Assembly: GCA_030649025.1 (NCBI GenBank)
Contig: JAUSGO010000016.1
Span: forward strand, 4,851-68,850
DNA length: 64,000 nucleotides
Source of the DNA: a bacterium
GTDB lineage: Bacteria > Patescibacteriota > Minisyncoccia > JAUYLV01
Direction: 5' to 3'
In this document: positions 1 through 64,000 of the stretch, in pieces
Position numbering within the stretch: position 1 is the first letter of the stretch
Layout: the number at the start of each line of letters is the position of its first letter
The notes under the pieces: model-generated
Databases searched by the model: none
Told to the model about the DNA's origin: nothing
What the model saw: only the letters and a program-made list of their open reading frames with translations
Position numbers and translations under genes: made by a program

Positions 1-189
1 TCATATACTCCATTGCAGGTTAAGCAGGCTGTTACCTCGTATGGGAGAGCAGAGAAAGGGCAAGTGCTGAAGATGATCATGCGCATACTTAAACTTACTT
101 CCCCGCCAGAACCAGACGACGCCGCCGATGCACTTGCCATAGCCCTGTGTCACGCAGCAATTCCCGAAGTCTATAAGAGATACAAGTAA
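1..189 (+). CDS. ruvC: Holliday junction resolvase RuvC, C-terminal fragment (5' end lies outside window)
   Basis: Frame-1 translation ...[42 protein letters not shown]... matches the conserved RuvC C-terminus (GxA.K.QV..MV..LL.L...[13 protein letters not shown]); TAA stop at 187-189. Confidence 0.8.
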
Positions 190-217
190 AGAGGCGTCCG
201 GTAGCTGCACGGAACAC

Positions 218-253
218 AAAAAAACTTTCCGATGCACATCGGAAAGTTTTTTT
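218..253. terminator. Bidirectional rho-independent terminator: A-run, 10-bp stem CTTTCCGATG/CATCGGAAAG, T-run
   Basis: Perfect inverted repeat flanked by AAAAAAA upstream and TTTTTTT downstream; lies just after ruvC stop. Confidence 0.6.
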
Positions 254-263
254 CTGATCCCTG

Positions 264-500
264 CTATTCCTCCGTCAGCTCTTCGTCATCATCCTCTTCT
301 TCCTCCGCGTCTGGAGATTCTTCTTCCAATTCCTCATCATCCGTGTCGTCTGCCGCATCATCATCGGCAGGCGCCGTTATTCCCGCATCATCGCTTCCCG
401 CATCATCGGGATACGCAAAGAGGTGGAATGCGTTTGCAAGAGCGAGTGCAAACATATGTGTAAGATTTAATGATAATCCTGCTGCGCGTGCAATGAGCAT
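264..500 (-). CDS. Hypothetical small protein with extremely acidic low-complexity C-terminal tail (D/E rich); coding status uncertain
   Basis: 78-aa ORF; opposite strand reads as a poly-Ser artefact; no clear RBS upstream of the ATG. Confidence 0.25.
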   Translation of the reverse strand: MLIARAAGLSLNLTHMFALALANAFHLFAYPDDAGSDDAGITAPADDDAADDTDDEELEEESPDAEEEEDDDEELTEE

Positions 501-585
501 GGGCCCAAAACAACGCTAGTACGCTCAATTGTATGCATGCAAACAACGCTGTCAAGTGGTGTCGGTGTGGAAAAATTCGTTAAGA

Positions 586-1875
586 CTATTTTGGCTTACG
601 TAAGCGGAAAAATTGTCTTTTGCCCACGCGCAACACTGCTCCGTCCTTGATATCTCCGGCCTGTATGCTTTTCCGCCAGTCTTTGTGCGTTATTCCGTCC
701 AGCTCCACGCCCCCCTGTTCCATGAGGCGCTTCGCTTCATTTTTTGAGGGAACGATATTCTCGCGCACAAGAAACTCCACCAAAACAAAACCAGGACCCG
801 TAAGAAGGATCTCCTTAATATTCTGCGGAGTCTCTTTTTTTTGAAAAACGCGCACAAATTCTTTTTCCGCGCCCTCGGCAGCCGAGAAGCCGTGATAAAG
901 CGTTACAACCTCCCGAGCAAGACGCATTTTTGCATCTTTGGGGGATAGACTTCCTCCGCGAAGCGCATCAATGATCTCTTGGATCTCGCTGTGCGGCAGA
1001 TGCGGACACGTAAGGTTGAAATACTCGTCTGTCACCGCATCATCTATAGCCATGAGCTTACCGTACATATCGTTCGGGGTATCCGTAATATTTATGATGT
1101 TACTCCACGAAGTGGACATTTTGCGCCCATCCGTGCCAACAAGCATCGGAGTGGTCAGCACATCCTGCGGTTCCTGACCGTAATACTTTTGTATTTCCCG
1201 CCCGGCATGGAGATTGAAAAGCTGATCCGCTCCGCCAACTTCTACATCCGCTTTTACGGCTACCGAGTCGTATCCCTGCATTAAGGGATAGAACAATTCC
1301 CGTATACTGATGTCCTCATTTTTTTGCAGGCGTTCTTTAAAATTATGTCGGGCAAGCATTTGTTGAACAGAAAAAATTTCCGCAAGCTTTGCGATTTCCT
1401 GAAGTTTAAGCTTGCCAAGCCATGTACTGTTGTAGCGAACCTCGGTCTTTTTCTTATCCAGTATCTTCCAGATCTGCGGCAAGTATCCTTTTAAATTTTC
1501 TACCACTTGTTTTTTGGTGAGGAACGGGCGCTTTGACAGTTTATCCGATGGGTCTCCTACTTGTGCCGTAAAATCGCCAATGATGAGGACAATCGTGTGG
1601 CCGAGGTCCTGAAATGACCGCAATTTCCAAAGAGAGATTGCCCTGCCGATGTGAATGCGCGGCCCCGTCGGGTCAATGCCGTGTTTGACGCGGAGTTTCT
1701 TTCCGGAGCGTAGTTTTTCCTCAAGATGTTCTTTTACTTCAACGCTGTGTACCTGCCCGATGAGCCTTAAGATGCTCTCATCCCGCGAGTACTTGACCGG
1801 CATGCCGACGCCATCCTTTCTTTTTAATCGAGTCTGGGATCGCATACGATGAGCTATGATATGAGTAGAAGCCAT
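586..1875 (-). CDS. tyrS: Tyrosyl-tRNA synthetase (class I, with C-terminal S4-like domain); true start probably internal Met near 1803
   Basis: GIDPTGPRIHIGR (HIGH-type motif) and KMSTS (KMSKS motif); ~400 aa plus S4-like C-terminus. Confidence 0.9.
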   Translation of the reverse strand: MASTHIIAHRMRSQTRLKRKDGVGMPVKYSRDESILRLIGQVHSVEVKEHLEEKLRSGKKLRVKHGIDPTGPRIHIGRAISLWKLRSFQDLGHTIVLIIGDFTAQVGDPSDKLSKRPFLTKKQVVENLKGYLPQIWKILDKKKTEVRYNSTWLGKLKLQEIAKLAEIFSVQQMLARHNFKERLQKNEDISIRELFYPLMQGYDSVAVKADVEVGGADQLFNLHAGREIQKYYGQEPQDVLTTPMLVGTDGRKMSTSWSNIINITDTPNDMYGKLMAIDDAVTDEYFNLTCPHLPHSEIQEIIDALRGGSLSPKDAKMRLAREVVTLYHGFSAAEGAEKEFVRVFQKKETPQNIKEILLTGPGFVLVEFLVRENIVPSKNEAKRLMEQGGVELDGITHKDWRKSIQAGDIKDGAVLRVGKRQFFRLRKPK

Positions 1876-2010
1876 AAATATTTAACAAGATCTCTCCGGT
1901 AAGAGTTTTTTAATTTTAGAAAAATGTTGATCCGTGATCACCCGTAAAATTCAATTCCACAAATTTGCACCCACCGGAAGATTTTGCCATTATCGATATT
2001 ATTCTTAGTG

Positions 2011-2060
2011 TGCGCCTTGTAGGGATTGAACCTACGGCCTCTTCCGTGTCGAGAAAGCGC
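2011..2060 (-). other. tRNA-like 3' fragment (anticodon-arm-like hairpin, T-arm GTAGG-TTCAATC-CCTAC, 3' acceptor strand AAGGCGC) without recognisable D-arm or full 5' acceptor; possible tRNA remnant or unusual tRNA
   Basis: Reverse complement gcgctttctcgacacggaagaggccgtaggttcaatccctacaaggcgca contains a canonical T-arm, but only ~50 nt can be folded into tRNA elements. Confidence 0.3.
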
Positions 2061-2086
2061 TCTTCCTGGACAAGTCCTATTTTTCA

Positions 2087-2134
2087 GAAACATGGTGCTT
2101 GCCCGCGAATCGTGAAGACTTTCACGATTCGCCC
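2087..2134 (+). repeat. Copy A of dispersed structured element: GAAACATGGTGCTTGCCCGC + 12-bp-stem hairpin GCGAATCGTGAA-GACT-TTCACGATTCGC + GCCC
   Basis: Perfect inverted repeat at 2105-2132; shares the GAAACAT(G/T)G..TTGCCCGC-hairpin-GCCC architecture with copies at 2325-2401, 15453-15501 and 18448-18540. Confidence 0.55.
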
Positions 2135-2148
2135 ACTTCGCTAAAACA

Positions 2149-2225
2149 TGGTGGGCGGCACAGGGGTCGAACCTGTTGCCTCGTCGATGTCAACGACGCG
2201 CTCTAACCAGTTGAGCTAGCCGCCC
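2149..2225 (-). tRNA. tRNA-Val (anticodon GAC), CCA encoded
   Basis: Manual cloverleaf fold of reverse complement: acceptor GGGCGGC/GCCGCCC, D-stem GCTC/GAGC, anticodon stem CGTCG/CGACG with loop TTGACAT, T-arm ACAGG-TTCGACC-CCTGT, discriminator A plus CCA; 77 nt. Confidence 0.85.
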
Positions 2226-2324
2226 TAAAAAATTTTAACAGAGAAAGCCAACGAAGCGCTCTGGTCTTGGGCAAGTTTCATTTTCCGGAAACATTGTACT
2301 TTCCCGAGAACCAATCATGTTTCG

Positions 2325-2401
2325 GAAACATTGAAGTTGCCCGCCAGATTCTCCACCGGAGAATCTGGCCCCGTGAAATGTTCTGCCAGAGCATTTCACC
2401 C
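2325..2401 (+). repeat. Copy B of dispersed structured element: GAAACATTGAAGTTGCCCGC + hairpin CAGATTCTCCACCGGAGAATCTG + GCCCC + hairpin TGAAATGTTCTGCCAGAGCATTTCA
   Basis: Two adjacent near-perfect palindromes; a partial upstream copy (CCGGAAACATTG) at 2285-2297; located in the 220-bp spacer between gatA and tRNA-Val. Confidence 0.55.
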
Positions 2402-2463
2402 ACCTAAGATAGTCGCTCGAGAATTTTAAATAGTATAGACCGGAAAATTTTAAGTTTCAAGCT

Positions 2464-3918
2464 TCAGACTTTAGCGTTACCCTCATACGCATCAGCAACG
2501 CGCAATATGGTAGATTCGTCGAAGTGTTTGCCCATGATCTGCAGGCCCACGGGAAGTTTCTTACCATCTCTTTCAACGTAGCCGCAATTAAGAGAAATGG
2601 CGGGAATGCCGGAGATGTTCGCAGATACGGTATAGACATCGGCAAGATACATGGAGACGGGATCGCTCTTTTCTCCGATTTTAAATGCGGGCGTCGGCGA
2701 AGTGGGGGAAACGATGACGTCATATTCTTCAAAAGCCTTTTTAAAATCTTCAACGATAAGCGTACGAACCTGCTGGGCTTTTTTGTAATACGCATCATAA
2801 TATCCTGCGGATAGAGCGTAGGTGCCAAGCATTACCCGCCGCCGTACCTCATTCCCGAATCCTCTTCCGCGTGATGCGGTGTAGACTTCGAAGAGATTTT
2901 TTGCGTCAGTCTTGATATCAGTTGAAGCGGAATAGCCATAGCGGATACCGTCAAATCTCGCCAGGTTGCTTGATACTTCGCAGGGCATAATGACGTAATA
3001 CACTGCAAGCGCCCAGTGTGTGTGCGGCAGGGACACTCCACCGATACGCGCACCAAGCTTTTCTAAGGTAAAAATTGCCTGCCGCACGGCTTTCTCAACA
3101 TCCGCATCAATGCCTTCGGCAAAGTATTCGTTGGGAATCCCTACCCGCAGACCCTTGATATCTCCCGTAAGGTCTCTGGTGTAGTGCGGCACCCGGTCGC
3201 GCGCCGTCGTTGCATCAAGCGCATCGTGGCCGGCAATAACCTCAAGAAGCGCCGCCGCATCCCAGACAGTTTTGGCTAAAGGGCCTATCTGATCAAGCGA
3301 TGAAGCCATGGCGATAAGACCGTGGCGGGATACGCGCCCGTAGGTAGGCTTTAACCCTACAACACCGCAAAATCCCGCAGGCTGCCGTACCGATCCTCCC
3401 GTTTCGGATCCTAGCGCCGCAATGGCCATGTCGGCGGCAACCGCTACGGCCGAGCCGCCGCTGGATCCTCCGGGAACCCTTGAAGTATCATGAGGATTTT
3501 TGGTTGGTCCGAACGCAGAGTTTTCCGTCGAAGCTCCCATGGCAAATTCATCCATATTTGTCTTCCCCAAAAATACCGCCCCTGCGTCGCGCAATCTTCC
3601 TATGGCCGTAGCATCGTATGCTGCAATATAATTTTCTAAAATGCGCGATGCGGCCGTGGTCTTTAGTTCCTTGATAAGTATGTTGTCTTTTACGGCGATG
3701 GGGATTCCGGTAAGAATTCCTCCCTCTTTTTTTTCTAAAACCTCATCGGCTTCACCAGCCATGCGAAGCGCTTCTTTCTTGGTGATTTCAAGATACGCAT
3801 TAAGCTCTGGATTTTTTTCTTGCGCGCGCGAAAGATGGTCCGCCGCAAGTTCTCTGGCGGAAATTTCCTTTTTGTGCAGCAGTTCTGATGCTGTTTTGAT
3901 GGTGAGATGTTCGAGCAT
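2464..3918 (-). CDS. gatA: Glutamyl-tRNA(Gln) amidotransferase subunit A
   Basis: Amidase signature [13 protein letters not shown]; 484 aa; followed upstream by gatC. Confidence 0.95.
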
Positions 3919-3934
3919 ACCCCGATACCAATAT

Positions 3935-3990
3935 ACGAATTGATGCGAATGAAACGAATATTCGTATCATTCGAATGCATTCGTTGATTT
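3935..3990. promoter_or_regulatory. Cluster of CGAAT/ATTCG motifs including perfect palindromes ACGAATATTCGT (3954-3965) and GAATGCATTC (3973-3982) in the gatC-gatA spacer
   Basis: Four CGAAT and three ATTCG repeats within 55 bp inside an operon spacer; candidate protein-binding or RNA-structure site. Confidence 0.3.
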
Positions 3991-4000
3991 GTGTCGCGTT

Positions 4001-4297
4001 TTATTCAAATACCGCCTTTACTTTGATATGGCCTTCTTCGCGCTGCGGCGCCTGACCTAGCAAATCTTCTGCGCTGGATTGCTCCGGCCGTTCCTCGGAC
4101 AAGGTGTCCTTCCGGAGGGCATTCACGATTCCCGTAACCTGCTTAGTCGGCTCAACCCCTTCCGTTTGTACCTCTCGCAGCTTTCCGACAAAATCCAAAA
4201 TAGTCCCAAATTCATTTTGGAGCTTCTCGAGCTCCGCATCATCAAGCCGGATGCGGGCAAGCTCAGCGATTTTTCTTACATCGTCCGTCGTAAGCAT
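4001..4297 (-). CDS. gatC: Asp/Glu-tRNA amidotransferase subunit C
   Basis: 98 aa; N-terminus MLTTDDVRKIAELARIRLDDAELEKL... typical of GatC; immediately upstream of gatA. Confidence 0.88.
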   Translation of the reverse strand: MLTTDDVRKIAELARIRLDDAELEKLQNEFGTILDFVGKLREVQTEGVEPTKQVTGIVNALRKDTLSEERPEQSSAEDLLGQAPQREEGHIKVKAVFE

Positions 4298-4318
4298 AGC
4301 TTCTCCAGCATATCAATT

Positions 4319-4344
4319 AAAAAACTCCCGCGCAAGGCGGGAAT
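4319..4344 (-). terminator. Rho-independent terminator downstream of ligA (stem CCCGC/GCGGG, U-run on minus strand)
   Basis: Minus-strand RNA reads ATTCCCGCCTTGCGCGGGAGTTTTTT, 25 nt after the ligA stop. Confidence 0.5.
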
Positions 4345-4368
4345 TACGTCATCGTTAAAGCAAAAAAT

Positions 4369-6441
4369 CTATTTGTTAAGTAATTTTAAAAATTCCTGCT
4401 CGGTAAGTATCGATACGCCGAGCGTTCTTGCTTTCTCGTACTTCGAGCCGGGATCCGCTCCCGAGACGATGTAGCTAGTTGATTTTGAAACCGACTCCGA
4501 AATATTACCGCCCGCTTGGCGGATTTTTTCTTTTGCCTCATCCCGCGTCATCGTTCCCAGACTCCCCGTAAGCACAAAAGTCTTGCCGGAAAGTTTTCCT
4601 CCGGCCCGATGCGTTACGGAATTTTCAATGACCACTCCCGCTTTTTTAAGTTCACGGATCACGCTGCGGTTTCGCGTGTTTTTAAACCACGCCACGATGC
4701 TCCGGGCCATCACTTCTCCCACTTCGTGCAACTCCAGAAGTTTTTCGTATGACGCGTCCTGGAGCGCCTCAATGCTGCCAAAGGCGTTGGCAAGTTCAAT
4801 TGACGTCTCTTCTCCCACGTGCCGGATGCCAAGTGCATACAAAAATCGGTGCAGCGGAATACGTTTTTTTACTTCAATGGCTGCGATGAGTTTTTTTGCC
4901 GACGTTTCGGCAAAACGTTCGAGCGGCAACAAATCACCAATGGTCAGCGTGAAAATATCCTGCCTGTCGGCAACAAGATTCTGTTCCAGAAGCTGGTCAA
5001 TGATCTTTGGCCCCATGCCGACAATGTCGAAGGCCGCGCGCGAGACGAAATGATACAACTTCTCACGCTCCTGCGCGGCACAGCGCGGATTGGAGCATCG
5101 GTGAATAGCCTCGTCGTGACCCCTTACCACGCGCGAGAGACAGACCGGACAGACTTTTGGCATGTGAAAAAGCCTTTCTTTTCCCGTACGCATGCGCGTC
5201 AGCACCACCTTCACGTCGGGGATAACGTCTCCGGCTCTCCCCACGATAACCGTATCCCCGATGCGCACATCAAGCCTTTGTATCTCGTCCTCATTGTGTA
5301 GTGTGGCACGCGAGACCGTAACTCCGCCAACGTCCACGGGCCTTAAGTGCGCTACGGGAGTAAGTGCACCCGTACGGCCGACCTGCACCACAATATCCTC
5401 CACCACGGTGGTAGCCTCGCGTGAGACAAATTTATATGCGATGCCGCCTCTAGGGGTTTTCCCAACCACACCAAGGCGCAAGAGCACTTCATTGCGGTTC
5501 ACCAAGACCACGATACCGTCTATTTCATAATCGAGTTTTTCGCGGATCTTTTTTACATGTCCGTGGAATTGCTCTATCTCTTTCAAGAAACCGAGACGTT
5601 TATTGTGGGGTCCCGTTTTAAATCCAAGAGCCTTCAGGATAAAATGTTCCTCTTCATGTGTTTTCTGCCCCATGTTGGTTATGAGCGCGTACGCAAAAGA
5701 GTCAAGATGACGCGAAGCCGTAATCCTGGGATCAAGCTGCCTCACGGAGCCGGCAGCGACGTTTCTGGGGTTGGCATATGGCTCTTCCCCCCTCTCCTTA
5801 CGTTCCCGGTTGAGTGCGGAAAAAGCCTTTTTGGGCATAAACACTTCTCCTCGCACTTCCAGAGTTTCCGGCCAATGCTTTTCCAGGAACCGGGAAATGT
5901 GAAAAAGCTTCATGCGCCGCAATTCGGAAATGACATCTTGTTTTTCGCCAAGCTTCAGAGGGATAGCTTCAACCGTTTTCAGATTTTGAGTAACATTTTC
6001 TCCGATCTTCCCGTCTCCACGCGTGGATCCCTCAACAAAAAAACCGTTCTTATAGACCAGTGAGATTGCCAGCCCATCAATTTTAAGTTCTACATAATAA
6101 TCTCCAAGAAGCGGGCGCGTGATAGGAGAAAGAAGTTTTGCATTCCGTTCTTCCCACTCTTTCATCTCCTCTGGGGAAAACGCATCGGTAAGCGAGAGCA
6201 TGGGGACCCCGTGTCTGATTTTTTCGAACTTTCCAAGCGCCCTGCCGCCGACGCGCTGGGTCGGCGAATTCGGCGTGATGAGTTCCGGAAACTGCGCCTC
6301 GAGCATCTCCAGTTCATGCTTGAGCGAATCCAGGGCTGCGTCGGAGATCTCTTGCCTATCTAGGGCATGGTAAAGGTATCGGTGGTGATCGATCTCCACC
6401 CGCAGTTTTTCTATGCGTTTTTTAGCATCGGCCTTAGTCAT
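4369..6441 (-). CDS. ligA: NAD-dependent DNA ligase LigA
   Basis: 690 aa; adenylation motif KIDGLAIS, Zn-finger cysteines, C-terminal BRCT-like region. Confidence 0.95.
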   Translation of the reverse strand: MTKADAKKRIEKLRVEIDHHRYLYHALDRQEISDAALDSLKHELEMLEAQFPELITPNSPTQRVGGRALGKFEKIRHGVPMLSLTDAFSPEEMKEWEERNAKLLSPITRPLLGDYYVELKIDGLAISLVYKNGFFVEGSTRGDGKIGENVTQNLKTVEAIPLKLGEKQDVISELRRMKLFHISRFLEKHWPETLEVRGEVFMPKKAFSALNRERKERGEEPYANPRNVAAGSVRQLDPRITASRHLDSFAYALITNMGQKTHEEEHFILKALGFKTGPHNKRLGFLKEIEQFHGHVKKIREKLDYEIDGIVVLVNRNEVLLRLGVVGKTPRGGIAYKFVSREATTVVEDIVVQVGRTGALTPVAHLRPVDVGGVTVSRATLHNEDEIQRLDVRIGDTVIVGRAGDVIPDVKVVLTRMRTGKERLFHMPKVCPVCLSRVVRGHDEAIHRCSNPRCAAQEREKLYHFVSRAAFDIVGMGPKIIDQLLEQNLVADRQDIFTLTIGDLLPLERFAETSAKKLIAAIEVKKRIPLHRFLYALGIRHVGEETSIELANAFGSIEALQDASYEKLLELHEVGEVMARSIVAWFKNTRNRSVIRELKKAGVVIENSVTHRAGGKLSGKTFVLTGSLGTMTRDEAKEKIRQAGGNISESVSKSTSYIVSGADPGSKYEKARTLGVSILTEQEFLKLLNK

Positions 6442-6544
6442 GGAACAGATAACAACGCTACGCTAAACAGGTAACAAATAGAAACACCTATGCTAAGCAA
6501 ATCACAAGACCTGTTATTTGTTTTTTGCTGCCTGCTTGTTGTTC

Positions 6545-7210
6545 TTACGGCACATCGATGTACCTCTGAGAAATTGTTGTCTGAACCCGAACATCCTGCC
6601 GCTCTTTAAAATCTTTTTGGGTAATCGATTGCACATGAAGTACGATAGTGGCGCGCGGCTGACAAAGATCGAATGCCGTGCCGGGACAGGCGCTTCCCAA
6701 AGGAGGCTGTCCTACGCCGCGAATGAGAAAACCGGAGTCATCCGTCAAAAGCGCGACTTCCTGGCCGTTCAGGATCTGGACGTTTGGATTAGTATCATCA
6801 CACGGGTCCTGGGTAAAATCTATATCATTGACCAGCCGGTGCAAATTTGCAAAAGGAAACGGTATCGCTACGGGATATTCTTTAATACAATAGCTTATCG
6901 GCTTGTTATCGGAACTTCGAATGATATCCAGCTCCTTGCTGTACGTATCCGCGGGAGAATTATTGCCGTTATCGGTGCAAAAACGAACCCCGCCGGTATT
7001 CCCGCAAATGGTGGAGGCACGGATCTCGCGCGATAACGTATCCATGATAATGCGCGCATTGCTTGAGGCCTGCTCAAACGCAATGACTTTTCTCTGGCTG
7101 ACGATTGAATCAAGGAAAACAACCGAAATCAGCGTGAGCACGACGATCATGAGCGTCGCCCCAACCAACGTTTCGATCATGGTAAAACCCTTTTGACTGA
7201 TCAATTTCAT
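6545..7210 (-). CDS. Type IV pilin-like protein (class III prepilin signal, minor pilin/pseudopilin-like)
   Basis: N-terminus MKLISQKG|FTMIETLVGATLMIVV: G-F-T-x-I-E prepilin peptidase site plus hydrophobic helix. Confidence 0.75.
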   Translation of the reverse strand: MKLISQKGFTMIETLVGATLMIVVLTLISVVFLDSIVSQRKVIAFEQASSNARIIMDTLSREIRASTICGNTGGVRFCTDNGNNSPADTYSKELDIIRSSDNKPISYCIKEYPVAIPFPFANLHRLVNDIDFTQDPCDDTNPNVQILNGQEVALLTDDSGFLIRGVGQPPLGSACPGTAFDLCQPRATIVLHVQSITQKDFKERQDVRVQTTISQRYIDVP

Positions 7211-7225
7211 TCAAATTATCCAATG

Positions 7226-7277
7226 ACGAATTACGGATTACGGATTAATTTAATTCGTAATTCGCAATCCGTAACTT
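7226..7277. promoter_or_regulatory. Array of 7-mer repeats with dyad symmetry (GAATTACGGATTACGGATTA ... TAATTCGTAATTCGCAATCCGTAA) immediately upstream of pilin gene 6545-7210
   Basis: Direct ATTACGG x2 on the left arm and inverted CCGTAAT/CGTAATT copies on the right arm; a related array lies at 21531-21607. Confidence 0.4.
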
Positions 7278-7300
7278 AAAATTTACAATCTGCTCCAGTA

Positions 7301-7969
7301 TTAGAGGAAGCTCCCCAAATAATCCACCCATTTTGTGAGACGGCTCTCCAAAAGAATGCAGTTGGCATCCGGACATATTACGGGTTCCGTGTCCGAGTTC
7401 CAGAATACTTTTATTTTCACATATATCTCCGCGCATTCGGTCGAGCAGCCGACGGGATATTTTTCTATTCTTACTGCACGCCGGAAACCGGAATCACTCC
7501 ATCCTGCGGTGCTGCAGGCGCCAGTGACGCAAAGATTCGCATAAAAACCCGTTGCGTCTTGAACGTAGACCTGCTGCCATTCTTTCGCCGCAGAGCAACA
7601 GGCCACGATCCAGCCGCTTGAAATATCATCATTGTCTACAAGCCGGATGCGCGTCTGAAATCCCACCGGACCCGTTGCGGGAATATCGTCATTCCATTGG
7701 GGATTTGTCGGCGGAATGCCGGTTTGCTTGATCGCATCGGATATTTGCAGCAGGGTGTTGTCTCGGATATTACGCACAACCTCAATTCCCTCCTGGGCAA
7801 GGTTCGCAGCGATGATCTCCTGCCGAACGGCGGGAGAGATATGAATAGTCTTTGAGATAACGATAAAAGCGCCGGTTGCACCGACAGTAAGCACAAAAAG
7901 CGCGATAATGGTTTCGATGAGGGAAAAACCATTTTTCGCATGTGGGTAGCGAATCTTTGTGTTGTTCAT
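7301..7969 (-). CDS. Type IV pilin-like protein (PilV/minor-pilin-like)
   Basis: N-terminus ...HAKNG|FSLIETIIALFVLTV class III signal peptide motif. Confidence 0.75.
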   Translation of the reverse strand: MNNTKIRYPHAKNGFSLIETIIALFVLTVGATGAFIVISKTIHISPAVRQEIIAANLAQEGIEVVRNIRDNTLLQISDAIKQTGIPPTNPQWNDDIPATGPVGFQTRIRLVDNDDISSGWIVACCSAAKEWQQVYVQDATGFYANLCVTGACSTAGWSDSGFRRAVRIEKYPVGCSTECAEIYVKIKVFWNSDTEPVICPDANCILLESRLTKWVDYLGSFL

Positions 7970-8004
7970 GAAATTCAGAAGAGCATCCGTCTTTTGAGAA
8001 GCCC

Positions 8005-11000
8005 TTAGGGAGCCGCAATGCAGGCGGATGAGCCATACGACGAGTCAACTTCGGGAGTTGTCGCTCGCAGACGGTAGCAGGCAAACGTGCCGCCGGGAGT
8101 ATTCCCTATATTATCCGAGTATGATGTCTGGTTCGTGATATTGATCAGTTCGGTAAAGTTTGAACAGCTTGGTCCGATGACCGTGCATCGCTCGATCTTG
8201 TATCCGGTATTATTTACCGAATTATCCGTCCAGAAAAGGTTTATCTTTTTCCCGGGACCCGTGGTGAACGAGAGGCCGCTGGGCGCAAGAAGCCAGGTTC
8301 GGAGAGAGAACGTACTTGAGTACGATGAATACGCGCCTGTGGTGGCCGCACGCATGCGATAGCAATATTTAGCTTCTTGGCTAAGACCGCTATCGGTGAT
8401 ACTGCGTGCGCCGGTAGTAGCCGTACCGGCAATGGTCGCAACGACCGCAAAACTCACCGCAGAACAGTTCGCATCTCCGCGCTCAAGATACGTATTCATC
8501 TCTCCCAGAGAATTATCTTGCCAGTTTATCTGCGCGGCGGTGAATCCGGTCGAGGTTGTTGTTGCCAGAATCGACGGCGTATTGGGCGGCGTGAAGACGT
8601 TTCCCGACGCATTGGAGCATGTGGAAACGCCGATGGCATCCACTGCTTTGATGCAATACTGATATGCATTGCCTTCCGTTACCGATGTATCGGCATAAGT
8701 AAATGTGCTGCCGCCGATGTCCGCGCCGACTTGCGCACCGCTTGATGCGGGGTTACACGCTGCGCCGCTACAGCGAATGACTCTGAATGCGGTCGGTACG
8801 CCCCAGGTATCGGTGAAATTCGAAAGCCAGAAAAGATCAATGCGAGTACTGGAGACGACCGTAGGAGGCGTATTCAGTGTCGGGGTTTTGGGCACAACGT
8901 CTGGCGTGGTAAATGTCACGCAATTAGAAGGAGCGGAGTCTCCGGTCGCATTTACCGCTTTTACCCAATATGCGTATGCGGTCTTCGGCCTTGTTGCCGG
9001 AGACATTACATCTATATAACTTCCCGGCTGAGGCCCGGGAGTTCCGGTGCCAATAAGCGTCGATACAGCCGGAGCGCCACTACACAAAGCGCCATTGAAC
9101 CGCTCTATTTTGACATTCTGGATAGTGCTTAAAGGAGGGTTGGTCCACTGTAAATTCACCTGTGACGTTGCGCCAGAGCCCGTGCCGGAGCTTGTGGGAG
9201 CCGGAAGCGCCTGAAGATTCGTTGGCGCACCGGCATAGGTCGTTGCGTAAAGCGTATTTGAACACGAAGAAGAATAGGGCCAGGAGGCATTTTGCCCTAT
9301 GATGCAATATCCGTATGTTGTGCCTTCAGAAAGCGTCGTATCTGAAGCCGTAAAATCCGGAGATGTTCCCGTATACGTAAGGGTCGTGTCAACGGGCGTG
9401 CAGGCACTTCCCGTACAGCGCCTTATGATAAAACTTGTGGCAACCTTGAACTTGCCGCTTGTCGGCGAATCAGCGGCGATGTCATGCCAAGAAAGATTAA
9501 TCCGGGTATCCGATACGACAACGGGAATGGCAAGTAGTGGAGGATACGGCGCCTCATCTTCCGTTTTTGAGTTTGCTTCCCTGTAAGCCCAGGCCGAGGG
9601 ACCCGAAGCATTGATTGCGCGCACGCGATAGCAGTAAAGCGTATTTGGCGTCACGCCAAGAGGACTTTGTGAATCCGGTGGACATCCGGGTCCGGGAGGT
9701 GACGGATAACGAGTTGCGTCGCAATCATTGTAATTCGTATCGTCTTGTGGGGTGGTGACAAGGGAAGAGAAAACGGCCGTCACATCGCATGTTCCGGGAG
9801 CAACAAGGGTTGATCGCTGAAGCTCGAATGAGGATTCCGTGGCGATCGAGGGGAAATTCCCTCCCCAGTTAAGAAATACTTTCCTTGAAGATGCGTTAGC
9901 CGAGGTCCAGAGAGGAGCTGGCGGAGATGTAAGAGTGCTTGCGGTATTGCTGTAGCCGGAAGGACCTGTCGCATTTGTCGCACGTACTTTGTAACAATAC
10001 GTGGTCTCGGCGGACAAGCCCGTGTCCGTATAAGTGCCGGTATTTGCTGAAACAATGATCGTCTGAAGCGTTGATGCGCAACCCGGCGCCATGCGCACGA
10101 TCTCAAAATTCGCCTCGTTGACCGCATTGTCGATCCAGGAAATTTTTATTTCTGACACGGAAAGAGGCAGGGCAGAGAGACCGGAGGGGTCTGCCGGGAC
10201 AGAGGGATAACACTGTCCTATTGCCGTGGGGCCCGGACATCCTGGCACGGTACAGCAGATATCACCCAATGCGTCATTCGCACAAAGCCCTCCGATGCCG
10301 CAGGCGATAGTCCCCCCGCAACCGTTCGACCAATACCCGCAAACCGCGCCTCCGGAAACTATATTTGCGCAAAAAAACGGCACGCAGGGCTTGGAAAGCA
10401 CCTGTCCGCTCCTAATCTCAATGCGGCCGGAGCTTGAAACGCGGATTTGGCGAAGTATTGCCGTGTTGTCGGAAAATTCCAGAGGAAAATCGGTATAAGA
10501 AAGGGTTGAGCTTGCGGTCGGATCTGCTACATGGAGCACAAAGGTGGCGGGGTCTGGCGGTTCGAAATACACGTCATCAAGCACCGCCCCCAACACAAAA
10601 CGAACTTTCCCGGCTTCGGGAAGCAGGAAACTTTTCACGGTTGTTGTGGAAACGTAAGATGTCGCCGGGCATGAAGCGGGATTATTTGTGTTGTCAAAAC
10701 ATTCGCGCTGGCCCTTCCATTGTCGGGAATACCTTGAAAGATTGACGCCGCAGGGCACTGACGTTGAGGAAGGAATCTTCGTATACAAAATATAAGAATT
10801 TGGATCTCCCGTCGCGGGATTGGGTGCGTGAATTCCAAAACCGCACGGTGGAAGCCCGCCGAACTGCGTTGGATCGCTTGAAAGCGCTAATGCCTGCGCT
10901 GTGCGGATGTCCTGCGCAAGCTTATTTGCCGCCCGCTCCATGGAGCCAACGGACCCCACGCGTCTGTAGCTTGTTAAAACCGTTGCGCCGATAAGCATCG

Positions 11001-11127
11001 AGATGCCAATAACCACCAAAATTTCCATGATCGTGAAACCATTGTTGCGAACTATTATTGCTTTATCTTTTATATACTCCTGGTGCATAGCGAAATTTTG
11101 GAAGAATATTATTACCTTCAAATTCAA
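8005..11127 (-). CDS. Giant (1040 aa) pilin-like protein: prepilin N-terminus fused to multiple fibronectin type III-like repeats; candidate pilus-associated adhesin
   Basis: N-terminus ...NNG|FTIMEILVVIGISMLI; repeated FN3 hallmarks YCYRVRAINASGPS, YCYKVRATNATGPSGYS, YCYRMRAATTGAYSSYS, ACYRLRATTPEVDSSYGSS. Confidence 0.7.
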   Translation of the reverse strand: MNLKVIIFFQNFAMHQEYIKDKAIIVRNNGFTIMEILVVIGISMLIGATVLTSYRRVGSVGSMERAANKLAQDIRTAQALALSSDPTQFGGLPPCGFGIHAPNPATGDPNSYILYTKIPSSTSVPCGVNLSRYSRQWKGQRECFDNTNNPASCPATSYVSTTTVKSFLLPEAGKVRFVLGAVLDDVYFEPPDPATFVLHVADPTASSTLSYTDFPLEFSDNTAILRQIRVSSSGRIEIRSGQVLSKPCVPFFCANIVSGGAVCGYWSNGCGGTIACGIGGLCANDALGDICCTVPGCPGPTAIGQCYPSVPADPSGLSALPLSVSEIKISWIDNAVNEANFEIVRMAPGCASTLQTIIVSANTGTYTDTGLSAETTYCYKVRATNATGPSGYSNTASTLTSPPAPLWTSANASSRKVFLNWGGNFPSIATESSFELQRSTLVAPGTCDVTAVFSSLVTTPQDDTNYNDCDATRYPSPPGPGCPPDSQSPLGVTPNTLYCYRVRAINASGPSAWAYREANSKTEDEAPYPPLLAIPVVVSDTRINLSWHDIAADSPTSGKFKVATSFIIRRCTGSACTPVDTTLTYTGTSPDFTASDTTLSEGTTYGYCIIGQNASWPYSSSCSNTLYATTYAGAPTNLQALPAPTSSGTGSGATSQVNLQWTNPPLSTIQNVKIERFNGALCSGAPAVSTLIGTGTPGPQPGSYIDVMSPATRPKTAYAYWVKAVNATGDSAPSNCVTFTTPDVVPKTPTLNTPPTVVSSTRIDLFWLSNFTDTWGVPTAFRVIRCSGAACNPASSGAQVGADIGGSTFTYADTSVTEGNAYQYCIKAVDAIGVSTCSNASGNVFTPPNTPSILATTTSTGFTAAQINWQDNSLGEMNTYLERGDANCSAVSFAVVATIAGTATTGARSITDSGLSQEAKYCYRMRAATTGAYSSYSSTFSLRTWLLAPSGLSFTTGPGKKINLFWTDNSVNNTGYKIERCTVIGPSCSNFTELINITNQTSYSDNIGNTPGGTFACYRLRATTPEVDSSYGSSACIAAP

Positions 11128-11172
11128 AATTTAAAACTTTCCACAAATTTTTCTTTTTTATTTTTGCGTTCC

Positions 11173-12096
11173 TTACCACCTGAACGGCGCGAGATGCACC
11201 GACTTTAGTATAGCATCTCCGAAGAAAAAAGCGGCGATTGCGGCGGGAGCCAAAAACGCTCCGAACGGCACTTCCGATTTCAACGTCTTTTTATTGACCA
11301 GGATGAGCGCCAAACCGACAAGAGAACCGCTGAAAGACGCGAGCAGAAGCGCAACAAGAACATTCCAAAATCCAAGAAACAATCCCATGAAGACTGCGAG
11401 CTTCACGTCGCCAAGTCCCATCCAGACACCACGAGAAATAATGATGAGTAAAAGAAAAAATGCCGCCCCGACCAAAGATCCTGCCACGTTTGGCAAACTG
11501 CAATTCACTGTTGGAATTCCGCACGCAAAGATAAAACGGTTGGCGAGAATGAGACACGAAAAGAGCGCAATAGCGGGCAACATGACACGGTCGGGGATGA
11601 GAAAATGGCGTACGTCCGTTACAAATATGACCAAAAACACGCAGATAGCGAATAACGCATAGCTGATGGCAAGAATATTTGTAACATCGGGAAAAAGTCC
11701 GGTTATAGAGAATTGTGTTGCTGCTTCAGAAACATTCGGCAAAAAACCAAGGGGCTCTGTTGCGCGCTTCTCCATCCACCAATATGTAAAACTAAAAAGA
11801 ACGCCGCTTGACAGCTCCACAAGAGGATATTGAAGGGAGATGCGTTCTTTGCACGAACGGCACCTGCCGCCAAGGACCACAAAGGACCATAACGGAATGA
11901 GTTCGTACCACTCGAGAATTCGCGCGCAATGACGGCAGTGGGATCGCCTCTGCACCACCTCCTCGCCTTCCGGAATGCGCCAGATGAGCACATTAAGGAA
12001 GCTTCCCACAATAAGGCCGAGAAGGAATAAGAACACCAGAATAAACCATAGGGGCATCATAAACATAAGTATACCCGTTAGGAGAAGCTCGACCAA
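11173..12096 (-). CDS. pilD: Prepilin peptidase / N-methyltransferase PilD (A24 family)
   Basis: N-terminal Zn-binding CRHC...CRSC tetracysteine, multiple TM helices, conserved GDVKL aspartate region; 307 aa. Confidence 0.9.
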   Translation of the reverse strand: MVELLLTGILMFMMPLWFILVFLFLLGLIVGSFLNVLIWRIPEGEEVVQRRSHCRHCARILEWYELIPLWSFVVLGGRCRSCKERISLQYPLVELSSGVLFSFTYWWMEKRATEPLGFLPNVSEAATQFSITGLFPDVTNILAISYALFAICVFLVIFVTDVRHFLIPDRVMLPAIALFSCLILANRFIFACGIPTVNCSLPNVAGSLVGAAFFLLLIIISRGVWMGLGDVKLAVFMGLFLGFWNVLVALLLASFSGSLVGLALILVNKKTLKSEVPFGAFLAPAAIAAFFFGDAILKSVHLAPFRW

Positions 12097-12231
12097 GGGA
12101 TAGTGGGGGATTTATTTTTCGAAAACTCTGTTTGAGCAATCAGGTTCTCGCTACCGAATATACCGTAAAACTTTCGAAAGAGCCGCAGATGCCGGCGGTT
12201 TCCACGAATCAAGTATTCGGGCAACAACTCG

Positions 12232-12258
12232 ATAAAAAAACTGCCCCATGGGCAGTCC
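12232..12258 (-). terminator. Rho-independent terminator (ACTGCCC-ATGG-GGCAGT plus U-run on minus strand) after gene 12266-12916
   Basis: Minus-strand RNA reads ACTGCCCATGGGGCAGTTTTTTT just after the stop codon. Confidence 0.55.
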
Positions 12259-12265
12259 GGTATTT

Positions 12266-12916
12266 TTATAAAGCCGCTTGCAAAGGAAGAACAAATATGT
12301 GAAAACAATTGGCGTTGATCTCCTCCGTAGCATCAATAAGTCCGGCCATTTCGTAGGATACCAGCAATTCGCGCATCCAAAGACGCTCCTTCTGCGTCAT
12401 GGGCTTGAGAGAAATATCAAACGCCGCGCCGGTGAGATGAAGCGAACGCCTATCTCCGTGAGGAGAAGCTGCGCTTGGATTCTTCTTGCGCTGAGCGGTC
12501 TTCGATTGCACCGTCTCGACGAGCGAGGTGATTTTGATGCGTTTTTGAAATTGCGCGTGGTGCTGGCGCGCGATATCCTCAAGAAACCTGCCTGCTCCGG
12601 GACGGAGATACCGCAAAGGCCGCGGCACCTTACTAAGAAAGTATGTCCGGGTTTTTCGCGGAACAGAAACAAGGAGTTTTAATCCGACGTGCTCCCCTAA
12701 GACTTTCGCATTTTCCATGCGCCACCAGCCGGCGTCGTTTGCGATACGGTTCTGACACAAAAGCAAGTCCTGAGATCCCTTCAGTTCATTGGGACGGGTA
12801 TCGGAAGCTATCGATGATTTCCGCGCGACCTTGCCTTTCTTCTGCATGACTGCGCTGCCATTCGAAGAAAAAAACAAAATTATAAAGAACGCCGTGACGA
12901 TAAACCTGAAAGTCAT
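12266..12916 (-). CDS. Membrane-anchored peptidase M15-like protein (VanY/D-Ala-D-Ala carboxypeptidase superfamily)
   Basis: N-terminal hydrophobic anchor; motif SPHGDRRSLHLTGAAFDIS fits the S-x-H-x-x-G-x-A-x-D zinc-binding signature of M15 peptidases. Confidence 0.5.
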   Translation of the reverse strand: MTFRFIVTAFFIILFFSSNGSAVMQKKGKVARKSSIASDTRPNELKGSQDLLLCQNRIANDAGWWRMENAKVLGEHVGLKLLVSVPRKTRTYFLSKVPRPLRYLRPGAGRFLEDIARQHHAQFQKRIKITSLVETVQSKTAQRKKNPSAASPHGDRRSLHLTGAAFDISLKPMTQKERLWMRELLVSYEMAGLIDATEEINANCFHIFVLPLQAAL

Positions 12917-12931
12917 TCTTCCTTCCCTCCC

Positions 12932-13126
12932 TTACTTTTCGGTATCGGTATGGCTTTTCCCATGCTTGGCAAGAACCGACAAATCAACATCGAGACGGCT
13001 TTTTTTATCGGCAAGCAGTGCCATGCCAAGAATAATGAGCACAACGCCGGGTATAATGGGAAGAAAGATCCCAAGAATTCCGACAAGAATCAGCAGATAT
13101 GCTTTTTGACGATAGCTAAGCTTCAT
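12932..13126 (-). CDS. Small hypothetical membrane protein (64 aa, two predicted TM segments)
   Basis: ORF with hydrophobic core LLILVGILGIFLPIIPGVVLIILGMALLA; function unknown. Confidence 0.35.
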   Translation of the reverse strand: MKLSYRQKAYLLILVGILGIFLPIIPGVVLIILGMALLADKKSRLDVDLSVLAKHGKSHTDTEK

Positions 13127-13146
13127 AGAGAATATAATACCATGCG

Positions 13147-13614
13147 TTAGAAATTTAGAGAAGGCCGTTGAAGCGCGCGCTCAGAAGCGTCGAGTGCCTC
13201 ATTTACCAGGCGATCTGCCTGGATGTTTTTTTCTCTTGGAATGTGCGTAAATGTCACGCCGCCAAAATCCATCTTGAGATTCCGCACCGCAAGATATAAT
13301 TTCCCTATATGTTCTTCGGTTATTTTATAACGATCGGAGAGCTGCTCCACCACAAGCTGGCTGTCTATCCGAAACTCTACGGAGAATTTTGAGGACGCCT
13401 TCAGGCCCCATAATGCTTTTAACTTCTTCAACGCGAAAATAACGGCCTCGTACTCCGCTTCGTTGTTGGTGCGCTCTCCCAGATACTGGCCATAGGTCTT
13501 AAGAACCTCTCCTTTTTCATTTTGCACCACAATGCCCAGCGCGGCGGGACCCGGGTTTCCACGGCTGCCGCCATCGGTGAAAACGATAAATTTTTCTGAA
13601 GAAAGTTTCTGCAT
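13147..13614 (-). CDS. rnhA: Ribonuclease HI family protein; start placed at internal Met (MQKLSSEKFIVFTDGG) 4 nt after recJ stop
   Basis: RNase H catalytic motifs FTDGGSRGNPGPAALG, NNEAEYEA, DSQL, HIPREKN..AD. Confidence 0.8.
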   Translation of the reverse strand: MQKLSSEKFIVFTDGGSRGNPGPAALGIVVQNEKGEVLKTYGQYLGERTNNEAEYEAVIFALKKLKALWGLKASSKFSVEFRIDSQLVVEQLSDRYKITEEHIGKLYLAVRNLKMDFGGVTFTHIPREKNIQADRLVNEALDASERALQRPSLNF

Positions 13615-13618
13615 ATAA

Positions 13619-15427
13619 TTAGGGGGTGCGGGAGCCGGGGTCAAGGTCCACCAGCTGCAATTCAATGGCGTCTCTGCCGTTCCAAAAGTTTTGGGAAAGC
13701 TTTGCAATGACGTCCACCGTGCTCCCACGCGAAAGTTCTTTTATCCGCCCGCCCAGTCCAAATCCGATGGCCTCGATGTTTGAGGCCGGCCTTGACGATC
13801 TGGCAGAAGAAAGAAGGCGCAATTTAAGATGCCGCTCTCCGTTTCCAACCGCGCGCACATACGCTATGGCAAGCCCTCTAAGAAGGAATTTCGGCTCGAT
13901 ATTGTCTTCGCCGAAGGGGGCAAGTCTTTGCACTGTAGCATAGGTTTTCTCGTTTATATCAACGTGTGAAAGCTCGGCGTCAACAACGAGTGCATCTTCT
14001 TGTGCGGACGCTCCCTCAGTTCGCAGAACCTTTTCTCCCGCCCGTAAAAATATTTCTCGGACACGATCCAGATGTTCCGGCTTTGTGGTAAATCCCCCGG
14101 CATGAGGATGGCCGCCGGCATCGGAAAAAAGTTCCGAATGGGCATGTACGGTCTCTACGATGTTAAAAGCGCCGAAAGCCCTGGCATTGCCGACAACGCG
14201 TCCGCCTTCTTCGTTCTCAACGGCCAAAATAACAGGTCGCGCCACTTCCTGCATGACGCGTTGGGCTGCGAGCCCCAGAACGCCGGGAACCCAGCTGGAG
14301 GAGCTTTCGAATACCACTGCGGGTTTTTGAGAATATTTTGAAACACGTTCAAGAACCTCTGCCACAATGATTTCGGTAACGAGCTGGCGCTCTCGATTCC
14401 GTTCATCCAGATGCCTGATGAGCAGCGGGATTTCTTCTTCTCTGTCGGTCGTAAGCAGACGGAAGCTGATGGAGGCATGTGCCATGCGTCCCATTGCGTT
14501 CAGCCTCGGGATGAGCGAAAAATGAACATCGCGAACAGAAAATCCTTCTTTTAGTTCGCAGAATTCAATAAGCGCACGAAGTCCCGGGCGTTGAGTTTTT
14601 GCAAGAACATCAAGTCCTTCTCGCACCATTGCTCTATTTTCATTCTTGAGCGGCATGGAATCGGCAAGCGTGGCAAGGGCGACAAGATCAAGAAAGCTTA
14701 TAGCTTTTAGCTTATAGTTTATAGGAGAAGATGCGGTATTGGTATGTGAAAGAAGGGCGCATGCCAGCTTAAAGGCAACGCCGGTGCCGGCAAGCCCCGA
14801 AAACGGATAGCCCGACCCCGGATCTTTCGGATTCAAAATCGCGTAGGCAGGAGGGAGTTTGGCGGGCACGCTGTGGTGGTCCGCAATAATAACGTCAATT
14901 CCCCTTTCATTCGCCCAAGCTATTTCCTGAACATCGGTAATACCGCAGTCAACCGTGATGATAAGTTTGGCGCCTTCCTCACAGAGTTCTTCCAGATGCA
15001 TCATCGACAAACCATAACCCTCCTTATTGCGATCAGGAATATGTACGTTCAGAAGATGCTCATATCCTAGATCCCGAAAGACCGTAAAAAGTATTGCGCT
15101 GCCGCACACGCCATCACAGTCATAATCCCCCCAAATAACGATCTTTTCTTTATTTGCAAATGCCGTATAAACCCGACTAACCGCTTTTTGCATGTCCGAA
15201 AATAAAAAAGGGTCGTGAAGATCCCGATCGATGCTCGGATTCAGAAAATTTTCTGCATCTTCGGCGTTCCGAATGCCCCTGTTCCATAAAAGTTGAGGAA
15301 TGAGGGGCGAAGCGTCTTGTAATTCATTAAAAAATTCACTAGGCGCTTTCGGTGCTACGGTCCAGATCGATTTCATAGTATTGCTTGGGGAAACCCATTT
15401 CAACGCCTTAGAAGGGCGCTGCGGCAC
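13619..15427 (-). CDS. recJ: Single-stranded-DNA-specific exonuclease RecJ (true start possibly Met at 15376)
   Basis: DHH family motifs DYDCDGVCGSAILF and IIADHHSVP; DHHA1-like C-terminal region; 602 aa. Confidence 0.9.
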   Translation of the reverse strand: MPQRPSKALKWVSPSNTMKSIWTVAPKAPSEFFNELQDASPLIPQLLWNRGIRNAEDAENFLNPSIDRDLHDPFLFSDMQKAVSRVYTAFANKEKIVIWGDYDCDGVCGSAILFTVFRDLGYEHLLNVHIPDRNKEGYGLSMMHLEELCEEGAKLIITVDCGITDVQEIAWANERGIDVIIADHHSVPAKLPPAYAILNPKDPGSGYPFSGLAGTGVAFKLACALLSHTNTASSPINYKLKAISFLDLVALATLADSMPLKNENRAMVREGLDVLAKTQRPGLRALIEFCELKEGFSVRDVHFSLIPRLNAMGRMAHASISFRLLTTDREEEIPLLIRHLDERNRERQLVTEIIVAEVLERVSKYSQKPAVVFESSSSWVPGVLGLAAQRVMQEVARPVILAVENEEGGRVVGNARAFGAFNIVETVHAHSELFSDAGGHPHAGGFTTKPEHLDRVREIFLRAGEKVLRTEGASAQEDALVVDAELSHVDINEKTYATVQRLAPFGEDNIEPKFLLRGLAIAYVRAVGNGERHLKLRLLSSARSSRPASNIEAIGFGLGGRIKELSRGSTVDVIAKLSQNFWNGRDAIELQLVDLDPGSRTP

Positions 15428-15452
15428 TTATCCGGGACAGATTTCATGCATT

Positions 15453-15501
15453 GAATACATTGAAGCTGTCCGCGAAATGCTCCCCCGGAACATTTCGCCC
15501 C
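15453..15501 (+). repeat. Copy C of dispersed structured element: ACATTGAAGCTGTCCGC + hairpin GCGAAATG-CTCCCCCGGAA-CATTTCGC + CCCC
   Basis: Same leader motif and GAAATG..CATTTC hairpin as copies at 2325-2401 and 18448-18540; lies between recJ start and the tRNA-Arg 3' end. Confidence 0.5.
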
Positions 15502-15513
15502 CGCACCATCTAG

Positions 15514-15585
15514 TCCCCCCGGAGGGAATCGAACCCCCATCAACGCCTTAGAAGAGCGCTGCTTTATCCGTTAAGCTACGGAGGG
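15514..15585 (-). tRNA. tRNA-Arg (anticodon TCT), CCA not encoded
   Basis: Manual fold: acceptor CCCTCCG/CGGGGGG (one G-U), D-stem GCTT/AAGC, anticodon stem GCGCT/GGCGT (two terminal G-U) with loop CTTCTAA, T-arm GGGGG-TTCGATT-CCCTC, discriminator A; 72 nt. Confidence 0.6.
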
Positions 15586-15614
15586 AGACGCATGATTCTT
15601 TTTTATATTATATG

Positions 15615-15641
15615 AAAAAACTCTTTTCGTCGAGAAAAGAG
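15615..15641 (-). terminator. Rho-independent terminator (CTCTTTT-loop-AAAAGAG plus U-run) after the 94-aa gene
   Basis: Minus-strand RNA reads CTCTTTTCTCGACGAAAAGAGTTTTTT. Confidence 0.5.
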
Positions 15642-15671
15642 GAGCGTAAAACTTAAGCTCACGCCGAATCA

Positions 15672-15956
15672 TTAAAAAGGATTTCTTGGCATGCCGCTAA
15701 GTTGTTCTTCCAGGTTGCGCGGACGCGCTTCAATGCGATCAATGACTTTCTGGTAAAGCTGGGTATTGAACACGGTCTCCTGTGGCTTGGGGGGCCGGGT
15801 CGCAAAAAGCGGCGGATAGAAAAACTGATAAAAAAGAAAGGCGGCGTACCCGATGACAAAAATAAATGCGGCACCAAAGAGCAGGTCTCCGTGCGCGCGG
15901 ACAAAGCGCGCCATGATATGTAGAGGAGTCGACAAAGATTTTTTAGGCGAGGACAT
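15672..15956 (-). CDS. Small single-pass membrane protein at the distal end of the pilM-pilN-pilO operon (function unknown)
   Basis: 94-aa ORF with one hydrophobic helix LLFGAAFIFVIGYAAFLFYQFF; co-oriented immediately downstream of pilO. Confidence 0.4.
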   Translation of the reverse strand: MSSPKKSLSTPLHIMARFVRAHGDLLFGAAFIFVIGYAAFLFYQFFYPPLFATRPPKPQETVFNTQLYQKVIDRIEARPRNLEEQLSGMPRNPF

Positions 15957-16028
15957 AAAAATATTTTGAACTTATTTTGGCGCGTATCGGTTATGAACGC
16001 CTTTGGGATAAATTCCGAACCGCTAAAA

Positions 16029-16628
16029 TTATGGCATGGCGTAAACCCGTATTCTGACGCTTGCGGCAATGTCACCCGAAGAAGATTTGAATGAGGTTGA
16101 TTGATTTTGGCCAGACGCCGTGCCGTATGTTTGCATGCCTTTTATTGGTGAAAAAAGGGCTTGCTCGATATCAACGGCGTAAGCGAAATTTTCCAGGTGA
16201 GCTATAAATTCCATAAGGTGCTCAAACGACCCCACCAGCGTCAGTTGAAAGACAAAAGATGATTTTATATTTGCTCCGGCGACCAACGAAGGCTCGCTTA
16301 TCAGTTGGATTTCCTTGTAAAGTTGGACTTCTCGTGCAAGATCTTCCATGGCCTCGATGAACGACACGAGATTCTCGGGATCAAGAAGCTGGGACCTGAT
16401 AAGCTGGATATTCGCGCTGATGCGTTCAAATTCTGATTTTGTTGAAGAAAATTTCTCAACAGCACTCTCAAATCCTTCTAGGCGATAAAATAGGTCCTGG
16501 TAGCGTTCGGGAAAGCTCTGTAGGTGCAAGTATAAAGGCAGTATGACCCCAAGGATCATGCCGGCACCGACTACCAGCCATAGCGTGCTAAAAAGTATGA
16601 CCTTATCTTTTCCGCTTAAATGCGTCAT
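16029..16628 (-). CDS. pilO: Type IV pilus assembly protein PilO-like
   Basis: 199 aa, N-terminal TM helix then coiled-coil region; positioned directly after pilN. Confidence 0.6.
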   Translation of the reverse strand: MTHLSGKDKVILFSTLWLVVGAGMILGVILPLYLHLQSFPERYQDLFYRLEGFESAVEKFSSTKSEFERISANIQLIRSQLLDPENLVSFIEAMEDLAREVQLYKEIQLISEPSLVAGANIKSSFVFQLTLVGSFEHLMEFIAHLENFAYAVDIEQALFSPIKGMQTYGTASGQNQSTSFKSSSGDIAASVRIRVYAMP

Positions 16629-16637
16629 GAATGCGGG

Positions 16638-17189
16638 CTACTGTTTGGCTTTGGAAATAATGGTCAGTGAAAACGTGAAGGGAATGTCCGTTTCGCGAAG
16701 AAGATTGGCAAGAGGAAAATTAATGTCACCGTACCCGGAAGATTCTTTTTGTATCTTATCCCTCAGGAGGAGCAATTGGCTTCTCGTTGGCGCCATGCCC
16801 GAAAAAACTATTTTCTGCGCCTGTATATCAACGCTAAGCGTTGTAAGCTGAATAACCGGGGGAATAAGGGCGATCAAATCTTTGATTGCGCCAAATGCCC
16901 GCAACTGCTCTTCTTGGATGCGATTCATGCGCTCAATATCATTCTTGAAAAGACGCAATTGTCCTTGAAATTTGGTGATCTCCTTTACTTCCGACACGTT
17001 CGACAGATTGGCAATGCGTTGGTTGAGTTCGCGGACCTTCCACTGTCCAAAAAGCTCTTGGCCGAACATGAGCAGTGAAAGGAATAAGAGTAATAAGAAA
17101 AACATCTCGCCAAAAAACATGACGCGCCAGTTCAGCTCTTCAAATTGAAGATTTTTTTTCGCCTGCTCCGGTAGAAGGTTTATAGACAT
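16638..17189 (-). CDS. pilN: Type IV pilus assembly protein PilN
   Basis: Conserved N-terminal INLLP motif (MSINLLPEQ), single TM helix, periplasmic domain; 183 aa. Confidence 0.75.
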   Translation of the reverse strand: MSINLLPEQAKKNLQFEELNWRVMFFGEMFFLLLLFLSLLMFGQELFGQWKVRELNQRIANLSNVSEVKEITKFQGQLRLFKNDIERMNRIQEEQLRAFGAIKDLIALIPPVIQLTTLSVDIQAQKIVFSGMAPTRSQLLLLRDKIQKESSGYGDINFPLANLLRETDIPFTFSLTIISKAKQ

Positions 17190-17198
17190 GAAATGGAA

Positions 17199-18212
17199 TT
17201 AGTGTGCGCCTCCAAATTCGTGATATCCCCGCAAGGCAAGCCCCAGCGCCGTTGTGTAGCCAAGGGAATCTTTAAAGGGAAGCATCGGAACTTCGCGAAG
17301 AGGGGGGCGTAAAATATTTACCCAGGGATTCGCCAATAGAACGGCGATCTCCGCTTCCTGCGCAAGAGCGGCGGTAAAACCCGGGGTTTGCACGAAATCT
17401 CCACAAACAAGAATTTGTTTTACCTCTACGTGCAATTGGTGCGCATGCGCCGAATGAGTCTGAAAAAAATCGATATACTGGCGCGCGTATCCGGCAAGCG
17501 CTTTTATTGTCACTCCCATAGAAGAACTTGTGATATCCTTTCCCGCGATGGAGACGGAAGCGGTAAAACGCACCATGGAACCGGCATAAATAATGAATGT
17601 CGTCCGATGGTGCGCCACGTCAATGATCAATAAAATTTCCTCGCCGCCCGTCGGGGGAACGATGCTTCTGGCGGAGGAGAGAGCATCGACTTCAAATGCA
17701 ACGGGCTTAAGGCCGACTTTTTCAAAAAGTGCGGCATAGCTATCCACCAAAACCTTTGGAGAGGCGGCCACAAGAATATCAAGGTGGTCATCGCCACTAT
17801 GCCGAGCAATCTCCCAATCATAATAGACCTCGGCCAGAGGTAGCGGGATGTTCGCCTCAATCTCCCAAATAATCGCCTGGGTGATTTCTTCGGAAGCCAT
17901 CTTGGGTAATTGTACGATACGGATGAAACTTTGGGGTTCCGGCAAAGACGCCATAACATACTTTGTGCGGATACTTCCTCCCTTGGCAGTCGTCAAAGCC
18001 TCTTGCAGGGCTGCTATGGTTTTTGGCACGTCGGTTATGGTGCCGTTCACCACCGCGCCTTCTTGAAGCGTCACGGCGGAGAAGCCTGCCAGCGTCAAAG
18101 AACCTCTTTCTTCTTTAAGATACGCGAGACGTATGCTGTGATCGGATATATCACATCCAAACGCCGACGGACGAACTTTAAATAATTTTTCGAAATGATT
18201 CAAAATTGCCAT
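17199..18212 (-). CDS. pilM: Type IV pilus assembly ATPase-fold protein PilM (actin-like)
   Basis: 337 aa; actin/FtsA-like fold motifs, ends ...TALGLALRG as in PilM; first gene of the pilMNO operon. Confidence 0.85.
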   Translation of the reverse strand: MAILNHFEKLFKVRPSAFGCDISDHSIRLAYLKEERGSLTLAGFSAVTLQEGAVVNGTITDVPKTIAALQEALTTAKGGSIRTKYVMASLPEPQSFIRIVQLPKMASEEITQAIIWEIEANIPLPLAEVYYDWEIARHSGDDHLDILVAASPKVLVDSYAALFEKVGLKPVAFEVDALSSARSIVPPTGGEEILLIIDVAHHRTTFIIYAGSMVRFTASVSIAGKDITSSSMGVTIKALAGYARQYIDFFQTHSAHAHQLHVEVKQILVCGDFVQTPGFTAALAQEAEIAVLLANPWVNILRPPLREVPMLPFKDSLGYTTALGLALRGYHEFGGAH

Positions 18213-18447
18213 ATATTTTCCTCTTCAAGGTTTTGTCATCGGCGAGTCTTGGTGCGCCTCTTGAGCGGTTTAGCGAAGTACGGGCAACAGAAATATGACC
18301 ATGCGCTTTCCTTTATATTATTTCTCAAGATTTGTTACGACAAAGCTTGCTGATTTTTCGAAACTCAAGGGGGAGTCAACCCTTTACCAATGAGGGGGTT
18401 GGAACGGTGTTCCTGGGCGTCTTTCCATACATTGGAAACATGGTAGA

Positions 18448-18540
18448 CGCCCATGAAATGGTCTCCCAGACCATTTCACCCCCCTTGGGCGATATGCTCC
18501 GGTGGAGCATATCGCGGGCAACTGCGATGTTTCTTGAAAA
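18448..18540 (-). repeat. Copy D (minus orientation) of dispersed structured element: TTTTCAAGAAACATCGCAGTTGCCCGC + hairpin GATATGCTCCACCGGAGCATATC + GCCC + hairpin TGAAATGGTCTGGGAGACCATTTCA
   Basis: Collinear with copy B but with compensatory substitutions in both stems; extra partial plus-orientation copies abut it (18427-18453, 18533-18560); in the 380-bp pilM upstream region. Confidence 0.55.
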
Positions 18541-18592
18541 TGTTCGGTTGCCCAGGGGGAGAAAAATCGGCAAGCGACGAGTAACAAATCTG

Positions 18593-21526
18593 CTACTCCA
18601 CCTCTCTCCATTTCTGTATCACCCAGCTTGCGCCAGGACCCGAGGAGAACTGCGCATTGGCCAAGCCCTGTTGATAGGTGATGGTTGCCGTCTGACTTAA
18701 TTGAAGCTTATACGATGTAAGTTCCGTTGCCGAGACGCCATTATGAAGATAGATGAGGCCGCTGGACGCATAAAAAATTGCTCCATCGGCGTTGTTGAGC
18801 AGGTCGATAGCCGAATCGTGGTCGGTACAATTGCCTGCCGGCACGCCCGTACATGAAGAGGTGGTGAGCAACATCAAATAACTGCCGCTCTGCCCCGAAC
18901 CCCGAAAAGTACCGTTGTTGGCAACATGTATCCATTCGTCGGCAAGCACCGCTCCGCTCAACGAACCGTATCCCGCATCAAGCTGAATGGTCGAGCCGTT
19001 CGAAATATCAATGTATCCTTGCACATACACCGTGCCCTTGATGGTAAGCACCACGTTGTTTGTCGTGAGGATGAGATTGCCGTTGATGACCTTCGGACCA
19101 AGCGACGTGGAGGATCCCGGAGCGAAGTCTCCATTATACGTTCCGCCGCTAGCAGCATCCAGCTTCCACTGGTCGATCTGCCCCTGGGAAATAGGCATGT
19201 TTTGCGGAGGGGGATCTGCGGGAGGCGTGGTGGGCGTGGTGGTAACGCCGTTCACCGTACAGTTGCTGATACTATTATACGCCGCATCGCCCCCGATAGG
19301 CGAGGAACAATCCTCCAAGACATCCGTAAAAACGTCTCCGACGGCAGAGCTGTCAATAAAGATGGTGCTAAAAGCGCTGGAGGTGACGGTACTATTCTCA
19401 ATGCGGTGGGCATGCGCGTTTCCTCCGATATCCACGTTATCGATCTTTGTTTCTATGCCTCCCATGAATATTTGAAAATTGAGATCTCCGCCCGCATCCG
19501 TCCACACCGGACTTCCGGCATTCCAGCTCGGAGACCATTTGCCAAGACCGTAGGGATACCCATTCATCGTATCAATGCCCATCACCCAGTAATTTGAGTT
19601 ATCCTGGTTCGTATCAATAAGGAGCCAGTAGGTGGTGCCGGCGGTAAGCACGGGAGATGTAGCGAATGTCACATCGACCCAGGCGTAGGCTCCTGTCGCA
19701 AGATTTGCCGAAAGCGTTCCTGAAGCAAGCACGTCTCCGGGATTTTTCCCCGGGTCAGACCCGCTATTTGTGTTTATCTGCACTGTCGCATTCTGTGGAG
19801 AGCCGACTTTTCTGATATAGAGACGTATTTTGTTTATCGGCGCGGAGGTTGATGTTTGGAAGCTTTGCGCGATATCAACCTGGCTTTGGAGCGGCGTGCA
19901 GTTCGCATTGGCGCATCGGACAAAATTGAGATTATCTCCCGAAGCATCATTATACGAAGCGCGCCCAAATCCGTCCGAGCCCAGCGCAAGCGAGGTATAA
20001 AGACCCGTGTCGCCCGACGTGTCCGGAACCGCAATGGCTTTTGTTGAACAATCGGCATCGGTGCATCTGACGAATTTTATACTGCCGTTTGAGCCGTCGT
20101 AGGAGGTGATGCGGGCAAAGTCGTCTCCGCCCATCTTAATGGAACTGTACCGGCCCACATCACCACCGGAGTCCACGGCTGTAAGCACGCTGCCGGAACA
20201 ATTGTCATTCGTACAGCGGGCGAATTTCAGATTGTCGCTTGTATCGTCATAGTAGCTGATGCGCGCAAAGCCGTCCGTGCCAAGCGCAACAGAGGTGTGC
20301 CACGCGATCTCCGAAGCTGCATCCACGATGGCAATAATCGGGGAAGAGCAGTTGTTGTCGTTACAACGAGCGAATTTTAGGTCGTCAAGTGTCTGGTCAA
20401 TATAACTTATACGCGCCACGTTGTCCGAGCCAAGGACAAGAGCGGTGTACGTTCCCACATCATCTGCGGTATCGACCGCTCGAATGTTATTTGTGGTGCA
20501 ATCCACATCGATACATCGCGCAAATTTGAGATCGCCGTCGCTTACGCTGTAATACGCGATGGAAGCGAGATCGCCCGCATCAAGCACTATCGATGAAAAT
20601 TGCCCTACATCTCCGGTCGAATCCACCGTAGTGATATTCTTGGCTGTGCAGTCGGCGTTGGTGCAGCGGACGAATTTCAAGTTGCCGCCGGAATTATCAT
20701 AGTAGCTGATGCGCGCAAAACCGTCAGAGCCCAGAGCCAGCGAAGAGAATTGGCCTACGTCTCCGGAAGATTCAACAACCGTGATGTTCTTCGCGGTGCA
20801 GTCGACGTTGGTGCAGCGGACGAATTCAAGATCTTTGTCACTGTTGTCGTAGTCATAGTAGCTGATACGCGCAAAACCGTCAGAGCCCAGAGCTAGCGAA
20901 CTATGCTGTCCTGTCTTACCCGCCGTATCCACCGCGGTAACAACACTCCCCGTGGCAAGTCCAAAGAAAAAATCATCGTTATATGTTGTCCACTCCTGAT
21001 TGGGCGTACTTTGCGTGCCTCCAGCAACCCATGCGTCTCCTGTAATTTGGGCGCCCGCAAGTCCCGTAATATTCCCGTTTGAGTAGACATTGCCTACGAC
21101 CTTGCTGTTATTTTCCATAATAAGTCCCCCGTCACCGACCTGTACGCCGTAGTGGAATTCGACATCGGACGTGTTTTTGATAAGTCGCGCGGTAAGCCGC
21201 CTAATGTACGATGAAATATCTCCGGTTGAGGTGACGGACACATCGTTCCCGCCACCACCCGAAATGGTGACAACCGTACCGCCATTAAGCGCAAATGTCT
21301 CGCTTGAACTGTAGTTTTTGGCGAATTTTATGCGGTAGAGCACGTCCTCGAGACCCGATTCGCTTGTTACAATACTTTTAAGTGAACTGATCGTCTTGCG
21401 CGCGATGCGCTCATCGTTAAGCGACGAGAGTACCATAAGCGCCACCACAAAAAGCGAGACGGCAAATACAAGGATAATGATGGTTAATGACGCAAACCCA
21501 TTTCTTTTCTCCAAATCAATTACCAC
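18593..21526 (-). CDS. Large (977 aa) pseudopilin-like surface protein with seven tandem ~48-aa Cys-containing repeats (possible beta-propeller) and a long C-terminal domain
   Basis: N-terminus MVIDLEKRNG|FASLTIIILVFAVSL (pilin-like helix but no Glu+5); repeats such as SSLALGSDGFARISYYD..NLKFVRCTNADCTAKNIT at 19892-20941. Confidence 0.7.
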   Translation of the reverse strand: MVIDLEKRNGFASLTIIILVFAVSLFVVALMVLSSLNDERIARKTISSLKSIVTSESGLEDVLYRIKFAKNYSSSETFALNGGTVVTISGGGGNDVSVTSTGDISSYIRRLTARLIKNTSDVEFHYGVQVGDGGLIMENNSKVVGNVYSNGNITGLAGAQITGDAWVAGGTQSTPNQEWTTYNDDFFFGLATGSVVTAVDTAGKTGQHSSLALGSDGFARISYYDYDNSDKDLEFVRCTNVDCTAKNITVVESSGDVGQFSSLALGSDGFARISYYDNSGGNLKFVRCTNADCTAKNITTVDSTGDVGQFSSIVLDAGDLASIAYYSVSDGDLKFARCIDVDCTTNNIRAVDTADDVGTYTALVLGSDNVARISYIDQTLDDLKFARCNDNNCSSPIIAIVDAASEIAWHTSVALGTDGFARISYYDDTSDNLKFARCTNDNCSGSVLTAVDSGGDVGRYSSIKMGGDDFARITSYDGSNGSIKFVRCTDADCSTKAIAVPDTSGDTGLYTSLALGSDGFGRASYNDASGDNLNFVRCANANCTPLQSQVDIAQSFQTSTSAPINKIRLYIRKVGSPQNATVQINTNSGSDPGKNPGDVLASGTLSANLATGAYAWVDVTFATSPVLTAGTTYWLLIDTNQDNSNYWVMGIDTMNGYPYGLGKWSPSWNAGSPVWTDAGGDLNFQIFMGGIETKIDNVDIGGNAHAHRIENSTVTSSAFSTIFIDSSAVGDVFTDVLEDCSSPIGGDAAYNSISNCTVNGVTTTPTTPPADPPPQNMPISQGQIDQWKLDAASGGTYNGDFAPGSSTSLGPKVINGNLILTTNNVVLTIKGTVYVQGYIDISNGSTIQLDAGYGSLSGAVLADEWIHVANNGTFRGSGQSGSYLMLLTTSSCTGVPAGNCTDHDSAIDLLNNADGAIFYASSGLIYLHNGVSATELTSYKLQLSQTATITYQQGLANAQFSSGPGASWVIQKWREVE

Positions 21527-21530
21527 AATT

Positions 21531-21607
21531 TGCGAATTGCGGATTGCGGATTGCGGATTGAATTTCTGATAAATCCGTAATACGTAATACGTAATTCAGT
21601 AATTTGC
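21531..21607. promoter_or_regulatory. Array of 7-mer repeats with dyad symmetry (GCGAATTGCGGATTGCGGATTGCGGATTG ... AATCCGTAATACGTAATACGTAATTC) immediately upstream of the 977-aa gene
   Basis: GCGGATT x3 on the left and CCGTAAT/ACGTAAT on the right; related to the array at 7226-7277. Confidence 0.4.
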
Positions 21608-22237
21608 TCAATATCTGCGGAGTGTGACGGTCGTGGTTGCCGCAAATAAATCATTCTCGGATCCGCGAGAGAAGCGATGATGCGCGGAAAGCCCCACCCG
21701 CAGCGACTCCGACGTAGTTACCGGGTTAAGACGCACGATGCGGAACCCGTCTACCGTCACGCGATCGCTCGTAAGCGCTTTTGCATTCTCCGATTCTCGT
21801 TTTATGAACAATCTTCCGTTGTCAATATAAAAATCCACAAACGCTATGTCTTCCCCGGCCGGAGGGTTAATCGTTGTCTGCAGGGAGAGTTGAGACATAT
21901 TTGAATTAAAGATGCTTGTGGGAGCATAGACTGCGCTGGCGAACTTTCCTTCATACAGCATTGTATCCAGAGCGACGGCAACGCTTGAGACGACTTCGCG
22001 CGAACGCGCACTTTTATAGCCACCGGTCAGCAGTTGCACCACCAAACCCACAATAAGCACAGAAAGCATGAGAAAGAGTGCCAAATAAATGAGAATTTCG
22101 TAGAGCGTGAAACCCTTCTGTTGTTCGTTATACAACATGCTGCGCATAACGTTTATGGCGCGTCCTGTTTGCGGAACTTTTGATTTTTGCTGTATCATTT
22201 TGATCTTTTGGTTATCTTTGTAGTATACCACGCGCAC
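21608..22237 (-). CDS. Type IV pilin-like protein (minor pilin; true start probably an internal Met giving a short leader)
   Basis: Motif ...NEQQKG|FTLYEILIYLALFLMLSVLIV class III prepilin signal. Confidence 0.7.
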   Translation of the reverse strand: MRVVYYKDNQKIKMIQQKSKVPQTGRAINVMRSMLYNEQQKGFTLYEILIYLALFLMLSVLIVGLVVQLLTGGYKSARSREVVSSVAVALDTMLYEGKFASAVYAPTSIFNSNMSQLSLQTTINPPAGEDIAFVDFYIDNGRLFIKRESENAKALTSDRVTVDGFRIVRLNPVTTSESLRVGLSAHHRFSRGSENDLFAATTTVTLRRY

Positions 22238-22245
22238 CTGGCTTA

Positions 22246-22273
22246 TTCACAAGTAAAATTTTTCGTGTATACT
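22246..22273 (+). promoter_or_regulatory. Sigma70-like promoter (TTCACA -16 nt- TATACT) producing a probably leaderless mRNA for gene 22281-22778
   Basis: -10 hexamer ends 7 nt before the ATG at 22281; no Shine-Dalgarno sequence possible. Confidence 0.4.
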
Positions 22274-22280
22274 ATGCACC

Positions 22281-22778
22281 ATGCTCATTGGCGTACACAT
22301 TATCGTGGCTTCGGGGTTGGGTTCTCTGACGGAAAATCCCGCGATAGCCTTTGCCTTGGGAATTGCGAGCCATTTCATCGGAGACAAGATCCCCCATTGG
22401 GAATACTCTATTGCGCCTCTCGACGAGCTCAAACGCAAGTCCGTCGGCGAGAAACTTAGGACATGCCTGAAAAAAGATGTTTTTCGCGTATTGAGCTTCA
22501 TCGGGCTTGAAATCGGCGGCGCATTTGTGCTGGTTTTTGCGATAGTTCATTACGTTGCTCCGCAAGCTCATTTTCTTCCTGTTCTTGCGGGAGGATTTGG
22601 CGGCCTTCTGCCGGACGTACTCTGGGGGTTTGCCGATAATTCCAAAAACAAAATCCTTCAAGCCTATCGTCGCCTCCATCACGCCTCGCATACTAAAGCC
22701 GAGAATGTATCCCTTCGCCACGGCCTCATCTGGCAACTTGCCGCCGTAGCCATAGCCATTATTCTCCTGGACCGCTAA
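22281..22778 (+). CDS. Hypothetical polytopic membrane protein (possible membrane-bound metal-dependent hydrolase-like)
   Basis: 165 aa with several hydrophobic helices and an H..D..H patch (ASHFIGDKIPHWEY); has its own promoter and a bidirectional terminator; preferred over the overlapping minus-strand ORF. Confidence 0.45.
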   Translation: MLIGVHIIVASGLGSLTENPAIAFALGIASHFIGDKIPHWEYSIAPLDELKRKSVGEKLRTCLKKDVFRVLSFIGLEIGGAFVLVFAIVHYVAPQAHFLPVLAGGFGGLLPDVLWGFADNSKNKILQAYRRLHHASHTKAENVSLRHGLIWQLAAVAIAIILLDR

Positions 22779-22814
22779 GATCCTTCCCGAAAAACTCTCA
22801 ACATGCATTCTATC

Positions 22815-22842
22815 AAAAAGCTCCGACGACCTCGGAGCTTTT
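22815..22842. terminator. Bidirectional rho-independent terminator (GCTCCGA-CGACC-TCGGAGC flanked by A-run and T-run) between convergent genes
   Basis: Perfect 7-bp stem with AAAAA upstream and TTTT downstream. Confidence 0.6.
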
Positions 22843-22862
22843 CCGTATTATTGTCTACGATT

Positions 22863-24143
22863 CTACAGTTTAAGAAGCTTTCGAAATCCATTTTCCTCTT
22901 TTTGTTCAAATGGCCCCAACAGCACCCCGTTTAGACCGCTATTCTTGAAAATCTCTCCGGCTATACTTTGAACATCTGAGAAGCTGACCCTTTTGATACG
23001 TTCAATGATCTCATCCGGTTTACGAATCTGCTCCCGAACCGCTTCCTGCTCCCCAGCAAAAAACGCAAGCTCATCGGACGATTCCAGTCCCAGAAGAAGT
23101 TTTCCTTCCAGATAGTTTTTTGCCTTGCCGAGCTCATCTTCTCTCACGCCTTCATCGACTATTTTTTTATACTCCGCCAAAATAATACCCATCGCCTCCC
23201 CTGTCGCGTCTTTCTGCACGCCCACTTGCGTCACAAAATATCCCGAATCCGTGTAGAGATCGGATGTGGTTTGCACCGAGTAGGCAAGTCCGCGCTTTTC
23301 CCGTATCTCGGTGAATAGCCTGGAAGACGTCCCGCCGCCAAGAATGGTTGCAAGCACAGACAGCGCGTAGCGTTTTTCAGAGAACATGTCGCAGGAACGC
23401 ACGCCCACCATAAGATGCGTCTGTTCGGTCTGTTTGGAATGCAAGAGGAACTTCGGTTCGTCTTGCGTTTCTACAACCTTCGGCTTTGTTCCGGCTTGGC
23501 GATCGGAAAGGCCTCCAAAATATTTTTCCACGGTTTTTCCGATATTTTTTTCGTCAAATTTCCCCGATACGACCACGGTCGTGTTAGGGGCGGTGTAGTG
23601 CCCAGAAAGATATTCGGTAAAATCTTCCCTTCTCATGCGCGTGATATTCTCTTTTTCCCCGGCGATGGTCCAGCCGGCAGGTATATCACCGTACAAAAGC
23701 TTTTCCCACAGATCGCCGATATGCTGCATGGGCGTGTCCAGATGTATGTTGATCTCCTCAATAATAACACCACGCTCTTTTTCTATCTCTTCCTGTAAAA
23801 AAAGAGAGTGCTGGTAACTGTCGGAAAGCATGTCCAGTGCAAGTTCCAAATGTTCATCTGCGGCCTTCACGTAATAGCCGGTGTACTCCTTGCTCGTGAA
23901 CGCGTTATACTCGCTGCCGATGGAGTCCAGAAGCGTAGAGATGGTAAGCGCCGAGGGGCGCTTTTTCGTTCCCTTGAACATCATGTGCTCCAAAAAATGC
24001 GCTACGCCATTTGTTTCCTTGGTCTCATATTTAGACCCCGCGCCGACCATGACCAATGCGGTTACCGCCCGCGTGGTGTCCATGGGGATGGTAATAAGCC
24101 GAAGACCGTTTTTGAGAATAGCTTTGTTGAACATGATACTCAC
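22863..24143 (-). CDS. M16 family zinc peptidase (insulinase-like)
   Basis: Inverted zinc-binding motif HFLEHMMFKGT (HxxEH) near N-terminus; 426 aa; 4-nt overlap with glyQS. Confidence 0.9.
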   Translation of the reverse strand: MSIMFNKAILKNGLRLITIPMDTTRAVTALVMVGAGSKYETKETNGVAHFLEHMMFKGTKKRPSALTISTLLDSIGSEYNAFTSKEYTGYYVKAADEHLELALDMLSDSYQHSLFLQEEIEKERGVIIEEINIHLDTPMQHIGDLWEKLLYGDIPAGWTIAGEKENITRMRREDFTEYLSGHYTAPNTTVVVSGKFDEKNIGKTVEKYFGGLSDRQAGTKPKVVETQDEPKFLLHSKQTEQTHLMVGVRSCDMFSEKRYALSVLATILGGGTSSRLFTEIREKRGLAYSVQTTSDLYTDSGYFVTQVGVQKDATGEAMGIILAEYKKIVDEGVREDELGKAKNYLEGKLLLGLESSDELAFFAGEQEAVREQIRKPDEIIERIKRVSFSDVQSIAGEIFKNSGLNGVLLGPFEQKEENGFRKLLKL

Positions 24144-25501
24144 GCGAGCTTCTTTACGAGTAGTGCCTCAAGCTCCGCGATCTTCACCCGTTCCTGTTTC
24201 ATCGTATCCCGGTCGCGTAGAGTCACGGTTTTGTCCTCAAGCGACTGAAAATCGACGGTGATGCAAAAAGGAGTGCCTATTTCATCCTGCGCAAAGTATC
24301 GCTTTCCTACATTGCCACGTGGGTCCCAGGCCACCATGAAGTTTTTACGCAGACCGTCATACACAGACCGCGCAAGCTCCACTAGCTGGGGTTTATTTGC
24401 AAGAAGCGGGAAAACAGCGACTTTATACGGCGCAAGTTTCGGTGGGAGTTTCAGCCAAACACGTTTTTTATCTCCCTCGGAATCTTCTCGGTATGCGTCA
24501 ATCAAGGCCGCAAGCACCGAGCGGTCCACACCCCATGTCGGCTCGATCACATGCGGCCAAGAAGTCTGTCCCGTTTCCGCATCGCGATACGGCGCTTCTT
24601 TAAAATGATTCTTCAAATCAAAATCTCCCCGATAAGCAAGACCGTAAAGTTCGTCCCGTCCGAAAGGATAGTCATACTCAAAGTCTATGGTGCGCTTTGA
24701 ATAATGTGCGCGCTCACCATCCGGAACTTCAAGTTCGTGGATATGGCTATCCGCAAGCCCCAGATCATCCGTCATCCAGCTCCACATCTCTTTTTTCCAT
24801 GCTTCAAACCATTTCTTCCAATCTTTCTCTTCGACAAAGTATTCTATTTCCATCTGCTCAAATTCCCTGGTTCGGAAAATGAAATTTCCCGGCGTGATTT
24901 CATTGCGAAATGCTTTGCCGGTCTGTGCTATGCCGAACGGAAGGTGCCTGCGCGTCGTGTCCAACACCTGTTTAAAATCAACGAACATGGCCTGTGCCGT
25001 CTCGGGACGGAAAAAGACCTCGTTCGCTTTCTCTTCCGCGGGACCCAAAAATGTTTTGAGCATTAGGTTGAATTGGGTGGGGTCCGTGAAACTTTTCTCC
25101 GCATCGCAATTCGGACACTTTAACTCTCCCCGCTTCCGTTGGTGCAGGAGAAGATGGTCCACGCGAAATCGCGCGTGGCACTTTTTACATTCCACCAACG
25201 GGTCGGAGAAGTTCTGCAGATGCCCGCTTGCCTCCCACACTTTCGGATTCATGATAAGCGCCGCGTCAATGCCCACCATATCGTCTCGACGCTGAACAAA
25301 GCGTTTCCACCAAAGTTGCTTGATGTTATTTTTCAACTCTACCCCCATCGGGCCGTAATCCCAGGAATTAGCAAGTCCTCCATATATTTCACTTCCTGGA
25401 AAGACAAATCCCCGCCTTTTTGCAAGACTGGCGATCTTCGCCATGAGATCGTTTTGTTGTTCAGATTTTTTCATAGTCCAAGATATCCAAGCAGGAGACA
25501 A
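24140..25501 (-). CDS. glyQS: Glycyl-tRNA synthetase (class II, dimeric glyQS type)
   Basis: N-terminal IASLAKRRGFVFPGSEIYGGLANSWDYGPMGVELKNNI, class II motifs; 453 aa. Confidence 0.92.
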   Translation of the reverse strand: MSPAWISWTMKKSEQQNDLMAKIASLAKRRGFVFPGSEIYGGLANSWDYGPMGVELKNNIKQLWWKRFVQRRDDMVGIDAALIMNPKVWEASGHLQNFSDPLVECKKCHARFRVDHLLLHQRKRGELKCPNCDAEKSFTDPTQFNLMLKTFLGPAEEKANEVFFRPETAQAMFVDFKQVLDTTRRHLPFGIAQTGKAFRNEITPGNFIFRTREFEQMEIEYFVEEKDWKKWFEAWKKEMWSWMTDDLGLADSHIHELEVPDGERAHYSKRTIDFEYDYPFGRDELYGLAYRGDFDLKNHFKEAPYRDAETGQTSWPHVIEPTWGVDRSVLAALIDAYREDSEGDKKRVWLKLPPKLAPYKVAVFPLLANKPQLVELARSVYDGLRKNFMVAWDPRGNVGKRYFAQDEIGTPFCITVDFQSLEDKTVTLRDRDTMKQERVKIAELEALLVKKLA

Positions 25502-25505
25502 CGAA

Positions 25506-27236
25506 TTAAGGTATCACTATTCCAAAAGCTCTATCGTTGGCAATATCGTCAGACAACTGATCGGTTCGGATGGCCTGGATGTCGGCGGTAAGTTGTCGTC
25601 CCGTGAACGAGTCAACCGCACTTAGCAGGGAAGCGCGTATCAGCTCAACGGACTTGCCAACTTGAGTTGTGGAGGGAATGACCGAAACCTGAAAGACCGT
25701 CTCAAAAGCCGGCTGGGTAATGCCGGTATTCGCCGGAACTCTAGGGATGAACCATATCACCTCTCCCGTCGCTTCGTTAAACGAAGGCTTCGCATCGGTA
25801 TAACGGCTTACGGCTTCCCCGGTTCCCATAACGCCGGAGGGAAGCGTAGAACGCACTTCAACATTTTCAAGATCATTTGCCGGAACAGAGACGCGCCAAT
25901 GAATCGTATAACGGGTTTCCGTGTTTGCCTTTGGGGGCAGGGGCCCAAAATTCACAATTCCCGATGAATCGTCTTTATAATATGCCACTGCCTCAAGTTC
26001 CGCACGCGTCTCAATTTTTATCTCCAGTAACGAAGATGACGATATCTTGTTCAGCGCAAGATATGGAGGAACATTAATGCTTTCTATGGTTACAATAACG
26101 CGCGCCGTAAAATTCGTATCTTCGGCGCTCGAAATCGGAAAAGCATCTTTAAGAGCCACGCGTAATGTTAGAAAATATTTTTCCCCAGGGTTCAAGAACA
26201 GCAATTCCTTAACATTTTGGGGATTCCAGATAACGATGTTGCGCGTGCTGTCGAAAAAACCGCGTTCGGCGCTAAGCCCTTTGAAAGAAAACAAAGAGCT
26301 TGCAAGCTCCGCGCGCAATACCACGTCCTTTAAGGGAACTTCAGCATTATTCTGATACCCAATTTTCATCGTAAGCATCTCTCCTAGGTGCGCGATATGA
26401 TCGGGATGGTCCTGTAGTTCAATCGTCACGGAAAGCGGCGGTGGAGAGATGATCGTGTCGAAAAAACTTTCTTGATAAGGAGAAAACTTTCCGTCGCGCA
26501 CAAAACCGATCTCGGCTTTTACTTTTTTCGCGTCACCCTCTTCTCCGTCCAGTGTCCCGGAAACTGCGATCCGCCCCTTGCCAAGCACTGCCACTTCACC
26601 GATATCCCATACATCTTCTTCGTAAGTCGGCGCGGGTTCGGCACTTGAAAACAAAAAGCCGTCGGGATAGTGCATCCGTATGCGTGTCTCGGCAAAAGCG
26701 TGGGGGGCAAGATTCTCGTACGTAAGAAAATAAACGATGTGTTCTCCGGCCACCGCGCGCTGAGGAACCACGAGATTTAGAAAAAATGCGGCATCGGCAA
26801 TGCGGATAACCGCGTCTGTTTTTTTACGGAACACGACACCCCCGGCGCTTTTATACGTGAGTTCTGCGCTTGAACGCATCACGCTGTTTTTTGTTCCGAT
26901 GACTCGTGCGGTAAATGTATACGAATACTCTTTGTTGGGCTGCAGAGTCCCCAAGGATACGTTTTTGATAAGCTGATCCGGATTCTCAAGAGGAATCGAA
27001 TTTTCTGGATAACGGAAAAAGAGCTCCGCCTCCTGAAGCGGTATGCCCGTGCCATTTTTGTAAGAAACAAGAAATGACACCTCGTCTCCGCTGGTTATGG
27101 CTTCCGGGACCGAGAGACCCAAAACAACTTCTGCCGCTCCTCTTGTCCCCTCCTGGCGAAGCACATAAAAAAGGCCCGCGACAGCCCCGCCAAGAATAAG
27201 AACAAAAAGAATGATGAGATAGACGTATTTGGACAT
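25506..27236 (-). CDS. Hypothetical membrane-anchored protein with repeated beta-sandwich-like modules (DUF11/CARDB-like repeats)
   Basis: N-terminal TM helix; ~110-aa internal repeats ending in ...YTFTARVIG / ...NFTARVIVT. Confidence 0.45.
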   Translation of the reverse strand: MSKYVYLIILFVLILGGAVAGLFYVLRQEGTRGAAEVVLGLSVPEAITSGDEVSFLVSYKNGTGIPLQEAELFFRYPENSIPLENPDQLIKNVSLGTLQPNKEYSYTFTARVIGTKNSVMRSSAELTYKSAGGVVFRKKTDAVIRIADAAFFLNLVVPQRAVAGEHIVYFLTYENLAPHAFAETRIRMHYPDGFLFSSAEPAPTYEEDVWDIGEVAVLGKGRIAVSGTLDGEEGDAKKVKAEIGFVRDGKFSPYQESFFDTIISPPPLSVTIELQDHPDHIAHLGEMLTMKIGYQNNAEVPLKDVVLRAELASSLFSFKGLSAERGFFDSTRNIVIWNPQNVKELLFLNPGEKYFLTLRVALKDAFPISSAEDTNFTARVIVTIESINVPPYLALNKISSSSLLEIKIETRAELEAVAYYKDDSSGIVNFGPLPPKANTETRYTIHWRVSVPANDLENVEVRSTLPSGVMGTGEAVSRYTDAKPSFNEATGEVIWFIPRVPANTGITQPAFETVFQVSVIPSTTQVGKSVELIRASLLSAVDSFTGRQLTADIQAIRTDQLSDDIANDRAFGIVIP

Positions 27237-27274
27237 GCTCCCAGTATACTATTTCTCACCGGAAATCCAAAACT

Positions 27275-27862
27275 TCAATCTGATGGCACCGGCGCAGCAA
27301 GATGTTTCAGCCCCTTCGCCATAGCAACAAACTGCGGTCCTAAAATATCCGTGTGCAGAAGTAGTCCGTCGTACGTCTGCAAAGAAGACTTCTTACAACT
27401 ATCGGCTAAATAGCCAAGGCACTTGAGAAACCGCCGCGCGAATCTTTCAAGAATGTCATGGAAATCTGCATGGACGGCTTCTCTTGCTCCTGCGAGTTCC
27501 TCAAGCGTTGTAAAAAGCAACTCCCAAAGCGCCACATCAACCGCGTGTGGGTAGAGATACGTATCATACATATTCGCAACACCCTCTCCGAGGTATGCAA
27601 TCTCTGTATGCGTACGCAATGCCGAAAACGTCTTATGCGACATGGCGTCAATGAGCACGCCTCTTCCGTGGTTTTTCGCGATCATAAATTCGCCATGCGT
27701 CAAAAGTTCCAGATGCCCCCTGAGCTTCGATTTTTCATGCCGAACTCCGCGCGCAACCGCCTCAACCTTGCCGTTATGCGGCGTATAAAACGAAATTAGG
27801 CGATCCGCATCGCCCCAGTTTTCATGACCTATGACAATTCCTTCAAATCTCGATTCGTGCAT
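27275..27862 (-). CDS. recO: DNA repair protein RecO-like
   Basis: 195 aa; N-terminal OB-fold-like region (EGIVIGHENWGDADRLISFYT..GKVEAVARG); 20-nt overlap with ileS start. Confidence 0.65.
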   Translation of the reverse strand: MHESRFEGIVIGHENWGDADRLISFYTPHNGKVEAVARGVRHEKSKLRGHLELLTHGEFMIAKNHGRGVLIDAMSHKTFSALRTHTEIAYLGEGVANMYDTYLYPHAVDVALWELLFTTLEELAGAREAVHADFHDILERFARRFLKCLGYLADSCKKSSLQTYDGLLLHTDILGPQFVAMAKGLKHLAAPVPSD

Positions 27863-30800
27863 GCGAACTGGTATCGCGCATTATTGCAAGCTCCGATCCC
27901 AAATTGAATTTCACGGTAACGGTGGAGGTTTTATTTTTAACTGCAATGCCCAGGTCGGATTCAAGTATTTTCTTTTCCTTTTCATCGCCGACCACAAGCT
28001 CAATTCTTTCACCAGGTTTTAGTCCGGCTTTTCTGCGCGCATCCTGAATCTTTCGCATAAGTTCACGCGCGTCACCCTCCGCCTGTAATTCCGGGGTAAT
28101 AAGAGTGTCCAATTCTTCCTTCTCGCCAAATACTATTTCTTTTACATTCAGTTCTTCTTTCAAAATATCTAAGAATCCCGCATCAAGATTTTTTATGCCA
28201 TATACCGACAATAAATCTGTGGATGTAGTGTATCTGGTGAGCGATTGCCGAATTTTTATTTTAGCCTCGGCCCGTTTCTCAAGACCCTTTGCAACCACAA
28301 TACGAACAATCTCCATCTCTCTAATAAGATTCAGTTCATCTTCTTTTATTATTGGCCCGGAGGGGTAGTCGGCCAAATGCACGGATTCTTTGTTTCCTAG
28401 TTCTTGCCATATTGCATCGGCAACAAACGGAATAAAGGGCGCCGCAAGACATGAAACGGTTTCAAGAACCTTCCGGAATGCTGCCATGGACACTTTGTTC
28501 TCCTGTAGGCGTTCGCGGCTTCTTCGAACATACCATTGCGAGAGGTCGTCAACTACGAATCGCTCAATTGCGCGCGCAGCTCCTGTGACATCATAAGAAT
28601 CTAATTTTTCAAGCCGTACTACCTGAACGAGAATTCCTAACTTGGATAGAATCCATTTATCAAGCTTATGTTCAGCTACTTCCTCTTGCTCGTTGGCTTT
28701 CTGCCCCCTTTCATATGTCTTATAAAACACCGCGCAATTCCATAGCGTTCCCAAAAATCCGCGCATGCGCTCCTCGACATGCTTTTCGTCGAACAACTTG
28801 TAATCTCCGGGGTCATTTGCGGTAAAAAAATACCAGCGAAGGGCGTCCACGCCGTATTTGCTGATAATGTCCCAGGGGCTTACCACATTTCCTTTAGATT
28901 TGGACATCTTCTGTCCCTTGGCATCCAGCACGTGAGAGAGCGAAATGACGTTTTTATATGGCGCACCTTTGTCGAGCAGGGTGGAAACTGCAAGTAGGGT
29001 ATAGAACCAACCGCGTGTCTGATCTATGGCTTCCGAAATATATTCGGCGGGAAACGTCTTGCCGCTATCAATATCGTCTTTGTGCTCGAACGGATAATGT
29101 CCTTGCGCGAACGGCATGGACCCGGAGTCGAACCATACATCTATAAGTTCCTTGACGCGCGTCATTTTTTTTCCACACCTACAGCACAGATAAAACTCAT
29201 CGACATAAGGACGGTGAAGATTTACACTTCCTTCTTCGTCTCGGGGCATGGTGCCATAAAAAATCTTTCGAGGTTCGGCATATGTAGGGTATTCTTCCCG
29301 CCCGGTTGGCTGTGTGCCGACTTGCCTAAAATCGTCATCGCCAAACCCCGAGAGCGTACGTTCCAGAACCCACAAGGGGTCACCATGGCTTACGATAAGG
29401 ATGTTCTTGCCCTGATGTTTTTCTTCAAGCTCCATCCAGAATGCCATCATGCGCCCCCTAAGATCTGCCCACGTTTCTCCTCCCTCCACCGCTGTATCAA
29501 ACCGATTAAGGCTCCTTGACGCAAAGTACTCATGATACTCCGCTGCCGGCTTCCCACCGAAATCCCCGACCCGTATCTCGCGTAGCCGCTCGTCGAAAGA
29601 AACTTTAATGCCAAGTGCTTCGCCGATCGTCTCCGCGGTTTCTTTCGTGCGCAAAAGGTCGGAAGAGAAGATAAGATCAATGCCGGATTTTTTAAGTTTC
29701 TCGGCGGCAACAAATACCTGCCTCCTTCCTTCCTGGGTAAGATGGTTCTGGTCTTCCACTTTATCACTCATTCTATTTAAGCAATTGAATTCCGCTTCGC
29801 CGTGACGCGAAGCGTAATAGGTATTGCCGGACTTTTTATAGGCCCGCGCATCCAGTTCTTCAAGAGAGCCGATGCATTCCTCTTTTCCGCACGCTTCACA
29901 TTTCCAAATAGGCAGGGGTGTCCCCCAATACCGTTCGCGCGAGAAATTCCAGTCTTTTACTTCTTTCAGCCACTCTCCGAATCTCCCCTCTTTCATGTGT
30001 TCGGGAACCCACGTTATATAATTGTTATTCTCAATGAGTTTCTCGCGAACGCGCGACATCGAAATAAACCATGAGGGTTTTGCGTAATATAAAAGTGGTC
30101 TGTCACAGCGCCAGCAGAATGGGTAATCGTGAGCGCAAGCTTCTTCTTTAAATAAAATTTCCCGCTCTTTCAGGTCCGCGGTGATATCTTTATCCGCGTC
30201 CTTAACAAACTTCCCTTCTCCCGGAATGCCCAGGCCCTTTTTCACCGTGCCATCCAACTCCACGGTATGCAGGTTTGGCAAGTTATGTTCCTTCCCTAGA
30301 TTATAGTCATCTTCTCCATACATGGGCGCGATGTGGACCACGCCCGTACCATCGGCGGTGGAAACAAAATCAGCAGTATATATTTTATATGCGTTTTCGT
30401 TTTTTTCTTTGAGCGTTCCGTAAAGCGGTTCGTACTTCCATCCAATTAGTCCCTTCCCCGCACGAGTATCTTTAATGTCAAACGAACCTTCGGGCAGCGC
30501 CGAAAGTCGGTCTTTGGCCACATAGAAATGTTCTTTCGTCTCCTTTACATATACATGCGCGTACAGAATATTTTCTCCAACTGCGAGAGCTAAATTCGCC
30601 GGCAACGTCCAAGGCGTAGTAGTCCAAACGAGAATATACACGTTGCCTGTTTTTATTTTTTCGTCGTTCCCCTCAGTAACTTTAAACTTCACATACACCG
30701 AATTCTCGGAAATATTCTTATACCCCTGCGCAACTTCGTGGCTAGATAACCCTGTGCCGCACCGCGCGCAGTAGGGTACCACCTTATGTCCCTGGTATAA

Positions 30801-31310
30801 AAACCTGTTCCCTTTCTCGTCCCTCCGTTCCCATATCCGCCTGATAACCCACCAAAGCGTCTCCATATACTTTGGGTCGTAGGTGATGTAGGGACGGGCC
30901 ATGTCAAGCCAAAATCCCATGCGGTCGGTCAGCTTTTCCCATTCGTCTTTATAGGTCCACACCGACTCCTTACATTTTTTGTTGAATGCGGCAATGCCGT
31001 ATTGTTCAATGTCTTTTTTTGATTTCAGCCCCAGTTGTTTCTCCACTTCCAGCTCGACCGGGAGACCGTGCGTATCCCACCCGGCTTTTCGAGAAACAAA
31101 AAATCCCGCCATGGTTTTATAGCGGCAGATAATGTCCTTGAATGCGCGCGCAAGCACGTGATGGATACCGGGGCGGCCGTTTGCGGTTGGCGGCCCTTCA
31201 AAAAATACGAAGGGTTCGACGCCCTTGCGCCGCTCAAGACTTTTTTCAAACGTTTTATTCTCGCGCCATCGCGCAAGGACCCCTTCTTCAAGTTCCGGAA
31301 AACTTATCAT
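27843..31310 (-). CDS. ileS: Isoleucyl-tRNA synthetase (type 2-like) carrying an inserted histidine-phosphatase domain
   Basis: HIGH-region PPTANGRPGIHHVLARAFKD, KMSKSKGN, editing domain, Zn-binding CxxC pairs; 1155 aa. Confidence 0.95.
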   Translation of the reverse strand: MISFPELEEGVLARWRENKTFEKSLERRKGVEPFVFFEGPPTANGRPGIHHVLARAFKDIICRYKTMAGFFVSRKAGWDTHGLPVELEVEKQLGLKSKKDIEQYGIAAFNKKCKESVWTYKDEWEKLTDRMGFWLDMARPYITYDPKYMETLWWVIRRIWERRDEKGNRFLYQGHKVVPYCARCGTGLSSHEVAQGYKNISENSVYVKFKVTEGNDEKIKTGNVYILVWTTTPWTLPANLALAVGENILYAHVYVKETKEHFYVAKDRLSALPEGSFDIKDTRAGKGLIGWKYEPLYGTLKEKNENAYKIYTADFVSTADGTGVVHIAPMYGEDDYNLGKEHNLPNLHTVELDGTVKKGLGIPGEGKFVKDADKDITADLKEREILFKEEACAHDYPFCWRCDRPLLYYAKPSWFISMSRVREKLIENNNYITWVPEHMKEGRFGEWLKEVKDWNFSRERYWGTPLPIWKCEACGKEECIGSLEELDARAYKKSGNTYYASRHGEAEFNCLNRMSDKVEDQNHLTQEGRRQVFVAAEKLKKSGIDLIFSSDLLRTKETAETIGEALGIKVSFDERLREIRVGDFGGKPAAEYHEYFASRSLNRFDTAVEGGETWADLRGRMMAFWMELEEKHQGKNILIVSHGDPLWVLERTLSGFGDDDFRQVGTQPTGREEYPTYAEPRKIFYGTMPRDEEGSVNLHRPYVDEFYLCCRCGKKMTRVKELIDVWFDSGSMPFAQGHYPFEHKDDIDSGKTFPAEYISEAIDQTRGWFYTLLAVSTLLDKGAPYKNVISLSHVLDAKGQKMSKSKGNVVSPWDIISKYGVDALRWYFFTANDPGDYKLFDEKHVEERMRGFLGTLWNCAVFYKTYERGQKANEQEEVAEHKLDKWILSKLGILVQVVRLEKLDSYDVTGAARAIERFVVDDLSQWYVRRSRERLQENKVSMAAFRKVLETVSCLAAPFIPFVADAIWQELGNKESVHLADYPSGPIIKEDELNLIREMEIVRIVVAKGLEKRAEAKIKIRQSLTRYTTSTDLLSVYGIKNLDAGFLDILKEELNVKEIVFGEKEELDTLITPELQAEGDARELMRKIQDARRKAGLKPGERIELVVGDEKEKKILESDLGIAVKNKTSTVTVKFNLGSELAIMRDTSSHARIEI
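29226..29828 (-). other. In-frame insertion (~residues 495-695 of IleRS) encoding a histidine phosphatase (phosphoglycerate-mutase-like) domain
   Basis: Motifs RHGEAEFN (RHG), LTQEGRRQ, SSDLLRTKETAE, ILIVSHGDPL between WKCEACGKEEC and NLHRPYVDEFYLCCRCG, where IleRS normally has only a short linker. Confidence 0.6.
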
Positions 31311-31397
31311 AGCAGATGTATTTTAAGCTAATCCTGCCATATGGTCAAAAATTAAAAGCCGCTGGCGCACAATCGCGCGCCAGCGGCGTAAGAACGA

Positions 31398-31949
31398 CTA
31401 GTCCTCTAAAACGACGACCTCCTCCGCCGCGGGAGTGGAGTGTTCGTCTCTCGAGCGCCCTTCGGGCCGGATAAAAACTTCATCCTTCTCGAAGAACCCG
31501 ATAAAGTCGCTCGGATCTCTCCGAATGACTCTTTTGACATGGAAGAAGATCTTGCTGCTCGGGTTTGCCTTGGGAGCCGCAAAACCAAACCCTCGCTCCG
31601 GGTTGAAATGGACAACTTCTGCGGCGACAAATCCGCTCCCGCCGTTGAGGCTCTGGATTGCGTGCACCGTGTCCTTCCACCTCTTTGATTCGCGAACCGG
31701 AACCCGCTCGATATCGCGGGCAATCCTGCCCTCCGCGTCGAAGCTCACAACTTGCCCGTCCCGGAGACATTCCAGGCCAGGAGTTCGAAGTTCGTTCCGA
31801 AACAGCGAATAATCCTTGATGCCGTCGTGCTCGATTGTCCGGGCAAAGGGGAAAAACAACATATCCCCTTCTTCGTCCCGATACCAATCTTCTCTTCCTT
31901 TGTCCCACGCGGGTTTTCGTATCACAACTCCGAAAATTCTGTCGTTCAT
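31398..31949 (-). CDS. Cold-shock-domain protein (two CSD-like modules)
   Basis: C-terminal module GFVAAEVVHFNPERGFGFAAPKANPSSKIFFHVKRV resembles CspA (GxVKWFN..KGFGFI...G.D.F.H); N-terminal half looks like a degenerate second CSD. Confidence 0.55.
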   Translation of the reverse strand: MNDRIFGVVIRKPAWDKGREDWYRDEEGDMLFFPFARTIEHDGIKDYSLFRNELRTPGLECLRDGQVVSFDAEGRIARDIERVPVRESKRWKDTVHAIQSLNGGSGFVAAEVVHFNPERGFGFAAPKANPSSKIFFHVKRVIRRDPSDFIGFFEKDEVFIRPEGRSRDEHSTPAAEEVVVLED

Positions 31950-32117
31950 CGTTTTTCTCCTTGTTTTGGGCCCTTTTTTCAACGAACACGTATTGCATAA
32001 AAACGCTATCGGGCCTGATCTGACGATAGCGCAATGATAGCATTTCTCTTAGATTCTGTCAACCCCGTTAGAAGTAGGACGCTGACGCAAGCGTCTGCGA
32101 CTTCTAACGGGGTCAAG

Positions 32118-33734
32118 CTACATGTGGCTGGGGGCAGAGATACCCATAATTTTAAGAGTGCTCGTAAGAACGAACTTCGTCGCCTGTACAAGCATCAGGC
32201 GCGCCATGCTCACATTCCGGTCAACATCAATGACGCGGGTGGTGTCGTAGAATCTATGGAACACAGCGGCAAGCTGCATGGTGTATTGTGGCAGACGATG
32301 CACTGCGTATGTCTGCGCTATATCTTCCACCAGTTCTGGAAATTGTAAGAGTATTTTGATAAGAGAAAATTCTTCGGGCTTTTGTAAAAGCTTCAGGTCC
32401 TGTTTTGCCTTGCGGTCTCCCCGCTCTTGCGCCCTCTTCAAAATATTCGAGAGTCGTGCGTGCGCATACTGCACGTAGTAGACTGGATTTTTTTGAGAAT
32501 GTTCCTTGGCAACCGCCAGATCAAAATCCAAATGCGAGTTCGGCTCACGCATAAGGAAGAAGAACCGCGCCACATCCACGCCGACATCATCGAATAATTC
32601 GGAGAGCGTGACGAAATTCCCCGTGCGCTTTGACATACGCGTTTCCTTGCCGTCTTCCATGAGACGCACCAGCTGCATAAGAATTATGTGCACATCGGGT
32701 TTCCCGAACATCTGCATCGCCGCGTTCAGGCGCGCCACGGCACCATGGTGGTCGGCGCCCCAGATAGTGATGAGCTTGGTAAATCCCCGCTTCCACTTTT
32801 CCAGATGATACGCAATGTCTGAGGCAAGATACGTGTAATTTTTTTGGATACTTTTCACCAACACCCGGTCTTCGGTATCGCCGAATGCCGACGTTTTCAA
32901 CCAAATTGCACCTTCTTTTTCATACGTCAGACCCTTTTTCTCAAGCATTTTTAACGCCTTCTCAACAAGTCCCTTTCCGCGAATATCTCCGTCTTCCGAT
33001 ATCCACTTATCAAATGAGATTCCCGCCCGTTTTATGGGCGGCTTTATCTCGCGATCGAGAATGCGGTGCGCAACCTCTTTTCCCAGTTCCTCGGGATCCG
33101 CAATATATGTTTCCAGCAGTCTCTCGTATGTTTCCTTTGCGTATGATGCGATATAACCGCCCTGATAGTGCTGTTCCTGTTTTTCGGCAAGGCCTGCTGC
33201 GGCAAGAATGGATTCGCCGAGCGTCCGCATCTGGTTTCCCGCATCGTTGATGTAATATTCTTTCTCGGCCTTTGCGCCGGCAAACTGTAAAACATTATAC
33301 AGCGCATCTCCGTAAAATCCGCCCCGGCCATTTGCAAGCGTTAGGGGTCCGGTTGGGTTTGCGGATATGAATTCAATATTGACGTACTCTTTCAATTTCC
33401 CTCTGCCGAATTTCTCTTTCGCCTTCAAAATCTCTCCGACCGATCTTTGAAGAAATTTCTGTGATAGGAAAAAATTTACAAAGCCGGGCTTCGCGGTCTC
33501 AATTCTTTCGATGTAATCGCCGAGTTCTTTATCCTTTCCCAGATTTTCTTTGACAAGTTCGGCGATCTCCATGGGATTTTTTTTGAGCCATTTGGTAGCA
33601 AGCAGCGACGCGTTTGTCGCATAGTCTCCGTGTTCCGGCTTCTCTGTTTTTTCCACGGAAAAAGAAACATCTCCCGCGCCGAGGCTTTTAAGCGATCTTT
33701 GTATTGCGGCTCTTATGGTGTCTCGCGGTGTCAT
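32118..33734 (-). CDS. argS: Arginyl-tRNA synthetase (start placed at internal Met MTPRDTIRAA)
   Basis: ANPTGPLTLANGRGG (HIGH-region variant typical of ArgRS) and MSKRTGNFVTL (KMSK); N-terminal Arg-tRNA-binding domain. Confidence 0.9.
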   Translation of the reverse strand: MTPRDTIRAAIQRSLKSLGAGDVSFSVEKTEKPEHGDYATNASLLATKWLKKNPMEIAELVKENLGKDKELGDYIERIETAKPGFVNFFLSQKFLQRSVGEILKAKEKFGRGKLKEYVNIEFISANPTGPLTLANGRGGFYGDALYNVLQFAGAKAEKEYYINDAGNQMRTLGESILAAAGLAEKQEQHYQGGYIASYAKETYERLLETYIADPEELGKEVAHRILDREIKPPIKRAGISFDKWISEDGDIRGKGLVEKALKMLEKKGLTYEKEGAIWLKTSAFGDTEDRVLVKSIQKNYTYLASDIAYHLEKWKRGFTKLITIWGADHHGAVARLNAAMQMFGKPDVHIILMQLVRLMEDGKETRMSKRTGNFVTLSELFDDVGVDVARFFFLMREPNSHLDFDLAVAKEHSQKNPVYYVQYAHARLSNILKRAQERGDRKAKQDLKLLQKPEEFSLIKILLQFPELVEDIAQTYAVHRLPQYTMQLAAVFHRFYDTTRVIDVDRNVSMARLMLVQATKFVLTSTLKIMGISAPSHM

Positions 33735-33755
33735 GGAGCCATGGTAGCAGAAAAA

Positions 33756-33785
33756 TTGCCATACTGAAAGAGAGGCGTGTATACT
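33756..33785 (+). promoter_or_regulatory. Sigma70-like promoter TTGCCA -18 nt- TATACT for gene 33802-34275 (divergent from argS)
   Basis: Hexamers match consensus 5/6 and 5/6; followed by GGAGG RBS and ATG at 33802. Confidence 0.4.
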
Positions 33786-33801
33786 GACCGTGGAGGCGTT
33801 T

Positions 33802-34275
33802 ATGTCAAAAAAATGGAGTATTGCGTACCTGTATCTGCCAATAGCCATCATCGTTCTTCTCGATATCGCGCTCACCTTCGACGGCAATCTTCCTCACTTC
33901 CTTGACAGAACAAAAATCATCAGAGAGATCTCTCCCGTAGGCAGAGCGTTTATCTCGGTGGGTCCGGCAACGTTCATTTTTGCATCCATGCTCTACGTTG
34001 CGGCCATTTTTATGTTGCTCTGGCGCTTATCGGAGTATAAAAAGCTTGCGCTTTTTTTCTCGTTAATATTCGCGCATGGAAACGCGGGACTTGGATGGCT
34101 GGTAAGCGGCTTAAGGGAGTCGTTGTGCGTGAACGCACATGGAACGACAAGCTGTACTACCGGACACGACACAGCTCTTTGGATATTTTCCATTCTTGCA
34201 GCATTGCTCTTCGGACTTGTGTGCGCCTGGGCCATCAAGGCGTATTACGCCACGCAGTCTTCGCTTGATGACTAG
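33802..34275 (+). CDS. Hypothetical membrane protein (4-5 predicted TM helices)
   Basis: Start at ATG 33802 with GGAGG 5 nt upstream (the ORF track begins at an upstream GTG); hydrophobic segments; followed by a terminator. Confidence 0.5.
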   Translation: MSKKWSIAYLYLPIAIIVLLDIALTFDGNLPHFLDRTKIIREISPVGRAFISVGPATFIFASMLYVAAIFMLLWRLSEYKKLALFFSLIFAHGNAGLGWLVSGLRESLCVNAHGTTSCTTGHDTALWIFSILAALLFGLVCAWAIKAYYATQSSLDD

Positions 34276-34285
34276 ATTCTAAATA

Positions 34286-34310
34286 CCCGACTGTGCATAG
34301 TCGGGTTTTT
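34286..34310 (+). terminator. Rho-independent terminator CCCGACT-GTGCAT-AGTCGGG plus TTTTT
   Basis: Perfect 7-bp stem and T-run 10 nt after the stop codon. Confidence 0.65.
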
Positions 34311-34369
34311 CTAAAACCTTTACGGACAAAGAGGCCGTGGATATCAGTGCCAGTAAAAGAAAAATCCCC

Positions 34370-34840
34370 TCAACGTGCATGAGGGGCGGAAACGTCTGTG
34401 TAGAGATAGACGTCGTAAGCCAGGAAGCATAGACCGTATTTGGTATAAACCGCTCGCTCGAGCAGTATGGCATCCAAGCACGCTTTAAGATCGGACCGAG
34501 TACCCGGCGGAAGGATTTTGCCCTCGTGGATCGTCTGACGGAAGACGAACGGCTGCAGAAACTTCTCGTCCGTTTCATTTTGCGTCGAGTGATACCACAG
34601 ATAGGCCGTGGTATCGATGTAGAGATTAAGGTCCGATTGAGAGGCCAGGAACGTACGGCCGCACTCCATAGTCTCAAAAAGGAAGAATGAATCTCGGAAG
34701 ATGATGTGGTGAATCTTTCTCTCCACCATATCTTCGAACGAAATTCCTTCATGAAATTTCACGATGTCGACCTGAGTTTTTAAAGGTGCTTCGAGCCATG
34801 GATATTTCGAAAGTATCTCTCTTATCTTTTTCAGCTGCAT
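34370..34840 (-). CDS. Hypothetical protein (156 aa)
   Basis: AAGGAG Shine-Dalgarno 5 nt upstream of ATG at 34840; chosen over the overlapping alternative-frame ORF 34279-34752. Confidence 0.45.
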   Translation of the reverse strand: MQLKKIREILSKYPWLEAPLKTQVDIVKFHEGISFEDMVERKIHHIIFRDSFFLFETMECGRTFLASQSDLNLYIDTTAYLWYHSTQNETDEKFLQPFVFRQTIHEGKILPPGTRSDLKACLDAILLERAVYTKYGLCFLAYDVYLYTDVSAPHAR

Positions 34841-35021
34841 GCCTTCTCCTTTTCCTGGTTGGTTCGGGAGTTTTTGCCCCTGATTGAGGCTTTCCGGCCC
34901 GACTGCACCGGAAGAAATAGGGTAACATTTTAAAATTTCTATGTCCAGTGACCGAAGAGGTGTTCGGTGAATAAAACTCCACGGCCCTATGGCCGTGGTT
35001 TTTTCCTCGGTTGTATTAAGA

Positions 35022-37193
35022 TTAGGATTCGAGTTTGAGCGATAAAATCCTTGAAATCCCGTCTCCTCCCATGGTAACGCCGTAAAGGGCCTGGGCGGCT
35101 GCCATCGTGGAACGGTTATGCGTCACCACGATACATTGGGTCTCGATACGGACGCTCTCAAGAAGATTGGCAAACCGCTTTGAGTTTGCTTCGTCCAAAG
35201 CCGCATCCACTTCATCTAAAACCACAAATGGGGGTTTGACGGTGGCGATGATCGCAAAAAGGAATGCGAGCGACGTAAGCGCGCGCTCACCGCCCGAAAG
35301 AAGCTCAAGCGACTTGATGCGCTTCCCGGGAAGTTCCACGCGGACCACGATACCCTCTTTTTCCTGTTCTTCCTCTTCGTTTCCCATGTCTTCCGGGTCA
35401 TCCTCCGCGCTAGTCTTACGCTTTGGAGGAACTAATTTAATAAGCTCTCCTTTCCCGCCGCCGAATATCGTCTGCATATATTTGCTGAATTCCTTGTTCA
35501 CGCTCAAAAACGCCTCTTCAAACTTTTTCTGAATTTCACCGGCTAGGTCCACAACGAGTTTCTGCAGATCGTCCTTGGCTCCCCGTACATCCTCCAGTTC
35601 CTTGCTTAGAAAATTAAATCGCTCGTCAACTTTTTCGTATTCTGATTTCATGTTCGGGTCCAGCTCTCCAACGTCGGAAAGATGAACGCTTGCGCGAATA
35701 ATATCCTCCTCAATGCGCTGCAGGAGCGGCACCTCGCGGCCGCCGAATGTCGTTTCCAGCACGCGCAAAAGTTCCGCAAGCCCCGCGGGCGCATCGGGAA
35801 TATGCTCGCGGGCTTCCTGAAAAATTCCGCGCTCCTCGCCCTCATGCCGGCCAAGCTCTCCCATAAGCGACGCTTCTTTTTCAAGCGCTCGTTCCAGATC
35901 GTCTTCGAGCCGGCGCAGTGCGCGCTCCTTTTGGAACAACGTCTCCTTGAGTTGCTGTTCTTGCACGTGCGCCTCTCTGCTTCTCAGCTTAACCTCATCA
36001 AGCTCCCGTTCGATCTTCCCAATCGCTTCTTTTGTCTTCTCCTGCGCATCGTGCATCTCTTTTGGGATTTCGCTGGATCCGGCGCTAAACAAGCTCTCCA
36101 TGGCTTGAAGAGATTCAGCCGCTTCCAAAACTCCGTCCTTTAGCATCTCAAAAGAAGTTTGGGAAGAAAGTTCTTCCAGAAAACTACGTATTTCAGAAAT
36201 TTTCCGGAATATTGCCGTAAGGTCCGGTGCACCTTTGCGTGAAACCGCGTATCCGGAAAGTTGCGATTCTATCTTAATAAGCTCCCTCTCAAGCTGCATC
36301 CGTTTTTCGTAAAGCTCCTGAAGTTTTGTATCCTGGAGAGGCTCCTTCTGGGAACTCTTTGAGCCGAATTCTTTTTCGGCAGCAATGATCTGGGAAGTCA
36401 TGTTCTGCTTCTCTTCCTCCATGCGCCGGATGGCCTCCTGGAGAGCGGCGCGCTCTTTATCAAGCACGATCCTCCGCTCTTGCAGAGATTTCAGGCGGAC
36501 ATAAACCTTCAGTTCTTTTAACTCCTGAAGTCTCCGCGCGTATTCGTCTCTTTTCTCCCACCGCTTCATTTGACTGCGGAGATTGTTCAGGTAGGGCTTG
36601 AGCTCTGCAAGCAGTGCCTGCACCTGCAGGGCATGTTCTCCCGATCTTGTAAGTTTCCTCTCGGCGTCGCGTTTCTTTAGTTGCCATTCTTTCACGCCGC
36701 TCGCATCCTCCACCGTATTGCGCAATTCCTGCGGGGAAAAACGCAAAAGCTGGTCGGACATGCCCTGGGTTACAATAGAATAGTTCTTTGTTGAAACATG
36801 CGCTCGCGCCAGCATTTCATTGATGTCCTTGAGGCGCACCTGGGCTTTATTAAGAAAATATTCTCCTTCTCCGTCGCGATACACCTGACGCGCAACGATA
36901 AGTTCTTCGTACGGAATCCCGCGATCCTGCTGAACGTCTTTAAAAAGCATCTCAACGGATGCGCGCGACATTTTCCCCTTGCTTTTAGAACCAAGAAAAA
37001 TAACATCGTCGCTTTTCTCAAGACGTATCCCTTTATATCCCTGTTCCCCCAGCGCCCAGCGGATGGCGTCCACCACATTTGATTTTCCGGAGCCGTTTGG
37101 CCCCACAATTGAAGTCACTCCCGGGGCAAACTCCAAAACGACCTTCTCTCCAAAGGATTTGAATCCGTTAATTTCAAGTCTGGCAAGATGCAT
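35022..37193 (-). CDS. smc: SMC-family chromosome-condensation ATPase, unusually short (723 aa)
   Basis: N-terminal Walker A (EINGFKSFGEKVVLEFAPGVTSIVGPNGSGKSN), long coiled-coil, C-terminal signature LSGGERALTSLAFLFAI and Walker B VLDEVDAALD. Confidence 0.8.
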   Translation of the reverse strand: MHLARLEINGFKSFGEKVVLEFAPGVTSIVGPNGSGKSNVVDAIRWALGEQGYKGIRLEKSDDVIFLGSKSKGKMSRASVEMLFKDVQQDRGIPYEELIVARQVYRDGEGEYFLNKAQVRLKDINEMLARAHVSTKNYSIVTQGMSDQLLRFSPQELRNTVEDASGVKEWQLKKRDAERKLTRSGEHALQVQALLAELKPYLNNLRSQMKRWEKRDEYARRLQELKELKVYVRLKSLQERRIVLDKERAALQEAIRRMEEEKQNMTSQIIAAEKEFGSKSSQKEPLQDTKLQELYEKRMQLERELIKIESQLSGYAVSRKGAPDLTAIFRKISEIRSFLEELSSQTSFEMLKDGVLEAAESLQAMESLFSAGSSEIPKEMHDAQEKTKEAIGKIERELDEVKLRSREAHVQEQQLKETLFQKERALRRLEDDLERALEKEASLMGELGRHEGEERGIFQEAREHIPDAPAGLAELLRVLETTFGGREVPLLQRIEEDIIRASVHLSDVGELDPNMKSEYEKVDERFNFLSKELEDVRGAKDDLQKLVVDLAGEIQKKFEEAFLSVNKEFSKYMQTIFGGGKGELIKLVPPKRKTSAEDDPEDMGNEEEEQEKEGIVVRVELPGKRIKSLELLSGGERALTSLAFLFAIIATVKPPFVVLDEVDAALDEANSKRFANLLESVRIETQCIVVTHNRSTMAAAQALYGVTMGGDGISRILSLKLES

Positions 37194-37274
37194 CTGAAAA
37201 AAATTTTAATTACCTGCTGTAGTGTAGCAAATACGGCAAAAAGTGGGTAGGGACACTGATTCTTGCATTACAAT

Positions 37275-37302
37275 AAAAAACACCCTTTTGGGTTTAGGGT
37301 GT
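37275..37302 (-). terminator. Rho-independent terminator (ACACCC-loop-GGGTGT plus U-run) overlapping the ftsH stop codon
   Basis: Minus-strand RNA reads ACACCCTAAACCCAAAAGGGTGTTTTTT. Confidence 0.55.
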
Positions 37303-39123
37303 TTGGGGAGACGACAACGTCTCTCCGGCAATCAGTTTTCGGACCTGCTCGCCATCAAGCGTCTCGTGAAGAAGCAGCGCTTCGGCAATGCTTTTCAATA
37401 TTTGGTGGTTTTTATCCAGGATATCTTTCGCGGTCTTGTACGCTTGAGACGCCAGACTTTTCACTTCCTCGTCAATATCCTGCGCGGTTTTTTCAGAATA
37501 ATTCCTAAGTTGCTGATCCGATATCTGCTTGGCCAAAAATGGGTTTTCTGCGCCAACACCGAATTTGAGGAGGCCAAGATTTTCCGACATGCCCCACTCA
37601 CACACCATCTTGCGGGCAAGATGGCTTACCTGCTCAATGTCGTTGGCTGCACCCGTGGTGATTTGGCCCAAAAACAGCTCTTCGGCAACTCGCCCGCCCA
37701 TTAGGACCGCAAGACGGCTTTCCAGGTACTTCCGGGTATAGCCGTGTTTGTCTTCTTCCGGTAACTGCATCGTCACTCCCAAAGCCATCCCCCGCGGAAT
37801 GATCGTCACCTTGTGTATCGGATCGGTGTGGGGAAGACTTGCGGCAACCAGAGTATGTCCGGCTTCGTGGTACGCGGTGTTTTTCTTTTCATCTTCGCTC
37901 AACACCAGAGAGCGGCGTTCCGCACCCATAAGTACTTTGTCTTTCGCTTTTTCAAAGTCGGTCATGGCAACCGTTCCTCGATTTTGGCGAGCGGCAATAA
38001 GGGCCGCTTCGTTGACGAGATTCGCCAGGTCCGCTCCGGAAAACCCCGGCGTACCCCGGGCAATTACCGCAAGCTTCACATCTTCGCCCATGGGAACTTT
38101 TTGGACATGAACCTGGAGAATGCCGGTGCGGCCGTTAATATCCGGAAGCGACACCACGACACGCCTGTCAAATCTTCCCGGACGCAGTAACGCCGGATCC
38201 AGAATATCGGGCCTGTTGGTCGCCGCGATCATGATAATGCCTTCATTTCCATCAAAACCGTCCATTTCCACAAGAAGCTGGTTGAGCGTCTGTTCTCGTT
38301 CGTCGTGCCCGCCGCCAATTCCCGCACCTCGATGCCGGCCCACCGCATCTATCTCATCAATAAAAATGATGCAGGGGGCGCTCTTCTTGCCTTGTTCAAA
38401 AAGATCCCTTACGCGGCTTGCGCCGACACCAACGAACATCTCCACGAAATCGGACCCCGAAATGGAAAAAAAGGGAACACTTGCCTCTCCGGCAACGGCG
38501 CGGGCAAGCAGAGTCTTGCCGGTTCCAGGAGGACCAATCAGGAGCGCGCCACGAGGTATGCGTCCACCAAGCTTCTGGAACTTCCCGGGATCTTTTAGAA
38601 ATTCAATGACCTCTTGCAGTTCTTCTTTTGCTTCCTCAACTCCGGCGACATCCTTGAAAGTGATTTTTTTCTGGTTCGGCCTTAAAAGCCTTGCCTTGGA
38701 TTTGCCAAATGAGAGAGCTTTATTGCTGCCGGATTGCATTTGCCCCATCATCAAGATCCAAACGCCGATTAATAACAGAAACGGACCAAAATTCATCAAA
38801 GCGCTCAACCACCAATTCGCCTGTTCCTTGGGAAGAATCTTTGTGTTGACATTCTTTTCTCGAAGATGCCGGTAGATGTCGGGGTCGCCCGGAGGTATTG
38901 TTGCGGTAAATTTCCCTCCGCTCTTCAGCATCCCTCGCATATCGCCATCCGGAGCAATTTCCACCGAGGAGATTTTGCCATCGGAAATCTGGCTGTACAG
39001 CTCGCTGTACGTAAGATTGACCGGACCCGCTGCTCGCTCGGTGTTAATGAGCGCATAATAAAGTATCACCGCGCCAATGATGAAGATGCCAAACCAGAAC
39101 CTCGAAGCTGTTTTTTTACCATT
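37294..39123 (-). CDS. ftsH: ATP-dependent zinc metalloprotease FtsH (start at Met 39123 with GGAGG RBS)
   Basis: N-terminal TM helices, AAA+ Walker [19 protein letters not shown], second region of homology, zinc motif HEAGHTLVA. Confidence 0.95.
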
Positions 39124-39174
39124 CATAACTGCCTCCGATATGCAATTTTCAAAAATCAATCCGCGTCTTAAGGG

Positions 39175-39222
39175 ATTGCAGGCAATCTCACGTACATGCA
39201 TTTGAGAAAAATTGCTTGCAAT
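39175..39222. promoter_or_regulatory. Two copies of the dyad ATTGC-NN-GCAAT (ATTGCAGGCAAT at 39175-39186, ATTGCTTGCAAT at 39211-39222) upstream of ftsH
   Basis: Two 12-bp inverted-repeat sites 36 bp apart in the rnc-ftsH spacer; candidate operator pair. Confidence 0.35.
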
Positions 39223-39305
39223 CTCTCAATGCCATCCAAAACTACTCATTGGGCCGAGGTGAGCTCTTGAGCAGTTTCGCGAAGCATTCTGTCCAGACGA
39301 GCGCC

Positions 39306-39992
39306 TTACCATTTTTTCTTCGTCAGCGCGTTTTCCGCCGCGTGCTCTTCGGCTTCCTGCTTGGACGCGCCCTCTCCTTCGGCTACAAGATCCTGACCCA
39401 CAAAAACTCCGACGCGGAAACGCTTGTCGTGATCGGGTCCCCATTCAGCCACAACTTGATATGAGGGCGTGGCGCCGACGCGGTCCTGCGCTTCTTCCTG
39501 AAGACGGCTTTTGGGATCTTTGTAGCTGCGCTCTTCCAGGATCCTTGGAAGTTCCTTTATAACCACGCGTTCAATAAATTCACGCGCTGCTTCATAACCC
39601 AGGTCCAAATACATTGCTCCCACCACGGCTTCAATGGCGTTTGCAAGAATATACTGGCGCGCCCGGCCCATATCTTTTGCCTCACCGCGAGAAAGCATCA
39701 AAAAATCCTCAATACCGGCCTCACGAGCAAGATAAGAAAGTATCTTAGCATTAACCAGCGACGCGCGCCAGTTGGTGAGATCTCCCTCGGGATTTGGATA
39801 GTTTTTATATAAAAACTCCGTCACTGCAAGCTCAATGACGGCGTCTCCCAAAAATTCAAGACGCTCGTTGTGATCAAGTCCGAGCGACGGATTTTCGTTC
39901 AAATACGAGCGATGGACAAGCGCCTGGCGCAAGAGATCCTTGTTTCGAAATTCTATGCCAAGCCTTGCTTCAAGCAATGAGAAATCCAACAT
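39306..39992 (-). CDS. rnc: Ribonuclease III
   Basis: RNase III signature HRSYLNENPSLGLDHNERLEFLGDAVIELAVTEFLY plus C-terminal dsRBD; 228 aa. Confidence 0.92.
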   Translation of the reverse strand: MLDFSLLEARLGIEFRNKDLLRQALVHRSYLNENPSLGLDHNERLEFLGDAVIELAVTEFLYKNYPNPEGDLTNWRASLVNAKILSYLAREAGIEDFLMLSRGEAKDMGRARQYILANAIEAVVGAMYLDLGYEAAREFIERVVIKELPRILEERSYKDPKSRLQEEAQDRVGATPSYQVVAEWGPDHDKRFRVGVFVGQDLVAEGEGASKQEAEEHAAENALTKKKW

Positions 39993-40118
39993 GCTGTTGA
40001 CGGGCGTCCACTAACGAAGAAGCGATTCCTCCAATGCGCGTCCTCATTAGTACACACCTCTCTTATAACGAATATCCAATCTCTAATTTCTAATAAAACT
40101 TTAATTGGATATTTGATA

Positions 40119-40658
40119 TTAGACATTACCTCCGGCATCCTCTGCCACTGACGATTGCGGTGTTTCTGACGGTGCCGCGTTGTCACCTACGACTTTCTCC
40201 TTCTCTTCTTTTGCCGGGGGTTTGTGGTCTTTCATCGGCTCTCCGATCTCTCGATAGATGGTGCCCAGCACTCCGTTTATGAATTTTCCGGAAGATTCTC
40301 CTCCGAATGTTTTGGCAAGTTCGATAGCTTCGTTGATGGCGACCTTGGGAGGAACTTCCTCGCGGTTGCCGTAGAGTAATTCGTAAATGCCCACCCTCAG
40401 CACATTGCGGTCAACGGGCGTGATCTGTTCAAGCGGCCATTCGGGAGCGCAGCGGACAATGATCTCGTTTATCTGCGGGATTTTTTCCAAGACTTTTGCC
40501 ACTAGATCCTTGACAAACGTCGCATCTTCCATGCCGGGTCCGAATTCGCGGATATTTTTTTCCACGATGTCATCCAATTTTGCCATGTCTTTGCCGCGAA
40601 AATCCCACTCAAAGAGCGACTGCATGGCGATGGATCTGGATAAATGCCTATTGGCCAT
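40119..40658 (-). CDS. nusB: Transcription antitermination factor NusB (with C-terminal extension); start at internal Met MANRHLSR
   Basis: NusB fold motifs (RxxAxQxLFxxD, ...[31 protein letters not shown]). Confidence 0.85.
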
Positions 40659-40722
40659 TTTATCAAACAGCAAATAGCAATTAACAAATAGCAAAAAGTG
40701 TTATTTGTTTTTTGTTATATGC

Positions 40723-41016
40723 TTACTGTTTCTTCGAAAGCTCTTCCAGCGACTGCGAGGACTCGCCCTCCCCTTCTTTTTTTTCTTTTCCCGTGTCGCG
40801 CGCTTTGGCCTGGCGCTTCTTTGCCTTCTTCTCTGTTTTGGCGAGCGTATCGATGATTTCCTTTCCTTTGTAATAGCCGCAATGGGAGCAAACGATATGC
40901 GGCATGGTTGGGGCTCCGCAGTGAGAACAGACCGAAAACTGCCTGGCTTTTAAGGCAAGATGGCTTCTGCGACTATGGGTCCGACTATGGCTTTTATGTT
41001 TTTTTGGTACGGGCAT
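40723..41016 (-). CDS. rpmF: 50S ribosomal protein L32 with lysine-rich C-terminal extension
   Basis: MPVPKKHKSHSRTHSRRSHLALK...CSHCG...HIVCSHCGYYKGKEI matches L32 (MAVPKKRTSKSRRDKRR...C..CG..H.VC..CGYY). Confidence 0.85.
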   Translation of the reverse strand: MPVPKKHKSHSRTHSRRSHLALKARQFSVCSHCGAPTMPHIVCSHCGYYKGKEIIDTLAKTEKKAKKRQAKARDTGKEKKEGEGESSQSLEELSKKQ

Positions 41017-41072
41017 TTTTAAAACCTAGAGATTGAAGACATTATAAGACAGATGCTGAAAATAAGCAACCC

Positions 41073-41702
41073 TTAGTCTCCAAGATAAAAGGTTTTTCTA
41101 TGAATGGTGCACGGTCCGTGCAAGCGGAGCGCGCGATAATGAAGGGAGGTGCCATATCCCTTGTGCCGCGCAAAGCCGTAATTCGGAAACCTCCTGTCCA
41201 GTTTCCGCATGAGCCGGTCGCGCGTTACCTTGGCAATAATGGATGCGGCGGCGATACTGAAAACCTTCTGGTCCCCCCGGACAATGCAATGATGCGGAAG
41301 ATTGCACACAAGCATTTTGCGCAGACTTGATGGAGAAAAATGTCCATCCAGAAGCAGATGGTCCGGCTTTATATCAAGATCGTCTATTGCTTTTTGCATC
41401 GCCTCAAGGGACGCGTTGGCGATATTGATGCGGTCAATGATGCGGTGGGAAACGATGCCGACTCCCCAAGAAACACATGATGCAGTGATGACGCCATATA
41501 AGCTCTCGCGCTTTGTTTCGGTGAGCTGTTTGGAGTCTTTTACTTCTTTGAGGGCTTTCGGAATATATCCGTTGGAAAATACGGTAGCAGCGGCAACCAC
41601 GGGACCCGCAAGAGCTCCGCGTCCCACCTCATCAATTCCTGCGACATGCAAAAAGCCGTCGCGCCAGAGCCGATGTTCATATGCAAGCGTGGGCCTGATC
41701 AT
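41073..41702 (-). CDS. rnhB: Ribonuclease HII
   Basis: GIDEVGRGALAGPVVAAA and DSKQL motifs of the RNase HII active site; 209 aa. Confidence 0.9.
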   Translation of the reverse strand: MIRPTLAYEHRLWRDGFLHVAGIDEVGRGALAGPVVAAATVFSNGYIPKALKEVKDSKQLTETKRESLYGVITASCVSWGVGIVSHRIIDRINIANASLEAMQKAIDDLDIKPDHLLLDGHFSPSSLRKMLVCNLPHHCIVRGDQKVFSIAAASIIAKVTRDRLMRKLDRRFPNYGFARHKGYGTSLHYRALRLHGPCTIHRKTFYLGD

Positions 41703-41728
41703 GAGCGCAGTGTAACATGGCTGAAACC

Positions 41729-41877
41729 ACCCCGCACTTATTCCGTAGAAATTTTTCGCTATATCGAATCAGAGCCGCAGTAGCGGCTTGCGCCTCACCG
41801 AAGCCCGAACATCACAGGCGTATCGAGAGAATAAGTGCGGGGTTTCGTTTTGTTGCCATCCCGCCCTGGCGGGATGG
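41729..41877 (-). other. Structured element in the rnhB 5' region: 14-bp long-range stem (CCCCGCACTTATTC/GAATAAGTGCGGGG) enclosing ~85 nt with internal hairpins, plus hairpin CCATCCCGCC-CTG-GCGGGATGG
   Basis: Perfect 14-bp inverted repeat at 41729-41742/41829-41842; inner GCCGC-TACT-GCGGC hairpin; candidate cis-regulatory leader or small RNA. Confidence 0.35.
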
Positions 41878-41887
41878 ACAAAACATC

Positions 41888-41912
41888 AAAAAAGCCTCTT
41901 TAAAAGAGAGGC
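41888..41912 (-). terminator. Rho-independent terminator (AGCCTCT-loop-AGAGGCT plus U-run) after gene 41931-42437
   Basis: Minus-strand RNA reads AGCCTCTCTTTTAAAGAGGCTTTTTTG. Confidence 0.55.
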
Positions 41913-41930
41913 TCCGAGCTTCTGCCATGT

Positions 41931-42437
41931 TTAGGATATAGACTTGAGCGCTTTGACCAATTTTCTCTGAAATCCGATAATCCGGGAACCAAGCGTCGCA
42001 AATTCCGACCTATCGGTATATGGCTCAAGATTTTTTACCATGACATTGTTTGCATCCAGGACCGCGCACAAGCCGAATCCCTCATAGCGCTTTGTAAACT
42101 CACCGGGCAATTGCGTATTCCCGCCGAAAACCCGGGTGTGCACACAAATGATCTTCTTGGTCGAAAAGACGACGCGGGAAACGGCAAGCGCCGATTCGCC
42201 AACCCTTATGGGCTTCATAAAAATCACCGTGTGGCCGACGTGGATAGACGGCAGTCCCTTTGTGCCCACAAACAAAGTAGCAAGGCTTCCGGACAACTCG
42301 TCGATCACCTCAAGTACTTTGCCGCCGAAAAGCATCTTGCGGCCGTTCTCGCCCTCGGGAAAAACCTCGAAAAATTTTTTCAACTCAACTACGCGCCCAT
42401 CTTTGTCTTTTGTAAAGAGCTCTTCTCCTGCATTCAT
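41931..42437 (-). CDS. Hotdog-fold acyl-CoA thioesterase-like protein
   Basis: 168 aa; motif MLFGGKVLEVIDELSGSLA resembles the HGG..L.W.DE.A...A region of cytosolic acyl-CoA thioester hydrolases. Confidence 0.45.
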   Translation of the reverse strand: MNAGEELFTKDKDGRVVELKKFFEVFPEGENGRKMLFGGKVLEVIDELSGSLATLFVGTKGLPSIHVGHTVIFMKPIRVGESALAVSRVVFSTKKIICVHTRVFGGNTQLPGEFTKRYEGFGLCAVLDANNVMVKNLEPYTDRSEFATLGSRIIGFQRKLVKALKSIS

Positions 42438-42556
42438 TTTTTCCTCCCTTATCCTGATAAGTTTAGGGGTAGCTTGGGGTATTTGTCAATTGACGCGGCA
42501 CATCTGCGGTACTACAGTATCTACGAAAGACGGAGTCCTTTAACAAAGGAGCGGCC

Positions 42557-43390
42557 ATGGATGACATCGGAAAGTTCAACGTGTGCGTGAATACCGTGGT
42601 GAACACCTTTTATGTTCACAATCTCATGATGCACGTTGTCAGAACCGAATCTCCGGAAAGATCCCGGCACGACCTGGAGCGCTATCGAAAGGATCTGCGC
42701 GATTTTGGAGAGAAAACACTTGCCTCCTATGCAGACATCATTTTATCCTATTTGGTCATTGCCATTGCCGGAGAGGTCCGGAATTTGGATAGCCGTGCAT
42801 TCAAGATAAAGAATAATCCGAAGAAAACGAAGTTGGCGATAAAAAAACTATCCGAAGCCGGAGTATGTTTCGAGAAAAGCAAGGCGAGGTCCGTCACTCA
42901 AAAACAGGTACTTCAGAGTCTTGGAGGTTCAAGCGACGAAGAGATCAAGGATTTCCTCGAGGCCGCATATGAAGCATTCAAGTACTGGAAAGGAAGCAGC
43001 ACGTTTGGAGGAAGACCCTGGAAAAGAATATCACAAACAGCCCTTCATTATTCCCAGGGAAAACTGGACTGTGGGCAGTTCCTTGATACGGTCTTTACTC
43101 TCGAACATCACGGCGGGGAACTTTTTGACAAGCATCCTTCGTTTGCGGTTCACACCAAAAGCGACGTGCTTAAAGACCAGCTTGAGGTGCAGTCAAAAGC
43201 CAAGAATATCGCACAACTTATCATGGGCCTCACAAACCTCCACAAAAAATTCGACGAAGGACTTGTGGAGCTTTTGCGGCGGGGTGCCGCGATGCAGTAC
43301 TGGAAAAGGGATCTGGTCCAGTATTGTACTGGCCGAGCAGCCATAAAGAAAAAATCGTCCGAGAAAAAGAAAGGGGGGCCTCATGCGTAA
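42557..43390 (+). CDS. Hypothetical protein (277 aa), first gene of a two-gene plus-strand cassette
   Basis: No recognisable motifs; 8-nt overlap with the downstream phosphatase-like gene. Confidence 0.5.
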   Translation: MDDIGKFNVCVNTVVNTFYVHNLMMHVVRTESPERSRHDLERYRKDLRDFGEKTLASYADIILSYLVIAIAGEVRNLDSRAFKIKNNPKKTKLAIKKLSEAGVCFEKSKARSVTQKQVLQSLGGSSDEEIKDFLEAAYEAFKYWKGSSTFGGRPWKRISQTALHYSQGKLDCGQFLDTVFTLEHHGGELFDKHPSFAVHTKSDVLKDQLEVQSKAKNIAQLIMGLTNLHKKFDEGLVELLRRGAAMQYWKRDLVQYCTGRAAIKKKSSEKKKGGPHA

Positions 43391-43913
43391 ATCTCGTACA
43401 CGCGTTTTCTGCTCCCACCCGGGACAAACCATCAACATAGGCAACTATGCGCTTCGCGCGGGGGCTTTATCAAATATGCGCCCCGAAAGCCTCCGCGACA
43501 TCGATGTCCTCATCTGTCTTGCGGAAACCATCCCTTCGGCGATCTGGTCAATGGAATTTACCGGAACGCATGCTTGGGCATACCCCATTGAAGATTTCCA
43601 TGGAGCAAGGGGGCCATGGAAGCAGTTCCTGAAGGAGGTTGAGGGGGCTCTTCGGGCCGGCAGAAGAATATTCGCGTGCTGCGAGGGTGGGCACGGAAGA
43701 ACGGGAATGTTTCTTGCGTCAATGATAGCGTTGCTTGAAAAATCCTCAGACCCTGTTGCTATCGTACGCGAACGATACTGCAGGGAAGCCGTGGAAACTC
43801 TTCCGCAGATGCAAACTATTTTTTCATTGCTCGAGCAAGAGGTGCCGCCGCATTATAGAAACGAACTGGCGGATCGAGAAACATCCCCATTGCTCCGGCG
43901 AGAGATGGACTAA
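43383..43913 (+). CDS. Dual-specificity/protein-tyrosine-phosphatase-like protein (Cx5R fold)
   Basis: Active-site signature IFACCEGGHGRTGMFLASMIAL (C-x5-R P-loop followed by the general DSP layout). Confidence 0.6.
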   Translation: MRKSRTRVFCSHPGQTINIGNYALRAGALSNMRPESLRDIDVLICLAETIPSAIWSMEFTGTHAWAYPIEDFHGARGPWKQFLKEVEGALRAGRRIFACCEGGHGRTGMFLASMIALLEKSSDPVAIVRERYCREAVETLPQMQTIFSLLEQEVPPHYRNELADRETSPLLRREMD

Positions 43914-43997
43914 AAATATAGATAACACCACACACCCGCTTGAAAAAGCGGGTTTTCCACAAGTGTACGAAACTTTCTTTGCGCGTAGAATAAGGTC

Positions 43998-46900
43998 ATG
44001 AAATTCGTGCACCTCCACGTCCATTCGCACTATTCGCTTCTTGACGGACTTTCAAAAATAGATGAGCTTGTGGTGCGCGCAAAGGAATTGGGCATGGAGG
44101 CTCTCGCACTAACAGACCATGGTGCCATGTATGGCATCATTGAATTTTATCAGAAGGCAAAAAAAGCTGGCATCAAACCCATTATTGGACAGGAATTCTA
44201 TGTTACGGCAGGCTCTATGCATGATAAGCGCGCGAAAATAGACGACCAGCGCTACCACTTGACGGTTCTCGCAAAAAATAACATTGGGTATAAAAACCTC
44301 ATCAAGCTCTCCACTGTCGCGCATCTGGAGGGTTTTTATTATAAGCCTCGGATCGACAGGCCGACGCTTGCAAAACATTCCGAAGGCCTCATTGGGCTTT
44401 CGGGGTGCCTCAATGGAGAAATTCCCAAAGCTCTGCTTTCGGGAGACCTGGAGCGCGCAAGATCGTTGGCTAAGGAATACCAGCATATTTTCGGAAAAGA
44501 GAATTTCTATCTGGAAATACAGCGCCATAGCAATATGAAGGAGCTCGAGACGGTAAATCCGGGACTTGAGAAACTCTCGGGGGAACTTGGTATACCGCTT
44601 GTAGCCACCTGCGATTCACATTATCTGCGTTCGGATGACCGAGAAACGCAGGATGTACTGGTTTGCATTCAAACGAACCAGAGCCTCGCGAAAGAAGAGC
44701 GGCTTACAATGAAAGACAACGACTACTCTCTGAAGTCTCCGGCAGAGATGTTCGAGCTTTTCGGAGACATGCCGCAAGCCATTGAAAACACCGTCCGTAT
44801 TGCCGAACAATGCAACGTAGAAATAGAGCTTGGAAAATCCCAACTTCCGCATTTCACGGTACCGGAAGGCTATGAAACAAATTCGTATCTTGAGATGCTG
44901 TGTCAAAGAGGATTAGAAAAGCGATACGGAATTTCCGCACCGGAAAAGAGAGAGCTTTCCGAGAAAGAACGTGAGATCGTTTCGAGGCTTGAATACGAAC
45001 TTGGAGTCATCGAAAAAACAGGATTCGGGTCATATTTCCTCATCGTGCAGGATTTTGTAAACTGGGCAAAAAACCAGGGTATTGTAGTGGGCCCCGGCAG
45101 GGGGTCTGCCGCAGGGAGCATTGTTTCTTACCTTCTTAACATTACCAATCTTGATCCTATCGCTCACGAACTCCTTTTTGAACGATTTCTGAACCCGGAG
45201 CGCATTTCCATGCCCGATATAGACCTTGACTTTGCCGATACGCGAAGAGACGAGGTCTTGGACTATGTTACGCAAAAATACGGCGCAGACCACGTGGCGC
45301 AGATCATCACCTTCGGCACCATGGCGGCCCGCGCCGCCATCCGAGACGCGGGAAGGGCTCTCGGCTATAACTATGGTTTATGCGACCGAATAGCCAAGCT
45401 CATCCCCGCTATGACCGACTTCAAAAAGACCATGGACAGCGTGGATGAGTTCAGGCAACTCTACAATACCGACCCTGAAGTGAAGCGACTTGTGAATGTT
45501 GCGCGTAAACTTGAGGGCGTAGCGCGCCATGCCTCCACCCATGCCTGTGGCGTGGTTATTTCCAAAGACCCGCTCACCGACTCGGTGCCCCTGCAGCAAG
45601 CCACCAATGGGGAAACGCTGGATGGTGAAAAAGTAAAAACCATCGTCACGCAGTATGAGATGCATGCGGTGGGAGAAGATGGTATTGGGCTCTTAAAGAT
45701 GGACTTTTTGGGGCTTATGAACCTCACTACTATTGAAGAAGCTCTTAAATTAATTCGTGAAAATCATGGACTAGATCTCAATATCGACACCTTAGAGCTA
45801 AATGATAAGAAAACATTCGAACTTTTCCGAAGGGCCCGCACCGTCGGCGTCTTCCAATTCGAATCACAGGGCATGCAAAGATATATGAAGGATCTGCGAC
45901 CTACGCAGTTCGAGGACCTGGTCGCTATGGTCGCGCTCTTCCGCCCCGGTCCCATGGAACTTATCCCCTCCTACATCAAACGCAAGCACGGGGAGGAACG
46001 AATCACCTATCTGCACCCAAAACTCGAACCCATTCTTAAAAATACCTACGGCGTGATCGTTTACCAGGAGCAAGTGATGGACATGGCGACCAACCTTGCC
46101 GGCCTTACCAAGGGCGAAGGATACCTTCTGATAAAAGCCGTAGGGAAAAAAATAAAATCACTGCTCGACGAGCAGAAAGATAAATTTATCAGCGGCTGCC
46201 GCAAGAACGGTGTTCCGGCCGAGACCGCAAACCGGGTTTGGGAGCTCATCGAGCCGTTCGCCCGGTACGGCTTCAATAAAGCCCACTCCGCATGCTACGC
46301 CCTGACCGGTTACCGGACAGGGTATCTCAAAGCAAACTATCCCAAGGAATTCATGACCGCGCTCTTAAACAGCGAATACGGCGACGTGGAACGGATCTCC
46401 GTGCTCATCGAAGAATGCCGCGAGATGCATATTCCGGTGCTCCCGCCAGATATCAACGAAAGCGGCATTAAATTCTCGGTGGTACAAAACGAAAGCGGGA
46501 GCGGCCAAGAGTACTCGGCACTTCCCCAGGAGAACCATATCAATAAAAAAGTAGATTCCGGGGGCGCCATCCGGTTTGGGCTTTCGGCCATAAAGAACGT
46601 GGGCGACAACGTGGTGCGCGTCATCGTGGAGGAACGTAAACGCAACGGAATTTTTACTTCTTTGCAGAACTTACTTGACCGCATTGATTCCAAGGACTTG
46701 AACAAAAAAAGCCTGGAAGCGCTTATGAAGGCCGGCGCATTCGATTCGCTCGGCGAAGACCGGGGCACGCTTCTGGCGTCCGTAGAAACGATGCTGAAGT
46801 ATGTGCGCGAAACCAAGAAGGTCCGTGAATCGGCACAGGCTTCACTCTTTGGAGGCGCCTCCACGGGTATATCATTTTCATTGCGGCTGGAAAAAGCCGA

Positions 46901-47324
46901 GCCCGCGTCCAAGTCCGATAAACTCGCCTGGGAAAAAGAGCTTTTGGGACTTTACGTGTCACAACATCCCTTGGACGATTTTCGCGACGCACTCCATAAA
47001 ACGACTATGCCGTTACATGAATTGGAAAGCGCGCAGGGACGTATCGTTACTGTAGGCGGCATGCTCACTCGACTGAAAAAAATCATCACCAAAACCGGCA
47101 AGCCCATGTACTTCGGAGAGCTTGAAGACCACACGGGAAAAGCGGAGGTAGTGCTGTTCCCCACAATCCTGGAAAAATATGGAGCGCTCTTGAAAGAAGA
47201 TGCGATACTCATCATGAACGGCAGGGTTGACCGCAGACAGAACGGGAATGGAAATGGATTTGCTTCGGACAGTCCGAAATTCATCTGCGAAACGGTAAAA
47301 GAACTTACCGCCCAAAGCGGTTGA
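43998..47324 (+). CDS. dnaE: DNA polymerase III alpha subunit
   Basis: N-terminal PHP domain MKFVHLHVHSHYSLLDG, polymerase core, OB fold; 1108 aa. Confidence 0.95.
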   Translation: MKFVHLHVHSHYSLLDGLSKIDELVVRAKELGMEALALTDHGAMYGIIEFYQKAKKAGIKPIIGQEFYVTAGSMHDKRAKIDDQRYHLTVLAKNNIGYKNLIKLSTVAHLEGFYYKPRIDRPTLAKHSEGLIGLSGCLNGEIPKALLSGDLERARSLAKEYQHIFGKENFYLEIQRHSNMKELETVNPGLEKLSGELGIPLVATCDSHYLRSDDRETQDVLVCIQTNQSLAKEERLTMKDNDYSLKSPAEMFELFGDMPQAIENTVRIAEQCNVEIELGKSQLPHFTVPEGYETNSYLEMLCQRGLEKRYGISAPEKRELSEKEREIVSRLEYELGVIEKTGFGSYFLIVQDFVNWAKNQGIVVGPGRGSAAGSIVSYLLNITNLDPIAHELLFERFLNPERISMPDIDLDFADTRRDEVLDYVTQKYGADHVAQIITFGTMAARAAIRDAGRALGYNYGLCDRIAKLIPAMTDFKKTMDSVDEFRQLYNTDPEVKRLVNVARKLEGVARHASTHACGVVISKDPLTDSVPLQQATNGETLDGEKVKTIVTQYEMHAVGEDGIGLLKMDFLGLMNLTTIEEALKLIRENHGLDLNIDTLELNDKKTFELFRRARTVGVFQFESQGMQRYMKDLRPTQFEDLVAMVALFRPGPMELIPSYIKRKHGEERITYLHPKLEPILKNTYGVIVYQEQVMDMATNLAGLTKGEGYLLIKAVGKKIKSLLDEQKDKFISGCRKNGVPAETANRVWELIEPFARYGFNKAHSACYALTGYRTGYLKANYPKEFMTALLNSEYGDVERISVLIEECREMHIPVLPPDINESGIKFSVVQNESGSGQEYSALPQENHINKKVDSGGAIRFGLSAIKNVGDNVVRVIVEERKRNGIFTSLQNLLDRIDSKDLNKKSLEALMKAGAFDSLGEDRGTLLASVETMLKYVRETKKVRESAQASLFGGASTGISFSLRLEKAEPASKSDKLAWEKELLGLYVSQHPLDDFRDALHKTTMPLHELESAQGRIVTVGGMLTRLKKIITKTGKPMYFGELEDHTGKAEVVLFPTILEKYGALLKEDAILIMNGRVDRRQNGNGNGFASDSPKFICETVKELTAQSG

Positions 47325-47405
47325 CGCACTCTTGAAGTGTGATACCCTTCAGGCTAGGAGGGCTTTTGTTCATTTCCAACAATTCCAAGAGTAAAAGGAG
47401 ACAAT

Positions 47406-48446
47406 ATGAGATCGGTGACATTCGCAATGGGAGTTCTGGCTGCCCTTTTCATCTGTTCGGACGCGAAGACCCAGACACCCACGTCAAGCGATGAGGGTAT
47501 GGTCGTCACAACGGCCACAGTAGTGACCAAAGGCGGAGACGTAATTGTAAGCCCGCTACTGGAAAAAGAGAATTTTCGCGTATTCGACTGCAAAAACGCA
47601 AAAAAGCGCAAAGATTGCGTTGAACAGGAAATTGTTTTTTTTAGTTCGCCGAAGGAACAGGAACCGATAATCACGGTCCTCACGCTCGATTACTCCCGGA
47701 CCGCCTTTCTTGTCAGTTGTCTCGGTGAGAACGATCCTTACGCATGCGGCTACTATGGCTCGAAGGGCGCCATCGAGGAGGGCCCCATAGCGTTCCTGCA
47801 AAATCTGAAGCCGCAAGATTGGGTGGCGTTCGTGACCTACGACATGAAGCCGGAGGTCGCAGTGGAGTTCACAAAGAACAAGGATGAGGTACGAAACGCC
47901 CTGGCAGGACTTTTTACCATGCCACCGGTATTTTCCGACAGCAACTTGTTCGACACTCTCTTCTACGTGCTCGACCATATCGAGAACGGAGAAAATTTGG
48001 AGGCGCAAAAAAAGCGCGCTACCATTATTCTCGTCTCCACCGGCATTGATACGATGAGCAAGAAAACGTTCGACCAGATGCAAAAACGCCTTAGGGATAC
48101 GCCTGTTGCCATCTACGCGGTACGCATTGGGAAGTCTTACGAGAACCGATCCGGCGCGAACCTGCTACAGGCGGAAAGCCAGCTGAAAGAGATCACGAAC
48201 CTCACGGGAGGAAAAACGTACTCCCCTTCTTTTTCCGGAGAATTCAGGGGCATATTCGGCGACATCTCCGCGATGTTGCGCTCCCAGTACAGCATTGGGT
48301 GGGTACCAAAGAACGTGAAGGCGGATGGAAAATTCCACGAGATTCTTATTGAGGTCACGGGAGATTTTTTGGACAATGCAACGCAAAAACCACTCGAAAT
48401 CAAAGTACGGCATCGCAAGGGATACATTGCGCCAGACAATCGTTAA
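47406..48446 (+). CDS. Secreted von Willebrand factor A-like domain protein
   Basis: Signal peptide MRSVTFAMGVLAALFICSDA; VWA-like beta-alpha core (ITVLTLDYSRTAF...ATIILVSTGIDT). Confidence 0.5.
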   Translation: MRSVTFAMGVLAALFICSDAKTQTPTSSDEGMVVTTATVVTKGGDVIVSPLLEKENFRVFDCKNAKKRKDCVEQEIVFFSSPKEQEPIITVLTLDYSRTAFLVSCLGENDPYACGYYGSKGAIEEGPIAFLQNLKPQDWVAFVTYDMKPEVAVEFTKNKDEVRNALAGLFTMPPVFSDSNLFDTLFYVLDHIENGENLEAQKKRATIILVSTGIDTMSKKTFDQMQKRLRDTPVAIYAVRIGKSYENRSGANLLQAESQLKEITNLTGGKTYSPSFSGEFRGIFGDISAMLRSQYSIGWVPKNVKADGKFHEILIEVTGDFLDNATQKPLEIKVRHRKGYIAPDNR

Positions 48447-48452
48447 AAACCG

Positions 48453-48479
48453 ACTGCGGACATACTCCGCAGTTTTTTT
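48453..48479 (+). terminator. Rho-independent terminator ACTGCGGA-CATAC-TCCGCAGT plus TTTTTTT
   Basis: Perfect 8-bp stem 7 nt after the stop of the VWA gene. Confidence 0.7.
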
Positions 48480-48490
48480 GCCCGTTTCTT

Positions 48491-48524
48491 CTCATTCTCA
48501 CATTCTCAAGAATGTGAGAATGAG
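48491..48524. promoter_or_regulatory. Perfect 16-bp-arm palindrome CTCATTCTCACATTCT-CA-AGAATGTGAGAATGAG just upstream of the tRNA-fMet promoter
   Basis: 34-bp perfect inverted repeat ending 14 bp before the -35 hexamer; candidate operator or second terminator hairpin. Confidence 0.4.
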
Positions 48525-48537
48525 AACTATGTTAGTA

Positions 48538-48565
48538 TTGCCAAACTTGCCCCAAGCAGTATACT
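48538..48565 (+). promoter_or_regulatory. Sigma70-like promoter TTGCCA -16 nt- TATACT for tRNA-fMet
   Basis: -10 hexamer ends 5 nt before tRNA nucleotide +1. Confidence 0.55.
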
Positions 48566-48570
48566 GTATC

Positions 48571-48644
48571 CGCGGGGTAGAGCAGCCCGGTAGCTCGCAG
48601 GGCTCATAACCCTGAGGTCGTTGGTTCGAATCCAACCCCCGCAA
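48571..48644 (+). tRNA. Initiator tRNA-fMet (anticodon CAT), CCA not encoded
   Basis: CGCGGGGTAGAGCAGCCCGGTAGCTCGCAGGGCTCATAACCCTGAGGTCGTTGGTTCGAATCCAACCCCCGCAA: C1xA72 mismatch and three G-C pairs in the anticodon stem, the initiator hallmarks. Confidence 0.88.
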
Positions 48645-48992
48645 CAAGCAGCGAATCAGCGCAAAAACCCCGAAGGGGGTTTTTGTTTTATCTTGGTACT
48701 CGCTGCGCAGTGGCCATGGCCTCACCAGAGGCCAGTGGCTACACTCAATAACTAAACTCGTAGCGAAGCGGAGAGCTTCATACGATCCGAGCAAAAAACC
48801 GAATCCAACCCCCGCAACAAGCAGCGAATCAGCGCAAAAACCCCGAAGGGGGTTTTTGTTTTATCTTGGTACTCGCTGCGCAGTGGCCATGGCCTCACCA
48901 GAGGCCAGTGGCTACACTCAATAACTAAACTCGTAGCGCAAGCGGAGAGACGAATACGAGCCGAGCAAAAAACCGAATCCAACCCCCGCAAC
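48627..48992 (+). repeat. Tandem direct repeat (two near-identical 173/174-bp units plus a partial third), each beginning with the 19-nt tRNA-fMet 3' end CGAATCCAACCCCCGCAAC
   Basis: Copies of CGAATCCAACCCCCGCAAC at 48627-48645 (inside the tRNA), 48800-48818 and 48974-48992; each unit also contains a terminator-like hairpin CCCCGAAGGGGGTTTTTG and hairpin TGGCCTC-ACCA-GAGGCCA. Confidence 0.75.
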
Positions 48993-49073
48993 CATTGACG
49001 AATAGTAGATCTCTGTGCTATTCTTTATTTTCCGCAAAGCACTTTCCAAATTAAACTCCGGGGGAGGTTTACA

Positions 49074-49565
49074 ATGCCAAACATTTCCCATGCTTCGCTC
49101 AGCATAGATTTCATTCGATCCCAACAGAAACTTTTCTTGAATCACCCGACGCAATACTGCGAGAAAATATTTACTACCGTCTGTGATTCGGAGGGGTCAG
49201 GTAGAGTTACGGGAATAGTTTACCTTTTGCTGAATCGGCACTATGGTGATCCTGCGTCGCTAGGATTTTTGTTAATCTTGGGATTCCTGGATCGCTTCAA
49301 CGCGCAGAATGGCAATCCTAAATGGCTCACCACATGTTGTGAAGAAATGAACCGCCAAGAAAACCGTAGTACCGTTCGTGAATATGCAATCTTCTTTATA
49401 ACCAATCCCGGATTAGAGATGGAAAAACTCCAGGAAAGTATTGGCAACTTACCCATAAAGACTCTTATCCAGGATGGTGAAGCAAGGTGGGGTCAACAAT
49501 TCACCGTCGGTGCATACTGCGCTCTAGGGATACTGCTTGCCTCAAACAACGAATCTATCCAGTAA
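49074..49565 (+). CDS. Hypothetical protein (163 aa) between tRNA 3'-end repeat copies 3 and 4
   Basis: GGGGGAGG Shine-Dalgarno 6 nt upstream of the ATG; no recognisable motifs. Confidence 0.45.
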   Translation: MPNISHASLSIDFIRSQQKLFLNHPTQYCEKIFTTVCDSEGSGRVTGIVYLLLNRHYGDPASLGFLLILGFLDRFNAQNGNPKWLTTCCEEMNRQENRSTVREYAIFFITNPGLEMEKLQESIGNLPIKTLIQDGEARWGQQFTVGAYCALGILLASNNESIQ

Positions 49566-49654
49566 CTAAGGGGTTACACGCTGACCCGCCTGGTATCGCT
49601 CGCCTCGCTAAGACTCGGCGAAGCGGGCCCAGCGGTTTTTTTACCAATTTCTCA

Positions 49655-49689
49655 CAGCCGAGCACAAAACCGAATTCAACCCCCGCAAC
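49655..49689 (+). repeat. Fourth copy of the tRNA-fMet 3'-end repeat (CCGAGCACAAAACCGAATTCAACCCCCGCAAC)
   Basis: Matches the unit ends CCGAGCAAAAAACCGAATCCAACCCCCGCAAC with two substitutions; 663 bp beyond copy 3. Confidence 0.6.
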
Positions 49690-49696
49690 TAAGGAA

Positions 49697-49725
49697 ATAA
49701 CCGCATTTGTGTGCGGTTATTTTTT
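49697..49725 (+). terminator. Rho-independent terminator ATAACCGCA-TTTGTG-TGCGGTTAT plus TTTTT
   Basis: 9-bp perfect stem followed by a T-run, directly after repeat copy 4. Confidence 0.6.
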
Positions 49726-49821
49726 ATAAGGGAATTAGTGGTTTGAACCGCATCTAGTTTTGACAAAGAGATCGCGCTGAGATAGATTGATAATAATTCC
49801 ATTTCGTTTAGGAGGGCAACG

Positions 49822-50163
49822 ATGCCGACTATTAGCAAAGATTTAGCGGAAAGAGAAATCGTTCGGCTGAAGAAACAGAAGCGTCCGAAAGTCTACTGCA
49901 TTGTGCGCTATCAGAACCGTCTCAAAGGAGACGGTGAGAAAATAATGTATTCTGATTATGCCATCTGCTACAAGCGTGAGCATTACGACTCACTCATGCG
50001 AAGCGGCTTCATCGGTGGAATCGATGTGCTGTGGGCAAGTGAAAAGTTCAAAACAGAAAATAGATCGGAGGAAATGGACGAGGGGGACATTGAAGATTAT
50101 TTACTCTCCGACGAGTTCATAAAATCGTTAAAGAAGAAAAAAATCCTTCGCCGCCGCAAGTAG
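49822..50163 (+). CDS. Hypothetical protein (113 aa, basic C-terminus)
   Basis: AGGAGG RBS 6 nt upstream; promoter-like TTGACA -17 nt- TAGATT about 60 nt upstream. Confidence 0.45.
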   Translation: MPTISKDLAEREIVRLKKQKRPKVYCIVRYQNRLKGDGEKIMYSDYAICYKREHYDSLMRSGFIGGIDVLWASEKFKTENRSEEMDEGDIEDYLLSDEFIKSLKKKKILRRRK

Positions 50164-50441
50164 CTCATAGAGCGAAAGCGGTTTTTTCATATCTCAAGCT
50201 GTGCTAAATGAGTAGATCTCTCCCAAAAAAGCCATAATCTGTTGCCAAGTACGTCCGAGTTCCGTAATAAAGCCGGTGAAGCAGTCGAGAAGTCGGCTGT
50301 TTCTCTTTTTGTATTGCTGTTTTTCGGCGGTTTAAAACATTTTCGAATTATTTTTAATTTATTTTAATATTGCTTGAATGGCTGTGATTTGACGTGTGCG
50401 CCTAAAGTTCCGCGCTCATGCTATACTAAGAAGGCTCGTGT

Positions 50442-51365
50442 ATGACCCTCCGTTCTCTCCATTTAAAGCATATTTTACTTCTGGCTCTTGGCGGCATAAC
50501 TGCTGCGGTTTTTTTAGGAGAAGTACTTTTTTTTCTATGGCATTCGGGCAAAGTTGAATTGCCATCCTTTATCATACATTCAGCGCGGATTATTTTAGCA
50601 AACATAGCGCCGCAGCCCACAGGTGGCGTAAAACTAGATCTGCCATTCCACCAGCAGGAACATTCGCTCTCTTGCGAAATGGCCAGCCTGAAAAATGCGT
50701 TTTACGCCTATGGACTGGATGTACCGGAAGCGGAAATCATCCGCGCCCTGTCTCTTGATCCCACGCCGCGTAAAAATGGCATATGGGGAGATCCGCAAAA
50801 AGGATTTGTGGGTTCTGTAGATGGACGAGCCCTGGTGGATGGTTATGGGGTTTATGCCGAGCCGATTGCCCGGGTAGGCCTGCGGTGGAAGCGAACCGAG
50901 GTTTTGCAACAACCCAGCGTCCAGGATTTGGCCTACCACATCACCCTTGGTCACCCGATCATCGTTTGGGGCTATTTAGGCCGTGGCCAGAAAGTCTCCT
51001 GGACAACTCCGGAGGGCAAGAGCATTGTTGCGGTTAATGCGGAACATACGCGCCTGGTGTACGGCTTTGAGGGGTCGGCAAGCGATCCTCAGGGATTTTT
51101 CCTAATCGACCCAACCTATGGACATGCATATTGGAAACGCGACGTCTTTATGGAAAATTGGGAAGCGCTGGATCGCATGGCGGTAGTGGTTTATCCGCAT
51201 CCGCGCTGGGTGCGCGCAACCGGCACCCGGGAGATTTGGGAAATTTCGAAAGATGGTAAAACGCGGCGCCATGTCGGCGAGGAAGAATTTATGCAAAGCG
51301 GGGGTTTTCCGGAAGCGGTGAAAGAGATACTGGTGGAAGAATTGGATCGATTTGAAGTGGAATAG
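50442..51365 (+). CDS. Membrane-anchored C39-like cysteine peptidase domain protein (Peptidase_C39_2/YvpB-like)
   Basis: N-terminal TM helix; candidate catalytic Cys in HSLSCEMASLKNAFYAYG; conserved His region downstream. Confidence 0.6.
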   Translation: MTLRSLHLKHILLLALGGITAAVFLGEVLFFLWHSGKVELPSFIIHSARIILANIAPQPTGGVKLDLPFHQQEHSLSCEMASLKNAFYAYGLDVPEAEIIRALSLDPTPRKNGIWGDPQKGFVGSVDGRALVDGYGVYAEPIARVGLRWKRTEVLQQPSVQDLAYHITLGHPIIVWGYLGRGQKVSWTTPEGKSIVAVNAEHTRLVYGFEGSASDPQGFFLIDPTYGHAYWKRDVFMENWEALDRMAVVVYPHPRWVRATGTREIWEISKDGKTRRHVGEEEFMQSGGFPEAVKEILVEELDRFEVE

Positions 51366-51396
51366 ATTTTGCCTGTATCCGTATTGTCATTAGCCT

Positions 51397-52239
51397 ATGC
51401 GCATGCCAAAGAAATTTTTATTGGTTTCGGGATTGCTCTTGGCCATTCTGCTTGGCGGGGGGATTCGGTATGCAAAAAAGCATCGGGAGCGCACCATCAC
51501 TCTGCCTTCAGTTCTGCCGTATGTCAGCCCGAGAACTAGCACAATGACGAGTCCGGTGGCGGAGATGCCTTCCCTGGCGCCGTCCACATCTCGTTCCATT
51601 CCAACTCCCGTGGCGAGTATCCCTTCCTTGCCCAGCGCTACAGTACTTCCCCCCATTTCACCGCCAACACTTGCGGCAGAAGTTAATTTGGCCATTCCTT
51701 TTGCCGTACAAGCCCCCTACCAGAACTGGGAAGCTCCGTATGATGAATTTTGCGAAGAAGCATCCGTGCTTATGGCGGCTAGCTACATTCTGAATCGCAC
51801 CCTCCCGAACGCCGCTACGATAGACGCGGGACTGCTCGCCATTAAAGCATTCGAAGAGGAGCGTTTCGGCTACTATAAAGACACGACCGCGGAAGAGACG
51901 GCTGTAATTTTGCGCGAGTATTTTAATATCTCAAATGTGGCCGTTGTTTACGATCCGACAATTGAGGATATTAAAAAAGCCATTGCCGCAGGCAGGGCGG
52001 TGATAGTACCTGCCGCAGGCAGGCAACTCCTCAATCCGTACTTCCGCCAACCGGGCCCCCTGTACCATATGTTGGTGATCAAAGGCTACCTGCGGGATGG
52101 CACGTTTATTACGAACGACCCGGGCACGCGCCGCGGAGCAGATTTTCTTTATGACCCCGAGGTGTTGCTTGGTGCGGTGCACGACTGGAATGGCGGCGAC
52201 GTTGAAAATGGCCGGAAAGTCATGATTGTTGTGGGGTAA
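51397..52239 (+). CDS. Second membrane-anchored C39-like cysteine peptidase domain protein (paralogue of the upstream gene) with Pro/Ser-rich linker
   Basis: PYQNWEAPYDEFCEEASVLMAASYI (catalytic Cys) and HMLVIKGY (His); N-terminal TM helix; low-complexity P/S/T linker. Confidence 0.6.
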   Translation: MRMPKKFLLVSGLLLAILLGGGIRYAKKHRERTITLPSVLPYVSPRTSTMTSPVAEMPSLAPSTSRSIPTPVASIPSLPSATVLPPISPPTLAAEVNLAIPFAVQAPYQNWEAPYDEFCEEASVLMAASYILNRTLPNAATIDAGLLAIKAFEEERFGYYKDTTAEETAVILREYFNISNVAVVYDPTIEDIKKAIAAGRAVIVPAAGRQLLNPYFRQPGPLYHMLVIKGYLRDGTFITNDPGTRRGADFLYDPEVLLGAVHDWNGGDVENGRKVMIVVG

Positions 52240-52422
52240 GATATTGGATGCTGGACTGCCAAGTTCGGGCGGAGCAATGCGAGTGTCCAAGGACATCACG
52301 CCCGCCCCCTCAACACGATTTGACACACTGGGGATGGTGCGTTATTTTTTTGATGTAGCGCGAAGCTACCTGCTGTGTCCAGATCAACTGTTCACGCAGA
52401 TCTCCAAGAAGGAGGAGTCGCC

Positions 52423-52866
52423 ATGTGGTTCTTTAAACGCAAAGGTCCAGCAAGCGAGATGCAGGCTGCCCAACTTGTCGCCTTTGAAAGGGCGCTCGAT
52501 GTTTTGAACCGTATCAACATCAGATTTCGTCCAGAGATGGCTGAAATGATTCTCTTGTCGCAGCAATTCAATCTGCGCGATAACTGCCCGGTAACGGTCA
52601 CGCAATTCTCAGATTGGGTGAGCGCGAAAGATTGTTCTTGGGCGCAAGGCTCATTTGTATTTCGAGCAGGGGCATTCACTGTGCATATAATTGTTGCGCT
52701 CACCGAAAAAGCAAAAACCAGGTGGATGCCCCACTCAACCACCATAGCAGTTGAGACGGGCGACAAGGTGCGCAGGTTAAGTTTGGGAGACGGAGTCCCT
52801 GCAAAAGATCAGCAAATTCTCTTTGACTTCACCTGCACCGGAGAATTTAGCACGCAGCTGATCTGA
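52423..52866 (+). CDS. Hypothetical protein (147 aa); start moved to ATG 52423 with AAGGAGG RBS
   Basis: Strong Shine-Dalgarno AAGGAGG 8 nt upstream of the internal ATG; followed by a terminator. Confidence 0.45.
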   Translation: MWFFKRKGPASEMQAAQLVAFERALDVLNRINIRFRPEMAEMILLSQQFNLRDNCPVTVTQFSDWVSAKDCSWAQGSFVFRAGAFTVHIIVALTEKAKTRWMPHSTTIAVETGDKVRRLSLGDGVPAKDQQILFDFTCTGEFSTQLI

Positions 52867-52874
52867 GATTGCTC

Positions 52875-52904
52875 AAGGCGCCTTAACTGGTGCCTTTTCT
52901 TTTC
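52875..52904 (+). terminator. Rho-independent terminator AAGGCGCC-TTAACT-GGTGCCTT plus T-run
   Basis: 8-bp stem (one G-U) followed by TTTTCTTTT. Confidence 0.5.
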
Positions 52905-52926
52905 AAGAAAATTTCACCATCGAATT

Positions 52927-52951
52927 AAAAAAACCGCTCACGGGGAGCGGT
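52927..52951 (-). terminator. Rho-independent terminator (ACCGCTC-loop-GAGCGGT plus U-run) after gene 52971-54287; convergent with the plus-strand terminator
   Basis: Minus-strand RNA reads ACCGCTCCCCGTGAGCGGTTTTTTT. Confidence 0.55.
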
Positions 52952-52970
52952 CGGACGAAGTCCGGGGTTC

Positions 52971-54287
52971 TTAGGGATTGGTAAGCCGGAAAAGGGGTTC
53001 GAAGCTCTTCCAGCGTTTCACGAGCGCAGTTACCTGCCTGATGAGTTCGAGGTTTGCGCCGTCTATCTGCCGGATGGCCGTGGAGCTGTCCGGCGACATT
53101 GCCGAGAGAACATCAGTGTGTTTCGCGGTAAATTTGTGGCCGAGTTCGTGGATAAGGTTTGACACAAGAGCGTCGCGCGAGAATCCAGCGTCCCACCAAA
53201 GAAGGAGGAATCCTCTTCCCTCCAGGCCGACATCGCGTTTGAAGCACGTCGCATCTTTTCCACAGTTTTGCGGTTGCAGTATCACGGAATTGGTGAGGAA
53301 TATATTGAGAGTGTTCGGAGCCCTTTTTGCGTTGCTCGCGAACGACCATAGATCGGCGTTCTTTGAAAGAGAGAACGTTTGCGTATCGCGCACGAAAGCG
53401 GCAGTGCCCGTTTGTCGGAAAAAATCTCCGAACGCTTCATTGACGATATCCGTGAGTGCCTCGGGGCGCGTCTCGTCAAGCGGCTCTTCAAGCCATAACG
53501 TTACCGGCAAAGTAAGCACCGGCCTCGGCCGATACCAGAGCACGTAGCGGCTTGCAAGTTGCGATTGGTCCACCGCGGAGACGATGCGAATGTCGTGCTC
53601 GCCGCGAAGCTCGTTTGCCGCTTCGACTGCTTTTGCGTAAGTACGGCCGCAATCTTTTGCTTCCCACCGGATGTCCGGAGCTGGCGCAGCGTCTTGGTAG
53701 ACAACGTGCCACTTCGACTGCACTTGCGAACCGACCCAGAAAAATGACACGGCAGGCCTCGCCTTCCAGCGAGAAGACGCCGGCAATTCATTAAGAGCCG
53801 CCAGTGCGTCTTCCTCCGAAGCAAAGAATCCGGTCGACGCCAAATTTCCGCAATCCGTGCACTGGCCGGGTTGATAGAAAAGCGCGAACTCCGCACTTTG
53901 CGCTGCTTCGTGCCACGATGCATGAAGCCGCCATACGGGAATTGACGAGCGATTGCCGTTTACGAATTCCGAAAGTTCCTCGCGCGATCCCTTTAAAAGC
54001 TGCCAACGTCCTGCGATTTGCGTAAGGGGCTTGCGTGCCGTCAGCACAGCCCAGCGGCCGGAAATCTCCGAAGCCGTGCCGGCTTGATAGACGGTAAAGA
54101 AATCGACCGCTTCGCGGTCTTCCGGAAGCGAGTTTGCAAAAAGCATCGCTTCCTCCGGAGTTGCAAACTGTTCCGATGCTGCAAAACTGGGCGAGACGGA
54201 ATCTTCGGCGCGGGCAGGCACCTGTAGCTCCACGAACCAGACAAACGAGATCGAAAGAGTCACAAGAAGCCTGTAGAGTTTTTGCAT
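52971..54287 (-). CDS. Secreted putative zinc metallopeptidase (HExxH) of unknown family
   Basis: Signal peptide MQKLYRLLVTLSISFVWFVELQVPARA; C-terminal LIHELGHKFTAKHTD zincin-like motif. Confidence 0.45.
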   Translation of the reverse strand: MQKLYRLLVTLSISFVWFVELQVPARAEDSVSPSFAASEQFATPEEAMLFANSLPEDREAVDFFTVYQAGTASEISGRWAVLTARKPLTQIAGRWQLLKGSREELSEFVNGNRSSIPVWRLHASWHEAAQSAEFALFYQPGQCTDCGNLASTGFFASEEDALAALNELPASSRWKARPAVSFFWVGSQVQSKWHVVYQDAAPAPDIRWEAKDCGRTYAKAVEAANELRGEHDIRIVSAVDQSQLASRYVLWYRPRPVLTLPVTLWLEEPLDETRPEALTDIVNEAFGDFFRQTGTAAFVRDTQTFSLSKNADLWSFASNAKRAPNTLNIFLTNSVILQPQNCGKDATCFKRDVGLEGRGFLLLWWDAGFSRDALVSNLIHELGHKFTAKHTDVLSAMSPDSSTAIRQIDGANLELIRQVTALVKRWKSFEPLFRLTNP

Positions 54288-54392
54288 GACAGAACCTCCC
54301 TTTTTTGATATGTCAAAGAAAAATACTTAAGTTTCAGTGTCTCATAAAAATAGACCGGACGTCAAGCCACTCACTTTTTAACTAAAAATCCC

Positions 54393-54420
54393 GCCTATAA
54401 GACGGGAATGTGTCAGAGAG
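54393..54420 (-). terminator. Putative rho-independent terminator (CCCG-loop-CGGG plus U-run) downstream of uppS
   Basis: Minus-strand RNA reads CATTCCCGTCTTATAGGCGGGATTTTTAG; short stem, so weak. Confidence 0.35.
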
Positions 54421-54438
54421 AGCGCTTGAAATGCGAAT

Positions 54439-55170
54439 CTAAGAGCCTAGCTTCCTTCTTCGTTCGCTAAAATCTTCTAGAGCCCGAACAAGCTCATCTT
54501 TCGAAAAATCCGGCCATAACGTCTTGGTGTGGTAACGTTCGGCATTCGCAGAAAGCCACATCAGAAACCCAGCGCTATTATGCGACCACCCGGCCATTTC
54601 TTCTCCGGCACGTATCTCCAAATCCACATCGGGCAAAAATCCCGTCGCAAGAACCGAGAGAAGATTTTTCTCATCCACCGGCAATCCATTTTTAATCATT
54701 TGGGATGCGGCTTCGAGCGTCTCCCGCTTGTCGTTATTTCCGAAAAGAACGGTAAGGTGCCGGCCGGTGAACTCCGCCGTCTCACCCTGAAGGGCACCGA
54801 TGAGCCGATCGAGGCGCTGGACGAGCTTTACAAGACCGCGATCCTCAAGGATCTCTTTCCACCTACCGATGACGCGGAACCTGATACGGTCATTGCGGAG
54901 CCTTTGCGATTTCAGTTCCCCATCCAACCCGTTGGAGAAAATATCGACCAAGGCCTCTACTTCTTTGAGGGCGCGTTTTTGCAGATTGGCTTCCGAGGCA
55001 GCCCAGAACGTAACATAGGGAACGCCGGACTTAAAAACCGCTTGGGTTATCTCTCGAAATTTCTCCTCTCCCTTCTTATGGCCATTCCAGGGAAGCAAAC
55101 CCTTCTTTTTTGCCCATCGCCGATTACCGTCAGGGATGATCGTTATATGCTTGGGAATGTGCTGTGTCAT
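54439..55170 (-). CDS. uppS: Undecaprenyl diphosphate synthase (cis-isoprenyl transferase)
   Basis: HITIIPDGNRRWAKKKGL signature of cis-prenyltransferases; 243 aa. Confidence 0.92.
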   Translation of the reverse strand: MTQHIPKHITIIPDGNRRWAKKKGLLPWNGHKKGEEKFREITQAVFKSGVPYVTFWAASEANLQKRALKEVEALVDIFSNGLDGELKSQRLRNDRIRFRVIGRWKEILEDRGLVKLVQRLDRLIGALQGETAEFTGRHLTVLFGNNDKRETLEAASQMIKNGLPVDEKNLLSVLATGFLPDVDLEIRAGEEMAGWSHNSAGFLMWLSANAERYHTKTLWPDFSKDELVRALEDFSERRRKLGS

Positions 55171-55228
55171 AAAACAGTGCCTCCGGAATTTGTAAGTATA
55201 CAGATGATCCCAAAAGGGTCAACCCCGT

Positions 55229-55909
55229 TTAGTGGTCCGCGTAGAGAAAATTCGAGCTGTTAAGGTCCGGATTCGGACATACAGAACACCAGCCTTTTTC
55301 GGGATCCTGTTCGTGCGAGTACCAGCAATGCTTTGAGCACACTAAAATATCTTCCGGTTCCTCAAGTTGAGCGATAAGTTCGTAATCATCGCCGGTTAAT
55401 GAATAATATCCGTATGAATAATTTCCTTGGATGCGCGGATCCGGAGTATTATTCAGCGGATCACGCGGTAGTCCCGCCAAAAACTCCTGCAGGCTGGTGT
55501 CGGGGTCTTCTTCTTCAAAACAGACATTACAGCCAATCCAGTAGTCCGAGTCTGTGCTGAACTGCCAGGATAGCGTTCCCTTCTTCTTGCTATTTTTTTG
55601 TTTCCCGTAGGCATGTCCCCCACCACCGCCTCCGCCCCCACCACCGCCTCCGCCTTCATCGGTAATTGGATAGTTCTCGAACTTGTCATAATAGAGGCCC
55701 AGACCCAGTTGTATTTGACGCAGGTCTGATTTGCGTTTTGCGTCCCGCGAGCGAATTCTCCCCAACCTAAGAGAGGCAAGCAGCAAGGAAGCAAGAAGTC
55801 CAATGATGGAAATAACGACCAGAAGCTCAATAAGAGTAAATCCTCTGAACCATCGCGTGGCACGAGAACTGAAATGCGGAATCCTGCGCCCTATGCTGTC
55901 TTGCGTCAT
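55229..55909 (-). CDS. Type IV pilin / GspG-like pseudopilin with internal poly-Gly tract
   Basis: RG|FTLIELLVVISIIGLLASLLLASL...SRDAKRKSDLRQIQLGLGLYY classic PulG/major-pilin N-terminal domain; G14 run. Confidence 0.75.
   Translation of the reverse strand: MTQDSIGRRIPHFSSRATRWFRGFTLIELLVVISIIGLLASLLLASLRLGRIRSRDAKRKSDLRQIQLGLGLYYDKFENYPITDEGGGGGGGGGGGGGHAYGKQKNSKKKGTLSWQFSTDSDYWIGCNVCFEEEDPDTSLQEFLAGLPRDPLNNTPDPRIQGNYSYGYYSLTGDDYELIAQLEEPEDILVCSKHCWYSHEQDPEKGWCSVCPNPDLNSSNFLYADH
55617..55652. repeat. Perfect tandem duplication of the 18-bp unit CCCCCACCACCGCCTCCG inside the pilin gene (encodes the Gly14 tract)
   Basis: Two identical adjacent 18-mers at 55617-55634 and 55635-55652. Confidence 0.8.
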
Positions 55910-55915
55910 ATGCTT

Positions 55916-56647
55916 TTATGACCTTGCGGCCTTGCGCCATTTTGAAATACGTTGATGATCTCCGGAAAGCAAGATTTTCGGTACGCTCCACCGAACTCCC
56001 TTTTTTGGTTTGAAAATCTCGGGCCTCGTGTAGTGAGGATATTCCGCTTGCGCAATCTCTAACTTTCGAACCCCAACTCCCGACTTTTGACCCTTCGCTT
56101 GTAGCTTAGAATATGGAACGAACGATTCTTCCTTCAGAGATTCTTCATTACCCAGCACGCCGGAAATGTGGCGCGAGACAGCATCGATCACAACCATTGA
56201 GGGAAGCTCTCCGCCGGTAAGCACATATGGACCGATTGAGATTTCCTCATCGGCAATATATTCGGCAACCCGTTCATCAACTCCCTCATATCGTCCGCAA
56301 ATGAAAATAATTCGATCAAGTTTTGAGAATCTCCTAGCCATCTCATGTGTAAACTGCTTTCCTTTTGCGCTTAAAAGCAAAATTTTTGTTTTTTGTTTTT
56401 TGTTTTTTGTTTTTTGTTTTTTCAAAGCCATGAGGGCTTTGAAAATTGGCTCCACCTTCAACACCATTCCCGCTCCTCCGCCGAAAGGCCTGTCGTCAAC
56501 CATTTTATGCTTATCCGAAGCATAATCGCGTAAATTGTGCGTGGTAATTTTGATAAGCCCCCTTTTCTGGGCTCTAGCCAAAATCGACTCCTTGATATAG
56601 GAGTCGAGCATGGAAGGAAAAATAGTGATGATGTCAAGTTGGAGCAC
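55916..56647 (-). CDS. trmD: tRNA (guanine37-N1)-methyltransferase TrmD with a Lys-rich insertion encoded by a heptanucleotide repeat
   Basis: MLQLDIITIFPSMLD..., SPOUT-fold motifs (RPFGGGAGMVLK, IFICGRYEGVDERV); 243 aa. Confidence 0.9.
   Translation of the reverse strand: MLQLDIITIFPSMLDSYIKESILARAQKRGLIKITTHNLRDYASDKHKMVDDRPFGGGAGMVLKVEPIFKALMALKKQKTKNKKQKTKILLLSAKGKQFTHEMARRFSKLDRIIFICGRYEGVDERVAEYIADEEISIGPYVLTGGELPSMVVIDAVSRHISGVLGNEESLKEESFVPYSKLQAKGQKSGVGVRKLEIAQAEYPHYTRPEIFKPKKGVRWSVPKILLSGDHQRISKWRKAARS
56382..56422. repeat. Heptanucleotide microsatellite (TTTTTTG)x~6 within the trmD coding sequence (encodes KKQKTKNKKQKTK)
   Basis: atttttgttttttgttttttgttttttgttttttgttttttc on the plus strand. 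Confidence 0.85.
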
Positions 56648-56668
56648 GGTGTGGCTACTATCTAAACC

Positions 56669-56986
56669 TTAGGCGGCTGACGTTCCTCCCATACCATCAT
56701 CCGGCCTATACTCGTCTACCCATAATTCCGCCCCCTCGAGAATCTCAGCCGATGGATTATGCCCCATTTCTAGAACATCCTTCCCGTACTGCCCGCGCTC
56801 GCCTGCGGTGGCGATTGTGTGCCAAATTTTCTCTGGCGGCGTCTTCGACGGATCAAACACTTCGATACCTCCATTCTCCATTCTTCGTTTATGCACCCAC
56901 GTTTTGGGCCTGCCGTCGGGATACCGTTCGACAACATTGTGGTCCAGTTCGGGATTATGAGATTGTTCAGCTTCAAATTCCGGCAT
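56669..56986 (-). CDS. Hypothetical protein (105 aa) between the histidine kinase and trmD
   Basis: ORF co-oriented in an operon-like arrangement; no recognisable motifs (not RimM-like). Confidence 0.35.
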   Translation of the reverse strand: MPEFEAEQSHNPELDHNVVERYPDGRPKTWVHKRRMENGGIEVFDPSKTPPEKIWHTIATAGERGQYGKDVLEMGHNPSAEILEGAELWVDEYRPDDGMGGTSAA

Positions 56987-57050
56987 ACGACCTAAGTCTA
57001 AAGTATTTTTCCATGAAAATCAAGCCCGTCTAAGTTTTGTACAACAAAAT

Positions 57051-58901
57051 CTAGGCGGACAAGCCAGCTGGAGCAATGGGCAGGGAGAAGGAGAATGTAC
57101 TCCCCTTTCCGCGTTCGGATTCAACCCATATCTTACCGCCCATTTTTTCCACGATCTGTTTCACGATGAATAAGCCCAACCCCGTTCCCTGCACCTTGCG
57201 TGTTTCAGAATTCTCGGCACGATAAAACTTCTCGAAAAGTTTTGCAAGCTCCTCGGGCGTAAGCCCAATACCCGTGTCTTTTATGCGCGTAACGATCATA
57301 TCCCTCTCTACATCGTGCCGGATACCAATAAGCCCTTCCTGACGATTATACTTTATGGCGTTGGAAACAAGATTTACCAGAACCTCGCGGAGTTTGTCGG
57401 AATCGGCAAGCGCCAATGGAAGAGGGCTTAGGGGTAGCGTATGTTCAACGCGAATTTTATGTTCTTCCCACAAAGGCCTCAGATCATCAATGACCGTTTT
57501 GGCCGCATCCACAAGATTTTGCGGAGAGACATCCACCTGCATGCGTCCGGCATCCGACCGCGCAACCTCAAGCAGATCCTGCACTAATTGCACAAGATGC
57601 TGATTTGCCCTCTGAACCTGTTCGAGCATATCTTTGGCTTCCTGGTTAATCGCTCCCGCATCTCCCTCGAGCATCATCGAAATATATCCCTTAATGGCCG
57701 TCACCGGCGTACGTAATTCATGCGCTGCGATAAACACAAATTCTTCACGCAATTGCTGAAGGGTTTTTAGGGCTTTAGCCATCTCATGCAATTCCTCATC
57801 GAGTTCCTCTATCTCGTCGCTTGTTCTAATGGGGATGGTCTCATCAAACTTACCTTCTCCGATATTTTTCGCTTCTTTTTGCAAAAGTCGTATGGGCTGG
57901 GTGATGCGGCGTGCAACCAACATGCTAATCACAAAGATTGCAACAAGCATAAAAAGCGAGTAGATAAGCGCCTGCATGAAAAGATCTCTTACGAGCCTGA
58001 ATGCGTCATCTTCGGGCCACTCGGCGACAAGAATAAAAGGAAGCCCCTGGACGCGATCCACAAAGCCGATAACCGTCTCATTCCAAAAACTGGTATAGGA
58101 CCGGAGAGCGTCACTGTCTCGGCCCGGTACGTTGAGCTGCCAAAGCTGGCCAATAAACGGTACGGTTTTGAGATTTGGATGACTGGAGGCGTCTTTCAAA
58201 GAACTGGCAACCAAATCTCCGCTTTCGGAAAGCAAGAGCAGATAGCCGGTGTTACCCAAAACCGCAAAAGAAATAGCACGCTCAAGCGCCTTCAGCGAGA
58301 CCTCGCCGGCAAGCACGCCGATGATCTGTTCTTGAGAATTTTTTATCGGGTACCCGATGCTCATGCGGGCGCCCTCCAAGGTGTAGCGGATTGGCGAAAG
58401 GTAGGACTTGCCGCTCCTAGCGACGGTGAATTTCTCCAGCTGTGAGGCATCAATGAATTCCTGAACCGAAACCTCCGCCGGGTCACGATCCGTGCGCCCG
58501 ATTTCCTTTCCGTCAAGCCCGAAAAATGACACGCTCTCGATGGCATTGGATTCGGCAAGGACTCCCTGCAGTAAAAAGTTCCGCTGCGCTTCCGGAATTA
58601 CCGCAATGTCATAAATGGTGTTTTCACCCGCACTCGTTGAGATGCGCAGGTCGAAAACACCGGTAACTTCCTCAAAGAATTTTTTGATCTCTTGGACCTT
58701 CTGCCCTACCAGTTGCCGCTCAAGTTCGGCAACCGTGTTACGGCTTGCGATATTTACCAAATACACCGTGATGACCGCCATGGCAAGCAGAGGGGTAATA
58801 GAAACGACCAAAAAATACCTTGCGACTTTATCTCGCAAGTTGCCACGCTTCTTTTTTATTGGCCTTGGTTGTTGAGGCTGTTGTATGAGGGTGTCCGTCA
58901 T
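57051..58901 (-). CDS. Sensor histidine kinase (TM - extracellular sensor domain - TM - HisKA - HATPase_c)
   Basis: H-box FIAAHELRTPVTAIKGYISMM; ATP-lid GTGLGLFIVKQIVEKMGGKIWVESERGKGSTFSF; two TM segments flanking a ~270-aa periplasmic domain. Confidence 0.85.
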   Translation of the reverse strand: MTDTLIQQPQQPRPIKKKRGNLRDKVARYFLVVSITPLLAMAVITVYLVNIASRNTVAELERQLVGQKVQEIKKFFEEVTGVFDLRISTSAGENTIYDIAVIPEAQRNFLLQGVLAESNAIESVSFFGLDGKEIGRTDRDPAEVSVQEFIDASQLEKFTVARSGKSYLSPIRYTLEGARMSIGYPIKNSQEQIIGVLAGEVSLKALERAISFAVLGNTGYLLLLSESGDLVASSLKDASSHPNLKTVPFIGQLWQLNVPGRDSDALRSYTSFWNETVIGFVDRVQGLPFILVAEWPEDDAFRLVRDLFMQALIYSLFMLVAIFVISMLVARRITQPIRLLQKEAKNIGEGKFDETIPIRTSDEIEELDEELHEMAKALKTLQQLREEFVFIAAHELRTPVTAIKGYISMMLEGDAGAINQEAKDMLEQVQRANQHLVQLVQDLLEVARSDAGRMQVDVSPQNLVDAAKTVIDDLRPLWEEHKIRVEHTLPLSPLPLALADSDKLREVLVNLVSNAIKYNRQEGLIGIRHDVERDMIVTRIKDTGIGLTPEELAKLFEKFYRAENSETRKVQGTGLGLFIVKQIVEKMGGKIWVESERGKGSTFSFSLPIAPAGLSA

Positions 58902-58902
58902 A

Positions 58903-59655
58903 TCAAAGAATGATTCCCAATTCGCGCTTTACGGCGTCCGAAAGATACACCTGTCCGATGGGCTTTTGCCGCCCCAGACCCATCACGTCTTCATCGTACG
59001 CCGCGCCGCTCTCGTAGTTATATGCGTCTTTAAGACCAAAAGTATGCCCGAGTTCGTGATAGAACGTGGTTGCCGCATAAGATGTCCCCAAATATCCTGA
59101 AGAGGCAAGAATTTGGTGATCGCCGCCAAGAGCTCCAACGCCCTCGTACAGCACCAATCTGACAGCGAATGTTCCTTCTTGCCCGCTTGGCGTCTTGCCA
59201 AGGCGCCGATCAAGTTCAGCAAGAACTGTTCCCCAGGCGTTGGGATTGCCTCGGTTTGTATCGGTACCATCGTAAAACGCCCCGTCATATTCTCCAATGA
59301 CCGGTTCGCGCGCTACTTCATAGACGAGGTCGGACTTGCCGTGGAACTGCAGGCGATGAAACGCGCGCATCAGGTCAAGAGACTCCTCTACGGTATATGT
59401 CCAATCTTTCCTGATAAGTTCCTGCCTGTCGCGCGGGACAAAATAGACAACGGAAAGTTTAACTCGCTCAAGCAGGACTTTCTCGTCGCCAACCACGTGG
59501 GGTGTTGCGCGAACCACGGGAGAAGCGGACATCGGCGATGGAGCAGGAACACGCGCGGAACGCGTTTCGTAAATAAGCAGAAAAACAATTCCTCCAAGCG
59601 CCGCTATTCCCGCGGCGGCGATAATCAGTGTTCGCGTTTGGAATAAGCGGAACAT
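58903..59655 (-). CDS. Membrane-anchored putative zinc metallopeptidase (HExxH)
   Basis: N-terminal TM helix; FYHELGHTFGLKDAY zincin-like motif resembling that of the 52971-54287 protein. Confidence 0.45.
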   Translation of the reverse strand: MFRLFQTRTLIIAAAGIAALGGIVFLLIYETRSARVPAPSPMSASPVVRATPHVVGDEKVLLERVKLSVVYFVPRDRQELIRKDWTYTVEESLDLMRAFHRLQFHGKSDLVYEVAREPVIGEYDGAFYDGTDTNRGNPNAWGTVLAELDRRLGKTPSGQEGTFAVRLVLYEGVGALGGDHQILASSGYLGTSYAATTFYHELGHTFGLKDAYNYESGAAYDEDVMGLGRQKPIGQVYLSDAVKRELGIIL

Positions 59656-59788
59656 GGCAGAACCTTTGCAAAATCAAAAATCAAATCTCAAAAATCAAAA
59701 TGAAGGAGCGAAGGCTTTCTGAAGCAGTGCTTCGGAAAGCCTTCGAGGTCATCCGAAATTTTGCATTTTGATATTTACATTTTGCATT

Positions 59789-62700
59789 TTATTTTATGAT
59801 TGTCACATTCACCCCCGTCTTATAGAAATCTACTTCGGCCTTGTTGACGATGAACACCGCTTCCCATCTGCGTCCGGTATTATAGAAATCCTCTGCGGAC
59901 ATATCAAGCCAGTGCTTGGTAGCATCATCGTTGACCTCGTACACTTTTGGATCGTTCACATATCGAACCCATGCGGCAAGGCTGTATTGGTCAAGCTCCG
60001 ATTTGGGAACATCGATAATCGGGGCATTTTTAAGATGGCCGTAGAAACCCAGTATCTGAGGTCCGACCACGTAGCGCTTGAAACCGTTCGTGATGATCCA
60101 TACCTTCTGGTCCCCTTCGGCACGAAGTAGCGTGCTATTTGCATATTTTTGATACGCTGGAATTTGCGGATTTGGTGCGGGGACCGATGATGGCGCTGGT
60201 GTATTTGGGGTCGACGAGGGAATTGCCTGCGCTCCAAGTTCTTTTGCCGACGGCGTCTGTGCGGGACCTGTAGTCGTGTACTGGGTGGTATTTGTTGATT
60301 CGTTCCCTGCAAGATCAATGGCGCGCACCGCGTAATAGAAGATGATGCTGGAAACGGCAATGGTCGGGTCTTCTTTTGAGGTTGCGGCAAGATTATCAAA
60401 GATAACGTTACCCAACTCCCCCTTGGTGCTCGAACGATAGATCTTTACATGGTGGAAGTCGTAGGTTGGATTGGACCACTTCACGAGAAACCCGTTCCCC
60501 GTTTTTGTAACGGTGACGTTATATGGCGGATCGGGCGGCTGGGTATCGGCGGGAGCAATCAAAGCAAAGCGCGTAAGATGCCCTACGGAACAGGTAACAA
60601 TTTTCCGCGTGGTATCCACCACTGCATTTGGGACATCTCTCCACGTTGCCGCAGATTCATCCCAGTAAGAAATCTTGAGCGCTGCAGGATCGATGCCGAC
60701 CGAGGCAACATCTGCGTCGGTATAGGGAATAGACACTACTACATCCGAGTTAAAATCTGTGATATTTTTTGCATCTGCGCCGCGAATATCGATATTGTAG
60801 CCAAATCCCACCACATGCTCCAGCGATTGCGATACTGAACGGGTATCGGGAGTGACGGTAATAGTAACCTGCCCTGCCGAAGCCGGCATGGCGCCGGGCG
60901 GAATGGAGATAGTAGCGCCGTCTTTTACCCCCACGATATTCGCCTCCACCGCTTCACTCACCGCCGAGGCCGCGTTAGGCAGTAGTTTCCCCGTGGTCAG
61001 CATTTTAAGATTCTGCTCAATGCGATCTTGTGTGCCAACCACTACAGGGATTTCGGACGACCGGAAAAAGGCACGATCCATTTCATCGGATGAGCCGACG
61101 TACCAGGTGTCATCCTTGGTGATCTGCAGGGTGTAAGAACCATCATCTCCGCTTTCGGTATGCGCATAGCCTCCTTTGCGAGACCATGCGTATACAAACG
61201 CCCTACCCGTAGCTCCTTCGATCTTTCCGGTAATAACGGCATTTGGTGAGCGGAACTGCAGGTCTACATTCTTTGTTTCGCTTGCGCCAACGGTTACTTC
61301 AACCGATGGAGGGTTTGCGTATCCAAGACTGGGAGGCGCAAATACCCGAATAGCATAGACACCGGCAACAATGGGAATGCTGTAGCGGCCTTGAGCATCG
61401 GCTTCTGCGCCAAACCCGCTTGGGTACGACGCACCCGCAACTTGTGAGGCGCCTCCAAAAGGCGTATCGGCGCTTACAAATGCATAAGGAAAGGGTGAGC
61501 CGTCCGGTTTGCGCACGGTTCCGGTTATGCGCGCGCCGGCCCTGCGCAACACAATATTTTTTACAACACTTTGGCCCGCCTCCACACTGGTGCGTAGCGA
61601 CAGAGGGTCGGGAAGCGCGTAGGACCCGTCTTCTATCCATACGCTAAGATGCCAGGTTCCCGGAGAGACAGAAATGCGATATGTACCCGCGGCAGGATCG
61701 TACATGCCATCTTGCCAAATACCGGTATCGCTGGAGGCGTTAATGCGCAGTTTGAGATTTTTAAGAACCATTCCGCCCTCATCCTGCACCTGGCCACTGA
61801 TGACAAGCGTGGTTTTTGAAACTCGGAATGTTGCCGTATTTACAGAGCCGGAGCGGACCGTGATAGTTTGCGGAGAAGGCGGAGCATAATCCGAACCGGG
61901 TGCCGGATGCAGACGCACGGGATAGATTCCGGCCTGAACTTTAAATGAGAACTTTCCCTGTTCGACAGAGCCGCCGAAGTGCTGGGAAGATGTATAGTCT
62001 CCCGCGCTTACAAACCCATAGAAATTTGTAAGTATAGTGCCCTGCTCGTCAACAACGGTTCCCGAAACAGTGGTATCGGAAAACACAAGAGTGAAATCAG
62101 CCCGCGCAGAAACTCCCGCATTCACTGTTACAGAACGCGGCGGTTCGGGATTCGCATAATTTGACTCGGGATTGGGTTCTGCGCGCACCATCCAGGCTCC
62201 GGGTGTCACGAATATCGTGTAGCGCCCGTCACTGCGCGTGACAGCTTGAGCGAAGTTTTGGGAACTGGGCACAAACGCATGCACCGGTATATTGGCAAGC
62301 GGAGCTCCGGAGGCATCTTTAACCACGCCCTCTATGCGGTCTGTTTTTGGAGTAATAGTGATAGTGCCGAAATCTTTTGTATCATTTTCCCCGAGTGAAA
62401 ATGGCATAGGGTCGCCAAGCGGACCCTGATCTTTCTGGAAAATGCGCAGATAATAAGAACCTGCGGGGAGCGAGAAGGCAAACGTGCCATCGGATGCCAC
62501 GGGTCCGCCTTGTCCGAAACCCGTACCGCTTTCGGCGCCGGCAAACGAGTTTACAGGCACCGAGCCATCGGAGTTTTGCACTTTTCCTTTCGCGCGGCTG
62601 GAAGCAAAAAATACGGTGAAGTTAACTTCGCGAAACTCGGGAGTGTCGTTAAGCGCAAAACTCGCCAACGGCGGCTGCTGGTTATAACTCCATGTGGCGG

Positions 62701-64000
62701 GTTCCATTCTTGGCCGTATGCCCACTTGCCATGTTCCTCCCGGAACAGAAAGAACATATTCTCCGCTTGCATTGGTGGTGCCCATCACGCCGAGACCCGT
62801 CTCTTGCTGCCACGCACCAACTTCTGCATCGGTAACAGGCGCTCCTCCCGAAAACGTTATTTTTCCTTTGATGGTTTTTACGGCGCTGGGAAGCGGTGAG
62901 GATGATGGGGACGGAGAAGGGGAAGGAGGAGGAGTGTTCGTACCGGAACAATTTGGAATACCAAACTCTTGCCAATACTGATCATTCCCTGCGTTTGGCA
63001 TCCACCGCGTTCCCCACTGGGCAGAAGATATCAGCAGGCACTGGGCGTGAACGGTCGAGATAAAATTGGCATACGTACTATCTGTGCGATTGAGAATGTA
63101 TGAATTCACGCTACCGTCCATAAAGCGCCATGTGTGTGCTGCCCAAGAACTCGTACCGCCTCCACCGCCAGGGCATGCCGTGTAATCCCCGGAAGCTAGC
63201 GCCGTAAACGTACAAGAGTAATCAGCCATAAGCGAAACCCCGGCAGAATTCTTTACCCCAGCTTTCACGACGCTCACATATATGGTGCCTACAGTTAACG
63301 GAGAAACGGGAATAAGACTCACGTATGTTGAAGTGGGAGTGATCTGTGAGGCGACATGGATCTTGTTCTGGTCGTTTGCCATGTACAGATAAACGTTGGA
63401 ATCAGTAAATGACGTCGGGTCCATAGCCATGTTGAACCCGATGCCGATAGTGGATTTTGAGGTAGCCGTATTCACGCTCAATCCCCAGCCCTGTACTATT
63501 GGAGCGCCGGCGCCTGAAGAAGGGAATACTCCGTTGAGATACGTATATGCCGAACATCCGTATCCCGAGAGACAAGCTTGAATGCGATAATCATAGGTCG
63601 CTCCTACTGCTACGGTCATATCGGAATAGGTTGTCACGTTTACGCCGACCTGCGAGAGAAATGAACCGGGCCAAGTACCGGTGGAGAGTTTCCGCTCAAT
63701 ATTATATTTATCCTCTCCGGAAACATCTCCCCATTGGAGATACACGGTGTTGGCGGTTGGCGCCGGATTTGCCGACAAGCTTGCAGGAGCGGGAGGAATA
63801 CTGCCACCTCCACCGCCTCCGCCCCCTATCACATTCACTGTGTAGGCGGTGGGCGGAACTGAACATCCATATAAGTTACATGCGACAATATAGTACTCGT
63901 AACTTACCCCGCTTGAAACGCCGGAGTCATTATAAGAAAGCGCAGTATATCCGAGACCGTTGACTGGAGAGGTTGGCCAAGTGCCCGTTCCTGGAGGAGT
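59789..64000 (-). CDS. Giant surface protein (>1400 aa; N-terminus lies outside the window) with FN3-like and carboxypeptidase-regulatory/Cna-B-like beta-sandwich repeats
   Basis: The reading frame stays open from 63838 to the window edge (the M in the ORF track is an internal GTG); motifs YEYYIVACNLYGCS, YDYRIQACLSGYGCS (FN3-like), many Gly/Thr/Ser-rich Ig-like repeats. Confidence 0.7.
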   Translation of the reverse strand, partial: TPPGTGTWPTSPVNGLGYTALSYNDSGVSSGVSYEYYIVACNLYGCSVPPTAYTVNVIGGGGGGGGSIPPAPASLSANPAPTANTVYLQWGDVSGEDKYNIERKLSTGTWPGSFLSQVGVNVTTYSDMTVAVGATYDYRIQACLSGYGCSAYTYLNGVFPSSGAGAPIVQGWGLSVNTATSKSTIGIGFNMAMDPTSFTDSNVYLYMANDQNKIHVASQITPTSTYVSLIPVSPLTVGTIYVSVVKAGVKNSAGVSLMADYSCTFTALASGDYTACPGGGGGTSSWAAHTWRFMDGSVNSYILNRTDSTYANFISTVHAQCLLISSAQWGTRWMPNAGNDQYWQEFGIPNCSGTNTPPPSPSPSPSSSPLPSAVKTIKGKITFSGGAPVTDAEVGAWQQETGLGVMGTTNASGEYVLSVPGGTWQVGIRPRMEPATWSYNQQPPLASFALNDTPEFREVNFTVFFASSRAKGKVQNSDGSVPVNSFAGAESGTGFGQGGPVASDGTFAFSLPAGSYYLRIFQKDQGPLGDPMPFSLGENDTKDFGTITITPKTDRIEGVVKDASGAPLANIPVHAFVPSSQNFAQAVTRSDGRYTIFVTPGAWMVRAEPNPESNYANPEPPRSVTVNAGVSARADFTLVFSDTTVSGTVVDEQGTILTNFYGFVSAGDYTSSQHFGGSVEQGKFSFKVQAGIYPVRLHPAPGSDYAPPSPQTITVRSGSVNTATFRVSKTTLVISGQVQDEGGMVLKNLKLRINASSDTGIWQDGMYDPAAGTYRISVSPGTWHLSVWIEDGSYALPDPLSLRTSVEAGQSVVKNIVLRRAGARITGTVRKPDGSPFPYAFVSADTPFGGASQVAGASYPSGFGAEADAQGRYSIPIVAGVYAIRVFAPPSLGYANPPSVEVTVGASETKNVDLQFRSPNAVITGKIEGATGRAFVYAWSRKGGYAHTESGDDGSYTLQITKDDTWYVGSSDEMDRAFFRSSEIPVVVGTQDRIEQNLKMLTTGKLLPNAASAVSEAVEANIVGVKDGATISIPPGAMPASAGQVTITVTPDTRSVSQSLEHVVGFGYNIDIRGADAKNITDFNSDVVVSIPYTDADVASVGIDPAALKISYWDESAATWRDVPNAVVDTTRKIVTCSVGHLTRFALIAPADTQPPDPPYNVTVTKTGNGFLVKWSNPTYDFHHVKIYRSSTKGELGNVIFDNLAATSKEDPTIAVSSIIFYYAVRAIDLAGNESTNTTQYTTTGPAQTPSAKELGAQAIPSSTPNTPAPSSVPAPNPQIPAYQKYANSTLLRAEGDQKVWIITNGFKRYVVGPQILGFYGHLKNAPIIDVPKSELDQYSLAAWVRYVNDPKVYEVNDDATKHWLDMSAEDFYNTGRRWEAVFIVNKAEVDFYKTGVNVTIIK

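What the first reader, a model, noticed from the sequence alone, without database searches (positions are those of the whole stretch)
29226..29828. Histidine-phosphatase (PGAM-like) domain inserted in-frame inside isoleucyl-tRNA synthetase
Seen in sequence:
- The ileS ORF (27843-31310, minus strand) is continuous.
- Between the zinc-binding segment WKCEACGKEEC and the conserved NLHRPYVDEFYLCCRCG-KMTRV..DVWFDSGSMPF block it carries ~200 extra residues.
- Those residues contain all four hallmark motifs of the histidine phosphatase superfamily (branch 1: phosphoglycerate mutase / fructose-2,6-bisphosphatase / CobC): RHGEAEFN, LTQEGRRQ, SSDLLRTKETAE and ILIVSHGDPL.

Established knowledge: IleRS normally has only a short linker at this position.

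Inference: the insertion is real (single long ORF, no frameshift) and adds a second catalytic activity or a regulatory module to an aaRS. I know of no described IleRS with such a domain.
Basis: partly seen in the sequence, partly recalled or inferred. Interest (0 to 1): 0.8.

Follow-up and report, generated by a model that had tools for sequence, protein, structure and literature searches.

The report
Phosphatase domain nested inside isoleucyl-tRNA synthetase
The isoleucyl-tRNA synthetase of this candidate-phyla-radiation bacterium carries a complete, apparently active histidine-phosphatase domain in one of its surface loops. The domain is a neighbouring operon gene that this bacterial group has repeatedly built into its tRNA-charging enzymes, and I found no paper describing it.

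Summary
The ORF at 27843-31310 (-) is one continuous 1155-aa type-2 IleRS. About 200 residues (aa ~491-697) replace a 2-20 residue linker between the two halves of the CP3 zinc knuckle. They match His_Phos_1 (PF00300) at E = 1.8e-37.

It is not an assembly artefact. All 120 closest homologues, from independent Patescibacteria assemblies, share the architecture. R502, H503, R554 and H642 are invariant, and the catalytic acid is E or D.

The domain resembles the short phosphatases (PhoE, PspA, GpgP). It is not a phosphoglycerate mutase.

In relatives whose IleRS lacks the insert, a ~190-aa free-standing copy sits in a tight argS-phosphatase-ileS cluster with the same flanking genes as the window. 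The same subfamily also occurs:
- at two other IleRS loops
- in tandem
- inside ValRS
- at the ArgRS C-terminus
- on Sua5/TsaC

Every copy keeps the catalytic residues.

My best reading is a bifunctional enzyme carrying an active phosphomonoesterase that is functionally tied to class I aminoacylation. The substrate is unknown. The main rival is fusion for co-expression only. My searches of the open-access paper library found no description. I rate it a new variant of a known kind (aaRS with an added catalytic domain), interest about 0.65.

The parts
27843..31310 (-). ileS: one ORF of 1155 aa encoding a type-2 (eukaryote-like) isoleucyl-tRNA synthetase with a nested phosphatase domain
   Evidence: ORF. 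(TIGR00392, 845 bits against a cut-off of 621). (tRNA-synt_1 split in two, Anticodon_1, DUF5915). (AF2 pLDDT 92.4, pTM 0.86). (Foldseek best matches are IleRS2 8C8U/8C8V and 1ILE).
29838..31310 (-). IleRS N-terminal part (aa 1-491): first half of the Rossmann fold, the CP1 editing domain (WTTTPWT motif), CP2, and the first half of the CP3 zinc knuckle
   Evidence: aligns to 1ILE residues 9-482. (invariant T230-T232, H326, D335). CP3 is defined in PMC7191050.
31158..31169 (-). Class I signature motif in its non-canonical form, GIHH (aa 48-51), in place of HxGH
   Evidence: PGIHHV in the window and its subclade. PMC10485003 links G/AXHH in IleRS2 to mupirocin hyper-resistance.
29889..29900 (-). 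First CxxC pair of the CP3 zinc knuckle (C471, C474), just upstream of the insert
   Evidence: tgt gaa gcg tgc. (120/120 conserved). They are equivalent to Tth C461/C464 in the alignment. The zinc motif in Tth CP3 is described in PMC7191050.
29220..29837 (-). The whole inserted block (aa 492-697): a short N-linker, the phosphatase domain, and a ~28-aa C-linker that returns to CP3
   Evidence: boundaries against 1ILE and against insert-free Patescibacteria IleRS. (insert length 202-238 aa in 120 homologues).
29304..29816 (-). Histidine phosphatase (branch 1) domain, aa 499-669
   Evidence: PF00300, 129 bits, E = 1.8e-37. (domain model pLDDT 93.9). (Foldseek: GpgP 6S2Q/4PZ9, PspA 4IJ5 with TM 0.86, PhoE 1H2E).
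29802..29807 (-). R502-H503 of the RHG motif. By homology, H503 is the predicted phospho-accepting nucleophile.
   Evidence: cgt cac. (120/120 each). (conserved in every context).
29385..29387 (-). H642, the second catalytic histidine (in the VSHG motif). The other pocket residues are R554 (nt 29649-29651) and E578 (nt 29577-29579).
   Evidence: H642 120/120, R554 120/120, E578 is E in 86 and D in 34.
29175..29183 (-). Second cysteine pair of the CP3 zinc knuckle (C710, C712), just downstream of the insert
   Evidence: 120/120. Equivalent to Tth C502/C504 in the alignment.
27846..29219 (-). IleRS C-terminal part (aa 698-1155): second half of the Rossmann fold with KMSKS (aa 801-805, nt 28896-28910), the anticodon-binding helical domain and the DUF5915 C-terminal domain
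32118..33887 (-). argS (ArgRS, 589 aa, no phosphatase domain). It is the upstream member of the conserved argS-(phosphatase)-ileS cluster.
   Evidence: Synteny with L008, L009, L012, L014, L016 and L018.
27275..27862 (-). recO, the downstream syntenic neighbour. It overlaps the end of ileS by 20 nt. It is followed by a DUF11 protein (25506-27236), a class II aaRS (24140-25501) and an M16 peptidase (22863-24143), as in the relatives.

Best explanation
The ~200-aa block is a complete, folded, catalytically competent branch-1 histidine phosphatase of the short PhoE/PspA/GpgP type. It is not a mutase. It is nested in the loop of the zinc-binding CP3 subdomain of an otherwise intact type-2 IleRS.

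Origin. It is the same gene that, in related Patescibacteria, is a free-standing ~190-aa protein encoded between argS and ileS, separated from them by only a few nucleotides. In the window's lineage that gene now lies inside ileS. This gives one polypeptide with two active sites.

Chemistry, inferred from homology. R502, R554, H642 and N509 hold a phosphoryl group. H503 attacks it to form a phospho-histidine intermediate. E578 protonates the leaving group, and water then releases phosphate.

Function, inferred. The same subfamily has been captured at three IleRS loops, in tandem copies, in ValRS, on ArgRS and on Sua5/TsaC. All of these are adenylate-forming enzymes of the tRNA pathway, and every copy keeps the catalytic residues. 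I therefore infer that the phosphatase works together with class I aminoacylation, probably as a physical partner of the synthetase. Its likely job is to remove a phosphorylated small molecule, or a terminal phosphate on tRNA, that would otherwise hinder charging.

The specificity-determining cap regions are poorly conserved. This suggests either that little beyond the phosphoryl group is recognised, or that the synthetase supplies the specificity.

What is shown: the domain's identity, its boundaries, its conservation, its origin in the operon and its recurrent capture. What is inferred: catalysis, coupling to aminoacylation and the substrate.
For: Identity and integrity:
- PF00300 at E = 1.8e-37.
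- IleRS equivalog model passed. KMSKS and editing-domain motifs are conserved.
- AF2 full-length model has pLDDT 92.4 and pTM 0.86, with the insert at pLDDT above 90.
- The domain model's nearest structures are the phosphatases GpgP, PspA and PhoE at TM 0.81-0.86; by sequence, PhoE 1EBB scores E = 2e-15.

Selection:
- R502, H503, R554 and H642 are invariant in 120 homologues that are about 50% identical.
- The pattern R-H-(mostly N/Q)-R-(E/D)-H is kept in all 159 domain copies examined, in every context (apart from a few N-terminally truncated sequences), including tandem and multiple copies.

Origin:
- All 9 free-standing homologues I looked up lie next to an ileS-type class I synthetase gene.
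- In 8 of them the phosphatase is upstream on the same strand; the spacing runs from an 11-nt overlap to a 10-nt gap in seven and is 118 nt in the eighth.
- 7 have argS upstream, 6 of them within 5 nt.
- Where the IleRS is complete in these loci it is 931-962 aa and has no insert.
- The flanks (recO, a DUF11/CLIPPER-like protein, a class II aaRS, an M16 peptidase) are the same as in the window (compared).
- The window's own argS-ileS spacer has no phosphatase remnant, and the window holds no second copy.

Recurrent capture:
- Site B (after aa ~736-747) and site C (after aa ~867) in IleRS, tandem copies at site A, ValRS with one or four copies, an ArgRS C-terminal fusion, and Sua5 fusions in 4 clusters.
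- A 100%-bootstrap IleRS clade contains A+C, B+C, A+A and B-only arrangements. Insert-free IleRS are nested among insert-bearing ones at 88-95% bootstrap.
- The ArgRS fusion keeps the phosphatase even where ileS has left the locus.

Cap variability: entropy is about 3.0-3.2 bits in aa 510-523 and 583-610, against 1.4-1.8 in the pocket strands.
Against: - No enzymatic data exist, and no substrate can be named from sequence.
- Sua5 in these bacteria is fused to many unrelated small enzymes: the Ogt DNA-binding domain, TruB, a 2H phosphodiesterase, Nudix, GNAT and a glycosylase. Fusion is therefore common in this group and need not signal shared chemistry.
- The ArgRS fusion can be explained by simple loss of a stop codon between adjacent genes.
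- Domain pI is variable (5.3 in the window). Free and fused copies do not differ (p = 0.36), so there is no consistent RNA-binding signature.
- The NJ tree is coarse.
Confidence: 0.55

Rival explanations
1. Fusion of convenience. The phosphatase is an ordinary housekeeping metabolite phosphatase whose job has nothing to do with aminoacylation. In these streamlined genomes it was merged into permissive surface loops of neighbouring, highly expressed essential genes. This guarantees co-expression and saves regulatory sequence. The two activities are independent.
For: - Patescibacteria fuse many unrelated small enzymes to translation proteins; Sua5 has at least seven different partners.
- The gene already sat between argS and ileS, so fusions to those two need only local rearrangement.
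- All three IleRS insertion sites are surface loops or low-confidence linkers: CP3 differs in topology among the three IleRS compared in PMC7191050, and pLDDT dips at aa 868-880.
- The cap regions are variable, as expected of a broad-specificity phosphatase.
- JGI annotates the free forms as 'broad specificity phosphatase PhoE'.
Against: - Among the best 150 cluster representatives, every multi-domain partner is a class I aaRS or Sua5. No metabolic enzyme appears.
- ValRS is not part of the argS-ileS cluster in the one locus seen, yet it carries one to four copies.
- Insertion inside a protein at three different loops, with retention of two to four catalytically intact copies, is harder to explain by co-expression alone.
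- Tight gene order kept across deep Parcubacteria lineages usually marks physical partners (general knowledge, not tested here).
Confidence: 0.3
2. It is the cell's cofactor-dependent phosphoglycerate mutase or another glycolytic enzyme (the literal 'PGAM' reading), riding on IleRS.
For: The best NCBIfam hit by score is dPGM_arch (88-93 bits). Superfamily membership is certain.
Against: - It fails the family cut-offs: dPGM_arch 88-93 against 225, and pgm_1 38.5 against 81.7.
- The domain is about 176 aa, whereas the mutase chains matched are about 230-250 aa. Mutases rank below the short phosphatases in the fold search and align with lower TM normalised to their own length.
- A genome with the ValRS fusion encodes enolase and two cofactor-independent PGM genes on the same contig.
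Confidence: 0.04
3. It is a non-catalytic structural or regulatory module. One version is a sensor that binds a phosphorylated metabolite and tunes IleRS. Another is a docking surface.
For: - pTM 0.86 suggests a defined position on the enzyme.
- CP3-region insertions modulate activity in related synthetases (my own knowledge of the LeuRS leucine-specific domain, not tested here).
Against: Dead domains normally lose catalytic residues. Here R, H, R, H and the acid are kept in all 159 copies (apart from a few N-terminally truncated sequences), across contexts and at 30-50% identity. Free-standing copies of the same subfamily are abundant.
Confidence: 0.06
4. It is an assembly or gene-calling artefact (a chimeric contig, or two genes joined by an error).
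For: GC is slightly higher inside the insert. The genome is a metagenome-assembled one.
Against: - An identical protein is in NCBI on an 87-kb contig, and 119 further homologues from independent projects have the same architecture, with the insert in the same loop.
- IleRS sequence continues in frame on both sides, and the zinc ligands are split exactly around the insert.
Confidence: 0.01

Closest known systems
Short broad-specificity histidine phosphatases of branch 1: PhoE/YhfR of Geobacillus stearothermophilus (1EBB, 1H2E), phosphoserine phosphatase PspA of Hydrogenobacter thermophilus (4IJ5), glucosyl-3-phosphoglycerate phosphatase Rv2419c (4PZ9, 6S2Q)
   Same: The fold is the same (predicted, TM 0.81-0.86). 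The catalytic set is the same: RHG, a second Arg, Glu and a second His. Like them, it is shorter than the mutase chains matched (about 230-250 aa). Sequence identity is 27-31%.
   Different: It is about 25-35 residues shorter still, with reduced and poorly conserved cap regions. It fails their NCBIfam family models. It is nested in, or encoded next to, a tRNA synthetase rather than being a free metabolic enzyme. Its substrate is unknown.
Type-2 (eukaryote-like) bacterial IleRS: T. thermophilus 1ILE, Priestia megaterium IleRS2 8C8U
   Same: Every IleRS domain is present: the Rossmann fold, the CP1 editing domain, CP2, the zinc-binding CP3, the anticodon-binding domain and the DUF5915 C-terminus. 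The Foldseek alignment to 1ILE is 39% identical. The signature motif is the G/AXHH variant described in PMC10485003.
   Different: The CP3 zinc-knuckle loop carries about 200 extra residues that form an independent enzyme domain.
IleRS with an N-acetyltransferase domain (NCBIfam NF040702, ileS_w_GNAT)
   Same: It is a precedent for an IleRS that carries an additional small-molecule enzyme domain. I know of it only from the model's name.
   Different: The added domain is a different fold and chemistry (GNAT). The window protein scores 309 bits against a cut-off of 1999, so it is not a member. I did not examine where the GNAT domain sits.
Bifunctional RNase H / acid phosphatase (Rv2228c type, NCBIfam PRK07238)
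   Same: A CobC/PhoE-like histidine phosphatase is fused to a nucleic-acid enzyme. It is the second-best NCBIfam hit for the insert (83-87 bits).
   Different: The score is far below the cut-off of 326. That protein is an end-to-end fusion with RNase HI, not a domain nested in a synthetase.
Other aaRS with appended enzyme-like domains, for example the Mycoplasma penetrans MetRS with N-terminal ancillary domains (PMC13215547, abstract seen)
   Same: The general theme is the same: gene fusion adds a foreign domain to a synthetase in a reduced genome.
   Different: Those are terminal additions. Here a catalytic domain is inserted inside the catalytic body, recurrently and at several sites.

Membership tests
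Histidine phosphatase superfamily, branch 1 (Pfam PF00300) | Match to the family profile above the curated gathering score | tested here: met
   129.3 bits against 21.7 within the whole protein; 134.2 bits for the insert alone.
Histidine phosphatase superfamily, branch 1 (Pfam PF00300) | Catalytic core: RHG histidine nucleophile, two arginines, a second histidine and an acidic proton donor | tested here: met
   R502, H503, R554, H642 and E578 are present. The first four are invariant in 120 homologues, and the acid is E in 86 and D in 34. They are kept in all contexts.
Histidine phosphatase superfamily, branch 1 (Pfam PF00300) | Alpha/beta fold shared with solved members | tested here: met
   The predicted model (pLDDT 93.9) matches 4IJ5, 1H2E and 6S2Q at TM 0.81-0.86 and E down to 9e-16. 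This rests on prediction only.
Histidine phosphatase superfamily, branch 1 (Pfam PF00300) | Phosphoryl transfer through a phospho-histidine intermediate | not testable with these tools
   This needs an enzyme assay and an H503 mutant.
Cofactor-dependent phosphoglycerate mutase (dPGM; TIGR01258, NF038349) | Score above the family cut-off | tested here: not met
   pgm_1 scores 38.5 against 81.7. dPGM_arch scores 88-93 against 225.
Cofactor-dependent phosphoglycerate mutase (dPGM; TIGR01258, NF038349) | Length comparable to solved mutases, which carry sequence beyond the shared core | tested here: not met
   The domain is about 176 aa, against 230-250 aa for the mutase chains. TM normalised to the mutases is only 0.54-0.63. 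My recollection is that the difference is a mutase-specific insertion and C-terminal tail; I did not map these elements individually.
Alpha-ribazole phosphatase CobC (TIGR03162) | Score above the family cut-off | tested here: not met
   75-80 bits against 162.9.
Phosphoserine phosphatase PspA (NF045917) | Score above the family cut-off | tested here: not met
   70-75 bits against 350.
Isoleucine--tRNA ligase (TIGR00392), type 2 | Score above the equivalog cut-off | tested here: met
   845 bits against 621.4, despite the insert.
Isoleucine--tRNA ligase (TIGR00392), type 2 | Class I signature motifs (HxGH or its IleRS2 variant G/AXHH, and KMSKS) and the CP1 editing motifs | tested here: met
   GIHH at aa 48-51, KMSKS at 801-805 and WTTTPWT at 229-235, all conserved. 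G/AXHH is functional in IleRS2 according to PMC10485003.
Isoleucine--tRNA ligase (TIGR00392), type 2 | Type-2 C-terminal domain and closest similarity to IleRS2 structures | tested here: met
   DUF5915 at aa 1067-1138. The best PDB matches are 1ILE and 8C8U/V/W.
Isoleucine--tRNA ligase (TIGR00392), type 2 | Charges tRNA-Ile with isoleucine | not testable with these tools
   This needs an aminoacylation assay. No tRNA-Ile gene lies in the window.
ileS_w_GNAT (NF040702); MupA/MupB (NF000257, NF000258) | Score above the exception-model cut-off | tested here: not met
   309 against 1999; 782 and 760 against 1900.

The most novel reading that the evidence does not exclude
The phosphatase is a quality-control or defence module built into class I synthetases. 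One version: it removes a 3'- or 2'-terminal phosphate from damaged tRNA, so that the bound synthetase can recharge it. That would be end-healing, and it fits with Sua5 also being found fused to a 2H cyclic phosphodiesterase. The other version: it destroys a phosphorylated or phosphoramidate aminoacyl-adenylate mimic that poisons the enzyme. That would be immunity, in the same protein that already carries the mupirocin hyper-resistance GxHH motif. Either version would be a previously unknown activity, physically wired to aminoacylation across a large part of the candidate phyla radiation.
Probability: 0.15. Interest if true: 0.85.

Novelty: new variant of a known kind. Interest (0 to 1): 0.65.

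Why it matters
Aminoacyl-tRNA synthetases are among the most conserved enzymes known, and insertions inside their catalytic body are rare. The known examples, such as the editing domain, turned out to be functionally important.

Here a second, apparently active enzyme has been inserted into IleRS across a large branch of the candidate phyla radiation. The same phosphatase has been captured again and again by IleRS, ValRS, ArgRS and Sua5. Where it is free-standing, it is encoded in a tight cluster with argS and ileS. That is the classic signature of a functional partnership that nobody has characterised.

If the partnership is real, it points to a phosphate-removal step linked to tRNA charging that model organisms either lack or perform differently. 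It would also assign a role to a very common 'hypothetical/PhoE-like' protein of these uncultivated bacteria.

If the fusion is only for co-expression, it is still a clear, datable example of a neighbouring gene becoming a nested domain. It would be useful as a lineage marker and as evidence that the CP3 loop tolerates 200-400 residue insertions.

Tried and rejected
1. The genome-contig scan with a single-protein query found only an insert-free type-2 IleRS in an unrelated MAG labelled Clostridia. I should have used an alignment.
None returned a description of the fusion. They did yield the CP3 and GxHH background.
3. The pyrophosphatase idea (all partners release PPi) could not be tested. The literature search on Patescibacteria and inorganic pyrophosphatase was irrelevant. 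I keep this as a minor sub-hypothesis only.
4. The RNA-binding signature test failed. Domain pI is variable, and free and fused copies do not differ (p = 0.36).
5. I searched the window's argS-ileS spacer for a decayed phosphatase gene and found none. The 194-aa ORF there is unrelated.
6. I could not measure the geometry of the two active sites, because model coordinates are not exposed to the scripting environment.
7. Domain-level similarity did not separate copies by context, except for the two tandem positions. I could not decide whether sites B and C arose from site A or from free genes.
8. The mutase reading is rejected.
9. The chimera reading is rejected.
Full report
**1. The observation**

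The minus-strand ORF at 27843-31310 is uninterrupted and encodes 1155 aa.

Pfam places His_Phos_1 (PF00300) at aa 499-669, with 129 bits and E = 1.8e-37 against a gathering score of 21.7. It splits tRNA-synt_1 around that domain. The whole protein still passes the IleRS equivalog model TIGR00392 (845 bits against 621).

Against T. thermophilus IleRS (1ILE), query 492 aligns with Tth 482 and query 698 with Tth 490, so about 205 residues stand where Thermus has about 7. Against insert-free IleRS from related Patescibacteria, the extra block is aa ~491-694.

The block sits between C471/C474 and C710/C712. These four cysteines are invariant in 120 homologues and align with the Thermus CP3 zinc ligands. 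[quoted passage not shown]

GC is slightly higher in the insert (0.53-0.55 against 0.46-0.49), but there is no discontinuity.

**2. It is not an artefact and not a one-off**

The identical protein is in NCBI on an 87-kb contig. The next 119 hits carry both PF00133 and PF00300. They are 48-60% identical and 1070-1209 aa long. They come from NCBI, JGI, ENA and Logan, and where named they belong to Nealson-, Wildermuth-, Uhr- and Pacebacteria or the 'Patescibacteria group'. Insert length in these is 202-238 aa.

**3. The IleRS is intact**

KMSKS (aa 801-805), the editing-domain motif WTTTPWT and other catalytic residues are conserved. The full-length AlphaFold2 model has mean pLDDT 92.4 and pTM 0.86, with the insert folded as an alpha/beta domain at pLDDT above 90. 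Its best structural matches are IleRS2 from P. megaterium and 1ILE.

The class I signature is GIHH rather than HxGH. PMC10485003 shows that G/AXHH is a functional IleRS2 variant that confers mupirocin hyper-resistance.

**4. What kind of histidine phosphatase it is**

R502, H503, R554 and H642 are invariant in the 120 homologues. The acid is E in 86 and D in 34, and N509 is mostly N or Q.

By sequence, the nearest solved proteins are PhoE (1EBB/1H2E, E = 2e-15), PspA (4IJ5) and GpgP (4PZ9). A model of the domain alone (pLDDT 93.9) matches the same proteins at TM 0.81-0.86. The mutases rank lower and are 50-70 residues longer.

None of the specific family models is passed: dPGM_arch 88-93 against 225, pgm_1 38.5 against 81.7, CobC 75-80 against 163, PspA 70-75 against 350. 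So it belongs to the superfamily and resembles the short phosphatases, but it belongs to no characterised family.

The two cap segments (aa 510-523 and 583-610) are the least conserved parts (about 3.0-3.2 bits of entropy). The pocket strands are the most conserved (1.4-1.8 bits).

**5. Where it came from**

I searched the insert alone against 1.84 billion cluster representatives. This gave 18,024 hits at E up to 0.001 and 2,266 at E up to 1e-10. Among the best 150 are many ~190-aa free-standing proteins that are as similar to the window's insert (40-50% identity) as other IleRS inserts are. A profile search shows that these free forms are abundant in Parcubacteria and Patescibacteria. They are annotated as hypothetical, 'histidine phosphatase family protein' or 'broad specificity phosphatase PhoE'.

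I looked up nine of them.
- All nine lie next to an ileS-type class I synthetase gene.
- In eight the phosphatase is upstream on the same strand. In seven of these the two genes lie between an 11-nt overlap and a 10-nt gap; in the eighth the gap is 118 nt.
- Seven have argS upstream, six of them within 5 nt.
- Where the loci are complete, the IleRS is 931-962 aa without an insert. The flanking order is argS, phosphatase, ileS, (a small ORF), recO, a DUF11/CLIPPER-like protein, a class II aaRS.

The window has the same order on its minus strand:
- argS at 32118-33887
- ileS at 27843-31310
- recO at 27275-27862
- the DUF11 protein at 25506-27236
- the class II aaRS at 24140-25501
- the M16 peptidase at 22863-24143

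However, it has no phosphatase gene or remnant between argS and ileS, and no second copy anywhere in the 64 kb. Adding ~190 aa to a 931-962 aa IleRS gives roughly the observed 1155 aa. The simplest reading is that the middle gene of the cluster now resides inside ileS.

**6. Recurrent capture**

I mapped the best 150 representatives onto the window protein and checked them with Pfam and NCBIfam. The same subfamily occurs in these arrangements:

| Arrangement | Examples |
|---|---|
| Site A, the window's site (the majority) | many |
| Two diverged tandem copies at site A | P0139, P0158, P0193, P0222, P0242 |
| Site B, after aa ~736-747 | P0257; P0157 has A+B |
| Sites B and C (after aa ~867), with nothing at A | P0179 (six near-identical members, one on a 1.06-Mb contig), P0226 |
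| Sites A and C | P0151, P0200 |
| Inside ValRS | P0276 (948 bits against 704); P0121 has four copies in a row |
| At the C-terminus of ArgRS | P0177 |
| At the C-terminus of Sua5/TsaC | P0270 and three further clusters |

Every copy in every context keeps the R-H-(mostly N/Q)-R-(E/D)-H pattern, apart from a few N-terminally truncated sequences.

I built a neighbour-joining tree of IleRS cores, with the phosphatase domains removed, and ran 100 bootstraps.
- The arrangements A+C, B+C, A+A and B-only fall in one clade with 100% support.
- The insert-free IleRS are nested among site-A IleRS. L009 has 95% support. L012 and L016 group with P0202 and P0218 at 88%.

The arrangement is therefore evolutionarily fluid. 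The direction of individual events is not resolved.

In L018, the ArgRS fusion is followed directly by recO and the usual neighbours, with no ileS at that locus.

**7. How it most likely works**

The chemistry is inferred from homology. The phosphoryl group is held by R502, R554, H642 and N509. It is transferred to H503, with E578 as the general acid, and then hydrolysed.

The biological role is an inference from association.
- All partners found are adenylate-forming enzymes of the tRNA pathway.
- The free gene sits in a tight cluster with two of them.
- Multiple catalytically intact copies are retained.

I therefore favour a phosphatase that works with class I aminoacylation (confidence 0.55). 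Candidate substrates are a phosphorylated small molecule that interferes with charging, or a terminal phosphate on tRNA. PPi is a low-probability option that I could not test.

**8. Rivals**

- *Co-expression only (0.30).* This is the serious rival. Sua5 in these bacteria is fused to at least seven unrelated enzymes. Fusion is evidently cheap in this group, and the argS and ileS fusions need only local events.
- *Mutase (0.04).* It fails the family cut-offs, lacks the extra length of mutases, and a genome with the ValRS fusion has two iPGM genes plus enolase on the same contig.
- *Non-catalytic module (0.06).* This is unlikely given the residue conservation.
- *Assembly artefact (0.01).* This is excluded.

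**9. Comparison with what is known, and novelty**

The domain belongs to the histidine phosphatase superfamily and the host is a type-2 IleRS. Both memberships were tested and met.

The combination is not covered by any NCBIfam model. The nearest, ileS_w_GNAT, is a different fusion and is not matched. The combination does not appear in the papers I could search, including two recent studies of IleRS evolution.

Sequence databases already hold hundreds of such proteins under generic names. The novelty therefore lies in recognising and interpreting the architecture, not in new sequence. I rate it a new variant of a known kind: a synthetase with an added catalytic domain.

**10. Limits**

- No enzymology is available.
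- I have no model coordinates.
- There is no whole-genome census.
- The tree is coarse.
- Only nine free-standing loci were inspected.
- For three loci (L005/L006, L007, L008) the downstream synthetase is truncated by the contig end and is identified only as tRNA-synt_1.

Noticed in passing
window 31158-31169 (-), IleRS aa 48-51: The class I signature motif is GIHH instead of HxGH. The whole subclade around the window protein has G-x-H-H, while a sister group of phosphatase-bearing IleRS has HYGH. PMC10485003 shows that G/AXHH in IleRS2 gives up to a 1000-fold increase in mupirocin resistance. This enzyme is therefore predicted to be hyper-resistant.
   Followed up: partly
window 31398-31982 (-): A 194-aa ORF (TTG start) occupies the argS-ileS spacer, exactly where relatives encode the ~190-aa free phosphatase. 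It has no similarity to the phosphatase, only a sub-threshold cold-shock-domain hit (24.4 bits against 27). Its GC is higher (0.56-0.59) than its surroundings. It may be a replacement gene or a spurious ORF.
   Followed up: partly
L004 2682-5609 (-): Next to a free-standing phosphatase and argS, the IleRS gene appears as two consecutive ORFs. One is an N-terminal part with the editing domain (4371-5609, cut by the contig end). The other is a 554-aa C-terminal part (2682-4346). They are 24 nt apart. This is either a split IleRS or a sequencing error.
   Followed up: no
proteins P0397-P0509: Sua5/TsaC of Patescibacteria is a hub for fusions. The commonest partner is the Ogt-type DNA_binding_1 domain (PF01035). 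Others are TruB, a 2H cyclic phosphodiesterase (PF07823/PF13563), Nudix, GNAT, methylpurine glycosylase and the histidine phosphatase.
   Followed up: no
protein P0218 (alignment): Some phosphatase-bearing IleRS have lost all four CP3 zinc cysteines that flank the insert (for example 'WKHPESGAVH' and 'VYDD-RGDRL'). The zinc knuckle is therefore dispensable once the domain is in place.
   Followed up: no
window 24140-25501 (-): A class II aaRS (tRNA-synt_2b core plus HGTP_anticodon) has a weak zinc-ribbon match at aa 103-133, N-terminal to the catalytic core (26.8 bits against a cut-off of 30.3). Its amino-acid specificity was not determined.
   Followed up: no
window 27843-27862: The end of ileS and the start of recO overlap by 20 nt on the same strand, which suggests translational coupling. 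In relatives a small ORF or a ~580-aa gene lies between them.
   Followed up: no
L020 1817-4951: The genome with the ValRS-phosphatase fusion has two adjacent cofactor-independent phosphoglycerate mutase genes directly after enolase.
   Followed up: no
window 7301-18212 (-): This is a type IV pilus region: an N-methylation-motif pilin, the prepilin peptidase A24, PilM, and a 1040-aa fn3-containing protein. It is typical of episymbiotic CPR bacteria.
   Followed up: no

Follow-up and report, generated by a model that had tools for sequence, protein, structure and literature searches.

The tyrT/tyrV locus of E. coli carries 178-bp repeats, which are usually assumed to be plain tandem duplications. 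To our knowledge, the origin of this classical tyrT-distal array is not settled. Its unit contains the tiny tpr ORF and yields a transcript that is processed into rtT RNA, and the copy number of the array varies in unit steps, from 1 to 4 copies among strains (5,426 genomes). Tandem ssrA-specific islands have been described in Dehalococcoides, sixteen with a serine-recombinase integration module, and many strains are available for comparison (McMurdie et al., 2011; PMC3146451). Cis-mobilizable elements (CIMEs), described along with site-specific accretion, are related to co-resident or known ICEs or IMEs, and their mobilization was shown experimentally (Pavlovic et al., 2004, reviewed in PMC5704250). 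In the standard model, an element decays to a CIME and accretion follows (PMC5704250).

Here, an array of related design is described behind an initiator tRNA gene. The source sequence is a MAG (locus tags Q7S09_*; reads from run SRR13727527), and the 64-kb stretch that was analysed, hereafter the window, belongs to an 87-kb contig. The tRNA is followed in order by E1 (154 nt, gene-less), E2 (155 nt, gene-less), E3 (678 nt) and what appears to be the old tRNA terminator. Our reading of this locus is that three site-specific integrative elements, all of them decayed, lie in tandem at the 3' end of the initiator tRNA gene, and we assign this reading a probability of about 0.58.

The initiator tRNA gene and its recurring 3' end

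ARAGORN and Rfam (64.3 bits) agree on a tRNA-Met(CAT) at 48571-48645 on the + strand. Read by hand, all three bacterial initiator marks are present, namely the C1-A72 mismatch, G29G30G31:C39C40C41 and A11:U24. A promoter-like site (TTGCCA, 16 nt, TATACT) at 48538-48565 on the same strand matches the consensus at 10 of 12 positions and ends 6 nt upstream of the tRNA. The full T-arm of the tRNA is GGTCGTTGGTTCGAATCCAACCCCCGCAAC. This gene is the putative attB/attL host gene of the array.

The initial annotation reported that the last 19 nt of the tRNA recur three times downstream, each time behind a common motif, and sequence searches bore out both statements. The core, CGAATCCAACCCCCGCAAC, corresponds to tRNA positions 56-74 (T-loop C56 to C74). 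Copy 1 lies within the tRNA gene itself (48627-48645). Copies 2 (48800-48818) and 3 (48974-48992) are exact, and copy 3 is followed by CA, which spells the full CCA. Copy 4 (49671-49689) has one mismatch (C to T); it is the most degenerate and presumably the oldest attR. All four are on the + strand. Across the window 0.02 core matches would be expected by chance, and no others were found with up to 3 mismatches.

The motif CCGAGCA(A/C)AAAACC is directly adjacent to copies 2-4 on their upstream side (48787, 48961 and 49658). The last C of the motif is the first base of the core, and the non-tRNA arm is 13 nt long, CCGAGCA(A/C)AAAAC. In E1 this arm reads CCGAGCAAAAAAC (48787-48799) and in E3 it reads CCGAGCACAAAAC (49658-49670), and the arm+core junction sequence is CCGAGCAnAAAAC+CGAATYCAACCCCCGCAAC. 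A second arm block of about 20 nt (block A), CTAA[G]ACTCG[TA]GCGAAGCGG, is common to E1/E2 and E3 (48752-48771 in E1, 49608-49626 in E3), with a similarity score reached by only 0-1 of 500-1000 shuffles. Despite these common right arm blocks, the interiors and left ends of E1/E2 and E3 are unrelated. The locus contains both direct repeats matching the 3' part of a tRNA and a conserved element-side arm beside them, as tRNA-targeting elements do.

From C56 on, the core copies are identical to the tRNA at 19 of 19 positions (one mismatch in copy 4), and upstream of this point similarity is absent. Such an abrupt start in the T-loop would mark the junction of a recombination event rather than a tRNA duplicate in decay. 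An attB that starts in the T-loop is a known integrase preference (bioRxiv 10.1101/2020.11.02.365908). Copy 4, the farthest from the tRNA, is the sole degenerate copy, in its core as well as its arm. The right end of the unit was also considered as a decayed longer copy of the tRNA; this was rejected, as ungapped alignment upstream of the core gives about 35% identity, near random.

Two gene-less tandem units

TRF detects a period of 173 with 2.1 copies and 96% matches, in agreement with the two near-identical 173/174-bp units, each with a terminator, that had been noticed at the outset. The interior of unit 1, E1, spans 48646-48799 as delimited by TRF, alignment and folding, and E2 spans 48819-48973, both on the + strand. 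Their intrinsic terminators are found at 48661-48686 and 48834-48859. In E1, a 14-bp GC-rich hairpin (48710-48742) and a second hairpin (48758-48785) lie further downstream. Alignment shows that E1 and E2 are identical over 139 nt. Beyond that point, 1 indel and 5 substitutions separate them, confined to a 22-nt span of the right arm; the clustering of these six differences has a P of about 1e-4. E1 holds no plausible ORF, and its reverse-strand ORFs score negative on codons. No additional copies of the unit were found in the 64-kb window.

The single-gene segment and its surroundings

E3 (48993-49670, + strand, GC 0.445) contains a promoter-like site (48995-49024), ORF163 (49074-49565, + strand) and a terminator hairpin (49590-49632) with a T7 run at 49636-49642. 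The 163-aa ORF is indeed bracketed by core copies 3 and 4, as first proposed. ORF163 is a real coding sequence, with a predicted nine-helix bundle (pLDDT 86.5) as its product. Beyond the last repeat, a strong hairpin with a T run follows core copy 4 immediately (49692-49725, + strand, -18.1 kcal/mol, z = -5.4). This hairpin is a candidate for the original tRNA terminator, predating any insertion.

ORF113 (49822-50163, + strand) follows the array with a promoter-like site of its own at 49760-49788, which fits its earlier description. It lies outside the repeats, yet within a low-GC stretch in which GC drops from about 0.52 to 0.42-0.45 (48950-50600). The codon log-likelihood ratio of ORF163 is 0.065, against 0.238 +/- 0.044 for host genes, and that of ORF113 is 0.141. 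Both values are below those of all 23 host genes (minimum 0.154), and both are clearly coding when compared with off-frames. The two ORFs had been called orphans, a label that did not hold for either. ORF163 has 6 remote homologues at 27-34% identity in a full phmmer scan, and ORF113 has homologues that are 64-78% identical, on contigs of an archaeon and of a Patescibacteria MAG. ORF113 thereby reads as a horizontally transferred gene. Atypical composition and transferred cargo are further features of tRNA-targeting elements that are present here. Searches of ORF163 and ORF113 against Pfam, PHROGs, PADLOC, IMG/VR and structure libraries gave no informative match, and the comparison with phage and plasmid proteins proposed in the initial annotation returned no phage, plasmid or defence family for either.

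A possible fifth, degenerate repeat after ORF113 was also considered. This region aligns to the E3 arm with a score of 30, reached by 3 of 1000 shuffles. An unrelated terminator region scores 27, and the candidate was rejected as terminator-like composition.

Searches for a recombinase, an empty site and relatives

A Pfam screen of 40 ORFs from the window gave no match to an integrase, an excisionase or another recombinase family, which upholds the earlier remark that the window lacks an integrase. No recombinase is encoded in the segments themselves, which hold at most ORF163. An integron cassette array would likewise call for an integrase (intI), together with an attI site and structured attC sites, and the arm+core sequence is not an imperfect palindrome.

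Outside this locus, the arm+core junction did not recur in IMG/VR, the JGI metagenomes, or the phage and plasmid collections, and these viral, metagenome, phage and plasmid collections contained neither an empty site nor a larger element. A looser pattern (a non-T base followed by the core) was applied to IMG/VR and the JGI metagenomes, where it returned intact tRNA-fMet genes with variant T-loops and chance matches in coding DNA. It also returned one other duplicated tRNA-fMet end, whose boundary is forced by the pattern and which is hence not independent evidence. The phage collection gave tRNA-to-tRNA matches only and the plasmid collection gave none. One contig with a lone core and no tRNA was taken as a chance match; an integrase-sized ORF is absent nearby.

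Relatives were sought through the VWA protein that flanks the array. Among genome contigs only Aminicenantes matched (28-44% identity), with no tRNA nearby. The only relatives found in a large protein database are distant, with VWA proteins 52% and 47% identical. In the 52% relative, the VWA gene is followed by a different tRNA and then by two degenerate copies of the 3' half of that tRNA, and in the 47% relative the contig ends within its tRNA. Because the 52% relative has two such tRNA 3'-half copies at this place, this position behind the VWA gene collects tRNA-end repeats in the lineage. The initial annotation had pointed to related genomes as a source of empty sites or larger elements, and these relatives, the closest with a different tRNA, supplied neither.

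A model of serial integration

The repeats, the arms, the terminators and the atypical composition are shown by the sequence, whereas integration, the order of events and the mechanism of doubling are inferred here from the anatomy of the locus. A recombinase, encoded elsewhere or since lost, would exchange strands within tRNA positions 56-74. Every insertion would rebuild the tRNA 3' end from element DNA and push the earlier copy downstream as attR, which would be composed of the element arm (...CTAA-ACTCG-GCGAAGCGG...CCGAGCAnAAAAC) and the 19-nt core. The oldest event would have given rise to E3, a one-gene remnant in which ORF163 keeps its own promoter and terminator; its attR would be copy 4, adjoining the apparent original tRNA terminator. 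Later, a relative of that element, alike in its right arm, would have inserted beside the tRNA. This element would now be a 154-nt gene-less stub made of two att arms, which gives the tRNA a new intrinsic terminator. The stub would then have doubled into E1 and E2, either through unequal exchange of the direct repeats on its two sides or through a second integration, with exchange between repeats being the probable route. By analogy, the unit-step changes of the E. coli array may be taken to support repeat-mediated gain and loss. Under this model, loss of E1/E2 would leave GGTCGTTGGTTCGAATCCAACCCCCGCAAC then CATTGACG, and loss of the whole array GGTCGTTGGTTCGAATCCAACCCCCGCAAC then TAAGGAAATAACC. 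Having no recombinase of its own, the array is most likely an inert scar; at most, a matching integrase could mobilize it in cis.

The initial annotation had suggested an att-like scar, left by serial integration and decay or by tandem duplication. The scar is favoured by the abrupt T-loop boundary, the shared arms, the atypical composition and a design akin to that of the Dehalococcoides islands and CIMEs. The age gradient may be counted on the same side, with the tRNA-distal copy as the sole degenerate one. The part of the proposal that rested on an empty site, a larger element or a second junction found no counterpart in the collections. Other points count against integration, among them the screen of 40 ORFs without a recombinase and the failure of ORF163 and ORF113 to match any phage, plasmid or defence family. 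In the attP reconstructed as arm-core-left end, the T-stem-like inverted repeat of the classical symmetric T-loop site is missing, and E1 and E3 have no left-arm similarity. Moreover, the positions at which E1 and E2 differ form a cluster instead of being scattered, a pattern for which a simple recent duplication does not account.

Alternative explanations

The array could also be a plain tandem duplication of the tRNA-distal region in which no mobile element took part. The sequence from the T-loop to about 154 nt downstream would have been duplicated repeatedly by illegitimate and then homologous unequal exchange, and a third unit would later have been mostly overwritten by the acquisition of ORF163, with only its right end kept. 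The clean head-to-tail array seen by TRF and the screen of 40 ORFs without an integrase agree with this, as does the right end of E3, which is homologous to that of the unit just as the end of a diverged unit would be. The E. coli array of like design gains and loses whole units among the 5,426 genomes; it may, however, itself be an old att scar and so does not discriminate. Duplication needs an extra event to bring in a promoter, gene and terminator of atypical composition as one module, set precisely between two cores and replacing the unit from the first base after the core. It also leaves unaccounted for the start in the T-loop, a site that integrases use, and on balance we consider it unlikely. 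A bolder form of the integration model is far less probable. In it, the 173-nt unit would still be active, as a miniature integrative element without genes that comprises two att arms and a tRNA terminator and forms the integrase counterpart of a MITE; a recombinase encoded elsewhere would copy it into and out of the initiator tRNA gene. The array would serve as a platform anchored at the tRNA, capturing single promoter-gene-terminator cassettes such as ORF163, and the rtT repeats of E. coli would be the same phenomenon.

A function for the 173-nt units, as an rtT-like small RNA or as a termination or processing module of the tRNA-fMet operon with the tRNA-like 19 nt as a 3'-processing signal, is improbable, if marginally less so than such a live element. 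It has a precedent in the rtT RNA of E. coli (rttR, 171 nt), which by its coordinates is one unit, with its end precisely on the CCA of the tRNA-like fragment (cf. Bosl and Kersten, 1991). Each unit here has a strong terminator, and unit 1 folds far better than shuffles (z = -4.2). Unit 2, however, folds worse (z = -2.4), and the six differences disrupt the second hairpin instead of compensating. An intrinsic terminator stands 16 nt after the tRNA and again after core copy 2, and no promoter-like site was found on the + strand inside the units; because of this, little of a unit should be transcribed, and the two terminators would argue against rtT-like co-transcription. No RtT or other Rfam family was matched even at E <= 10 (48400-50500 for the RtT covariance model), and the collections searched held no homologous unit from which covariation could be read. 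Least probable of all is an assembly artefact, in which short-read metagenome assembly would have expanded or mis-joined one repeat into two units. In its favour, the sequence comes from a MAG, the 139-nt identical stretch nears read length, and a k=31 assembly of run SRR13727527 breaks at the array. Nevertheless, the units differ at 6 positions, having been resolved as distinct sequences, and copies 3 and 4 lie in unique sequence. The Logan assembly of this run has both flanks exact (46537-48521 and 48963-55646), and its contig restarts at the first unique 31-mer after a shared 32-mer, which fits a repeat present in the reads. This restart requires two different continuations of the shared 32-mer in the reads, one from unit to unit and one from unit to ORF163.

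Comparison with known systems

If the integration model is right, an initiator-tRNA example from a poorly known uncultured lineage joins the tandem, decayed tRNA- and tmRNA-specific islands, and remnants of this kind can shrink to 154 nt, that is, to two att arms and a replacement tRNA terminator. For annotation, this would mean that the downstream core copies are not pseudo-tRNAs and that the tandem is not an assembly error.

The array shares several features with the Dehalococcoides ssrA islands. These have direct repeats of about 20 nt that equal the 3' end of a tRNA-like gene, a conserved element-derived motif of about 15 nt just upstream of each repeat that does not align with the gene, and several islands in tandem, many of them without integration genes (PMC3146451). 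Conversely, the Dehalococcoides islands extend over kilobases, with rdhA among their cargo (PMC3146451), whereas here the target is tRNA-fMet, the units measure 154-678 nt and hold at most one gene, and no recombinase is seen. E1, E2 and E3 are each bounded by cores and lack any recombinase, in line with CIMEs, which retain attL and attR but have lost integration and transfer genes. Unlike CIMEs, the array has no parent element in the viral, metagenome, phage and plasmid collections searched. E1 and E2 are also far smaller than any CIME known to us.

The closest look-alike is the 178-nt x3.1 repeat of E. coli tyrV (rtT). Like the tyrT-tyrV repeats (rtT RNA/rttR, tpr), the array stands directly behind a tRNA (173 nt x2.1 here). 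In both, the tandem units begin with the 18-19-nt 3' end of the tRNA, from the T-loop on, and a partial unit consisting of that fragment closes the array. The two have no sequence or Rfam similarity, and in contrast to the processed, tpr-bearing unit of E. coli, those described here open with a strong intrinsic terminator and contain no plausible ORF. The E. coli array also has no foreign gene between its repeats, unlike E3 with ORF163. Taken together, the array is most likely an ordinary, known kind of scar in unusually miniature form, with no new mechanism. The parallel with the tyrT-distal array suggests a testable common origin, in which both would be att scars amplified by repeat-mediated exchange; were the E. 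coli tyrT repeats such a scar, their attR sequence would be GAGTAATCCTTCCCCCACCACCA.

The Initiator tRNA Gene and Its Repeated 3' End

A tRNA-Met(CAT) gene was identified concordantly by ARAGORN and Rfam at 48571-48645. Three bacterial initiator marks can be read from its sequence: a C1-A72 mismatch, G29-31:C39-41 (three G-C pairs at the base of the anticodon stem) and A11:U24. A sigma-70-like promoter (TTGCCA/TATACT) ends 6 nt 5' of the gene. Between the terminator of the upstream VWA gene and the -35 element lies a perfect 18-bp inverted repeat, TTCTCATTCTCACATTCT ca AGAATGTGAGAATGAGAA (48489-48526), which may be an operator or other protein-binding site. Elsewhere in the window, ARAGORN called a 77-nt tRNA-Val(GAC) at 2149-2225 (minus strand), which the Rfam tRNA model did not report at its gathering threshold, the window's other two tRNAs being reported.

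The last 19 nt of tRNA-fMet (tRNA positions 56-74, here the core) are found three more times, as perfect copies at 48800-48818 and 48974-48992 and as a copy carrying one C-to-T change at 49671-49689; at up to 3 mismatches the 64-kb window holds no further match (0.02 expected). Directly 5' of each downstream core (3/3) stands the 13-nt motif CCGAGCA(A/C)AAAAC, here the arm, which the tRNA lacks, its corresponding position reading GGTCGTTGGTT. Tandem Repeats Finder (TRF) reported a period of 173 nt over 48627-48992 (2.1 copies, 96% matches). The repeats described in the initial annotation are thus borne out in every coordinate by core matches, arm motif and TRF period. Numbering cores outward, the order is tRNA (core 1), E1 (154 nt), core 2, E2 (155 nt), core 3, E3 (678 nt), core 4, a hairpin with T run, and the gene ORF113.

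Window 46537-48521 and 48963-55646 are both matched without differences by contigs from an independent k=31 Logan assembly of run SRR13727527. The second contig begins exactly at the first unique 31-mer after the shared 32-mer CCGAGCAAAAAACCGAATCCAACCCCCGCAAC, as expected of a de Bruijn graph if the 32-mer continues both into another unit and into ORF163, the gene inside E3. Because of this restart, together with six differences between E1 and E2, an assembly artefact is unlikely, and the exact copy number is provisional. The first of the two Logan contigs breaks off within the inverted repeat at 48489-48526.

Gene-Less Units and a One-Gene Module

E1 and E2 contain no credible ORF, and their reverse-strand ORFs have negative codon scores. 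In each unit, the core is followed after 16 nt by an intrinsic terminator (48661-48686 in E1, 48834-48859 in E2) and then, in the same order, by a 14-bp GC-rich hairpin (48710-48742 in E1), a second hairpin (48758-48785 in E1) and the arm. The portion of E1 lying 3' of its terminator has a fold z of -4.2 against shuffles. The first 139 nt of the two units are identical; the differences, one indel and five substitutions, all fall within 22 nt of the right arm (P about 1e-4 for this clustering). This clustering speaks against random mutation since a very recent, simple duplication, and could reflect either a conversion patch or the insertion of two elements that differed slightly.

E3 forms a complete module around a single gene. 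Its promoter-like site begins 3 nt after core 3 (TTGACG, 18 nt, TG-TATTCT). ORF163 (49074-49565) comes next, behind a strong ribosome-binding site, and the module ends in a long hairpin with a T7 run (49590-49642) and the arm. Directly after core 4, a further hairpin with T run (49692-49725; -18.1 kcal/mol, z = -5.4) is read as the terminator that the tRNA gene had originally.

The left ends and interiors of E1/E2 and E3 could not be aligned. At their right ends, both contain CTAA(G)ACTCG(TA)GCGAAGCGG, spaced 15 nt from the arm in E1 and 31 nt in E3, and the alignment score of this shared block was attained in 0/500 and 1/1000 shuffles. Since relatedness at the right ends extends past the 13-nt arm, the downstream copies are not bare tRNA fragments; each joins about 55-70 nt of homologous non-tRNA arm to the core, a composition that would qualify as attR-like. 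Changes in both core and arm are confined to core 4, the copy farthest from the tRNA, consistent with its being the oldest.

ORF163 and ORF113

The GC content drops from about 0.52 in the flanking DnaE and VWA genes to 0.42-0.45 over 48950-50600. Per-codon log-likelihoods were scored against 23 host genes (0.238 +/- 0.044, minimum 0.154); ORF163 scored 0.065 and ORF113 0.141, and the off-frames of both about -0.26 to -0.38. Both are therefore coding, yet atypical for the host genome. Neither encodes an integrase or excisionase, and in neither can a phage or plasmid function be recognised. The initial annotation had called both orphans, a label that does not hold, as each has relatives.

ORF113 (49822-50163) belongs to a small, highly conserved family with 39 invariant residues, whose other members lie on contigs L008 (10001-10291), L009 (2969-3259), L010 (10001-10234), L011 (377-688) and L012 (270-581). 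Homologues with 64-78% identity occur on an archaeal contig, in a Patescibacteria MAG and on two short contigs; the archaeal copy neighbours MCM, TBP, L15e and an ATP-dependent DNA ligase. DNA similarity within the family is limited to the coding region, and no tRNA adjoins the other copies. Transfer of this lone small gene between domains is clear, and the pattern indicates that it was recent. Its AF2 model is alpha/beta (pLDDT 74), and no PDB match or neighbour was found for it. Directly 3' of the low-GC stretch, 50442-52239 encodes two tandem paralogues with Peptidase_C39_2 domains (307 and 280 aa); in the Logan gene calling the second has a later start, giving 231 aa.

Recombinases and Related Loci

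Of 40 window ORFs scanned against Pfam, none matched an integrase or recombinase family. The scanned ORFs are housekeeping genes: TyrRS, a GatA-type amidase, LigA, type IV pilus parts, RecJ, RecO, ArgRS, FtsH, RNase III, NusB, RNase HII, DnaE, UppS, TrmD and a histidine kinase. The window belongs to an 87-kb MAG contig.

The species-representative genome collection yielded only Aminicenantes proteins at 28-44% identity, with no tRNA nearby. The nearest VWA homologues have 52 and 47% identity. In the 52% relative (L013; GCA_030699565.1, JAUYLV010000044.1) tRNA-Ile(TAT), at 11251-11323, lies behind the VWA gene, and after it come two degenerate copies of the tRNA's 3' half, from the anticodon loop on (11333-11358 and 11395-11420), separated by only 10-25 nt. 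As this relative also has them behind its tRNA, tRNA-end repeats accumulate at the VWA-tRNA position in the lineage. In the 47% relative, the contig end falls inside a tRNA(CAT).

The T-stem and acceptor end of the first L013 fragment differ in an internally compensated way, as if it derived from another tRNA. A copy of the first 11 nt of tRNA-Ile also lies 113 nt upstream of the tRNA (11137-11155). L013 (11137-11195) and a second relative's contig, L015 (1462-1515), share an element 5' of the tRNA, ...CGTAG.G.A.TGGGCA, a 9-10-bp hairpin of differing stem sequence and TGCGGG. It matched nothing in Rfam and may be either a structured element that is conserved or a tRNA-like piece from the 5' end.

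IMG/VR contains no arm-core junction. With the pattern relaxed to any non-T base plus core, nothing related turned up in IMG/VR or JGI metagenomes except one contig (Ga0315285_10132459, 146-309, minus strand), where a second copy of tRNA-fMet's 21-nt 3' end lies 89 nt beyond the gene. The search pattern itself forces this repeat boundary, so the contig is not counted as independent support. Its second copy is preceded by a tRNA D/anticodon-region fragment and a GC hairpin in place of the T-arm. Phage and plasmid collections returned only tRNA-to-tRNA matches or nothing.

Origin of the Array

From the observed repeats, arms, terminators and composition, we infer a recombinase, an order of events and a means of doubling, and read the array, with a probability of about 0.58, as three decayed insertions of related elements at tRNA-fMet. 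E3 would have inserted first, its attR being core 4 beside the old terminator. A related element would have followed, its remnant now holding two arms and a replacement terminator for the tRNA transcript. This stub would then have doubled into E1 and E2, by unequal exchange between flanking repeats or by a second integration. The reading proposed in the initial annotation is supported in part: anatomically it fits, but the scarce relatives yielded no empty-site comparison.

Plain duplication without any mobile element, the main rival, is an unlikely origin, although the array resembles its closest look-alike, that behind E. coli tyrT, where a 178-bp repeat occurs in 3.14 copies, each unit starting with the tRNA-Tyr end. 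In E. coli K-12 MG1655 (1286000-1288800) TRF confirmed this array directly behind tyrV (period 178, 3.1 copies, 95% matches). Each unit begins with AATCCTTCCCCCACCACCA, the tRNA 3' end from the T-loop on; the first is annotated as the sRNA rttR, whose end coincides exactly by coordinates with the CCA of the tRNA-like fragment, and contains the small ORF tpr. In 5,426 complete E. coli genomes, the RtT units annotated by RefSeq number one to four and locus length changes in steps of ~178 nt, so arrays of this design gain and lose whole units. Some of these genomes have one tRNA-Tyr gene at tyrT instead of two. Against plain duplication stand the foreign one-gene module exactly between two cores and the repeat boundary in the T-loop. 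The E. coli repeats might themselves have arisen by amplification of an att scar; duplication and insertion therefore do not exclude each other.

An rtT-like transcript from the window units is highly improbable, since they lack sequence or covariance-model similarity to RtT and, unlike the E. coli unit, open with a strong intrinsic terminator and have no promoter-like site. Very unlikely, too, is a reading in which the 173-nt unit would be live as a mini-element without genes, the array would serve as a platform for capturing cassettes and the E. coli rtT repeats would represent the same phenomenon.

Comparison With Known Islands

The reading as three decayed insertions is favored because the design matches known systems. 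In Dehalococcoides, ssrA-specific islands that lack genes or integrases have been read as cis-mobilizable elements (CIMEs) joined by accretion (PMC3146451). Shared between them and the window are a 19-20-nt repeat copying a tRNA-like gene's 3' end, an element-derived motif conserved immediately 5' of each repeat, and tandem segments of which some lack integration genes. The general CIME model has three steps: integration, decay that keeps attL and attR, and integration of the next element at the regenerated site (PMC5704250). An attB starting in the T-loop or anticodon loop is a known preference of integrase subfamilies (bioRxiv 10.1101/2020.11.02.365908); the window repeats start in the T-loop and those of L013 in the anticodon loop. 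The locus would thus belong to a known sort of system, as an island or CIME-like array beside a tRNA gene that is small, tandem and decayed; its miniature gene-less units, initiator-tRNA target and uncultured host make it noteworthy.
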